Positions 1 through 49,136 of a DNA stretch of 49,136 bases are shown one piece after another. The DNA comes from Jimgerdemannia flammicorona (lineage: Eukaryota), in assembly GCA_003990765.1 (NCBI GenBank), contig RBNJ01000032.1, forward strand, positions 1 through 49,136. The letters run 5' to 3'. The translations under genes and the position numbers were made by a program. The notes under the pieces are model-generated. The model saw nothing but the letters and a program-made list of their open reading frames with translations, made no database searches and was not told where the DNA came from. Every line of letters begins with the position of its first letter. Position 1 is the stretch's first letter.

Positions 1-11
1 AAAAAAAAAGA

Positions 12-659
12 AAAATCGGGGGCTCTCCAATCTATGAGGTTCTCTTCCACAAAATAAGGGACAAATGTGAGGTCTTGGGGAGGTCTGACCTGGATGCTTG
101 GGTCTTGGAATACTGAGATCAATCCTTGCAGAAATTGGTCTGGGTTGTCCTGGAGAATGGGGTGCCAGAAGTCTTCTACTTCATCACTATTGAGGGTGAT
201 AGTGGACTAGGCTTCTGTAGCCACCCTGGCTTCTAGTGCATTGATATAGTGAGATGACAGATCTCTGAAATCTGAGACTCTAATATACTCCAAGTTGGGG
301 ATTGACCATAGTGCATGTCTGAAGATCTGATGGATCTTTTTAGCTGTTCTTGTCTCACATATATCTATGGGAGTGGTATCTTATAGTTCTTGAGGGCTGG
401 CCTGTGGAAACTCCCAGCAGAGGAGGTTTTCTATTTCATACTCCTGCCACATTTGGAGGTATTCGGTAGTAATGGTGATCCTTGTTTCCATTTCATGACA
501 GTAGAGGATATAGTGATAAGGGTCACCAGTACCTAGGTTGACGCTAGGAGTCCTTCTTGAGCAGATCCTCATAGCTCTTCTGATGTCTTGGAATATCCTT
601 TCTTCTACTGAGGTGCCTTGGTGATTCCTTGATCTTGAGGTTTGGCAGGCAGCAGGTAT
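12..659 (-). pseudogene. Accessory 3' ORF of element A (uncharacterised, runs off window)
   Basis: Aligns base-for-base with 7292-7939; the ATG of the other copy (MPAA) reads ATA here; internal stops are restorable as CAA/CAG. Confidence 0.7.
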
Positions 660-1215
660 TTTGTTTGTAGTAAGTCTTTGAGCTATTTTTGGGATTGGTG
701 GGTCTTGTTGGTTGCTGCTACTGTAGTTCCTTGATCCTTCTTTTATATTCCTCAAGATACTCATACTGTGGTCACAGTGACTCACAGTTGATCATCATTG
801 CTCATCTCATATGCTGTATGATCTTCTTGTGCTCCCATCTGGTGGCTTGCAAGGAAAGGCTGTCTTCTGTGCTGATGTCATCATTCTGGGGTCACTATTA
901 CATCTTCCTTCTGAATAAGGATCTTCTTGAGCATCCTTATTCATTGGTCCAGTCCTGAAAAATTTGCTAATCCCATAACCTCTGGCAAGGGGTCGAAAAG
1001 TGGTGTTTATGGGCTGGCGTCTTCCCTTTGTATTTTGGCATGATGGTGAAGGGTCGCTCCCTTCATATAGAGCAAGGGCCTAATTCTGATCTTGACCAAT
1101 CAGTTGACGGTTCAAACACCTCTGACTTCAAAAGTCTCATGAATGAGTAGTTGCCAGTGCCATATCCCTTAGAGAATGGTCCAGACAGATAGTCTGCTAG
1201 TCATGGGACATGCTA

Positions 1216-2463
1216 TTATGATTTAGAGACTAGAACCTTGCAGGTGGTCATTATGTTTTGCTTCTCTTGTATAGGTTTGTGGTACTTCTTGAGTCTATTC
1301 CTGTGCACCATGGTAGACAGTATGGTCTCTGAGATTTTTCTAAGCCAGAAGGTAGTTCCCTTGATATCTTGCACATAGAAGGGTCCATCCCATTTGGGCT
1401 CCAGTTTTCATGACCATGAGGCTTCTACCATATTTTGATACAATAGAACCTTTTCTCTGATTCGGATGGGTTCTAGGGCCTTGTGATTCTTTTCTGCATT
1501 CTTCCTTATCAGCACTTGTGACTTGGTAATGTAATCTTCAGCCTTCTTCCTGATTTGGTGTAGTCTCCAGATTTCTGCATCAACCCATCTCCAAGTTAGG
1601 TCTAGATTTGTGGTTGAGATTTCATCAGAATCTTCTTCTCCAAAGAGCAGCTCTCTTGGGGTAAAATGTGTGCTCTGTGACCATATGTCTCATAGGACAG
1701 AGAGGACAGTTGGGAGATAGTTATCCCAATTCTCATATGTCTCTGAGATCTTTGCTAGGATGTTCTTGAGGGTCTTATTGGTTCTCTCTGTCTGTCCATT
1801 TTCATGGGGGTGGTACGTGGTGGTCTTGATATGCTGGATCTTGTATTTCTGATACATTATCTTGTAGAATCTATTGACAAATTTCATACTGTAGTCTATT
1901 GTGATTTGCTTTGGTGTCTTATAGTGACAGATGATTTCTCGGTGCAGAAAGTCAGCTATAGAGAGGGCATTGGCTTCTTGTAATGCTCCTGCCTCTATCC
2001 ATTTGGTGAAGAGGTCTACAATAACTATAATATAGTAGTTTTCTGATAGTTTTACTGGTAGTGGTCCAATGATATCTATTGCGATGTGGTGGAAGGGGAT
2101 AGGCTCAATTCTTGATGACCCGGGTGCCTGGTTTTACTGATCTTATTTCTGTTTTTGGCACTTATCACACCCTTTGACAAATTGGCACAGGTCTTCTTCC
2201 ATCTTGAGCCACTATATGGTTCTTTTTACTTTGTCGTATATATTGGTTCCTCCTAAGTATCCTTGCTCATGTACTTCCTTTATTACTTGATACTTCTTAT
2301 GTTTGGGTATTACTAGCTTTCTTCCTTTTCTGAGTATAGTGTTGTCTAGTTCAAACTGTTTCCAAGTTCAGTTGATAATAGTGATTGTCCAGGGTTCGAG
2401 GTGGTTGGGCATCTTCCACTGCCTAAGGTAGCTGATTAATCCATAGTATAGCTCCTTATTCAT
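1216..2463 (-). pseudogene. Integrase ORF of element A, own ATG, internal nonsense codons
   Basis: ATG at 2463 (MNKELYYGLISYL); HHCC remnant (HEQGY...CDKC), core (IAIDIIGPLP, YHPHENGQTERTNKTLK), GPF motif; single frame to TAA at 1216; no chromodomain seen. Confidence 0.88.
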
Positions 2464-2464
2464 G

Positions 2465-5400
2465 TTAAATAGTCTTGATGAGGGTATTTTGAGGTATCCT
2501 TGAGAGTACATCAGCATTGGTGTTGGTCTTTCCTGAGTGGTGCTTGACAGTACAGTCATACTCTTGTAGCCTGTAGATCCATCTGGTATATATTCCTTTG
2601 GGGTTCAGAGTGTGGAATAGCCAGGCAAGAGCAGAATGGTCTGTTTGAATGGTGAAGTGTTTCCAAGCTAGGTAGTAGTGAAACTTGTCTACTGCCCAAA
2701 CTACTGCTAAGCATTCAAGCTTGCATGACTCATAGTTCTGTTCCACTCCATGGATACCTCAGCTTGCATAGGAGATGACATATTCATGTCCATCTTTCTT
2801 CTGAGCTAGGACTGCTCCAAGTCCTATAGCACTTGCATCTGTCTGCAGGATGAATTCTAGGTTCCAATCTTGTCTTCTGAGGATAGGTGCTTGGGTCAAT
2901 CTGGTCTTGAGTTCATTGAAGATTTCTTAGCACTCCTTGGTCCATTCGAATTTGGTCTCCTTCTTCAGTAGCTCATAGATAGGTGCTGCAATGTTGGAGT
3001 ATTCTTTGATGAACCTTCTGTAGTAGCTGGCCAGTCCAAGGAAGGCATGGACTTCTGTGGTTGTTCTGAGTCTCAGGTAGGCTGCAACAGCCTCAATCTT
3101 CATGGAGTCTGTATGGATTCCAGTCTGGTTGATGAGGTGTCCTAGGTAGGCGATTTCTTGAGCTGCAAACTTGCATTTCTTGGGCTTGATATAAAGGCTA
3201 TGCTCCTTGAGCTTCTTGAGAGCTAGCTATATATGATTGACATGTTCCCATGCTGTGTTGCTGAAGATGATCACATCATCAACATAGACAAAGAGCCATT
3301 TTCCAATCTTGTTGCTGAAGACTCTGTTCATTATTCACTGAAAACTTGCTGGGGTATTGTACATTCCAAATGGCATTCACAGGTAGATATAGATGGCATC
3401 AGGTATGATGAAGGCTGATTTCTCACTGGTGTCTTGAGTGAGACCAATCTGATGGAAGCCTGAGAACAGATCCAAGGTGGTGTAGTATTTGGCTTCACTC
3501 CCAAGAGTGGTAAGGATTTCTTGAATATTTGGCAAGGGCTGCCTATCCTTCTTGATGATGGCATTGAGCTTCCTGTAGTTAATGCAGAGTCTTGGTGCAA
3601 ACTCTCCAGGCTTGCTTCCTTTCTTCAGGGCAAGGACAATGGGTGAGGCCCAGGGGCTGATAGCTTGCTTGATGATTCCAGCTTCTTCGATTTCCTTGAG
3701 TTCTGCTTACAGCCATTCTCTGTAGGCAGGTAGTATGGGTCTGGCTTTCTGGTAGATGGGCTTGGTATCACCAATGTCAACTTCATGATAGTACTTGGGT
3801 TCTTGATTGTGGATATCCCTGAAGTCTGTAGCAAGTACTTCTTCGTTCTGGTGCAGAATCTTGAGAAGTTGTTCCTCCAAGGGAAAGTTTTCTCCAATGG
3901 TATATATGTGCTTGTTCTGGTCCTTGTCTTTCTTGTACTCAAGTTTGGTAATCTTGGTGGCAGAATAGGCTCCTCTTCCAGTAGATCCAAAGCCTTGTTC
4001 TCCTCTCTTGATCTTGATGAGTTCAATGGCTTCAATGATCTTGGGTTTCTTGATTTCGTGGATCAGCATCTGGTCAATCCTGTCATGCTTCTGGACTTCG
4101 AAGGGGGTGGTGTGGTTGTGATTTCTGACTATGAGGAAGATCTCGCCAGTGTAATCAGGATCAATTACTCCTCCTTCAACTGAGATTTCACTTTTGGCCA
4201 GACTGCTCCTGGTCTTGATAATTCCAGCATGGTTCTCTGATAACTTGACTCCAATTCCAGTACCAAGTAGGGTGGTGGTCTGTGGTTCAAGGGTAGCATC
4301 TTGAATACTGGCAAGGTCCATTCCTATGGCTCCTTCAGTCTTGTATTTTGGGATCTTGGCTTTGGGGTAAAACTTCTTGACCTTGAGGATGATGTCTGAT
4401 TCTTATTCCTCCTCATTGTCACTGTCAGCCTGAAGTTCTGGGGGCTGGTCATCTTCTTCAGCTTTCCTTTTTACTTCAGTGGCTTCTTGCTTGTGTTTCT
4501 ATTGGTGGATTTTCCTGACTTCACTGATATAGGACCAGCAGTTATTCAGGTATTCAGAGCAGTACATTCTAGTACCATGGGGGCATCTTCCTTGAGGGGC
4601 ATAGCCATCAATGATCTTGTTGTACCACTGCTCATCTGTGAGCTTGGGTGTCTTGTTCTTGTTCTTGTTCACCGAGTGTATGAAGACCTCTGTGTCCTCT
4701 TCATCTTCTTCCTCTATGTCTGATAGGACTCCTTTGTGAACATTGATAGAGACTTATACCTTTCTTCCTCTATAGTTGATCTGTATCTTCTGGGCATTGA
4801 GGTCAATGATGGCCTTGGCCTTATGAAGCCATTGGTTGCCAATGAGGATGTCATAGTTGGTGGCACTTATAACAATCACATCTACTGGGATAGTAGCTCC
4901 TCCTATCTTGATGGGGACTTCTCGGATTTTGCCAAGGGGGGTAGCTCATGTATCATCTGCTGTGACATAGACCATCTTGGTGGACTCTTCAATGTCCCAA
5001 CCTAGGTAGTCAATTGCCTTCTTGCTCATGAGGCATCCTCCAGCACCAGTATCAATGATAGCATCAAAGATACAGTCTTCGATCTGACATGGGGTATAGG
5101 CTGATGTCTTGCACTAGTCTTCAGATTCTTCACCTGAGTTCTCAGATTCTTCCTGTACATTGTGAGCTTCTACAATCTTGTACTCTTGATTCTTGGTGGT
5201 AGTTGCAAGTCCTACTCTCAACTGCTGTCTGAAGGCAGGGACTTCAGCTAGCTGTCCAAAAGTAGCATTGACCTTCTGTTCCTTGAGGTCCTTGTAGATA
5301 TTATACTGGTGGATCTTGGTCTTACACAGCTTCTGTTCCTTCTTGCTTTCACTTTTTCCTGAGACTGGAGTAGTACCTTCAATGATTTGGCAGGCAGCTT

Positions 5401-6481
5401 CATCTAACTCCATGTCTTGATCAATCTCCTCTGGTTGAGTCTTGCTTTAAATAGTGACAGCTGAGGTCTTCTTTGGTCTTCCAACTGGCTTTCTGTTGCT
5501 CTTCTTATTATAGGGCTTGGACTGGGTTCTGGTACCTTCAGTAGCAGGGTAGAATTCAAGCTCCTTGTAGTATTCTTCATCATAAGTGTCACTAATCTCC
5601 TTGATAACTACTGCATTGGTTTGTTCTCTGGTTCTGCTAGCATTGCTTGGTTGGGCTTTGTATCTTGTTTTGGTCATGCAACTCTTTGCATAGTGGCATT
5701 CTTCTCCACATCTGAAGCATGTGATATTGCATTCTTCTGTAGCAGCTGCAAATCTCTGCACTGGTCTCCTATTGGTGCTTCAGACTTCTCTAACAACATC
5801 ACTAAGGTGTGCAGTCATCTCAGCGAACTGCTTGGCGAGTTCTTCCACTGAGTCAGCTTTGGCTATCTTGGGGGTAGGTAGGATTGGTTGTCTGTTTACA
5901 ACTGTGGTAGATATAATACTAGTTGGCTTTGATGGCTCTATCTTGATGCCAGTTATTTTCTCTATTGAGTGTTCAGCAGGGTGTCTGGCAGTCCAATATC
6001 TCTGTGCAAAGACCACTTTCTGATCAAGGGTCAGTGCAGCTGGGGTAGACTAGATTGCTAGGGGAATTTCAGGGTGAACTCCTTTGAGGAAGGTTGAATC
6101 TGCTATTTGTTCCTTGAGGCAGTCATTATAGCCAGCCAAGACAATTTGGTGGCAGATTCAGGTATAGAATAAGTTGGGATCTTTACTAAGTCCCTGGCAG
6201 ATAGTATTGAGTTGATCCTTGAGAGCTTGCTTGATCTCTTCAGTATAATATGTTGTTCTGAGAAAGGTCTTCATGTTGGTAAGTTTGGCTGCACTAGTAT
6301 TAGCAATGGTGGCTACATTGAACTTGTCTCTAGCAGGTCCTCTGAGGCTGACTAGTAGAAGGGCTAATTGAGCATCCACACCAAGGGCTCATATGTCAGC
6401 AAATTGTTCAAAGTCTTCAATGAAGGTCAGGATTGACTCTTCAGTAGTATATCCATAGAATGTGGGGGAATGCATTTCCAT
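2465..6481 (-). pseudogene. Gag-protease-dUTPase-RT-RNaseH polyprotein of element A
   Basis: Track fragments starting at 6379, 6016, 5761, 5413, 4321 and 2746 share one frame and are separated only by in-frame stops; ends NADVLSRIPQNTLIKTI*. Confidence 0.92.
3977..4385 (-). other. dUTPase domain between protease and RT (element A)
   Basis: Trimeric dUTPase motifs: AIGMDL, TRSSLA, GVIDPDYTGEI, DRIDQ, RGEQGFGSTG. Confidence 0.93.
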
Positions 6482-6580
6482 CTTATCTTGAATTCTTGCA
6501 GGAGTGACTCTTGTAGTCAGAGTAGTTGTTGTGGGGGTTGTTCATTTTTCAGCTTGAAAGTGAGGGATTCATCTTGAATC

Positions 6581-6598
6581 ACCAGCCAATGGGCACCA
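6581..6598 (-). promoter_or_regulatory. Primer binding site of element A
   Basis: TGGTGCCCATTGGCTGGT, 3 nt downstream of the LTR; near-identical site at 32056-32073; cognate tRNA not identified. Confidence 0.75.
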
Positions 6599-6601
6599 AG
6601 T

Positions 6602-7069
6602 TGTCATATAGTAGTCACTGAGTCCTTCAAATATGCCAGATTCTCTTCAAGATGTATCTCTTAGACTAACTCAAGTTTGTTATAAGCAAGTTCTTGTTGA
6701 AGTACCTTCCCAAGGTCTTATAGTCCTCAAACTTCTTATCTTTAACTATCTTGTTATCTCTTAGATTGCTTGCAAGAGATTGTATGTAAGTGAACCAGAA
6801 CTGACTTTATTTCAGAGGAAATAAGAGGAGTATTTATACAAAATATAATTCAATGGTTGCTAAGATATAGAGCTAAATATAAATTCCAATAACTAAAACT
6901 ACTAAGTTCCAGGGTCAGCACTGATGGTTGTATGGGTTCAGGATGCTGGTATAATTCAGTGTTACATTAGAATACTGGTGCTGGTATTATTCAGTATTAC
7001 ATCAAATATTGGTGCTGGTATTATTCAGTATTATATCAAATACCAATGCTGGCATTATTCAGTGTAACA
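6602..7069 (-). repeat. LTR of element A (468 bp)
   Basis: TG...CA ends on the + strand, adjacent PBS, TATAAA (6833-6838) and AATAAA (6806-6811) on the - strand; length matches the 469-bp LTR at 32077-32545. Confidence 0.8.
6944..7069. repeat. ~34-bp tandem repeat (about 3.7 units) at the U3 end of LTR A
   Basis: Unit TGCTGGTATTATTCAGTATTACATCAAATATTGG starting at 6944, 6979, 7013 and 7047. Confidence 0.85.
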
Positions 7070-7075
7070 AAGAAC

Positions 7076-7939
7076 TTAGAGCAGAAAGTTCAGGACCATA
7101 GGGGCTTCATCCTCATCATCAGATATCAGGATATCTTCAAAGGAGATGAGGTCTGCAAATGTTTTGTCAAGGTCATGTAGGTTGCATGTTTCGCATGCTT
7201 TGGGTATTTTGTGCATGTCGCATGTCTCACATACTTTGATATCACATGGGATGATATCATCACTGATGACATCATCATATTTGGCAGTGGGGAAATTGGG
7301 GGCTCTCTAATCTATGAGGTTCTCTTCCACAAAATAAGAGACAAATGTGGAGTCTTGGGGAGGTCTGACCTGGATGCTTGGGCCTTGGAATACTGAGATC
7401 AATCCTTACAGGAATTGGTCTGGGTTGTCCTGGAGGATGGGGTGCCAGAAGTCTTCTACTTCATCACTATTGAGAGTGATAGTGGACTAGACTTCTGTAG
7501 CCACCCTGGCTTCTAGTACATTGATACAGCAGGATGACAGGTCTCTGAAATCTGAGACTCTAACATACTCCAAGTTGGAGATTGACCATGGTGTATGCCT
7601 GAAGATCTGATGGATCTTTTTAGCTGTTCTTGCCTCACATATATCCATGGGAGTGGCATCTTGTAGTTCTTGAGAGCTGGTCTGTGGAAACTCCCGGCAG
7701 AGGAGGTTTCTTATTTTATACTCCTGCCACATTTGGAGGCATTCAGTAGCAATAGTGATCCTTGTTTCCATTTCATAGCAGTAGAGGATATAGTGATAAG
7801 GGTCACCAGTACTCAGGTTGATGCTAGGAGTCCTTCTTGAGTGGGTCCTCATAGCTCTTCTGATGTCTTGGAATATCCTTTCTTCCACTGAGGTACCTTG
7901 GTAGTTCCTTGACCTTGAGGTTTGGCAGGCAGCAGGCAT
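7076..7939 (-). pseudogene. Accessory 3' ORF of copy A' with Cys-rich/acidic C-terminus
   Basis: MPAACQTSRSRN...ARTAKKIHQIFRHTPWSI...; the same frame continues past stops to CETCDMHKIPKACETCNLH...DDEDEAPMVLNFLL*. Confidence 0.7.
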
Positions 7940-8106
7940 TTTGTTTGTAGTAAGTCTTTGAGCTATTTTTGGGATTGGTGGGTCTTGTTGGTTGCTGCTA
8001 CTACAGTTTCTTGATCCTTCTTTTATATTCCTCAAGATACTCATACTGTGGTCACAGTGACTCATAGTTGGTCATCATTGCTCATCTTATAATGTCACTC
8101 TCCCCT

Positions 8107-11100
8107 TCAACCAATGCCCCGTGGGCCCAGGCCTCCCTCTTCGATCTCCCCCTGCCTGAGCACTACCCAACCACCCACAACCTGAATTCTTCCACCACTC
8201 TTCTGAGAGATGCACCTCATCAGCCCCCTGTGGCACCCTCCATCCAGCCCCCAACCCTGCCACCATCCATTCAAAATGTCCAAAAGCAACTATTCCCAAC
8301 ATGCCAACTTGTCCCCAATCCCAACCTGATGCCCCTCCTCAAAGACATGAACCCAATGTCCAGCCAACCCAACTCATATAGCCAAGGCCCACCCAAGGGT
8401 CAGCCACTCGTCTCCAACTCCCCCCACCAGCCGCCGGCAGAGCTCTCCCCATCTCCCCCCTCCCTCTCCCTCCAGAGCACTCTGCCCCACCCGGCTCATA
8501 ATACCTCTCCAATAATCTTCCAAAACCTCACACTCACCAAGCCAATGTTCAGGCATTTGCAACATGCCTCCCTCCTGGCCAACATTGAAACACTCCTCAC
8601 ACTCAAATTCTCCACCATCCACCAAATGCCCAGACCTATAGTTCAACATCACATTCCTCCACAGGACACGCCACCATACCACCCAGAACTTGGGGGGCAG
8701 CCACTGCCTCACCCTTTTGCTCCAGAGCCAGAGTCCATTCCAGTCCCACTCCTCACCAATTCTGACTCTCTGCCAGGCTTCAGGCCACAGGTCTCCACCT
8801 AGGCCTCGCAGACACTCCAGACCCTCGCCAAGCTTAAAGTCCTCCACCAGGACACCACCCAGTAACAACCTGTCCCACCGCCACATCTGTGGTCCCCAAT
8901 CCTCCTCGGCTTCATCACCTCGCCACCGAAGTCCAATCTTCTTCGCACTATTTACCACCCCCCACCAAAAGCCTGTAAACCGCATTCTCCCGCTCCCCTC
9001 CATGGCCACCATCACGAGCAGATCACCTGAGTCACCATGTGGGGAGTACCGAACCTCCCATAATCGCTGCATGAGTGGCACCCACTCCCGACCACGAAGC
9101 TCGCTTGCTCTTCTCAACCACTAAGCTCTAAGGCATAGGAGCCGCTTAGGGAAGTCTACTAAGCCTAGCCCACCTCTTTCCAAGGGTAGTGTGAGCACCT
9201 CCCAACCAACCTGGCTCCACCTCCCTCCCCAGATCCATGACCTCGCCATCTTCAACAGCCCCTTGACCACCCAGGTTGGGAAATCCAAATGATAACCAAC
9301 ATACCACAGCTTGGGCATCCAATACACATTCAGCACCATTACCCTTCCAGCTAGGGACATATGCCGGCCTCCCCAGCACAGCAGAACATTTCCCCACTCT
9401 AACAATTTATGATCCCACCACACCCGGGGAAGAAGAGACCTGAATACCGAGAAATAGATCCCCAAATATCACACTGGTTCTCCAGCTGGTATCACTGTCC
9501 CAATGACCTCACCACCAACAATTCCAGCACCTAGCACTAGAGTCTCACACTTGTGCCAGTTCAGCTTAGCCCCAGAGCCCCTCTCATACCATTCCACAGA
9601 CCTCTGTAACTCCCCCACATCCACCAGGGAGCTCAGTCTAACCACCGTGTCATCAGCAAAGGCCCCCACCTTCCAATTAACCCCTAGAATGTCCAAACCC
9701 CCAATTTGATGCCGAATCTGGTCCAGTAGAGGCTCCAGAGAAAGAGCATACAATATGGGTGACAAGGGATCCCCTTGGGGCACCCCTCGTCCCAGGGGAA
9801 AGGTCACCCCCCTGTGGCCATTAACAACCAGCACCACCTGACTATCCTCCAAGAGGCTGATCAGTGATCCTCGGAACCCTGGGGGGATACCAATCCATTT
9901 CAGCACCCCCTCCAGCCATATCCTCTGCACTCTGTCATAAGCCTTCTTCTGGTCTAGAAATACCAACCTGCTGTCAACTCCTGCTGCCTGGGCACCTTCA
10001 ATCACTCCATGAACCCAAGCTATCCTATCTTGAATCAACTGACCACCAACAAACCCACGCTGCTCCACCCCAAGCACCTGCTGAGCAATTCCTTGCAGCC
10101 TCATCACCAAGATCTTGGTCACCAGTTTGCGGTCCATGTTGAGAAGTATAATAGGCCGCCAGTTCCTCCAGTCCTCATGCCTCTCCTTATCCTTATAGAG
10201 CAAGGAGACTAGCCCTAAGCACTGTCCCCCAATCCAGGCACCAGACCAAAGAACTTCACCACACAAAGCAGTCATCTCCTCTAGCACCTCACCGACTCCA
10301 GCCATTTTCTGCCAAAAATCCCAGGGAAGCCCATCCTCTCCTGGGGCAGTCCCTTTACTCATTGAGGCCATAACTCTGCAAATTTCCTCACCACACACTG
10401 GGTCCCCTAATGCCCCAAGTCCCATCGCAGGGTTTGGGTGCCAATTCCCCAGCTGCCTCTCAATGTCCAGAGCATCCATCCCTCCTTCTTCCTCACTCCA
10501 CAAATTCTCCCACCGGTTCCGCAATAGGCCCAGAATCGCCGGAGACCCCACCACCAGCTCGCTGTTCGTGTCCAGAACCCCCTCCCACTGCTGCCTCGTT
10601 CGTCGTGCTTGTAACAACCTCGATAAAAACCTAGTAGGTCTCTCCCCTTCCTCCAGCCCCTGCCACCGCAAGCGGGCCACCATTCCCTGCAGCTTCACCT
10701 CCTCCTCCTTTCGTAACACTCCTTTAAGCTCTTCGACCTCCTGTCGGATTTATACAATATGCCAATCAGTCACCTCTCCATCCTCCAGCACACCTGCCCA
10801 TCTCTCCATAAGTGCTGCCAGATGCCAGGAGGCCCACAGCACCCTCCGCCTTCGCTGAGTACACTTCCCTTTCCCTGCCTCCCTCTAATACCTCTGGGCA
10901 GTTGCCTTCAGTCTTCTCCAACAGTCTCCAATTCCCAAGCCCTGTTCCCTCCACCGACTAATATTCCCAACCACCTCTGTCTCCCAACCCTCTCACAACA
11001 CCCTATCTTCCAACAAAGAGGAATTTAGCTGCCAATGTCCAGGCCCATCCTCATTTCCCCCAAACCTCCCCCCTCCAAGCAGCCCCCAGTGATCAGACCA

Positions 11101-11769
11101 CAGACACCATACCACTTCCAGTACCAACTAGACATCTGCTCCCCAACACTCCACCATCAGAACCCAGTCAATCCTGGAGCCCAGCCCTGCTGCCCAGTGG
11201 GTGTACATCTGCTGATTGGCCCAAAGGTGTCTTTCTGAGTCCACTTAAGAACACAATCTCTCTATTTCCAGCCAATCCCCCAGCCCACCACTTTCGCCCC
11301 ACACACCTCTCCCACCATCAGTTCTATCCATCTCCTTATCCCATACCATGTTGAAGTCACCCCCCATACAATCCAGGCCAACTTCTCCCAATACACCAGC
11401 CTCTTTCAATTGGCGAATCCAATCCACCCTCTCCCCTCTTTCAGCTGGGCAATAACAAGACCCAACTGTCAACGAGCCCCATCCAGGCCTCTTCTACAAA
11501 TCCCACACCACCCAAGACCCCCAATGTCCAATGTCTACAATGTCCCCCATCCCTTTCCGAATGAGAATACACACTTTCCCCCTCCATACTGCCATGCCCC
11601 CCCATTCCTTAGTCCAATCCTGTAAGTCCACATCTTCTTCATATCGAACATCCTGTAGTAAGAAGAGGTCTACGTCCAGTCTCTTAAGCCAACCAAATAT
11701 GTACTTCCTCTTAGCTGCCCCCCATAACCCATTAACATTCAATGAAAATATCCTAGTTGTACTGTTCAT
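8107..11769 (-). pseudogene. LINE ORF2: AP endonuclease, reverse transcriptase, zinc knuckle
   Basis: SLNVNGL, GGDFN, SRIDW, SDH; APGEDG, GVPQGDPLSP, FADD; CEEC...EHWLGEC; one frame with 10 internal stops. Confidence 0.95.
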
Positions 11770-11800
11770 ATTGAAGGAATGTTGAATTGACTACCCCAAC

Positions 11801-13723
11801 CTAGTATTCCATGCTCATCTCATCTCCAGCCAGATCCAAGTGCCATTCCGCCTCCAAGTCACCCTCCACATTAGCCTGAGCATCCAGTGCCTCCAAGATT
11901 TCCTGGCATTCCACCCCATCCATGACCTCCATATCTGACCGGTAGTCTAGGCAGACTGCGTGCCACTTCTCCAGTCCCTTCATCGAATTCTACAAGAAAA
12001 GTGCCCTGTTGCTTGCAATCTTCCGAAGCTCCTCCTCCCGCTGATCATCCACTTAATATTCAACAGATTCCAAGAGAACAGCCAGGATCTCATTCCTCAT
12101 CTTCCTCGGCACCTTCTCCTCTCGTAGAATCTCCTCCCAATGCCTCTCCTCCATCACCCGGAAGTCCTCACCCCCCAGCTCTTCTGCTGCCACCCCTTCT
12201 AGGGTCTTCTATATCCACTTTTCCTCATCCACTGCCTCTGCCGCACCCTGAGCGATACATCCCCCATCCACCTCTGGGTCCATCAGCATGCTCCTCCTCA
12301 CTGACTCATCCCACTCCTCATCTGGCACATCCATCAGCTCCTCCTCCCCCTCAGCCCCACCTGGGACACTATACTGAGGGTGCACACCCTCACCCATTTC
12401 GGCATCTACTGCCAACACACCTTCCTCCTCTACCCTCCCTCCAATCTGAGCCCCACCCTGGGCCATTTCCCCCCCCTCAGCCCAAGCGCTCTCCTGCAAC
12501 CCTGCAACTCCTTTCTCTGAGCTTTCACCAGCCCTACCCCCACCCAGCCTCACCAGCAGCTCCTTCTGTATTTTCCTCCCCTGCATCTTCTCCCAAACCC
12601 CTTTCTCCATCCGGACCTTCTTCCCATCCACCTCCCCTACCACCATCCTGGCCTCAAACTCCTTCCAGGCCAATCTCCTCCTTGCAACTGCCCCTTCCAG
12701 ATCCTCCAGCACCTCCAACAGGTCCTCCTCCTCCTCCTGGGTCCCCTTCACCCTCGCGACCTTACACTCCACTGGTCCCCACCTCAGCATCACCGGCCAG
12801 TCCCTCGACCTTCCTGTATTCTCCTTCCCAAACAGCCTCACCCTGACATCGATGTCACCAGTCCTAAGTGTGGTGCCCTCCCAGACCTTGAACCCAACAT
12901 CTACAATCTTGCCATACTCCTTGATTGCCTCTACAACCATCTCTCTGGTCCTCTCCTTCGACACAGTCGGGAGATCCAACACCGTCAACTGCACCACCCG
13001 GGGATCCCAGCACATACACTGGGCCATAGGAACCACAACCCCACCAACCATCACCCCCTTCTCCATGGCTGCCATCAAGGCATCTTCCTCCTCAAACCCC
13101 ACCTCAACCCCCTCCTTTCCCCTCAAAAACTTCACTGAGGCCGCTCCCTTAGCCTCTTGTGCCACCAACCCCAAAATCATCCTCACCGTCACCGCCAAGC
13201 CCCGGAAGCACATAGTGACTGTGAATTCTGACCTCGACTTCTTGAGTAACGGGGCCAACACCATGCCCGTCACACCATCTGCCAGGTCCCTGGGCCTCAT
13301 GCCCCCTCCCAGTCCCAAATCGCCAACTGCTGTCACATCTGGATTTTTTGCCAGATCCCCAGTCACAGCCCCATCAGCAGTCACAGCCCCATCTCCAGCC
13401 CCTACTCTGGCTCCTACCCTACCACCAGAGGCTCCCCTGGGCACCCCTCCCTATCCTCTAGCAGCAGCCATCGAAGCCTTCCCCAGGCCCAGCCAACCAT
13501 CCAGCCCAGAAGCCATCTTTCCCATTCTGACTGTGTCAGCAAAGGTCGACCTCTCCCCTCCTCTCTGCCTCAGACCACCCCTCCCTTCACCGCCAGTGCC
13601 TCTGCTCACCCTCGAGGCCTCTGGCATCTCCAAACCATCACCCCTCCTCCCCACCTGCTGCCAGCCAAAGGCACTGTCACCCCCCTGGCCAGTATGCTCA
13701 CCAGTTCAATCAGTGCTATCCAT
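11801..13723 (-). pseudogene. LINE ORF1 (RRM-like core, acidic tail)
   Basis: ATG at 13723 in frame with fragments 13654, 13444 and 11983; core VEVGFEEE...YGKIVDV is shared with copies 2 and 3. Confidence 0.85.
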
Positions 13724-13908
13724 GTTGCTAGTCATCTGACACCAAAAATGTTGTAAAAAGTGTTGTCTGAGTCTTGTGTCACCCGAATGGTACTGGTGAA
13801 AGATGTGCTTATCTTATATGCCATATGATCTTCTTGTGCTCTGATCTGGTGGCTTGCAAGGAAAGGCTGTCTCTTGTGCTGATGTCATCATTCTGGGGTC
13901 ACCATTAT

Positions 13909-15030
13909 AATAGAAAAATAGGTAAAAAAAAAATCTCCAAAAGATACAAAATAGTGGGTAGGACCTAGTTCTCTCTAATAGAGTAAGTGAAGGACTTATA
14001 TATAAGACAGAAGGAGACCTCCAATATCCCATTACTCAAGCCTATAGATCTTGATTATATTACTATATCAACTCTTAGTTCTAGTTAAGTATAGTCTAAA
14101 TACTTGACCTGAGTAGCCTCAGGCCCTCCAACAACTCCAAATAACTGAAGTCTAACCTCACATATTGCTGAGAGCTACCAAGAGTAACACTTACTACTTA
14201 ACTACCCCATACTAATCAAAAGGTCTCACTGATATAATATCTATATTAGTTATAATAACTATTATCATCTGATACTTGACTGGTCTACTGCAATTATCCT
14301 TCCACTTATGTATCTATGATAGCTATCTCTTCTTCTATTCTGATACCATCTGAAAAGTAGTTATCTATACCAGAACTATACTTACCAAAAAGCTTGCCAA
14401 AGCTCAGAGAGTCTACTATAGATACTGAGAATCTGCCAGAACCTTTACTAGTACTTAATATTCAAGGTTAGCTAACTTTTTATATAGCTTATAATATACT
14501 AAGATAATATCTTATTAATAATAACAAATAGAAGAAAGTGCTGTATCAAGATAGATATATCTCAGATATAGCCAGAGCTACCAGAAATTATAAAAAAGTA
14601 GAGAAAGCACTAATCTGATACTGATAAAGAGGTAACTCATTACTATTATCTCTCTCTCACTAATCTGTAATAAATATAGTAAACTAACTCAAGATAGAGA
14701 GATAAAAGTTGGAAAAAGAGAACTTGAAAAGTTATCTATCAAAATCTTGTAACTAATATAGTAGCAGAGAAAGAAGTACAGAGATGTGGTATAATATCTC
14801 TTATAGTTCAGAAAGACCATGGCTTTATAATAATAGTTATTAGAGAGAAAATTCAGAAAATATTCACTTGTGACTTTAATATATTCTCTTATATATTCCT
14901 TATGAAAGTAGTTGTTAATTAATCTTTCTAATTTCTTAAGTATGGGTAACTTCTTTGTTAAGTATAATAAATATATCAAATACTTATTAGATGGTTTTAT
15001 TATTGAGTCTGTTGAATTTCTCTTAGCTAG
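13909..15030. other. Heavily mutated AT/TpA-rich relic, probably an old TE; target of element B
   Basis: No CpG seen, TpA-rich, continues at 25747-25842; no motif recognised. Confidence 0.4.
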
Positions 15031-16601
15031 TATAATATGCTGGCTCAATAGAGGCAAATTACAAGGTTGGAGATTGATGTAGTTTGGCTTGAGCCCCCAG
15101 TTACTTTGTCAAAAAGCAACAAAATGTTCTTGGTGTTTAGCAGTATAATAGTCAAAGCTGGATATCTGTGAGTGATTTGTATGTCGATTTCCTAATTGGG
15201 ACAGTTCTCTGGGTGTAGCAGCGATTTGTGTATGTGAACAGATTTCCTTCTTGGGTCAACTAGGAATGGCAGAATTTTGTATATAGCATGAGCAGTTTCC
15301 TTCTTGAGTAGCAGGTGATTTCTGTGTAGCATGATGATCTCTGTGTATGATGGTCTGGCAATTTAGCAGTTCTCCTTATGTGATTTCTGTATAATGGTCT
15401 TGTGTAGCGCAAGGAGATTCCTTATACCGGATGATCTTAGCAATATTCCTTATACAGATTTGGTGGATAACTCAATTTAGCTCACTGGGAATTATACTGG
15501 TGCAGTTTCTTCTATACTGGGCTCACTGGGAATAATGGATAACTTAGATGGTATGAATCGGGCTCTTCTGGGAATAATGACTCAGGTGACATGAGTCAGG
15601 TCCTTCTGGGAATGCAGATAACTTAGAAATGACAGATGACACAGATTCTTCCTGAATCAGCAGACTTCTTGAGAATAACAGCTTAACTGAGAATTAACTC
15701 AGATGATATGGGTTCTTTCGAATCAGGTTCTTCTGGAAATATGTTGGCACAGATTCTTCCTGAATTGGTGGCTTCAACTGGGAATATGGCAGATAACTCA
15801 AAAGGCAGTGGATAACTCGGATGGTATGGATTCTTCCTAAATCAGTGGCTTCAACTGGGAATTAACTAGGATTCTTAGCAAGTTACATCAAAGACTGACT
15901 TCATTTGCATGGGGTTATATCATAGACTGGCTCCACTGCAAAGTTGCATCAGAAAGACTGGCTTGTGGCAAGAATGGCGGTGAAAACTTGGGTTCTTCAG
16001 GCTTATCTGGCAAGTGTGCCAATAGCACAGCTTATTCCTTAAGCAGTGGGTTCTTCAAAAGGTGGCAAAGTTCTTCACTTAAACTTGGTGGCAAAATCAG
16101 CTTTGTATTGAAAAGTGGACTAGAGTGGAAAGGGGACCAATACTCACAATCTCCTAACAGTGGCTGTAGAGTTCCTCTTAAAGTGTGGTAGGCAGACTTG
16201 ACTTTTGCTTTTTGGATTCAATTTTGGACTGAGGTTTATTCACTCTTGTCTCTGGGGTAATTTATATAAGTTGGTTGCTATCTGGTTGCTATGTGGCTAA
16301 CTATAGATTTACTACTTCTGATAATACTTTGGTGTGTCCTCTGGGTACAGGTGTGTCCACAGGACATGAGTGTGTCTGCAGGACATGAGTGTGTCCGCAG
16401 GACATGAGTATGTCTGCAGGATATGAGTGTGTCCTCAGGACACAGGTAAACAATCCTGTTCTGGTGTCTTGGCTAATTATAAGTGTGGCAGGCATGGGTA
16501 ACTATGATACACTGGAAGTCACATCATGCTGAGTAAGTATGCTAATTGTTTGCATCATCTGGCTAAGTTATAATTCAGGTGGTACATTTTGGTCTGTTAC
16601 A
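15031..16601 (-). repeat. 3' LTR of element B
   Basis: Colinear with 24168-25746; preceded on the - strand by a weak PPT-like AGTGGGGGCTGA (16602-16613). Confidence 0.95.
16360..16446. repeat. 19-bp tandem repeat, 4 full units (3' LTR U3)
   Basis: CAGGACATGAGTGTGTCTG at 16360, 16379, 16398, 16417. Confidence 0.92.
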
Positions 16602-16640
16602 TCAGCCCCCACTGAAGGGTAGTCTGTCCCAGACTATTCT

Positions 16641-17165
16641 TCAGTCATCATCCCAATAGGCATAAGCAGCTTCTGCATCTATATCTGTTCTATCATCATC
16701 ATCTGAGCTATGGTCACTCTATTCCAGGGGCTCTTCTTCTTTCTTAGGAAATAGGATCTCCACTTGATGAATGATGCTGAGATAGGTGGGCAGTGTCATC
16801 CTTTGGAGGTCATTCAGGGAGAACTGGGCCTATATTAAGGCAAAAGGATTTCATTTGTATATTGTGTAGAGTCTGTCTGCAGCAGTAGTATTCCTTCTGT
16901 TCAGGCCAGTAGTGTTATGGACATAGGCTAGATCTGGGAGAGGAAGATTCTGCAATTGTTCTCCAATTGCATAGTATGTCTGCAGCTGGTGGACTTGGAG
17001 TAGCCTCTCAGCCAGAGTGAGGTTCTCTTGATGAACTTGGATTTTCTGAAGATATGTTCCATTGAGTTCCTGGAACTGAGGCAGGGGAACTGGTAGGGCT
17101 TGGAGGGAACTGAGGACAAGGGTTTGGAGGTGGTTGTCAATTTTCTGGTTTATGGTGTGAGAAGA
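16641..17165 (-). pseudogene. Accessory 3' ORF of element B (not in the ORF track)
   Basis: Manual translation TINQKIDNHLQ...QTYYAIGEQL...TAADRLYTIYK*NPFALI*...DAEAAYAYWDDD*; three internal stops; start codon not identifiable. Confidence 0.72.
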
Positions 17166-18215
17166 GATATATCTTGAGGCAATTGATGTGTACTGGTGTT
17201 CTCAGGGTTCGTCCATCCATGCTTCTTAAATAGATGCTGGTTCCTCTGATGTTGTGTACAAGATAAGGTCCTTTCCATTTGGGCTCCAGTTTGGTGGCAA
17301 AGTTTGTTTCAATTATGCTTCTCCAAACTAGTACTTGATCTCCAATCTTGATCTCCTGATCCTTCTGTCTTTGGTCATAGTGCTTCTTTTGTCTTTCTTG
17401 GGCTTTGATAATCTGACCTCGGGCCTGATTATATAACTGTTCTGCCTTCTTGAGAAGATCTCCAAGGTTCTTATGGTCAGCAGTTCTCATTTTCTTGGCA
17501 AACATCATTTCAAATGGCTTTTGTTTGGTTGAGGTGGCAGGGGTGTTCTGAATTTCCCATAGGATCTCAGGTAAGCAGAGGTCCCAATTAGTAGCATTGA
17601 CTTAGGTAAGTCCTTTCTTGATAGTCTGGTTTATCCTTTCTGTCATGCCATTGGTCTGAGGGTAGTATGATGTAGTTCATTTGAGATGTATCTTGTGAAT
17701 TTGAGCATAACTTGTAATTATGTTGTTGATGAATTCTGTGCCTCGATCAGAGATGAGTTCTTCTGGGGGTCCATATCTGAGTGTGAGTCCATGGAGAAGG
17801 CCTACAATGGTTAGGGCATCTGCAATTTCCATTGGGAAAGCCTCAGGCCACTTGGTCAGGTGTTCTACAAATACAAGGATATATTTGTTTCTTCTTGGTG
17901 TAACTGGTAGAGGTCCAATTACATCTACTCCCCATCTTTGAAAGATGTGAGTGGGTGGGGGAATCAGTTGCAGAGGGACTTGATAGTTCTTCCTCCTTGG
18001 TACTTCTGGCAGATGTTACATTTCTGAATGATGTCTCAGACTTATGCTCTGAGGTGGGGCCAATGTTGATATTATTCTCGAATCTTGTCTTCTGTACTTG
18101 TCTGTCCTTGGTGGGCTTTCTGATGTTCTTTTCAGATGAGATCTTCTTGTGCCTTAATGGTCTGAGGAGCTTCCTTTAGAGTGTAGTTTCTCAGGACACC
18201 CTTCTTCTGGTTCAT
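17137..18215 (-). pseudogene. Integrase ORF of element B, own ATG
   Basis: ATG at 18215 (MNQKKG...HQKAHQG...CNIC), WGVDVIGPLP, SDRGTEF, KLEPKWKGPY; one frameshift near 17990. Confidence 0.87.
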
Positions 18216-21200
18216 TGGGGCTGATGGGAAAGTACATTAATATTGTTGTGAGCTTTCTCTGCTTTGTGCATGATGGTGATTTTGTAATCCTGAAGGATAA
18301 GGATCCAGCAGGCTAGGATTCCAGTAGGTTCCTTACAGTTGAATAACTATTTGAGAGCTACATAGTCTGTGATCAGGGTGAACCTTTTTCTGATGAGGTA
18401 ATGCTTGAACAGGGTGACTGCCCATATGACTGCAAGACATTCCAGTTTGGTGCTACCATAGTTCATCTGCTGCTGATTGGTGGCTCTGCTTGCATAAGCT
18501 ATCACATGGTACTGTTGATTGGGTCCTTCTTGGACTAGAACTGCTCTGAGGCCATCTTTAGAAGCATCTGTATACAGGATGAATGGCTTCTGTAGATTGG
18601 GGCGCACAAGGATTAGTGCTATAGTCATATAGTTCTTGAGTTCTTTGAAAGCTTTTTCTTGTGATGCTGTCCATTTGAATGGTACTCCTTTCTTGAGAAG
18701 GATTCAAATTGGGGTGGCAATTTGGGCAAAGTTCTTGATAAACCTTCTATAGTAGGATACTAGTATCAGAAATGATAGTGTTTCCTTTGGGGTCTTGGAT
18801 ACTGGCCAATCATTGATATTTTCAGTTTTCTTTGGGTCTGCATGGGTTCTTTCTTTTGAAACTATGAATCTAAGGAATTCAAGTTTCTGTTTTCCAAAGT
18901 AGTATTTCTTTGCATTCAGTCTCAAGTGGTTTTTGTAGGTGAGCTTGAAGAATTCCTCTAGGTGGTGCAGGTGTTCTTCAAAATTTGCTGAATAGATGTT
19001 GGAATCATCCATGTATACAATCAGACAGTGGTGGATCAGGGGGGCATAGACTGAATTCATCATCCTGGTACATTGCAAAGTCCAAAGGGCATTCATAGGT
19101 ATTTAAACAGTTTTCCTAGAGCAAGGAAGGCTGTCTTTTGAATGTCTTTGGGGTCCATGGGGATCTCATGGAATCCTGTGAAGAGGTCCATACTGCTGAA
19201 ATATCTGGCATCTTATAACTGGTCCAAAAGGTCATTGATTCTGGGCAAAGGATAGGTATCCTTTTCGGTAACTGAATTGAGTTTCCTGTAATCTACACAA
19301 AGTCTCCATCCTCCTTTCTTTGGTACAATAAGTATAGGGCTAGCCCAGGGGCTAGTAGAGGGTTAGATGACTCCATTGTCTAAGAGTTCTTAAATGTGCT
19401 CCTTTTTAAATATTTTCAAGTGATGGGATATTCTATAGAGTTTCTGCCAGATGGGTGTTGCATTTCCTGTATTTATACTGTAGTGGTATGATGGATTGTA
19501 TGGTAAGTTGCCATAATCAGTGGTGAAGATATCTTGTTATTTGTTGAGAAGTTCTGCTAGTTGTTGTTGTTGTTGAGGTGTTAATTCTTCTCCAATATTG
19601 GTAGAAGGCTTCACTGTCTCCTGGGTTGCAGAGGGGCCTTTCTTTCTTCTGAGATCTTTTGCTATTTCCCAATAGGTTTAGTTCATAAACTTCCCTATGA
19701 GTTTGGTTGAGAAAGGGCACCAGATGTCCTATGATGGTTCCTTTTGGTAAGATGATGGTCTCCCAACTTTGGTTGGTTGCTCAGGAGTGTACTGGGTTCA
19801 TCTTGTCAGGAAATGTGTACCCCTCTATGTCCAGGTGTGGGATATCTTCCTTGGGTTCAAAGAAAAGATTTCTGGGGTCAGGTGGTGCAAAGATTTCGAA
19901 GGTAGTTTGTTCTCTGGACTCCAGGATGAGATTCTTATACAGTCTGACTGGTTGCCAGTACACTTGCTGGAGAACATTCCTTTTGAGGTAGTTGACTTGA
20001 AGGAGATATACCTCCTTCCTATCTGAACTTCCAAATCTCTTGGCTTGTCTTGTTCCTTCAGTTAGTTCAGAGACTTCCTATAACTGTGGGGTCTTGACCT
20101 TCATGAAGACTGCTTGGGCAATCTTCTATCCTCTAATGATTCAGTGCTATTCTGCACTGCTGTTATGTAGGATGACCTTGATTTCGCCTATATATCCAGA
20201 GTCAATGATTCCTCCTTCTACAGTTATCCCTTGTCTGGCAAGTCCAGATCTTGAGATCAGTTGAATATAAGCTCCTTGGGGTGGCTGCATGGCTAATCCA
20301 GTTCTGATTATGAAGTTTTTTCCAGGCTTGATAGATTCATCCTCCAGGCTGTGAAGATCATATCCTATATCCTCTGAGTGGGCTTTGGTCAGGGGTTTGG
20401 CCTTGGGGTGCAACAGGGCATACTGGGCAATATCCTTGCTGAGTTCGGGCTTTCCTAAGGCTGAAGCTCCACTAGTGGAAAGTCTCCAAGCTCTAAGGTT
20501 GAGGTGTGGCCATCTGGCTCCACTAGAGGGGTCTTGGAGGTAGTTGATTCCCCTCCTTCCTGTAGGGTCAAGGGCTTCCATGAAGTTGGTGGTATCTTCT
20601 GCCCATTCTTGGCAGGTTACTTGTCTAATGAGAGCTAGGATGTCTTCTCCCAAATCATAGATCTTGAAAATTCTTTTTCCGGGCTTCTTGGTTTGGCTTT
20701 TTTGAATCTGGCCTTTTCAAATCTGGCTTCAGTTATCTCCTTTCTTCAAAGTGTGCACTGCAACATCATGACTGAGGTGAATCTTCTGATGTCTGCAGTC
20801 TTGGCAATCAGAGTGTCTCCTATGGTTGCAATATCCCATTGCCTGAAAATGATGTTCCCAGCTATTTATCTCTTGTTGTCTTGGGAATTGGTACCCATCT
20901 TGATCATAGGTTGGGGGAAGGGTAGACAAGGGGTATATTTCTGTTTGGGTGAAGAAGTCTTGTCCTCTAAATCGACTTTGTAACCTTGTGGTGACTTCTT
21001 GAAAGGTGGTGGACTGTGTAAGAGTAGTTGGGGGTTCTGGTCTCTGAGGTCTCTGTCTTTCTTGTTGGTCCAATAGATGACACTGATAGCAGTAGTCTTG
21101 GGGAGAGTGGAAGACCATTTGGTGTAGACATCTTCCTAGCCAAAAAGCTTCCTCTTGGTGGGTTTCTTTCTTGGGGATAATGGTGATTGTACTGGGTCCT

Positions 21201-24110
21201 TCTTCTGTATTCCAAGAGTCATTGTCTTTAGGTGGTGTCCAGTGGGGGTCATCCCAGGGAATGAGTTCATGGACTTCTTCTTCATCAGGTACTTCTTGTT
21301 CAGGAACTTCTTGGTCAGAAGTTTCTTCTTCCTCAGATGATTCTTGACCCCAAATTGCTTGTACTTCTGCAGCTTCAGTTGCAGGTGTTTCTGGAACATG
21401 TCTGCATTTCTTCTTCTTCCTTCTGCACTCTGGGCAGGCTGTGCCAGGCAATTTTCTTGTTCCCATGATCTTGGAGGAGTGCTCGGGACACTTGTATCTC
21501 TTAAGGCATGTAGGGCATCCTTTGGCTTCTCCTGCAATAGCTCTAATGGTAATAGAGATAGTGTTCATGGCCCACACATTATCTTCTGGTCAGTCATCTA
21601 CCAGATTTATTCAGGGATTGAGTCTGGGATCATTTCCATCTTCAGATTCTTTCTCTTCTTCTGTGGTGGATTCTTCACTGCTGGCATACTCTTCCTGAAT
21701 AGTAATCTTCTTCTTCTTCTTTGATTGCTCATAGCTGGTCACCTTAACCCTATACTTTTTGCCTCAGTAATCAAACTTGAGTACTTGTTGGCCAATATCA
21801 ACAACTGCATTCATTTCCTTCATCTAGTTGGTGCTAAGAATCATGTCATAGGTGACAGCTTTAATGACAACAGCTTTGGGGATGGAGAACTGAATGTGTC
21901 CAAGAGAGATAGTGATATTTCATACTTCTCCAAGGGGTTGAGTTCAGGCTCCATCTGCTACTATGATGCTGAGGTTAGATAGTCCATCAATGAGCCATTG
22001 GAGGGTGTCCAAGAATTATTTGGCAATGACATAGATAGCTGCTCCTGTGTCTATGAGGATTTTCGCTTTTTGTCCTCCAATATCTCTATGTAAGTAGGTG
22101 CTGACATGTCTTTCAGCTGCTTGGACAGGGATGGAAGCTAGTTCTTGCTGTGGGATTAGAACTCGGCCAGTGCTAGACCTGATGGTTCTCAGCAATTTGT
22201 TTTGGACTCCAGCTGGTGTCAGTTGCAAGAACTGCAGGAGAGGACTTCCATCTTGGCTTCTTGAATCTTCTGCCAGGCTTTATTGTAAATGTCTCTAGGC
22301 ATGGTCTTCAGAGTGTACTTCTTCTTAGGCTTTGGAGCAGCAGGTTCCTGTTCTTCTTGTTCCATTTCTTCATCTTCTGATAGTAACTCATTTGTCTCGG
22401 GGGCAGAAGGTGAGGGGGTTCAGGGAGGTGTTTCTACTTGTTCCTCCTCATGTTCTTCATCCTCTTCTTGGATAATTCTTCTGCTGATATTTCTGGATGG
22501 TCTTCCTACAGGTCTCTTCTTTTTCTCTGCTGGATAGATGGTTTTCTGGGTTGTAACCTTAGTGGGGTACAAGTCTAGATTACTGTAGTCTTCACTGTTG
22601 CTTGCTTCTTCGAAATCTTCAACAGGATGGGCTTCAGTTTTCTTGTACTGAGTGTCATTCCTTCGATTTAGTGGTTCTGAGTCCCTTCGGTCACTTCTTT
22701 TATTATCACATTCAGTGGCATAGTGTCCAAATTGTCCACAGTGGAAGCATTGGACTTGGGCTCTATCTTGGACAGGATATCTTCTTTCTTCTTGCTGATA
22801 ACTCTTGTTATCTCTTGGTGGATAACCTTGGCTTCTCTGTGGTGGGTACCCTCTGTTGTTTTGGTAGTCCTGATTTTCGTATATAGTGAGTTTTTTGATC
22901 TGTCCAACCAATCGGTCCAGCTTGGAGCTGAGGTCTTGGATTTCACTTCTGTCCTTCTTCCCTTCCTTGGCTGGTCTTCTTTCTTCAGATCTTTCTTGTC
23001 CTTGAAGGAGTCCTTGTAGGGCTTTGACCAGGATGTCTTTTTTCTCTTCTTTTCTATTATGATCACTCCAAGTAGTTTCTTGTCTGATATCAAAGAATCC
23101 TTGGGCTACATCTACTTACTCTTCAGACCTTCTGATGCCTAGGGTGTGGACATGCTGGGCAATGTTTGGGGGAATTCCATTCATAAAGGTCATTGGACCG
23201 ATGATGTTCTGGTTGGTGGCATTGAACCCAGCAGCATGCATTCTCTTCTGGATTCTTGTGAAGAAGGCTCTGGGCAATTCTCCAAGATTCATCTTCATCT
23301 CCATGATGGATTCCTGAGCCTTGTAGTGAGTTTCATTTCCTGCATACTTTTCAATGAGCCAGTGGACCATGGCCTCATATTCTAGCTCATCAGATATTAC
23401 TGCTTATATCTGTCTTACTAGTTCTGAATCTCAGTTGTTTGCTGTTCAATGGAAAATTCCTTTGGCTGGTTCTCTGAGCTGAGCTTTGTAGATGGTGATT
23501 TTTCTTTCATCTGAGAGATTTCTCAAGGCTGCAATTCCTTCAATTCCATCAAGGAATTCTCTGGGGTCTTCCTCTGGGTATCCTGCAAAGGTTGGCAATG
23601 AGGTGGCCATTTCATTGTCACTTTCTTCTGATTCTAGTTCAAGTTCAGATTCTGATTCTGATTCACTTTCTGAACTGTCACTAGAGATGGGGGTGCTTGG
23701 GTATCCTGAGAATGGTGTTCTGGATCTTGGATAAAGTGGAATAGGCCTAGGTATTCTTGTAGGAGCTATTTCCGATTCTGTAAGGGGTTGTGGTAAAGGT
23801 TCTATTGGTGAGATTGGTGGGATTAGTGTGGGGTGTCTGGCTGTAAGGTCTCGGGTTCATGTGATAAGATCTTCTAGTTCTTGTGCAAGTTCTCCAAAAT
23901 CTCTAGCAGGGCTGCCTGTATTGTCTGGTTGATCTGGTTGGGGATTTCAGGCTGTACTGCCTCCTGCTTCTGGTTGGGATCCTTCTGATGCTGGGTAGTT
24001 AGCAAGTTTTGATGTGATTACTTCTCTTCCTGTCCAAATGCTAGTGATGACTGGTTCTCCTGTAGTGGCAGAGGTTGGTGTTGTGTCAAATGTATCCAGT
24101 TTGACTGTGG
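18212..24110 (-). pseudogene. Gag-protease-Cys-rich insert-dUTPase-RT-RNaseH polyprotein of element B
   Basis: LPTFAGYPEEDPREFL Gag motif, CCHC knuckle, LIDTGA, RT and RNase H motifs; many stops and a frameshift near 22240; 5' boundary approximate. Confidence 0.9.
20021..20425 (-). other. dUTPase domain between protease and RT (element B)
   Basis: DIGYDL, SRSGLA, GIIDSGYIGEI, KIAQ and degenerate motif V RQAKRFGSSD. Confidence 0.92.
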
Positions 24111-24147
24111 GTTCTTGTGAGCTGAAAAGTCATATCAATTTGAAATC

Positions 24148-24165
24148 TTCTCAGTTGAGCCCCCA
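24148..24165 (-). promoter_or_regulatory. Primer binding site of element B, tRNA-Pro-like
   Basis: TGGGGGCTCAACTGAGAA, 2 nt after the LTR; first 9 nt match the tRNA-Pro PBS TGGGGGCTCGTCCGGGAT and two of the later mismatches fit CpG decay. Confidence 0.7.
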
Positions 24166-24167
24166 AA

Positions 24168-25746
24168 TGTAACATGCTGGCTCAATGGAGGCAAATTACA
24201 AGATTGGGGATTGATGTAGTTTGGCTTGAGCCCCCAGTTACTTTGTCAAAAAGCAACAAAATGTTCTTGGTGTTTAGCGGTATAATAGTCAAAGCTGGAT
24301 ATCTGCAAGTGATTTGTATGTCGATTTCAGTTCTCTGGGTATAGCAGTGATTTGTGTGTATGAATGGGTTTCCTTCTTGGGTCAACTGGGAATGGCAGAA
24401 TTTCATGTGTAGTGTGAGCAGTTTCCTTCTTGAGTAGCAGGTGATTTCTGTATAGTGTGATGATCTCTGTGCGTGATGGTCTGGCAATTTAGTGGTTCTC
24501 CTTATGTGATTTCTGCATGACAGTCTTGTATAGTGTAAGGGGATTCCTTATGCAGGATGATCTTGGTGATATTCCTTATATGGATTTGGCAGATAACTTG
24601 ATTTGGCTCACTGGGAATTATTCTGGCATGGTTTCTTCTGTACCAGGCTCACTGGGAACAATAGATAACTCAGATGACATGAATCGGGCTCTTCTGGGAA
24701 TAATGACTTAGGTGGTATGAGTTGGGTCCTTCTGGGAATGCAGATAACTTGGAAATGGTGGATGATGCAGATTCTTCCTGAATTGGTGGACTTCTTGAGA
24801 ATGATGGCTTAAATGGGAATTAACTTGGATGGTATGGGTTCTTTCGAATCAGGTTCTTCTGGGAATATGTTGGTATGGATTCTTCCTGAATTGGCAGCTT
24901 CAACTGGGAATATGGCAGATAACTCAAAAGGTGGTAGATAACTCGGATGGTATAGATTCTTCCTGAATCAGTGGCTTTGACTAGGAATTAACTAGGATTC
25001 TTGGCAAGTTACATCAAAGACTGGCTTCATTTGCATGAGATTATGTCATAGACTGGCTCCACTGCAAAGTTGCATCAGAAAGACTGACTTGTGGCAAGAA
25101 TGGCAGTGAAAACTTGAGTTCTTCAGGCTTATCTGGCAAGCATACCAATAGTGCAGCTTATTTCTTAAGTAGTGGGTTCTTCAAAAGGCAGTGAAGTTCT
25201 TCACTCAAACTTGGCAGCAAAATCAGCTTTGTATTGGAAAGTGGACCAGAGTGGAAAGGGGACCAATGCTCACAATCTCCTAATAGTGGCTATAGAGTTC
25301 CTTTCGAAGTATGGTAGGCAGACTTGACTTTTGCTTTTTGGATTCAATTTCAGACTGAGGTTTATTCACTCTTGTCTCTGGGGTAATTTATATAAGTTGG
25401 TTGCTATCTGGTTGCTATGTGGCTAACTATAGATTTACTACTTCTGGTAATACTTGGGTGTGTCCTCTAGGTACAGGTGTGTCCACAGGACATGAGTGTG
25501 TCTGCAGGACATGAGTGTGTCTGCAGGACATGAGTGTGTCTGCAGGACATGAGTGTGTCTGCAGGACATGAGTGTGTTCTCAGGATACAGGTAAACAATT
25601 CTGTTCTGGTGTCTTGGCTAATTATAAGTGTGGCGGGCATAGGTAACTATGATATACTAGAAGTCACATCATGCTGAGTAAGTATGCTAATTGTTCACAT
25701 CATCTGGCTAAGTTATAATTTGGGTGGCATATTTTGGTCTATTGCA
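24168..25746 (-). repeat. 5' LTR of element B
   Basis: TG...CA ends; TATATAAA 25387-25394 and AATAAA 25361-25366 on the - strand; adjacent PBS. Confidence 0.95.
25486..25591. repeat. 19-bp tandem repeat, 5 full units (5' LTR U3)
   Basis: Units at 25486, 25505, 25524, 25543, 25562. Confidence 0.92.
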
Positions 25747-25842
25747 CTAGTATAGATCTTAGTTTACTTAGTAATAATTCTATTGACTTCTTTAGCTTAG
25801 TTCCTTAAGAGAAGCTTACTTATGAGTGAAAGTAACTTCTAC

Positions 25843-28352
25843 CACATCTCTTTCTCCAGTAACATTCAGGTTATACAACCTTTTGGCAATACTTTCAATA
25901 CAGTTTCTGGAGAAAAACTACTAGCATTATGGTAACTGATGAGCATTCTGAGGTGCATACTGGGCAGGGTGATCTGGGTGTATTCAACTGGCAGTATATA
26001 GGGAGGAGTCCTGGTTTGAGAGAAAGCATAAGGGGCCTACTGGTGGGAGGATGTGGTAGGAGAGGGGGCAGTGCTGGAGGTCAGGGAACAGAGAGGGCAA
26101 GCTTTGTAGATAAGGTGAAGGGGGGTCAGCAGAGAGCTGGGCTGGAGGGCTGGCTTAGGAGGAACAAGGAGATGGTGAAGACTATAGAGCAGCAGCCTCA
26201 AGGGAAAGTCTCTCTGGGGGACTGGAGTAGTGGGGCTGGTGGTGTAGGGGCTAAGGGGAGAACTGCTGATAGGAGCATGATGGGCAATCAGGAAAAAAAT
26301 CTAGATGAGACTACCAATGATAGACTGAGTAGTGGGAAAGATATGAGGCCTAGTAATCTGGCAGATAGTGTAATGGGACTAGCAGTGACACCATTACTCA
26401 AGAAGTCAATCTTGGAGTTTGCAGTCACCTTGTGCTTCTGAGGCTTGACAGTGATGGCAAAAATGGTCCTGGGGCTGATTGCTAAGCAGATGGCCAAAAC
26501 AGTGTCCATGAAGTTTCTGAAGAGACTAGAAGGAGTAGAGGTTGGCTTTGAGGAGACTGGACCATTGGAGGAGGCACTGAAGGTAGGATTGACAGTTGGA
26601 GAGATGTGTGTCCCAATGGCATGCTGCTTGAGGTAGGACCCCAGGGTGGTGCAATTGCTGGTAAAGGGGGTACCTATAGTGACTACTGAGGAGACAAGGA
26701 GGAGAGTTATAGAAGTCATGGCTAAGTATGGTGAGGTGGTCGATGTTGGGTTCTGGGTCTGAGAGGGGACCTCATTTAGGACTGGAAATGTTGATATTCA
26801 AATTCAGTTGACAGGAAAGAAAGCTACCAGGAAGGCTAGGGACTGGCCTTCAGTGATGGTCTGAGGGGCTTTCTTGTGCAAGATGATGAGGGTGAAGGGG
26901 AGTAAGGAGGAGAAAGAGGATCTTCTGGAGGCACTGGAAGAGCTGAGCAGTACTATGAAGTAGAGGGCTAAGGCTTGAAAGGTGTATATCAAGTCAATGT
27001 ATTTGGAAGTAGTGGATAGAAAGAGAATTTAGATAAGAGGTGGTGGGAAAGATCCCAAGGATATAAGAGGTAGAGAGAGCTGTTGGCAAAACTGAAAAGC
27101 AGGGCAAAGATAGATACTGGTGGTATTGAAAGTGTGGGGGGAGTCAAGGAGAGCATCTGGGCCAGCAAGGATAGAGAGAATACAGGGAAGGGGCCAGGAG
27201 AGAGAGAGAAGGTAAAGAGAAATAACCTTATGTGGATGGTACCTTTGAGGTCTGGAAGCTATCTCTGATCCCTATGCCACTTATTAGATGAGGTCCAGCT
27301 TTAAGGAGCAGAGTGGCAGAGGATGTGCCCATGTAGGGAGCCTAGAGAGTACACTTTGGAATTCCTGAGGTAGTGAATGGGGGGCAAGTAGTGGTGGTGG
27401 GCAAGGATGAACTGGTGGATATTTAGGAGGAGGAGTGGGATGAGGCTACAAGTGCAGGAGCTAATATCTTGATACTGGATGGAGGGTGGCCAGCAACTCC
27501 TGGGGGGAAGGAGGTGGGAAATCTGCTATAGATGTGCAAGATGATGAACAACTTTATAGTGGAGGAGTTGGGGGAGGTAGACCTGCAAGTAATGAGTGAT
27601 GAGCATTGAGCATATATCCTATATGGCAAGGGAGTGGTGGAGGCACTGAAGGTGGAGATTCTTGCAGTTTTCCTGGAGAAGGAAGAATATGAGGTTGATA
27701 AGAAGAGAGAGGCTGGGCTGGTGGTTGCTGCTGATGAGAGGGCTGCTTTCTGTTAGGCAGAGTAGCATGGGTTGAAGCTCTGGCAGAAGGCCTGCCTGGA
27801 ATATCATGAAGAATTCAAGGAGAGAGAGGATGGGGAGATTATAGAACTTCTGGCTAGATTGGAGGCTAAGAGGACTGAAGAGGAGGAGGAAGCTATGGAA
27901 CATAATCTAGACCTGGCTCAGAATGAGATAAATATAGAGCAGTAGAGGATATGCTTACTATTATATATTATTCCTTATGAATAGTACAACTAAAATTTTC
28001 TCTTTAAATGTAAATGGACTCTAGGGTTCATTTCATCAATGGAATATTTTTGCTTGGCTGAGGGGATTGGAGACCAATCTCTTTCTTTTGCAGGATATCA
28101 GGTATGAGGATGATTTGAATAAACTAGAATGGACAAAGAAATGGAGAGAGGAGGCAGTTTGGAAGGGCAAGATACTGGATATACAGAACTAGGGAGACAG
28201 GCTGGTCTAGGGTGAGTGGATTCATACTGGTTGGGAACCAGTTATAATTGAATTCTGCTACTGTCCTGTGGTGAGGAGTGAGTGGATAGAGTGGGTGAAG
28301 GGTCTCTGGGAGGAAGGAACTCTGGTAGAGACTAGAGTAGACATGCTTGGCA
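25843..28352 (+). mobile_element. L1/Tx1-like LINE copy 2 (5' end, ORF1, start of ORF2)
   Basis: 5' end CACATCT...CCAGTAACATTCAGG matches copy 1; ORF1 homology (PLLKKS); ORF2 MNSTTKIFSLNVNG at 27977; breaks just before GDFN. Confidence 0.88.
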
Positions 28353-31300
28353 GAACTTCTTTTGCTCAAACCACTCAGAGTGAGCTAAGCCACACAGATA
28401 TCTTTCAGTGAAAGACAACATGTTTTCAAGTTTTTATTTCAATCAAATGGGTGTACATTGTGCAGTGGAAGTCTATCTATAAGACACAATAAGTTTCAGT
28501 ATAAATTATCAAGTTTTGGTGACATGGCTAGTCAAGGTTCCTCTGGCTCAAAGCATCTGGAGAGGAGGAGGCCTGGTCTGGGCCTTCCTAAGAGCTTTGC
28601 AGCTGCTGTAGGGGCTGGTGGGGCTGCTGGAGGGACTGGTGGTCAGGGGAGATCTGGAGGAATTGAGGCCTGGCACACTGTGGTGGGGAGCAAGAGGGCT
28701 GCAGCCAGGCTCTTGAGAGTAGGGCAGGGGGGACATAGTGTTGACAGGGGGAGGGATCAGGTGATGGATCAGGTGACTGATCAGGTGTCTGACAGGGGGC
28801 AGGGATCTGGTGGTATGACATCAGAGACTGGTTCTCCTAGGGCTGGACCAGTGGCTGGAGAGAGGACAACTGGTAGTACAGTTGTGGCTGGTGAGGTGAC
28901 TGCTGGTATTTCTGGAAATAAAGAGAAGGTGACTCTGGTGGCTGGGATAGGCAAGCTGGTAATGAGGCCCTTCTTTCACAAGTTGATATCTATATGGGCA
29001 GTTTCAGTGAACTTCCTGGAATTAGTAATGTCAGCTAGAGAGGTTCTGAGGCTAGTGGGGGATGAAGTGGCTGGAGCAGAGTCCTTGAAGTTCATCCCTT
29101 TGGTAGAGGCAGTGGAGATTGGATTTGTGGAGGAGGATGCAATGACGAAGGCACTGGAGAAGGGGCTGATTGTTAAGGGTGTCTGAATTGGGATAGCAAG
29201 ATATTTGAGGTGAGACCCACATACTGTTTGGTTGGTGGTAGAAGGCCTACCAACACTGGGCAGACAGAAGACCAAAGAGATAGTAGTGGAGGCTTTGGGT
29301 AGCTATAGTGAGATGGTGGATTTTGGATTCATGTTTTAGGAGAATACTAAATTGAGGAATGGTAACTGTGAGGTGATGCTGCAATTGGAAGGCAAGGAGA
29401 TGACAGGGCTAGAGCAAGACTGGCCTGAGGGGATTTGAATTAGAGAGCAAAAGTGCAAGGTGTGGAGGAGGAAAGGGGCCAAACAGGAGGAAGAAGAGCT
29501 GGTGATTGCTCTGGAGGAGAGGGAGACTGCCAAGGAGCTGCAAAAGAGGAAGTGGGAAGAGTTTGCCAAGGATTGGGTTTGGATTCAAGCAGATGGCAAG
29601 CAGAAGAGATGGAGGAAAGGGAACTGGGAGCATTTGCAGACAGCTCTTCAGGGAGTGGCAGTGGAAGAGGAGGTATGAGTAGAGGTAGCTAGGAATCAGA
29701 TGGAAGGAGTAGAGGCAGTGGAGGTGTCCTTCTCCCAGCTAGGTGGTGTGGAGAACTCAGCATATGCACCAGTGAGAGGAAAGTGGGCAGATAAGGAGGA
29801 GGTGGGAGAAGGAGGTTTTGAGGATAATGCTGAAGTGGTGCCAGAGACTTAGATGGAGGATACCCATATGGCAGGAGTGGTGAATATTCATTGGAAGTGT
29901 CCTGAGGCTGGTGAGGTAGTGTATTTGGAGAAGACTGCAGAGGAGGATGAACTGGTGGATATGGTCTCAGATGTGTCAGCAGATAGGAAACAGTTGTAAG
30001 AGTTGAGTAGGACCCCTAGGCTACCAACTCCAGGGCCCCTGGTGATGACAGCAGAAAACTGATATCAGGTGGTACTTGAGGAACTTGTGGAGGAGGATAT
30101 CAAGGAAGTGGATGTATTCCATAGATCTCAGGAGGTATGGGAAGGATTTCTTAATGTTGTGATGCAGGGACCTAAGCTGGTAATGGCAATAGTAGCAGCT
30201 CTCCTGAATGATGAAGGATATGATATTGATGAAAGCAGGATGGTAGACATCAGGAAGGTGGTAGTGGAGAGAGTGGACCTTTTCTGCAGCAGTGCAAATA
30301 GTGATTGTATCTAGAGAGCAATTTGTGAGAAATAGCAAGAGATCATTAAAGGAAGGGCAGAGAAGGTGGTGGCAGTCTCAGCTGAGCTTTAAACAATATC
30401 TTTGATGATGATGAACAGTTTACACATCTTATCAATCAATGTTAATAGATTGCATGATAGTGTTAAAAGAAGGTGGCTATTTCAATAGCTTAAGGTCAGA
30501 AGATATAATATTGTTTTTCTTCAGGATATTCAGACTTATGGGAAGCAAGACTATGAGATGTAGAGTAAAGAATGATATGGTGGAGCAGGTTGGAACAAGC
30601 AGGTGGGCATCTTGGTTGGTGTCGGTAAAGGCAAGCTGGTGGAGGTAGAGGCCTATGGTGACAGATTGGTGTGGGGAAGACTGAAAGGAGGAGCAGCCAA
30701 TAGCTTGGTGGTGGGCTCAGTTTATCTTCCTGCAGTTGGCAGAGAGCAAAACCAATGGATGAGGGATGGCAGGCTTGGGAGAGTCAGGGGGCAGTTGTCC
30801 TGGACATTCTGAGGGGGGACTTCAATATAGTGTATGATAGAATACTGGATAGATCTGATGGTGGAGCTGGAGTAGTGGCATCCTCTGGACTGTCTTGGTG
30901 GTTTCAGGTGGAGTGTGACATGGGACTGGTGAATAGAGTCCATCTATATCAGGGGGATAGATTAGGACCTTTTACCCAATGGCACCCAGTCAATGGAGAA
31001 TTGATCAGAACACAAATTGATTGGGTGCTAGTAGCTGAGTATTGAGGTAATGTATTGGATACTGCAGAGGTGTGTTGGTGCCCTTGATCAGATCATTGGG
31101 GAGTAGAGGTGTGTGGGAGATTCTAAGCAGCAGGCAGTGGTGGAGGGTACTGGCACCTTAATGTGGCTTTGCTTAGGAGGAAGAAGGAGAGAGAATAGTT
31201 TGTAGACATTATGAGACAGGAGATAGAATGATGGCAGAATGATGGACAGTTAATAGTAGAATAGTGAAGTAGATTCAAACATCTGGCTGGTGCCTACTGG

Positions 31301-31955
31301 TATAATGTTGGAGAAGTGGTGGAGAAAGAGCAGAAGGATAAGGAGAGAAGGATAGAAAAAGGGCTGCAATGGCAATTGAGGCTAATGGAAGAGGAGAACT
31401 TATCTGGAGAAATGTGCCACCAGTTAGCAGTAGAGGTAGCTGAGTTGCAGGCAGACTTGAAGGCAGCTGAGGATAGGGCAGTAGATGGCCTGTTGGCTAG
31501 ACTGAGGGCTAGGCAGTTGAAGGAGAGAGTGAGGCTGACCAAATATCTGTCTGGCATTTTGAAGATTAGAAGGGTCCAATACAGCTGAGTCTTGGTATTG
31601 CATGAAGATGGCATAGAGGTCTCTGAGATTGCTGACATGTTGGAAGAGGTCTCAGAAAAATGGCAGGCTCTTTGGCAGGATAGTGGGGAGCTTGCTGAGA
31701 AGGTAGAGCTTTGGGAGGATAATGACAATATGGTGAACAATTAACCAGTGACAGCATTACCTGAGATAGGAGAGGTGGTAATGAGTGAGGTATCTTTGGA
31801 TGAGGTTTTGGAGATATTGAGGAAGATGCAGACTAGTTCATCACCTGGGGAGGATGGGTTGCCCTGGGAATTCTGGAAGGAGTTTCAGGTAGAGTTTGGC
31901 AGCTAGTTGGTAGAGATGGCCAACTTTGTACTGAAGGAGGGTAGCTGAATTGGTA
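28353..31955 (+). mobile_element. L1/Tx1-like LINE copy 3 (divergent subfamily, 3'-truncated)
   Basis: ORF1 AVEIGFVEEDAM; ORF2 from ~30405 (SINVN, GDFN, TQIDW, SDH, SPGEDGLPWEFW); ends early in RT. Confidence 0.86.
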
Positions 31956-32545
31956 GTTGCATATCCATCTTGTCTGGATATCTTGGTTATATGATTGTTT
32001 GGGTAGTGGTGGTTGTTCATTGTTTAGCTTGAAAGTGAGAGATTCATCTTGAATCACCAGCCAATAGGCACCAAGTTGTAACATAGCAGATACTTAACCT
32101 TGAAAGTATATCAGATTTCTGTATCTTGAAAACTTGATCTTCTTTGACTCTACAGAGTCCTTATGATGTAGGAGTGGGTGAGTTCAAAGCATATCTGCCT
32201 ACAGGCTTACTAGTTCTTTTGCTTTCTCTTTGCTTTTGAACTATTTTGATCTAAGGTTTATTTACTCTAAGATACTGGATTATTTATACAAGTTTACTAG
32301 CTATAAGATAGCTAAGTTATGACTAAGTTATGAGTCACTTTTCACAAGTATTAATCCTTGATATCTGTCAAATCTTTGATAATTGTGAATTCTTGACATT
32401 TGTGAAGAGTTTAACATTCATGAAAACTTAATGTTTGTGAAATGACTGCTATTTGTAAGGCTATACTATATTGGGAATTTTCAGATACTATGATCAAATA
32501 TCTAATTTCTCTGATTCTTATTCCTAATTTGGATTAACTGTCACA
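31956..32545 (-). mobile_element. A-related gypsy 5' fragment: LTR 32077-32545, PBS, first Gag codons
   Basis: 32011-32077 closely matches 6536-6602; TGTAACA...TGTCACA ends; MDMQLP aligns with MEMHSP of A. Confidence 0.82.
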
Positions 32546-34546
32546 ATATATAGATAAATTTGATATTATAATAATTCTCAGACTTATTCTAGTTATTAGA
32601 TCAAAAGACAGATAAGTTCTTCTCTTAAACTTAGTAGTAAATCTTTAGACTTATATAATTTAGTAAGTAGACTAAATCAATACCTTTCTTTGGTAAAGTT
32701 CTTTACTTAAACTTAGTGACAAATCTTCTTTATATCAGAAAGTAGACTGAAATTGAATTAGATATTACAACTTACAATCTTCTTAACAGTATGTAACTTT
32801 AGAGTAGGTATTTCTTCTAAGTATTGTAATATTTCTTAGATTAAGTAGCTTTTAGCAGATATATCTCTTGAAGTATATTAGGCAGACTTGTCTTTTACTC
32901 TTTTTTTTTTTTTATAGTTACTCAGACTTCTATATTTATTACAAATTAACCAATCTACTCATATATAATTCAAGAGCCCCATCTCTACCCAATCTCTATC
33001 CAATCTCTCTAGAAGGACTCCCCCCCACTTCTTTATACTTAAAGACTATTATGCCATTAACTACTACTACTCTCTTTCTATTCTACTAATAAATCCCCTC
33101 TACTAGGTAGTGATGCCAAACTCTCTAGAGATCCTATCCTACCTATTAGCTAGATAAAATATCTTCTATCAATACTTTCTATTGTATCATATGCTTCTCC
33201 AAACTTAGCTGCTAACCATCCTCAAAAACATACAGCCAATGTCTAGCTAAGCCCACCCAAATAGCTAAGACATACTCAATAGTGAGCCACTCATTATTCA
33301 CACAGCCTACCAACTATTCTCTTAAATTCTCCCATCTATCTCTCTCTCTATCTACCCTCTATACTACTCCTAGTCAATTCCCAACTACTATCTAGAAGTC
33401 ATCAAGAATCTTACACTCACTTAGTCAATGTTCAGACATCTGTACATAATCTCTCTTTTGACCTACATTAAGACATTCCTCATAATTAAAAAGTATATCC
33501 TCAACCAAATGATCAGACCTAAAGTTTAGTATAATGTTCTTTCTTAATAAATATCACTATACTATCTAGAACTTTGAAAGAAGCCACCATTATACTTTAG
33601 CACTTCAGGACCAGACCTCAGCCCAGTCTCACTCCTCATCAATTCTAGCTACCTACTATCTAACTGGTCACAAATTCTGACTCATTTCTCATTGATACTC
33701 CATACCCTCATCAAGGATAAAGTCTATCAGTAGGAAACTACCCAATAGTAGTCTATCTCAATACTATTTCCTGGGACCCCAATCTAGCTCTCTCTTAGCA
33801 CCATACCAATGCAGATCAATACAATGAGTACTCTCTGCCATCTCCTATCAGAAGTCTTTAAACTACAGATGTCTACTGTTGCCCAGTTCAATCAATGCCA
33901 ACAGGTTATCTAATAAGCCTTTAGGAGAGAATCTCATCTCCCAAACCTTCTGTAACAGTGGCACTCACCCCCCACCCTGTAGCTCAACAGCTCTCTTCAA
34001 CCACCATGCTCACAAATAGTGCAGTTGTCTCAGGAAGTCTACTAGTCCAAGGCCTCCCCTATTCACAGATAGCATCAAGATCTCTCAACTTATCTGATAT
34101 TGCCTTCCAGTCCAGATCTAATTCTTGGCCAGCTTCAACAAACTCTTAACCACTCAGGCTGGAAAGTAAATGATACACCAGATACCACAACTTTGGTAAT
34201 AACTTGTCTTTTACTTTTAACTCAGATTTCAGATTGAGGTTTATTTACTCTTGTCTCTAGAATATTTTATATAAGTATAGTTACTATCTGATTGCTATTT
34301 GGATAATTATAGAATGTATAGTAAGGCCAATTATAGAAGGTATGACCTCTTTTTCCTTCTTAGTACATTGTATCAGACTGGAACAGTGTGCCAGGTTAGA
34401 ATGGTGTATACCAGACTGGAATGTTGTATCAGACTGGAATGGTATATCCTGATTTGGTTGTCCAATTATTGATACAAATTGGTAGTACATGTGAATAACT
34501 ATGTGGGGTACGTCATCTGGCTATACTATAACGTTCACTCGTCACA
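32546..34546 (-). mobile_element. Old B-related LTR remnant interrupted by LINE copy 4
   Basis: Blocks similar to LTR B (gttcttc.cttaaactt, ggcagacttg.ctttt, gaggtttatt.actcttgtctct), ~19-20-bp U3 repeats at 34371-34450, terminal GTCACA at 34546. Confidence 0.75.
32900..34201 (-). mobile_element. 5'-truncated LINE copy 4 with poly(A) tail
   Basis: DWGPRK..DRLLLG matches the ORF2 C-terminal part of copy 1; AATAAA plus A13 tail (32901-32913); TSD ACTTGTCTTTTACT at 32886-32899 and 34202-34215. Confidence 0.87.
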
Positions 34547-35148
34547 ATAGAAATCCTTGCTGCTTTCACTCCATGGGATGGATGCAACGGCCGCGTTGAG
34601 GAAGGAAGATGAGATACTAATGCCGGAAATGTCTTGGCCGCGCTCCAGCACAATTTCCATTAGCTTTCGGAGGATAAGGAAGCTCGCTGCGTGGTAGATG
34701 TCCACAGCAATGGTGATGGTAGTGTCGTTGATCGATTCAGTGTAATGAAACTGAGGACAACACTGAGCACTGCAGAGTTGATGTCGTGGAGGACGACTCG
34801 CTGGGAGATGCTCTCTTGCATGTTTCCGTACAGCATTGCCTTAAAGAATGGGCACCTTTGGAACCGTATAACGTCAGTTAATAGGAGATAGATTTACAAA
34901 CCCCATGAAACGCCATCAAGAACCAATCGAACCCACCTTGCTGCCAGCACAGCACAGCAAGCGCCAAGCTCGACACCATCGGCGCAGACAATGGTTAGGT
35001 CGTGGTAGGCTGTATCTGTCCATATGGAGGCGATGTCGTCCTTGAGGCAAAAACCATTGTTAGATTGCATGACCATGTTTAGTGTTTGTACTCCTTTGTT
35101 TGGGTTGCTGATGTTCGTAACTGTAGATGGCCAATATGTTACATCCAT
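34547..35148 (-). pseudogene. BTB/POZ-domain gene, frameshifted and truncated by the TE island
   Basis: Exon 35148-34937 (DLTIVCADG...AVLAAR), GT-AG intron 34936-34856, exon CPFFKAMLYGNMQES...; 1-nt loss at FI(Y)TE; frame runs directly into the LTR end. Confidence 0.85.
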
Positions 35149-35369
35149 AGGTAATGACAGATAACTATCTAAATTAATATAACCAGAAGAATTGGCATTA
35201 TAATTTAATATATTTACGGCATCATCACAGCTGAAAGCAACGTATACAAATTAAACACAATGAATCCCCCCCCATTTTTTTTTTTTTAATCTTGTGGAAT
35301 CCATCCCTCTCCATGTAATACTGCATTGTAGATTTTAAAGTTCCAATCAGTTCCGTCCAATCCGTTGTT

Positions 35370-35615
35370 CAGTAGATAGGTAAGATCGTTAACCGCCAAT
35401 CCTCTTTCTACGCTTAATAGTCGCTCGGCTATTAATCGCTGTTTGGTAATTATTCGTCATTCTGCAGTTAATCATTATTTTACGGCGTCCTGCGATTCTG
35501 CGGTTAATGTAATCGTCGTTCCATTATTCTACGGTTAATCGTTGCTCTATAATCTTTATTCTTGATCTGTAGTTAATCGATGTTATTTCGGTAGCTCTAC
35601 GATTAATGATCACTG
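35370..35615. repeat. Array of TCTRCGGTTAATC-like motifs, possible non-autonomous DNA transposon
   Basis: About six motif copies with unlike spacers; imperfect inverted ends CAGT..GATCGTTAACCG / CGATTAATGATCACTG; no TSD found. Confidence 0.45.
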
Positions 35616-35757
35616 AGTGATTATATTTCCTTTGTTTGTAATAAGAGGACCAGACCCATTAATCACTCCATACCATACATGCCACTTCCCTTGTCCTCAT
35701 ATTGACACCATCATAGTCATTCCATAAATACGTTGAATCCTCTCAGTCCACCTGATC

Positions 35758-36887
35758 ATGACCACACTAAAGTAAACCTTTTCAATCTCTTGGAAACTCG
35801 AGAGATTGGAGACCCTCGAAAACAAACCGTACAAAAGCAACACATATTATTCGTGCGATATGGACGGCTGGAAATTACATCTGAACCCGGTATCACCTTT
35901 ACGGGAATATCTGTACTTGCGTTTAAACTTTTTACTGGCTAGTATTGTGAGTTATTTCTCTCACCCAACCCTTACCTCCCTTCAAAAAACAAAAACAAAA
36001 AACAATAATTGACGAAAATCCCCGTCGAATTTCATTGTTTGTGTCCGCGGAACATGGGCGGAACACACCAAGATATTTCACATTCGTCGAGACGTAGAAT
36101 TGACTTTTCTTTGCAGGGGGGTGCACCAAACCCAGGTTCTCGAGATGGAAACTCTTGAACCTGAGGATTTCACGCGTGTTCATCAACGCACGGGTATTGT
36201 AAACATATTCAACAAACTCTATTTTATTTTACTTTTATTTTTAGTGTGTTCATAGGTTTCGGCGTTACAAATTTATCCCTATACTATCCAGGCCTCGAAA
36301 TCTGCTCAAGGGAATCTCTTATAAAAAGGCTTGGTGGTCATCCGCTGATTGTGGAGGTGAAGGTTTCGCATAAAATTTGCGACAAACGCCATCGATGTCT
36401 GGAGCAACGTTGGCAAGACAGCATCGAGTCCCTCTACTTTTTTTTTGACAGTAAAATCACGAAGGACGACGTAATCTTCGAAGTGAAAGGCAAGCAGATG
36501 AGCGCCAACAAGACACTCCTGGCTTCCCGATGCGACTATTTCCATTCTATGTTCTTCGGCGGCCTGAAAGAAAGCCAGCCGACGCCTAGTGGTACCGTCG
36601 TCACGGTAAAGGTTGAAGATGCTACACCCGCCTCATTCAAGGTGATGATCTGGTTCCTCTACAGCGGAATTTTTGACCTCTCGAGATTTCCGGGCGCGAC
36701 GGTGGGCGACCTTTGGTGCCTCGCGGATAGGTACCAAATCGAGGAACTCACTCGCAATATCGAAGACGAGATCTTGAATAATCTATCGCATGAAACGGCG
36801 CCCCGGATCCTTTTTGATTTCGCTAATCGATCACCCGTTCTAAAGAAGGATATCATTGATACCTTACGAAGAATCCTGAGGCCTTAA
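35758..36887 (+). pseudogene. MATH-BTB (SPOP-like) gene, probably damaged
   Basis: Clear BTB in 36246-36887 (DVIFEVKGK...LLASRCDYFHSMF...ADRYQIEEL); upstream MATH-like FSISWKLE...GWKLHLNP and ISLFV; stop at codon 6 and no clean exon-2 acceptor or frame. Confidence 0.7.
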
Positions 36888-37133
36888 TTCCTTGAAGCAA
36901 GTTTTGATCGATCACGAAGATTTTGGGAATGTGATGTACGATTTGCTACAAGCATCCTTTGAATATTTTACATTTACGCATAGCATGTCTTGTTTCTATC
37001 GGTTATGGAACTGTTTCTCATGAAAATGTAATACTTGCTATAGGCAATATAATTACGACAATGAGATTGACATGACGTCGATATGAACAAGCTGTGACTG
37101 CTCTCTTTCCTCCTTTCCTTCCGTCTTTCCGCA

Positions 37134-40100
37134 ATGGCAAAACCAGCGACTAAAACATACCTCTCTACCAACAAGCGAAAGCAACTCGATCGTCGTGCGA
37201 AACGGAAGGCCCGAGAAGTTCCATCATCAAACGATGATCCCTACACGTTCTGGTGCGATCGTTCCTCCATTACAAATACCCCAACAAAAACAAGCCAGAA
37301 GAAACCGGTACCAGAGAAGAATCAGCACGATACAATTCGAAAGTCAAAGATGTGTAACTCTACCGTCCAAAGCTGCAAAAAGCGCGCAAATAACATCAAG
37401 ATCGGCCCCCTGTTGTCGAAACACACTCCGATGCCAGTGAGTTCTTCCATCACGTTGAAGGAGATAAACATGAACATCGTGCCACCGCACTCGACCCATC
37501 CAAACCACGCTCCCGCGCAGCCCAATTCATCCACAACCACATCGCCTAGAACGACGAGCGCAAGTGCTCGACTGAACCATCCGGCTTCCGGAATACGTAC
37601 CCCCACCGGACCTCCCTCACTTTTTCCTTCCAATCCGTCAGTCAGAAAGCGCAAACGCATCAATGAGACCCCAGGGACTGACACCCACGCAGGAAGTAAC
37701 GGAAACGCCGAGGGCTTTCAATCTCCGAACAGTAAGCGACGTCGCCTTATCCGGTGGCAATCGACCACCTCTGTCCGCGACCAAACCGTGCGGGAACCAG
37801 ATGAACCGATCCTCGTAGACCTTCGTTATATCCCGCCGATAATTTACCAAACCCCGAACCCACCTACACAGATACCCAGCTCGCAGCCTGTACCGCACTA
37901 TTCGACTTCCAGCAAGCGCTCGACGGACCAGATGCCGGAGACCGCGCTTTCGGTGTTTGATTTCCTGTCCGTCGTGACGCCCAACACCACGAGGCCCAAG
38001 GCCGCAACGCGTTGGGATAGAGGGTCGAAGAATGATACAAACGTGATCGGTGAGGGTAAGAAAACGAGGAAGCAAAAGCAGAAGCAGAAGCTGTGGGGGA
38101 GGATTCAGGTTGAGAATGAGATAGAGGGCGGAGAGAGTGATGATAAGTACGTGGAGGAGGAAGATGTGGAGAATATAAATGCCAATCCAAACGACGAACT
38201 TTACGACACGACACGGCGCCGCACACGAAGGGGCCGAAAGGTAATCCGCTACACGGACTCCGAATCCGAGAGCGAGCCGATTGCCAAAAAGGTCTGCTCA
38301 AAGAACAAATGCAACACAGACACTACAGTGTCATCCATCGCTTCCCCCATCGTCCATTCTACTCGCCTCCGCCAGGCCACCCCGATCTCTACCTGGCCTG
38401 GTCCTCTGCCCATCTCAACGCGTACGCGCTCCAAATTCAAATTCAATCCCAAACCCAACGTACTTCGACTGATATCTCCTCGTACGCCGCAAGACCCATC
38501 GCCTTCCTGTTCGGACTCCATCTCCGTTGTTTGCGAGACTCCACTGCTCGGGTATGGTGCTTACTCTTCGTCCTCCGAGTTGGGCTGCGCGCCGTCCGAC
38601 CCTATAAGTTCGGCTTTTTCGTCACAGACCACACAGGCGGCATCGTTGCAGGCAGATGTGACGCCAAGCGCGTCTGGGCCTATGTTCACGCTGTCGCAGA
38701 TCAGGAGGGCGTTCGTGGTTGGTGGAGCGGAGGGGAAGAAGAATAGCGGTGAGAACGGTCGCGGTGGGGTGAAGAGTACCGAGCGAGCAGGAAAGACGAG
38801 GGAAATCGAGCGAGCTCGGACACGGCGGCAATGGGAGGCTTTGGAGGCGGAATTTTTGCGACCTGAGGAGAGCGAGAGGTCATCTGGGCCAGGGGTTGAT
38901 GAATCCGGAAAGTGCAATGCGTGGTCGTGCGGAATCTTGGTCCAGGATGACGCGACGCTGAAGGCCAAGGCGGCAAATGCCTGGGCGGATTGTTCGGATC
39001 CAATTAAGTCTCCGTCACTGCCATCGATACCCGACTGTGGCGGGATGTTCGTACTGTCATGCGCGGATCGGACGCTGGTGGAATGTGGCGACTATGCGGA
39101 CGAAGGTGGTGTGAGTTGGAAATACGAGGTGAGTGGTGGTGAGAAGGGGGTAGATGGAGGGAGTCATGTCGAAGAGAACGTGGACCGGAGTCGTAGGTTG
39201 AGTGATGTCGATGAGGAAGGTCAGAATTACGGTTCGGACGTTATCGGCAACAAAATAGATTTTGAAGATAGCGATCTGGAGGACCATGCTGATAGTGTTG
39301 TGGATTTGAATTATAACAGCGGCCAGGAGTACCATGGAGAGAGCGATGCGGAGGTTGGTGTGGATTGCATTTATGGCTTAAAGTTTATTGACGGAGAGGG
39401 CGGTGGAAGCGATGTGGAGGAACGTGCAGATTCTGTTTGCGGTTCTACCTTTATCAAAGACAAGGAAGGGGCTAGAGAGAATAATGTGAAGGAATGTGTG
39501 AACGGTTCAAACGCCCTCTCTCAGCGCTCCGATTCCTCGACCCTAGTCGCCTACTCGTTGCTAAGCGTCGTCGCCAAGCCCGATCCGCAAGCGCAACCAC
39601 CGCCACCACACATCACTACACTTTTCTCGACGGAATCTCCCCATCTCAACATCACGCCCTTCGAATCTCCTCAACTGCCCGACTGTCCAACGTCTCCGGA
39701 TCTGTTTACCTCTCCCATAGACGGTGACGACCCTGCCAACGCTACAAGCCAATCTTTTGACTTCCCCTTTCACAACCCAATACGTCCGCCGCCTATTCAA
39801 ACTTTACCCCAACAACCATCCACGGCCTATGGCATGAAACGGCTTTCCGAATACGCGATCCCAAAACTCTCGACTGCGACCTCAAATTCAAGTTCGGCGG
39901 CATTTGTCGAGTCACAGGCGGTTGGGAAACGGTTGTTGTTGGTAGCGAAGGGGAGGAAGGTTAATCCGGTAATCGGTGGGCCTGGAGGTAGTGCGCATGA
40001 TACCGTAACGGCGGCGAGGAAGAGGAATATATGCAGCCTTGTTGAGCAAGGGGTTGTGACGGTGGATGAGAGCAGGAGGCGGGGGGAGAGGTTGCTGGGG

Positions 40101-40299
40101 AATGGAAGGTATGTGTAGCGGATCTTGATTGATTAGGAGTTGGTTGATTGTAATGGTGACTTGTACTTATGCTCTACTTCTCGAACGCAACCTTTGCAGG
40201 ATGCGCTCCAAGTGTGATCATCCCCTAATACCTAACGGTGCGAGTCGTAACGACGTCAAGCTTGTACCACGAGACGACTTTGATACTCTTTTCGGGTGA
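37134..40299 (+). CDS. Uncharacterised ~1024-aa low-complexity protein with basic and acidic blocks
   Basis: 994-codon open frame; probable intron 40109-40199 (GTATGT...TTTGCAG) adds a last exon ending DDFDTLFG*. Confidence 0.8.
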
Positions 40300-41329
40300 T
40301 CTGGGGAAACGGGGTTAAGTGCCGAAATCTGAACTCTAATTCCCATGTATAACTTCTGATATATGTGAATGCGCTGTGTTTCTCTCGTCCATCCATGTAT
40401 CTATATCAATAGCATTGACATAACATGTACAATACTTGCCGTTTTTTTTGCATATATTGCATCTATCAATTTTATTAACTCTTGAGGGCTACCAACTGTG
40501 GCGCAGCCAGCGATGACGCTATTCATTGGTTTCCTCCATAACACACCCCTTTATCCTTTCTATAATTTGAGTCTGATGCCTGCCTCGCCGCGTGCACATG
40601 ATGACTGACCCGTGTGCCGCTAGACCGAAGCTCCTTCGGGATGACTTGAGGCACCGGTCTCCGTTTACATTCCATAAACCACCGTCTCCGATGCGCGGGG
40701 CTTCGTCAAAACAGCTCGTGGGGTTACTCATGATCGGTTTTCCGAGCGTCGTGTTCGCCATGTCGGGCGAGATTGGTTTGTGTGAGCTTGGGTTGATGAT
40801 GAGATCCCGTGAATCGATGCGAGTTCCCCTGTCTTGTTTTCACCTTCGGGTGACGAATGGGAGCTGGTGGTGGCATGAACGCTTGACCGAACGTGTTTAG
40901 GCTTCGCCGACTCTGAAACCCGTTATATCGATTGATCGTTATGCTCTTATATTGTTGGAGCTGCTTTTGTTTTTGCACTTCAATTTTACAAGGTTTATTG
41001 ATGGCCGTTGCAGTTAGTGAATCCATTTCATGTATCATAAGGAATAAACAATAATTGTTCTCGAAAGTTACGAATCTAGCGATTTTTCAACGTGATACTC
41101 TACAATATTACTCCCAGGGAACCGCGAGAAACACAGTATAAATCAAACATGCACTTACTGTCCCGATTCCTTGGTCCACTAACGGTCAAGTCAATAATCG
41201 TCATTAATTATGAGAGACGGATGGTAATAAGGTTGCCTCGTAGTCTTCGGATCCATCAAAGGGATATTTTTCAAAATACGTCATCGTTACTTGGTGAGTG
41301 ATACGGAGAATGTAGATATGTAATGCACT

Positions 41330-41444
41330 ACATCATAAAATATTTTCTAGTCTGTTAGTATCCGCAGCTGGCTGGTATGAAAAACCTCATGCCACGAGCT
41401 CATTTTAATGGAATAACGGGCTCGACAGTTCTCAGGACAAGAAG

Positions 41445-41508
<64 letters not shown>

Positions 41509-43655
41509 TACCTGTGGAAGCGAAACTACCAAATTCGTCATCAACAATTTTAATATGCCCTACCCCAATGCCGCCAAAATCCAATCCCGACAGTAGATCC
41601 GCCTGTCCCATCCCGCCGCTCATCCCCGACGCCGTCGGCGGTGTCACAGGGGCCCATGAGATAGCGGTGTCCACCAGAACGGATGCCGCCGAGGACGCCT
41701 GTTGCGCCGCGAAGATGGCAGATCGGGCGTGATGTGGTGGTGGGGTGGCGATCGCCGGGGTCGGCACGAGGCCTGAGTATGACGCCGGTTGAGGCGCGAA
41801 GGCCGATGCTGGGGACACGAAGGGCTGCTGTGATGGGGATGTAGTTCTTAGCTGTTGATTCTGTGTTTGTGACGACCATGCCAGAGCTGGATTGAATGAT
41901 GGTTGCGGCTGAACTTGCGCGGGTAGAACGGCAGGTGAGGATGTAAATGTGGAAGGCTGTGATGGAGATACTTGTTCGGAGGAGCCGGAGAAAATGCCTG
42001 CGAAGTCGTCCCAGTTGACGGATTTCTTGGACGCGCTTTTTTATATATGTAGGAACATTGTCATGTCAGTGAAGTTCGACGAAGTATAGGATACGAATCC
42101 AGACAACAAATGAGAGAAACAAACCTGGTCATCGACGTGGCAGATCGCGTCGACAGTGCCGGCGATGCCGATTGCACTGGAGTATCGTACGCAGGAGGAT
42201 TGGGTGATCTCTTATCTATTACGCAAAGTGTATCCATGCCGAGTTAACGGGTGAACTCGTCTTTACTTTCACGTCATTTTCTCAGTAAGAAATCTGGAAT
42301 CGAACATGAGAAAGCTTACCCTGCCTGCCAGTAGACCCGAACGAAGACGTGGACTCGTTTGAAAGGACGGATGCGCTGCGTGTTCGTGCTGTGTGTTATG
42401 ATGCGGTTTACCGACACGATCAAGGATAGGATGTTGATTCAGCCAGCCATAATAGCCTCTCACGACACGTACGACTACGCAACCCACTTGCATCACCGGG
42501 AATAGCCATCAGAGCGGTATACGGATAACCGAATGAAGGTCGCCTAACACCCATGTCACACTGTACCTAGCGGAAACACGGGCGTCACCGAGGCCATCCG
42601 TGGTGAAGTATGCGTTGGCGAGGATCCAGTGGGCGCCATTCCATAGACCAGGGACGTTCGTTTGGAATCTGCACGTAATTCGACACAACAAGACAGATCG
42701 TTGGGTCCACCCAATTGGAGAATTTCTCGCTCACCATCGAAAGATTGCAGGTACTTCGCTTACCTGGTGTTGGAGATGCCATCGGGATGGATGACGGCGC
42801 CCATGAGCTGCCGTTGGCTACTGTATGTGATGGTACCGACGATGTCCAGGACATACGCTTGCCGGCCAGATCAGTATTGGGATTGTATGAGGGCTGCTGT
42901 TGTAGCTGGGGCCGGGGTGCGGTCGATGTAAAGGATGACGAGGATAACGAAGAGAGATCCGAGAATGCGTTGAATTGGTCGTTTGATGAGACGGGCGCGA
43001 ACGACTGTGGTTGCACTGATGATGGAGATGGGGTGGCGGCGGTGCTTGTTGAGGAGAAGAAGTCGCCAAAGTCGTCCTTCGGGACCGCCACAGGAACCGC
43101 CACAGGAACCACGGGAGTGGCGAAATCGCCAAAGTCATCCATGATGTTTCTGGATTGTCCGATCTGGGTGGTGGTGCCCCAACCTGTTTGTGGCTGGGGA
43201 GACGCCCATGGTTGATTTTGCAAAGATGATGACCAAGAGTCTGGTTTTTTTAAGGACGCGGAAGGGACACCAAAGACTCCGTTGGTGGCCGACAACGGTG
43301 GCCCGCACGCATTGCCCAAACCCGAAAAGCCCTGGATCGAACTGGCGGTATTGAATATGGAAGATGAGTCGTTGAACGAGGTGTTTGTCGCTGACGGCAG
43401 TCCCGAGGAAAAGTGGGCTGCACCATAGCTGGTGGGTTGAGGCGAGACGAATGGGTTTGTGGAAGGGCCACCGGCGGAGCCGGGCAGGTTGCCGAAGACG
43501 GACGGTTGTTGGTAGAAGAGCTGGTTTTGAGCAGGCAGGGCAGGGGTTGAATTACGTTGCTGCTGCGCGGATGTCTTTTGTTGAGTGTTTGATAACAGGT
43601 CGAGCTCTGCGATTGCGTCCCAATCTGTTTGGTATTTCTTCTGGCTGCCCTGCAT
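41330..43655 (-). CDS. Disordered clathrin/AP-1 accessory-type protein (DDFGDF, DDEFGSF, NPF motifs)
   Basis: ATG 43655; exons 43655-42764, 42668-42567, 42388-42320, 42215-42125, ~42035-41512 with GT-AG introns; apparent frameshift near 41975; last exon and 3' end uncertain. Confidence 0.72.
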
Positions 43656-43752
43656 TATTGGACGCGACTTGGTTGTGCAAGAGGAGGCTTTTGCCCCTGT
43701 CAAGCCATTTTTATATCCAATGACTCAACACAGTCACGCTACGAACCCAACA

Positions 43753-44420
43753 ATGACCCACCAGCCTCCGCTGATACTACCCTCCCTACTCCCTCGCCCA
43801 ATAAACCCGCTATGGTATCCAAAGCCTGCCTGCATCGACAAGAACACCCTCGAACAGGAAGAGGAGGAGTATAAGCGCGTCGTATGTACATTACCCATCA
43901 AAATATACTGCAACTCCCTCCCCCTCCCCTACCCCTCGCAAATATTCCACTCCCCGCCAACTTACTTCCTGAACCTAAACCTTGTAGGTGAAGGAGATCG
44001 CCGAGTCTGGTAACCACTTCAAGCCCATTGGCTTCTCGCCGGAGACCGTTGATGACGACGGCGAGGAGGTGTGTGCAAGTGAACTTACCGCCCGGTGGCG
44101 CAGACCAACTTTTGTCCGCAGATTATGATTGAACTGACTCATGTTTTCGATCTCATTTACGCAGGAAGACGATGATGACGGCGATGAGATGGAGTCTGAG
44201 GAGGAACCCGAAGATGAAGAAATCGAGGATGTCGAGGAGGAGGCAGGAGAAATGACGGAGATCGATGAAGAGGTACGCCTATAGACGTGTTATTGTCATG
44301 CCGTCAGTCTGGATACCTTCTTTGCATGAAGAACCCTCCTACCGATCAATTGACAATTTTCATCTTTGTATGTCATGTCATGTCATCGCTCACTGCCCGA
44401 CGTAGTATATGGCCTCTTAG
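43753..44420 (+). CDS. APC15: Anaphase-promoting complex subunit 15 (~110 aa)
   Basis: Exons 43753-43881, 43988-44068, 44165-44272, 44406-44420; LPSLLPR...PLWY...CID...LEQEE...EIAE...KPIG plus acidic tail parallels human ANAPC15 (FPSLFPR...LWF...CVEE...SIAE...VPIG). Confidence 0.88.
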
Positions 44421-44634
44421 TCATCCAAGCACGATGGTATGGATGGTTTGTAACTGCGTGGTTTGTGGTTCGAAGTTCATGCATGTACAATATAGCTATT
44501 CAATATAGATTTTCCACAATTGGCCATAAGAATTAGTGCAATGTGAGGGGAGGGTACACGTAATCAGACAAGTAGTCACGTCAACACACTTTCACACCTT
44601 GACCCTTTGACCTTGAAACCCTTGAACGAACACA

Positions 44635-45574
44635 ATGGCAACTCCTGAACAGCAAATCGCTCTCTACACAGCAACCCTCAACTCCCCAGACAATGACGAG
44701 GACGCCCTCAAGAACAAGGAGCAGGCCTTGCTCAAGCTTGGCGAAGTTTACAGGGACACAAGGTACATACCTCCCCTCCATCGAAAACGCGTCCTTGCTA
44801 CACACAAGTGCTCTGACACGTCTCTCGCAACTCATGCAGGAAAGCACAGGAGCTTGCCACTCTGATTCGCTCTTCTCGCGACTTCATGTCCTCCATCGCA
44901 AAGGCTAAGACCGCAAAAATTGGTATGCTCGAACCCATGTCCCCACATTTCTGACTCGTTGTCTGTTTTTGTCGTTGAGCCGCATCAATGGCGGGAAGCA
45001 GACGCGACACGAGATTGGAGTGATGCGGCTGAGCATGGGGCAGGCTAAGTTTGATAGCCGGGAGCGAACTGGAGAACGTGCGCCGACTACACGCACATCG
45101 TCCAACCTCGCCATCCTCACTCCCACTCCCCTCCGCCCCTACCTTACTCCATCCAGTCAAAACCCTCATCGACCTCTTCAGCGACATCCCCGACTCACTC
45201 CCTCTCCAGATCGAGGTGTGCAAGGATAACATCGAGTGGTCTGTGCAGGAGAAGCGTATCTACCTACGCCAGTCGCTAGAGACTAGGCTGGTGGCTCTGT
45301 ACCTGGACAACAAGATGTACTCGGAAGCCCTCGCCCTGATATTGGTTCTGCTCAAGGAGCTCAAGCGCCTTGACGACAAGATGGTCCTGGTCGAGGTCCA
45401 GCTGCTCGAGAGCCGCGTATGTCACGCACTGCGGAACTTGCCCAAGGCTAGGGTAAGCTTGTTTGTGCTTCCCAGGAAAATAGTTGGATAATTATAGCGG
45501 AGAGAGGCTAACGGAGGTGGCGGACACGAGGCTATGCAGATCCATTGATTAACATCATACTTCCGTCGTCGACG

Positions 45575-45606
<32 letters not shown>

Positions 45607-47413
45607 CCCCAGGCTGCGCTCACCTCAGCGAGAACCTCCGCCAACGCCATCTATTGCCCGCCTTTGCTCCAGGCCGCATTGGACATGCAGTCTGGGATTT
45701 TACATGCCGAGGAGAAGGATTACAAGACTGCGTATGCTCTCGTTTCCTGATTTTCTGCTTGAAAATTGTAGTTAGATCGAAGGTGGTGTAACATTCTTTG
45801 TGGGGGAAGCTCTCCATATATTCACGGTTCCACCCCGGTGGTCTACCGTCACGCATGGTATTTAACCACATAAAAATTACCATGGCAGCTATTCTTACTT
45901 CTACGAGACCCTCGAGGGTTACTCCAGCCAGGAAGACCCGCGTGCCGTACTTGCGCTCAAATACATGCTGCTCTGCAAGATTATGCTCAACTTGGTGAGT
46001 TCAATGGGGATATAGGACCCACCCAGATATTAATATGTTCTGTTGTATACCTTTGTTTTAGACGGGGGAGCAGGAGGGTTCTGTGCCATTTTATATGTCC
46101 CAACCGTGTATGATGAAAGATCTATTGTGAAATGTGGCCGTGATTGGTTACGGGCCGGTAGTAACTCCTTCCCTCTTTTCTTTCCATTCTTTTTATTTAC
46201 CATCATTCACATTACTTCTTTGCCCTCCATTCTCACCTCTCCCACTGCTGTCGGAAATCGCCATCCCCGTAGACCGAAGACGTGCACAGCATCATTAACG
46301 GTAAGGTTGCGCTGCGGTATGCTGGGTCCGAGGTTGAGGCCATGAAAGCCATTGCCACTGCGCACCAGAACCGGAGCCTGCAAGAGTTTGAAACCGCGCT
46401 GGCGACCTATCCGAGTGGTATGTTCTTTGTTTGATTTTGTGGGTTGGGGTCAAGCCAGGTTCAGGGGATTGGCGAGGGCGTGAGAAGTTAGGAGGAGTCT
46501 GAGTGAGTAGGTTGGGCATGGCGAAAGTCGTGAGATGGAAATGTGGTGCATATAAAGTTCGCGCACGCCGAGACTATATAATTCCTTCAACAAGAACAAC
46601 GATTCGCTCTTTCTGCACTCATTTTGACGACCGCCGCTTCTCACAACACATTCCTTCTGTCTCGCAGAGCTGAACAACGACCCGATCATTCGATCCCAGC
46701 TCGCGGCGCTGTACGATACCCTATTGGAGCAGAATTTGGTGCGCATCATCGAACCCTTCTCGCGTGTCGAGATCGAGCGCGTGGCCGAGATCGTCAAGTT
46801 GCCGACGGCGCAGGTGGAGACCAAGTAAGTTGGGTTGGAGGACAAGGATTGCGGGCGTGGTTGAGCAGTAAAATGGACAGGAATGTTCCCTGTCAGAGAG
46901 AGAGGTGTCGTGTGGGATTTTATTTGGATAAATGGGACGAATCAGGCGTTATTAAGTGAACTACGGCGCCTTGATTAATTTTTAATGTTATATTATCGTT
47001 GTCGTACCTCCTTTGCGAAAGATTGTCGCAAATGATTCTCGACAAAGCCTTCCACGGTATCCTTGACCAAGGCGCTGGGTGCCTGATCGTTTTTGATGAA
47101 CCGCCAGAGGATGTAAGTTGATTGGAGATGGCTGATTGTTCATTTTTATTTTTTTGGTCCCGAATCACGCAGACCTTCTCTTTGGGGGTGTTTTCTTATC
47201 AATGTCGCGTGTTTTGGTATATTTATCCTACAGAAAACCTACGATACCACGATCGACACGCTCAAGCAGATGGAGAAGGTAGTGGAATCTCTCTATGAGA
47301 AGGTACGTCCGGCGTTTAATGATGCGTTTTTTACTTCTGGTGGTGGCTTAGAGCTGTAAAATGACTGACGAATCCACATTTAATTATGTGAATAGGCCGC
47401 GAAATTGTCATAA
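44635..47413 (+). CDS. RPN6: 26S proteasome lid subunit Rpn6/PSMD11
   Basis: Ten exons (44635-44762, 44840-44922, 45157-45452, 45613-45731, 45889-45994, 46273-46417, 46668-46824, 47022-47112, 47234-47302, 47396-47413); [40 protein letters not shown]. Confidence 0.97.
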
Positions 47414-47772
47414 GCGAATGACGAAGGGAGGTGTGGGTTCTTCTTGGGCGACGATGTAATTGAGTCTGGTTGATGTTGGAGAGGCTGTTGATGACGATTG
47501 CTGAATGGGACACTCTTTTGTTGTTTTGGTTTCCCGCCAGTGTGTTCTGTATGAATAAAAATGCGGCCAGCGATTTGGGATTGCCTGTTTGAGACGGTGC
47601 ACGTGACGACGAGTTGAATGGAAACACAACTCAACCAGTACACGTCGCCATTTGAACCATGTTGAAACAAAAACACTCCAAGCGCCCCCTTGTAAGTTTT
47701 TGGATTACCTGAGCCGCCCCTCATTCGCTTCCAAAGCCTATTTATAGTCAGCTCTTCATTCACTTGTAAACA

Positions 47773-48182
47773 ATGGCTCAAAACTCAGACTGACACCGAC
47801 GACGCGGCTGGAAAGTTCATTTACCCTAATGGATACAACAGCACCGGAGTGAGCAAGCGCCTCGTCGAAAAGGTATATAGTTAAATCCGTTTGTTGCTGG
47901 CTCCTCCACACAGCGAGGTCTCACCTTCATTGCCGAAAGCCACAAACCGGGGGTAAAATCCAGGACCTCCGACCCGCGCAGCATGGAATGTCAGTTGATC
48001 GTAGAAACCATCTAAACGACGTTCCATCCTGCTCATATCTTCGACACGCCACCACGCAGGTCGATGATCCATGGTTCGCGCGAGATCCTCAAGCGCATTC
48101 GGCGCGCTCACTCCTGTACTACGTGCTCGGTATCGTGCTCCTGAACACCTTCGTCTCGTGGCTATGGCCAACATCTCGATGA
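47773..48182 (+). pseudogene. Possible degraded small gene
   Basis: GC-rich exon-like blocks with GT/AG boundaries and a hydrophobic C-terminal stretch; early stop after the ATG; no family recognised. Confidence 0.2.
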
Positions 48183-48629
48183 TGGCGCTGGAGATCTGCT
48201 GAGCGATGGTCGTCGGCAACGGAACAAACGATTGGGGGATGGAACTTGGGGGATGTCTTTGATCTTGGGGTGTGAAAAGGATGGTAAAGGTGGATGGGAA
48301 GTGGAGCTGTTCATTAATGTTATTTGGTTTCGGGAACTACATTGCATCGAATGTTTGGCAGGGTTTTGTGATAAATCCTCACATGTAAATACGTATTATT
48401 GAAAACACATACAAAAATATGGAAATTTCATCATACACAAAAGGAGAGACATTCTGAGTTCGACAGTTTGGAAAACTTCTATCGAGAGTATGCAGATTCA
48501 TTGTCATTGAACAATGAGCCCACTAGTGTCTTGCAGGCCATGAAAATATTGACCAAACCTACTACTATAATATGTGCGTGTTGTATCTGCATGAGATATC
48601 ACATCACGAACCGCAAGAAAAAAGAAATT

Positions 48630-48676
<47 letters not shown>

Positions 48677-49136
48677 AAGGGAGGAAAGAAAAGACAATAA
48701 TAATAGGAAGGTAAAATATACGACCTTCGGTAACACCGACAATCCGAACCACGTGAACACATCGCCAAACGTCCTCAAAGGTGAACATTTACACGCAATT
48801 AACCTTACGTACAGGTGCTTGCGCTTGTACTAATGCCATTTCTTTGACCTTGGGGTGATTTTGTGGCTGAACAAAGCACTTCGGTTCATCCCGCAGGCCA
48901 TCTAGGTTAAGAAATGCGAAATGAACCGCTAGCAATTGTAAAGCGCATAATTTAAGGATACTAAAACTCGTAGCTTCGTCCAGGACATTGAACCATTTAC
49001 TTACCGCCTCGCAACCATCCAGAAATGTACTGCACTGCGAGGTACGTAATGTTGACGCAATTATAGTCGGGTGAGCTGTGAGTCGGTATCCTTCGATGAG
49101 ATTTTATTGTATTTTACCTTATTGGTATCTTTTTTT

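What the first reader, a model, noticed from the sequence alone, without database searches (positions are those of the whole stretch)
7076..7939. Uncharacterised accessory protein shared by two divergent gypsy elements
Seen: the ORFs after integrase in A/A' and B (16641-17165) align by eye: QEYEIENLL ~ QTYYAIGEQL and ARTAKKIHQIFRHTPWSI...VSDFRDLS ~ TTAADRLYTIYK.NPFAL...LNDLQRMT, both with acidic tails; A' adds two CxxC motifs. No signal peptide or transmembrane segment is evident, so it is not Env-like, and it is not a chromodomain. Inference: a conserved soluble accessory factor, possibly anti-silencing, targeting, or a reinitiation activator analogous to caulimovirus TAV, which would fit the polycistronic layout.
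Basis: partly seen in the sequence, partly recalled or inferred. Interest (0 to 1): 0.75.

Follow-up and report, generated by a model that had tools for sequence, protein, structure and literature searches.

The report
Accessory gene inside retrotransposon LTRs
Several distantly related Gypsy-type jumping genes in this genome carry an extra, undescribed protein gene with what looks like its own promoter, and in some of them it sits wholly inside the terminal repeat, so it may be a self-activating switch like those of complex retroviruses.

Summary
A' is not a second element. It is the 5' LTR of element A, split by a LINE, so in family A the 287-codon gene lies wholly inside the ~1.55-kb LTR (U3). 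In B it lies between integrase and the PPT.

Six families on four pol backbones carry it: inside the LTR in A, C and D, just outside in B, B2 and E (a chromovirus). Each has a TATA-like box 62-87 nt before the start. A-B homology is likely but weak (hhalign 50%, E 1.7e-4, same predicted helix order). The CxxC motifs are CpG-decay artefacts.

No Pfam, PDB or fold match is significant. A helical, weakly HTH-like core plus an acidic tail best fits a foamy-virus-Tas-like transactivator (about 45%). Anti-silencing is the main rival. TAV-like and targeting roles are disfavoured, because E has an unsplit pol with a chromodomain.

The scan noted this family before on other pieces of this genome. All three copies in this window are dead.

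The parts
7076..7939 (-).
   Evidence: frame free of shared stops across copies
8019..8027 (-). TATA-like box about 87 nt upstream of the ORF start (inferred internal promoter)
   Evidence: present at -86 to -88 in 35 of 36 family-A copies with a detected start; position
6602..8091 (-). Main part of the 5' LTR of element A: U3 with the ORF, 34-bp repeats, LTR TATA and AATAAA, ending CA
   Evidence: 93% identical to 13-811; LTR ends mapped
13806..13909 (-). First 104 nt of A's 5' LTR, separated from the rest by a LINE
   Evidence: 91% identical to 799-900
8092..13805 (-). LINE inserted into A's 5' LTR, with a ~13-nt target duplication (8079-8091 and 13806-13818)
   Evidence: RVT_1 E 7e-27; junctions
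6944..7063 (-). 34-bp tandem array (3.5 copies) in U3, between the ORF stop and the LTR TATA
6806..6840 (-). LTR promoter core (TGTATAAAT) and AATAAA 29 nt later; same spacing in families A, B, C, D, E
6583..6598 (-). Primer-binding site of element A (starts TGG)
903..6582 (-). Internal region of A: gag-PR-dUTPase-RT-RNaseH, integrase in a separate frame, non-coding spacer, PPT (903-913)
13..902 (-). 3' LTR of element A, cut by the contig end; holds the second ORF copy (start codon position 659, lost; stops at codons 93 and 151) and a TATA-like box at 747
16641..17153 (-). B-type accessory ORF (170 codons), overlapping the integrase end and stopping before the PPT, outside the LTR
   Evidence: stop-free in L033, L037, L039
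17225..17232 (-). TATA-like box 79 nt upstream of the B ORF, inside integrase coding sequence
   Evidence: 24 of 24 B copies with a detected start
15033..16601 (-). 3' LTR of element B (partner LTR 24170-25746, 88.6% identical); does not contain the ORF

Best explanation
This is an element-encoded regulator of a Ty3/Gypsy group, carried as a mobile 3' cassette: TATA-like promoter, ORF, U3 repeats, LTR TATA and polyA signal. Shown: a selected ORF, located inside the LTR in A, C and D, with a TATA-like motif upstream, and the cassette exchanged between pol lineages. Inferred: the ORF is transcribed from its own promoter into a short mRNA ending at the LTR polyA signal. The protein binds element DNA through its helical core (basic N-terminus in A, C, D, E) and switches on the LTR promoter through its acidic-hydrophobic tail, as foamy-virus Tas does. 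Where the PPT lies upstream of the cassette, reverse transcription copies the whole gene into both LTRs, so solo LTRs keep it too.
For: Selection: dN/dS 0.20-0.24 for A vs C (3 pairs) and 0.20-0.30 for B vs B2 (12 pairs), using the longest-open copies. Over all pairs of 44 of 47 A copies, pN/pS is 0.50 in frame against 1.47 and 1.49 in the shifted frames. TATA-like motif at -62 to -87 in all six families, against 0.8-2.4% of 30-nt background windows. LTR core TGTATAAAT plus AATAAA 28-29 nt later in A, B, C, D, E. Last 60 residues have net charge -12 to -17 with 12-17 aromatic/Leu/Ile residues; first 45 residues +4 to +6 in A, C, D, E. Both AlphaFold models show the same six-helix order. Residues ~52-104 of the B model align to several three-helix DNA-binding domains, e.g. 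phage Mu C (Z 4.7, rmsd 2.1, 48 aligned), DeoR (Z 3.8, rmsd 2.5, 50) and Mor (Z 3.8, rmsd 2.4, 46). Tas precedent: acidic C-terminal activation domain, internal promoter and LTR targets (PMC517496, passages).
Against: All fold scores are below the tool's noise level (Z under 8). The top hits are not DNA-binding proteins (9hyu_M Z 5.7, FliG Z 5.4), the models are low confidence (mean pLDDT 57.7 and 48.7), and the A-type model's best Z is 3.8. No motif is shared between the two promoters beyond shuffles in 8 of 9 loci tested (only L006 reached p 0.017). The TATA motif was chosen after seeing it, and in B and B2 it lies in integrase codons, so protein constraint could explain it. B has no basic N-terminus (net charge 0). 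Acidic tails are not specific to activators. There is no direct evidence of transcription, protein or binding.
Confidence: 0.45

Rival explanations
1. Anti-silencing factor, VANC-like (recalled): a sequence-specific DNA binder that protects cognate copies from DNA methylation, with the U3 tandem arrays as targets.
For: Heavy CpG loss shows strong methylation pressure (CpG o/e 0.05-0.09 in A and B). Tandem arrays lie in U3 of A and B. The HTH-like core fits this role equally well.
Against: No sequence or fold link to a known anti-silencing protein. The copies examined are strongly decayed. An acidic-hydrophobic tail is more typical of activators (established knowledge).
Confidence: 0.2
2. Post-transcriptional factor: a TAV-like reinitiation activator for the separately encoded integrase, or an RNA export or packaging factor.
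For: In A and B the integrase start lies next to or overlaps the RNaseH stop, and the B ORF overlaps the integrase end.
Against: Family E has the gene with RT, RNaseH and integrase in one frame. No Pfam match to TAV. The overlapping stop/start layout can work by coupled reinitiation without an activator (established knowledge).
Confidence: 0.12
3. Integration-targeting or nuclear-import cofactor of the pre-integration complex.
For: The gene sits next to integrase. Flanks show a narrow target preference (ATAT/CTAT-type 4-mers).
Against: It is not fused to integrase (stop in 37 of 37 copies). It co-occurs with a chromodomain integrase in E. The gene moves between unrelated integrases, which argues against a co-evolved contact.
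Confidence: 0.08
4. The A-type and B-type ORFs are independent acquisitions that only look alike. This question is separate from function.
For: hhalign probability is only 49.7%. With the A profile, 3 of 10 B proteins beat the 99.5th percentile of shuffles, and the shuffle maximum (12.4 bits) exceeds the best real score (7.1). Identity is about 24-32% over 67-107 residues.
Against: The same register appears in blastp, hhalign and hmmsearch. hhalign probability rose from 1.8% to 49.7% as the profiles deepened. With the B profile, 9 of 13 A-type proteins beat the 99.5th percentile and the best scores 11.7 bits against a shuffle maximum of 6.5. Helix order, TATA spacing and LTR core are the same.
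Confidence: 0.15

Closest known systems
MMTV sag in U3 of the betaretroviral LTR (PMC4667437, passages)
   Same: A protein gene inside U3, with described promoters that include one in the U3; kept in solo LTRs.
   Different: Sag is a retroviral immune superantigen. This protein is soluble, shows no detected similarity to it, and is in a Ty3/Gypsy retrotransposon. Here the whole ORF plus a TATA-like box lies inside the LTR, and relatives keep it just outside.
Foamy-virus Bel1/Tas with its internal promoter (PMC517496, passages)
   Same: A 3' accessory ORF with a putative promoter of its own and an acidic C-terminal tail; proposed mode of action.
   Different: No sequence similarity detected. 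Tas lies outside the LTR. DNA binding and activation are shown for Tas and only inferred here.
Additional ORFs between pol and the 3' LTR of LTR retrotransposons: Athila, Bagy2, Grande gene23, Retand TRP28, fungal Boty (PMC7264820, section 3 parts 1-2 of 3; PMC11963269, abstract)
   Same: A conserved extra ORF in most copies; Grande gene23 has its own promoter and is nuclear; DNA binding is proposed for TRP28.
   Different: Those are Env-like sense ORFs or antisense ORFs in the internal region. This one is sense, non-membrane, of another family, and lies inside the LTR in three of six families.
Fungal Gypsy elements with dUTPase or an unnamed additional ORF (PMC2864245, passages)
   Same: dUTPase at varying positions in pol, as in A, B and E here.
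   Different: The passages I read give no LTR-internal gene. The figure and supplements were not seen.

Membership tests
Ty3/Gypsy LTR retrotransposon (host element) | TG..CA LTRs, PBS, PPT, target duplication, PR-RT-RNaseH-integrase order | tested here: met
   4-bp duplications at solo LTRs L004 and L006
Additional ORF of LTR retrotransposons | Extra ORF present in most copies and conserved by selection | tested here: met
Additional ORF of LTR retrotransposons | Located in the internal region between pol and the 3' LTR | tested here: not met
   Met for B, B2 and E; not met for A (this finding), C and D, where it is inside the LTR
Env / Env-like ORF3 | Signal peptide and transmembrane segment | tested here: not met
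   maximum hydropathy 0.46-0.96; no Pfam match
Chromodomain / integrase C-terminal targeting domain | PF00385 match and fusion to integrase | tested here: not met
   no match; integrase stop fixed in 37 of 37 copies
MMTV sag-type LTR gene (layout) | ORF within U3, copied to both LTRs and kept in solo LTRs | tested here: met
MMTV sag-type LTR gene (protein family) | Sequence similarity to sag | tested here: not met
   no Pfam, PDB-sequence or viral fold match
Tas-like transactivator | Internal promoter upstream of the ORF | tested here: inconclusive
   TATA-like motif in six of six families; no transcript start data
Tas-like transactivator | Acidic C-terminal region | tested here: met
   (composition only)
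Tas-like transactivator | Sequence-specific DNA binding and activation of the LTR | not testable with these tools
   needs binding and reporter assays
Helix-turn-helix DNA-binding domain (incl. DUF3102, recalled as a lead) | Three-helix fold match | tested here: inconclusive
   Z 3.7-4.8 on a low-confidence model; DUF3102 protein at Foldseek E 0.69; PF11300 finds nothing in the genome
Caulimovirus TAV/P6-like reinitiation factor | Co-occurrence with polycistronic (split) pol | tested here: not met
   family E has the gene with an unsplit pol
Zinc-binding CxxC protein | Conserved Cys pairs | tested here: not met

The most novel reading that the evidence does not exclude
A Gypsy retrotransposon group has evolved a self-contained regulatory gene cassette (promoter, DNA-binding activator of a new family, polyA signal) that moves between pol lineages, chromoviral and non-chromoviral. 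It enters the LTR when the PPT lies upstream of it. Every LTR, including solo LTRs, then becomes an autonomous unit that can trans-activate or de-silence its family: a complex-retrovirus regulatory circuit in a probably fungal retrotransposon.
Probability: 0.35. Interest if true: 0.85.

Novelty: new variant of a known kind. Interest (0 to 1): 0.6.

Why it matters
LTRs are normally non-coding; MMTV sag is the standard exception (PMC4667437). A selected gene of an unnamed family inside Gypsy LTRs, with relatives holding it just outside, shows how a gene can cross the LTR boundary and how 3' modules are swapped between distant Gypsy clades. If it is an activator or anti-silencing factor, it offers a testable reason for heavy retrotransposon load under strong methylation, and it means solo LTRs can stay protein-coding. 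My ten paper searches showed no report of this family or of an LTR-internal gene in a Gypsy element. The library lacks most subscription papers, and I opened no supplements.

Tried and rejected
Integrase-to-ORF read-through in A: the frame is continuous, but nine near-fixed stops lie between them. Rejected.

CxxC zinc site: rejected.

Family and structure searches: Pfam, no significant hit. PDB sequence profile, 0 hits at E up to 10. Foldseek against PDB and viral models, none at E up to 0.001. VIA-align best Z 3.8 and 5.7; absence of a match does not show a new fold. ESM Atlas gave generic hits only, 0.86-0.92 with at most 150 shared features. PF11300 in the genome, no match. A recalled resemblance to DUF1016_N and to a repeat-associated helical family of mycorrhizal fungi was not recovered by any search. 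The profile search of 1.84 billion representatives gave 10 hits, of which P0015 and P0016 are repetitive false positives.

Shared binding motif between the two promoters: not above shuffles in 8 of 9 loci.

Expression: no RNA holder listed. Contigs of two runs only guessed to be RNA covered the LTR across its length, including upstream of the proposed promoter. One run had almost no cover of the integrase part and the other had some. Not used as evidence.

Trees: the accessory-protein tree does not resolve the order of A, C, D and E, so the direction of movement into or out of the LTR is open. The B_window integrase row was out of frame and was ignored. The L144 and L147 RT rows are of uncertain family and were not used for conclusions.

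Full report
Observation. Both ORFs exist on the minus strand: A' at 7939-7076 (287 codons) and B at 17153-16641 (170 codons). A third, truncated copy starts at 659. All three carry premature stops, and two have lost the start codon.

What A' is. Self-comparison shows 13-811 matching 7293-8091 (93%) and 799-900 matching 13806-13907. At 902 a purine tract is followed by TG; at 6602 CA is followed by a TGG primer-binding site and gag. So A' is the 5' LTR of element A, split by a LINE (8092-13805, RT match E 7e-27) with a ~13-nt duplication. Of 49 family-A loci examined, 48 showed an LTR end and 41 both ends (about 1.1-1.6 kb apart). Seven had a PBS downstream, 39 a PPT upstream (30 of these were fetched with a query that selects 3' LTRs), and two were solo LTRs with 4-bp duplications. 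The ORF starts about 240 nt into the LTR. It ends before a 34-bp array, the LTR TATA (6840) and AATAAA (6811), so it is in U3. In B the LTRs are 15033-16601 and 24170-25746, and the ORF lies just outside, overlapping the integrase end.

Is it a real gene? Mapped on a natural copy, the ORF frame has no site with 30% or more stops between codons +62 and +331 from the LTR start, while the other two frames have 7 and 8 near-fixed stops there. The integrase stop is fixed (37 of 37 copies) and eight more near-fixed stops follow, so there is no fusion. The start is ATG in 32 of 36 A copies in which it was detected (48 loci scanned) and 19 of 24 B copies (25 scanned). dN/dS is 0.20-0.24 for A vs C and 0.20-0.30 for B vs B2; these used the longest-open copies and protein-guided alignment, which lowers the ratio. 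Without that choice, 44 of 47 A copies give pN/pS 0.50 in frame against 1.47 and 1.49 out of frame. The CxxC positions read C, H, Y or R across copies, the pattern of CpG decay, and less-decayed relatives lack them.

How widespread. Protein searches found only unnamed metagenome relatives: 5, 5 and 13 hits, and 10 among 1.84 billion representatives, two of them false. Using these as queries in the genome gave more families, with thousands of first-look candidates each, which are not copy numbers. In C and D the ORF is inside the LTR. Seven further D loci showed no linked pol, and four had matching 4-bp flanks. In E the stop codon abuts the PPT, so the gene is outside the LTR (9 of 12 loci show the junction). 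B2 resembles B. E is a chromovirus with dUTPase before protease and an unsplit pol ending in a chromodomain. A, B and B2 have dUTPase after protease and a separate integrase frame. Accessory proteins and integrases disagree: A-C accessory identity is 54% but integrase 32%, while C-D accessory is 33% and integrase 60%. E shares a ~300-nt spacer with C and D (scores 284 and 316, shuffles at most 40) despite 24-33% integrase identity. I infer that the 3' module moves by recombination. The trees do not give the direction.

A-B homology. hhalign rose from probability 1.8% (E 0.028) to 49.7% (E 1.7e-4, 55 columns) with deeper profiles. The B profile scores 9 of 13 A-type proteins above the 99.5th percentile of shuffles. 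The A profile does so for only 3 of 10 B proteins, and one shuffle beat all of them. AlphaFold models (mean pLDDT 57.7 for an A-type protein from family E, 48.7 for B) share a long helix followed by five shorter ones in the same order. I put homology at about 85%, helped by shared position and promoter layout.

Mechanism. All six families have a TATA-like motif 62-87 nt before the start: A 35 of 36, C 3 of 3, D 12 of 12, E 11 of 12, B 24 of 24, B2 11 of 12 copies with a detected start. Background is 0.8-2.4% per 30-nt window. The motif was chosen after inspection, families are not fully independent, and in B it overlaps integrase codons. Five families share the LTR core TGTATAAAT with AATAAA 28-29 nt later. 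The proteins have acidic-hydrophobic tails, mostly basic N-termini and no membrane segment. No library match is significant. The B core aligns weakly to several three-helix DNA-binding domains (Z 3.7-4.8), below the noise level and behind two unrelated hits. The layout best fits a transactivator with its own promoter, like foamy-virus Tas (PMC517496, passages): about 45%. Anti-silencing is about 20%, a post-transcriptional or TAV-like role about 12%, and targeting about 8%. The last two are weakened by family E. No shared binding motif was found and no usable expression data exist. Function is inferred, not shown.

Comparison with what is known. Extra ORFs between pol and the 3' LTR are known in plants and in the fungal Boty element (PMC7264820, section 3 parts 1-2; PMC11963269, abstract). 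A gene in U3 is known from MMTV sag (PMC4667437, passages). dUTPase in fungal Gypsy elements is known (PMC2864245, passages). Passages of PMC3248453 mention no such ORF. This is a new variant: an unnamed soluble family, inside the LTR in three of six families. Ten searches showed no prior report; supplements were not opened and could bear on this. That the host is a fungus is my inference from element types and composition, not a tool result. VANC and TAV properties are recalled.

Earlier notes of this scan on other pieces of the same genome describe the same family. I had reached the LTR placement (note) and looked up Tas before reading them. They are not independent support. One of them gave me the Retand 2025 paper.

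Verdict. A real, selected, undescribed accessory gene with an unusual LTR-internal position, whose function is unproven. Interest 0.6.

Noticed in passing
window ~2460 (A) and ~18210 (B), minus strand: Integrase is a separate ORF whose ATG lies one base after (A) or overlaps (B) the RNaseH stop, suggesting coupled termination-reinitiation.
   Followed up: partly
window ~4530-4630 minus; L134 ~4150-4300: A short Cys/His-containing segment beside dUTPase looks shared by A and the chromovirus E, although dUTPase lies on opposite sides of the protease. No Pfam name.
   Followed up: no
window 20500-21589 minus: Element B has a long insert between protease and dUTPase with Cys/His clusters and an acidic stretch; no Pfam match apart from dUTPase.
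   Followed up: partly
L133 ~970-1280, L077 ~165-460, L099 (post-integrase spacer): A ~300-nt post-integrase spacer is conserved between families C, D and E; it may be an RNA element or a small ORF.
   Followed up: partly
window 8092-13805 and ~26260-32000: Two related LINE copies in opposite orientation, 66-76% alike in patches; the first interrupts A's 5' LTR.
   Followed up: partly
window 32003-32300 and 34202-34313: Remnants of further Gypsy ends: a PBS and gag start like A's, and LTR pieces like B's.
   Followed up: no
window 37098-40118 plus: A 1006-codon open frame of low complexity with no Pfam match, probably a host gene exon.
   Followed up: partly
families A, B versus D, E: CpG o/e is 0.05-0.09 in A and B but 0.47-0.70 in E and D, so the families differ in age or methylation. 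Many stops also arise at Trp and Gln codons, hinting at non-CpG deamination (not tested).
   Followed up: no
L152-L158: Family D LTRs are about 2.4 kb with a long repeat-rich 3' part, and none of seven had a linked pol; most look like solo LTRs with an open ORF.
   Followed up: partly

Follow-up and report, generated by a model that had tools for sequence, protein, structure and literature searches.

Element B lies on the minus strand of the window, the whole 49,136-nt stretch of Jimgerdemannia flammicorona DNA analysed here (contig RBNJ01000032.1, assembly GCA_003990765.1), and is a dead, decayed copy of a Ty3/gypsy LTR retrotransposon. Its 5′ LTR (24170–25746) and 3′ LTR (15033–16601) form a self-BLAST pair with 88.6% identity over 1588 columns. 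Between them, also on the minus strand, the genes follow the order gag, protease, dUTPase, reverse transcriptase (RT), RNase H (RH) and integrase. The gag region (22420–23115) carries a CCHC zinc knuckle (Pfam zf-CCHC, E 3e-05; CFHCGQFGHYATEC in the ORF), and the protease region (22016–22279) has no Pfam match and is marked by the motif ILIDTGAA read in the ORF and by the tblastn alignments of P0052 and P0058. A dUTPase domain (20147–20716; Pfam dUTPase, E 1e-17) sits between protease and RT. The N-terminal part of RT (19063–19620) is in a frame differing from that of the remaining RT, which includes YMDD and continues into RNase H, ending ...NINVLSHQPQ (18215–19102; Pfam RVT_1, RT_RNaseH and RT_RNaseH_2; two in-frame stops). 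The integrase comprises an N-terminal HHCC zinc-binding domain (17986–18215; Pfam Integrase_H2C2, E 6.5e-10, and zf-H2C2; four in-frame stops) and a catalytic core with the C-terminal region (17137–18015; Pfam rve, E 2.8e-09; 84% identity to P0121; two in-frame stops). The 293-aa piece of the B integrase gave no Chromo match, a weak negative given the two in-frame stops that it carries. The nearest named relatives of the B family come from Rhizopus and Rhizophagus.

The inventory of B is that of canonical Ty3/gypsy elements (Metaviridae), with two LTRs, a CCHC gag, an aspartic protease (DTGA motif), RT with YMDD, RNase H and an HHCC plus DDE integrase (Integrase_H2C2 and rve) that follows RT_RNaseH on the same strand, i.e., RT before integrase. 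Canonical members (Ty3 and Tf1, for example) carry integrase at the C-terminal end of Pol, from which the protease frees it. Unlike these, the B ORF stops right after RNase H (18214–18212), and the integrase occupies its own ORF with a conserved AUG rather than lying inside the Pol ORF.

Decay of the copy is extensive: eight in-frame stops fall between 19102 and 17137, along with two genuine frame lesions. One lesion falls in RT within 19063–19093, where six relatives align by tblastn in frame −3 for 19620–19063 and in frame −2 from 19093; it is absent from the lesions listed in the earlier note. The other falls inside the integrase within 17937–17994, where P0121 is continuous and B changes frame (residues 1–93 in frame −1, residues 75–351 in frame −3), so the lesion previously placed near 17990 is real.

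The RNase H and integrase frames of B meet in a stop-start overlap. On the minus strand, the RNase H frame reads CAT CAG CCC CAA TGA (H Q P Q stop), giving the C-terminus ...NVLSHQPQ and a TGA at 18212–18214. The integrase frame opens with ATG AAC CAG AAG (M N Q K), its ATG lying at 18213–18215. The two codons have two bases in common, forming ATGA at 18215–18212, and the integrase is in the −1 frame relative to RNase H. The ATGA overlap described from the letters alone is thereby confirmed from both reading frames. The junction is flanked by Pfam matches, RT_RNaseH (E 1.8e-32) immediately upstream of it and Integrase_H2C2 immediately downstream. The integrase frame is closed by a TAA at 18239–18237, seven sense codons 5′ of the ATG, which would confine any frame change to ~25 nt. 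The integrase AUG of B is in a weak context, with C at −3.

Element A, also on the minus strand, has the opposite offset at its junction (2461–2467). Direct reading of its frames gives an RNase H end ...ADVLSRIPQNTLIKTI-TAA (TAA at 2467–2465), one base (C), and then ATG AAT with the ATG at 2463–2461, an offset of +1 where B has −1. The Met-Asn start shared with B and the opposite offsets, both remarked on before, are borne out by this reading. The integrase ORF of A (MNKELYYGLISYL...; 1216–2463) is a single frame with in-frame stops, P0121 aligns to 2310–1273, and the start is the same as in P0132, P0130, P0125 and P0126. The integrase frame of A is also open far upstream of the junction.

The stop after RNase H is native rather than a lesion, as both this stop and the Met are retained in close relatives of B. 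The B-family relatives P0121, P0133 and P0139 were compared as protein sequences. P0139 (138 aa, 84% identity) aligns over its full length to 18628–18215 and ends at the last sense codon of B (tblastn). Its C-terminus, ...NNVDVLSRQPQ, and that of P0141 (71%), ...NNVDVLSCMTQ, both coincide with the B stop. On the other side of the junction, the stop-free P0121 (84%, 354 aa) starts MSQRKG with residue 1 aligned at 18215 (tblastn), and P0133 (85%) reads ...PMNQRKG where B has MNQKKG. The earlier note would have given up the split if the family consensus ran continuously from RNase H into integrase; instead, 84%-identical relatives stop and start at the codons of B. The Met-Asn start of P0133 forces the bases ATGA. 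The overlap itself is not clade-wide, being seen in B and implied by the Met-Asn start of P0133 alone. An ATGA overlap is also present in the relative L027, elsewhere than at its integrase start.

Beyond the B family, 70 of the 120 best RT-RNase H homologues terminate no more than 40 residues past the ADxLSR motif, 55 of them within 5 aa and 15 at 6–40 aa, and 48 of 124 homologues end exactly at the position of B by alignment. Both A and B fall in a 100-row group of the tree (local support 97). Within it, 60 rows stop at the B site, 14 stop 6–45 aa later and 17 have a non-integrase tail; the remaining members are A, B and seven rows that appear fused. Gag, protease and RT with RNase H share one ORF in several relatives, e.g., P0035, P0058 and P0084 (Pfam). 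Judged from these sequences, the split is clade-wide in the group surrounding the B family. A random 1-nt lesion at the junction, or a short intron bridging RNase H and integrase into a fused protein, could be entertained because B is heavily decayed (LTR identity, in-frame stops and frame lesions as given above) and because seven Rhizophagus clarus gene models join RNase H to integrase. However, otherwise intact relatives and dozens of other families share the stop and the start. The seven R. clarus models are the seven fused rows of the tree (7/7), and they skip the RNase H end and the integrase start, so that conserved residues are lost on either side of the junction, among them the ADxLSR motif and the M-x4-Y start. 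P0101, an ORF-called sister of these models, stops instead, ending ...LSRMPQQLNQNQQ-stop. We read the R. clarus joins as predicted-intron artefacts. In B, the stretch of only about ten codons from the conserved RNase H end to the conserved integrase start is too small to hold an intron. We consider a lesion or an intron extremely improbable.

The integrase start is fixed at one aligned position. The comparison comprised 17 integrase-only ORFs (13 representatives of 50% clusters and 4 others) and the DNA copies A, L001, L002, L003 and L027. Met stands at the same column in 22/22, followed by N, D or E in 22/22, and Tyr occupies position 6 in 20/22. In the B family (MNQKKG; P0121 MSQRKG), the Met aligns at that column too, and the N-terminal segment is shortened. 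Because any called ORF opens with a start codon and a predicted "M" could represent GTG or TTG, the protein evidence concerns the fixed position and not the letter; ATG is the start codon in 6/6 of the DNA copies. The integrase AUG has A at −3 and G at +4 in L001, L002, L003 and L027. The distance from the pol stop to the integrase ATG is 99 nt in L001, 94 nt in L002 and 117 nt in L027 (contaminant contigs, n = 3). Between the ORFs, L001 and L027 have five in-frame stops, and L002 is closed by stops in all frames. In A, B, L001 and L002, no ATG at or beyond the stop precedes that of the integrase, and the L027 spacer has two further ATGs 5′ of it. ATG-free spacers as in L001 and L002 are not unusual (shuffle P 0.64 and 0.12). 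An additional ORF follows the integrase in L001; its likeness to B 16854–17201 is marginal (25% identity, E 0.039 in a single comparison).

Programmed frameshifting, −1 in B and +1 in A, would instead yield an RT-RNase H-integrase fusion in which the junction Met is incidental. Frameshifting is the standard route for joining gag and pol in retroelements (PMC5902531), the frames overlap or abut in A and B so that a shift is geometrically possible, and the open upstream frame of A would permit it. However, the RNase H frame lacks an in-frame X XXY YYZ heptamer over its last 135 nt in B and its last 294 nt in A; B has a single XXXYYYZ string, TTTCCCA, which is out of phase. A shift in B would have only ~25 nt available, and the offsets of A and B are opposite. 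Folds of 120 nt downstream have z-scores of 0.50–0.81 (B +0.56, A +0.50), with no Rfam match. The stop-bearing spacers of 94–117 nt mean that a frameshift cannot join the ORFs in L001, L002 and L027, and frameshifting is close to refuted for these spacer-type relatives. A fusion protein would also not need a Met fixed at one column in 22/22. Overall, frameshifting is very unlikely. The kept stop and Met, the spacers with stops and the lack of an in-frame slippery heptamer in A and B support separate initiation, as was proposed from the opposite offsets.

Integrase is very probably a separate cistron with its own AUG start. Two ORFs, a conserved stop, a conserved Met start and no frameshift signal in A and B were observed. 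Taken as a whole, the explanation that integrase is the second cistron, with reinitiation in A and B, is likely. The first ORF ends three codons past the conserved RNase H tail motif N-x-D-x-L-S-R, and the integrase ORF would open at its own AUG, which in B overlaps the upstream stop as AUGA. Integrase would then be a separate polypeptide with a Met N-terminus, its amount set independently of RT, and as a separate polypeptide it would need no protease cut at the RNase H/integrase border. In A and B, ribosomes would finish the long upstream ORF and terminate, some 40S subunits would remain on the full-length RNA, and the retained subunits would restart at the adjacent AUG. This termination-reinitiation would give less integrase than RT. 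We infer the AUG as the real initiator, the reinitiation route and the lower integrase dosage.

The route to the integrase AUG is less certain than the split. Stop and start are close in B (ATGA) and A (TAA-C-ATG), a proximity not found in L001, L002 and L027, and reinitiation on genomic RNA has somewhat under an even chance of being the route in B. Reinitiation is normally poor after long ORFs, and the upstream ORF has roughly 800–1,300 codons in relatives, which counts against it. The relatives with spacers of 94–117 nt likewise fit badly with tight stop-start coupling. UGGGA is the 18S-complementary motif in caliciviruses; in A, B, L001 and L002, the ~120 nt that precede the stop contain no TGGGA, with the caveat that the copies are decayed and that the host 18S may offer other complementarity. 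Among nine 120-nt windows upstream of, across and downstream of the junctions of these four elements, none folded beyond shuffles (z −0.86 to +1.70). Rfam gave no match over the whole window at the gathering score and none in 17900–18500 at E up to 1. The upstream 18S-complementary or pseudoknot motif suggested earlier was thus not found by the TGGGA scan or the folds.

An alternative that contests this route step alone keeps integrase as a separate cistron and places it on its own mRNA, either spliced subgenomic or from an internal promoter, with the AUG reached by cap-dependent scanning. The model is retroviral env, with a donor near the 5′ end and an acceptor just upstream of the start. Such an mRNA would reconcile more easily the varied intercistronic distance (a 4-base overlap in B, +1 in A, +94 in L002, +99 in L001 and +117 in L027), and it agrees with the A at −3 and G at +4 of L001, L002, L003 and L027 and with the failure of the motif scan and folds to reveal a reinitiation-type RNA element. 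The additional L001 ORF after the integrase would need an expression route too. Sequences resembling a 3′ splice site precede the ATG in several copies: TTTTTATAG lies 9 nt before it in L027 and CTTTCCCATCAG 5 nt before it in B, and a block ATTTACA...TATTTTAG common to L001 and L002 ends 28–29 nt 5′ of the ATG in a non-coding spacer that has otherwise diverged. However, AT-rich sequence often contains a pyrimidine tract plus AG, and in A and B the tract falls in codons of the universal L-S-R motif. A strict 5′ splice-site search in L001 returned one GTATGT, which lies within the LTR, upstream of the TATA-like boxes; the 35-nt leader yielded no match. An own mRNA also leaves unexplained the identical stop codon position in 48/124 relatives. 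It is a credible route that we nevertheless rather doubt, and we slightly favour termination-reinitiation over a subgenomic mRNA. In its most extended form, the proposal covers an entire fungal-type Ty3/gypsy clade (Rhizopus, Rhizophagus and Jimgerdemannia flammicorona) in which integrase, once a polyprotein domain, would have become a downstream cistron whose conserved AUG, part of AUGA in the B family, is reached on the full-length RNA through termination-reinitiation; this form is tentative and may well not hold.

Several known systems resemble the arrangement in part. As in dUTPase-carrying fungal gypsy elements (Postia, Phanerochaete and Tuber), where a position between protease and RT is among the placements, the dUTPase of B lies between protease and RT (PMC2864245). 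Those elements have a single gag-pol ORF or gag plus pol, as well as chromodomains, and the main text of that source uses neither "frameshift" nor "separate ORF" (PMC2864245); B, unlike them, is without a detected chromodomain. Termination-reinitiation at AUGA or UAAUG is used by caliciviruses, influenza B and hypovirus CHV1 (PMC10275272, PMC5902531; see also PMC2699510). As in these viruses, a long upstream ORF ends in a stop that overlaps or abuts the next, out-of-frame start, AUGA in B and UAA-C-AUG in A. The viral systems depend either on an upstream structured element complementary to 18S (TURBS) or on some other defined structure (PMC10275272, PMC5902531). Unlike TURBS systems, A and B yielded no such element, and some relatives have spacers of ~100 nt.

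Downstream cistrons on bicistronic RNA are also found in non-LTR retrotransposons. In human L1, ORF2 is translated after termination and a spacer is tolerated, a tolerance that resembles L001, L002 and L027. In SART1, ORF1 and ORF2 are coupled at UAAUG (cited in PMC5902531 and PMC10275272), which requires a hairpin downstream of the stop-start site (PMC5902531). A and B would resemble both as retrotransposons with a downstream cistron on a bicistronic RNA; in contrast, SART1 and L1 are non-LTR elements split between ORF1 and the RT protein, and the folds of A and B showed no stable downstream structure. Cauliflower mosaic virus (CaMV) translates a polycistronic pregenomic RNA by reinitiation driven by TAV, a dedicated transactivator (PMC5902531). 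Like B, CaMV is a Ty3/gypsy-related reverse-transcribing element whose polyprotein is split into consecutive, closely spaced ORFs. Unlike the B elements, CaMV relies on a transactivator protein and has no integrase, which to our knowledge is absent from caulimoviruses.

The integrase of LTR retroelements and retroviruses is, in the textbook view, the tail of Gag-Pol, packaged through its physical tie to Gag. We found no description of a split that sets integrase apart from RNase H in an LTR retrotransposon in the full-text literature searched, a coverage that leaves subscription journals and Repbase reports outside. Among retrotransposons, only the non-LTR SART1 is cited for bicistronic translation in the parts of PMC5902531 and PMC10275272 drawn on here. 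If true, the arrangement would be the first stop-start coupling in an LTR retroelement and would extend the short list of bicistronic translation systems in eukaryotes to an LTR element. Annotation errs at the RNase H/integrase junction, where gene predictors invent introns across it, and such copies could be rated as broken by pipelines built around a fused Pol. A free-standing integrase cistron in a large, apparently successful clade raises the questions of how integrase is recruited to the particle or cDNA, how its amount is controlled and whether it acts in trans on non-autonomous copies. If the reading is true, integrase would join the particle or cDNA in trans, and its dosage would follow reinitiation efficiency rather than Gag-Pol stoichiometry. 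Since gag, protease, RT and RNase H lie in one ORF in several relatives, integrase may be the sole dosed component.

The RNase H/integrase border of element B, one of two minus-strand Ty3/gypsy LTR retrotransposon copies (A and B) in the window, is a stop-start overlap, as direct reading of both frames bears out. On the minus strand (18240-18200) the junction reads TTAATGTACTTTCCCATCAGCCCCAATGAACCAGAAGAAGG: the RT-RNase H frame runs ...N V L S H Q P Q into a TGA stop (18214-18212), and the integrase frame, the next frame back, opens with ATG AAC CAG AAG (M N Q K; ATG at 18215-18213). Start and stop codon have two bases in common (ATGA). A TAA at 18239-18237 closes the integrase frame seven sense codons upstream of the ATG, so both frames are open together over only ~25 nt. 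By Pfam, RT_RNaseH ends just upstream of the junction (E 1.8e-32) and Integrase_H2C2 begins 22 residues past the Met (E 6.5e-10). The split described for A in the earlier note likewise stands, with ...ADVLSRIPQNTLIKTI, TAA (2467-2465), one base and ATG AAT (2463-2461) on the minus strand, an offset of +1.

Element B (15033-25746, minus) is a dead copy. Its LTRs (~1.58 kb each) are 88.6% identical, and it encodes gag (CCHC knuckle), protease (DTGA motif), a dUTPase domain, RT (YMDD), RNase H and integrase (HHCC and rve domains). The RT C-terminal/RNase H piece has two in-frame stops, the zinc-binding piece four and the integrase core two. Searches by tblastn with relatives placed two frame lesions on the minus strand, one in integrase at 17937-17994, confirming the lesion suspected near 17990, and one in RT at 19063-19093 (frame -3 to -2; six relatives continuous); no relative tested changes frame at either site. 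The RT lesion was missing from the earlier list. Inside their LTRs, A and B have no DNA similarity; in the protein tree both fall within a single branch. The dUTPase domain lies between protease and RT in both B (20147-20716, minus; Pfam E 1e-17) and A (3707-4402, minus), and four relatives (P0012, P0052, P0053 and P0094) also carry one.

Judged by the sequences of its close relatives, the B junction is not a lesion. The integrase core retrieved two homologous proteins: P0121 (354 aa, 84% identity, free of stops), whose start MSQRKGVPWNCTLKEV... aligns to B MNQKKGVLRNYTLKEA..., and P0133 (85% identity), which reads ...CAFPHGPMNQRKG..., its Met followed by Asn fixing the ATGA bases in that copy too. 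The RNase H piece retrieved two more, P0139 (84% identity; ...NNVDVLSRQPQ) and P0141 (71% identity; ...NNVDVLSCMTQ), both with their C-terminus at the B stop position. Since P0139 aligns by tblastn to 18628-18215 and P0121 begins, with its residue 1, at 18215, the family sequence ends and begins again at the junction rather than continuing from RNase H into integrase, and the split holds as native in B.

On the RNase H side, the split is, as far as homologous sequences can tell, clade-wide. The B RT-RNase H piece had 967 matches among longer proteins (E <=1e-10). Among the best 120 of these, 55 end within five residues of the A/V-D-x-L-S-R motif of RNase H (...ADFLSRLGY in Rhizopus, ...VDTLSRIKH in Rhizophagus), a further 15 stop 6-40 residues past it, 10 continue into the integrase zinc finger, 17 continue for >40 residues without that finger, and 23 did not match the motif pattern. 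With P0139, P0140, P0142 and P0147 added, alignment arithmetic puts the C-terminus of 48 of the 124 proteins exactly at the B stop position. A FastTree tree of 124 rows (122 of these proteins plus A and B; P0115 and one other, both ending before the RNase H end, were left out) contains a 100-row group with local support 97, A and B included, in which 60 rows stop at the B site, 14 stop slightly later, 17 have a non-integrase tail and 7 are fused. Every one of the seven fused rows is a gene model from Rhizophagus clarus (P0063, P0067, P0081, P0089, P0092, P0100 and P0110) that jumps from the middle of the RNase H tail to just inside integrase, e.g., from ...DIKYR to KEQLYYDLYQYL, removing the ADxLSR motif and the Met, conserved residues on either side of the junction. 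Their ORF-called sister P0101 ends in ...LSRMPQQLNQNQQ, and the fusions are probably predicted introns laid over the stop. The genuine fused ORFs P0090 and P0112 fall outside the 100-row group, as do 15 of 22 rows in the other group of the tree, largely animal-type gene models, and the stop-type rows P0080 and P0113. Tails of 60-400 aa without integrase follow RNase H in 17 of the best 120 homologues; several of these (tailed relatives include P0070, P0096, P0098 and P0109) have a motif like MNPxFLVNxPWW in common, and in L001 (2-1146), a related DNA locus, a tail of this kind comes ahead of the integrase ORF.

The integrase start, too, is fixed in position. P0121, used as query in a full scan, had 78,459 matches (E <=0.001). 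Within the best 150, only short integrase-only proteins exceed 40% identity (seven, of 254-448 aa; five are full-length ORFs of 394-448 aa), and long polyproteins reach 27-37%. One aligned Met starts 13 such integrase-only ORFs as well as P0125, P0126, P0130 and P0132 (e.g., MNPREY, MNSDTY, MDLQQY, MEAEIY, MNRELYYGLISYL), with the first zinc-finger His at residue 59-72. The B family uses the same aligned Met and has lost ~40 residues of N-terminal extension. Across the 17 ORFs plus A and the loci L001, L002, L003 and L027, an M-[N/D/E] start occurs in 22/22 and Tyr at position 6 in 20/22; the second residue of P0121, in the B family, is Ser. ORF callers always open at a start codon, so the evidential weight lies on the fixed column and on the start codon being ATG in each of the six DNA copies (A, B, L001, L002, L003 and L027). 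Proteins beginning Met-Asn, Met-Asp or Met-Glu keep their Met, which NatB acetylates; M-[N/D/E] starts, if NatB-type, would suit a true protein N-terminus.

The integrase is probably a separate cistron. Scanning bacterial and archaeal genome records yielded 77 related loci, evidently eukaryotic contamination; integrase N-terminal queries match 53 of them, four from residue 1. In L001 the pol-tail ORF ends at TAATAA (1147-1152), and a 99-nt gap, ATG-free and with five in-frame stops, separates it from ATG 1252 (MENQHY). In L002, TAA (139-141) precedes a 94-nt ATG-free gap and ATG 236 (MEEKHY). In the decayed L027, TGA (4484-4486, within TTATGAAT) is followed by 117 nt with another ATG (4561) before the integrase ATG 4604 (MERKKY); its pol stop sits in ATGA then AT (Met-Asn), which opens a 20-codon ORF only (4483-4546) and is perhaps the remnant of a junction of the B type. 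L003 has 32 nt only upstream of its integrase ATG, and L006, L009, L066 and L073 are of the continuous, fused type. Gaps of 94-117 nt with stops rule out frameshift or readthrough joining the ORFs in L001, L002 and L027. The comparisons show a conserved, putatively two-cistron layout with a conserved integrase start. Separate initiation rather than a conserved frameshift, the earlier reading, is thereby supported well beyond the window, by the clade-wide split and the spacer loci.

Two routes to the B integrase start would fit a separate cistron. Termination-reinitiation comes close to an even prospect: in A and B stop and start are in contact, many families preserve the stop position, and, counting from the stop onward, the integrase ATG is the first in A, B, L001 and L002. 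However, the upstream ORF is very long, some relatives have ~100-nt spacers and the ATG-free spacers are statistically not significant. Also speaking against reinitiation, the upstream 18S-complementary or pseudoknot motif proposed as a check did not appear: neither TGGGA nor a stable fold was found, and no slippery site or Rfam match was detected. A separate mRNA, somewhat less likely, would suit the variable ORF-to-ORF spacing, the ATG context (A at -3, G at +4) in L001, L002, L003 and L027, an acceptor-like block common to L001 and L002, and the additional ORF after integrase in L001. That 146-aa ORF (2613-3050) lies between integrase and LTR; B carries an open frame at the corresponding place (16854-17201, minus) that is 25% identical (E 0.039), a marginal value from a single comparison. 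An extra gene may lie downstream of integrase in both.

Elsewhere in the window, a GC-rich block (8092-13805; 52-55% GC, strong negative GC skew of -0.43 to -0.47) contains a non-LTR-type RT ORF (9469-10719; Pfam RVT_1, E 6.6e-27); its position between the A LTR and a 102-nt A-like fragment (13806-13907) suggests a nested insertion. GC skew is strongly positive at 26000-32000 (+0.44 to +0.48), and 26262-26945 matches 12698-13381 in inverted orientation (66% identity). A plus-strand BTB/POZ-domain ORF (36246-36887; E 1.1e-14) precedes a 994-aa Ser/Pro-rich ORF (37134-40118, plus) with no Pfam match. A 112-nt fragment (34202-34313) is 81-82% identical to the B LTRs, and a ~60-nt repeat pair (41438-41508 and 48614-48676) is 90% identical.

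In the excerpts of two reviews (PMC5902531 and PMC10275272), gag-pol joining in LTR retrotransposons is by frameshifting, and the only retrotransposon cited for stop-start reinitiation is the non-LTR SART1. A fungal gypsy survey, in its excerpted parts, describes dUTPase domains as well as ORFs of the single or gag-plus-pol kind (PMC2864245); 'frameshift' and 'separate ORF' are absent from its main text. No description of an RNase H/integrase split in an LTR retrotransposon was found in the literature searched, Repbase reports and subscription journals aside. Element B is a Ty3/gypsy member whose gene layout is unusual and apparently hitherto undescribed.
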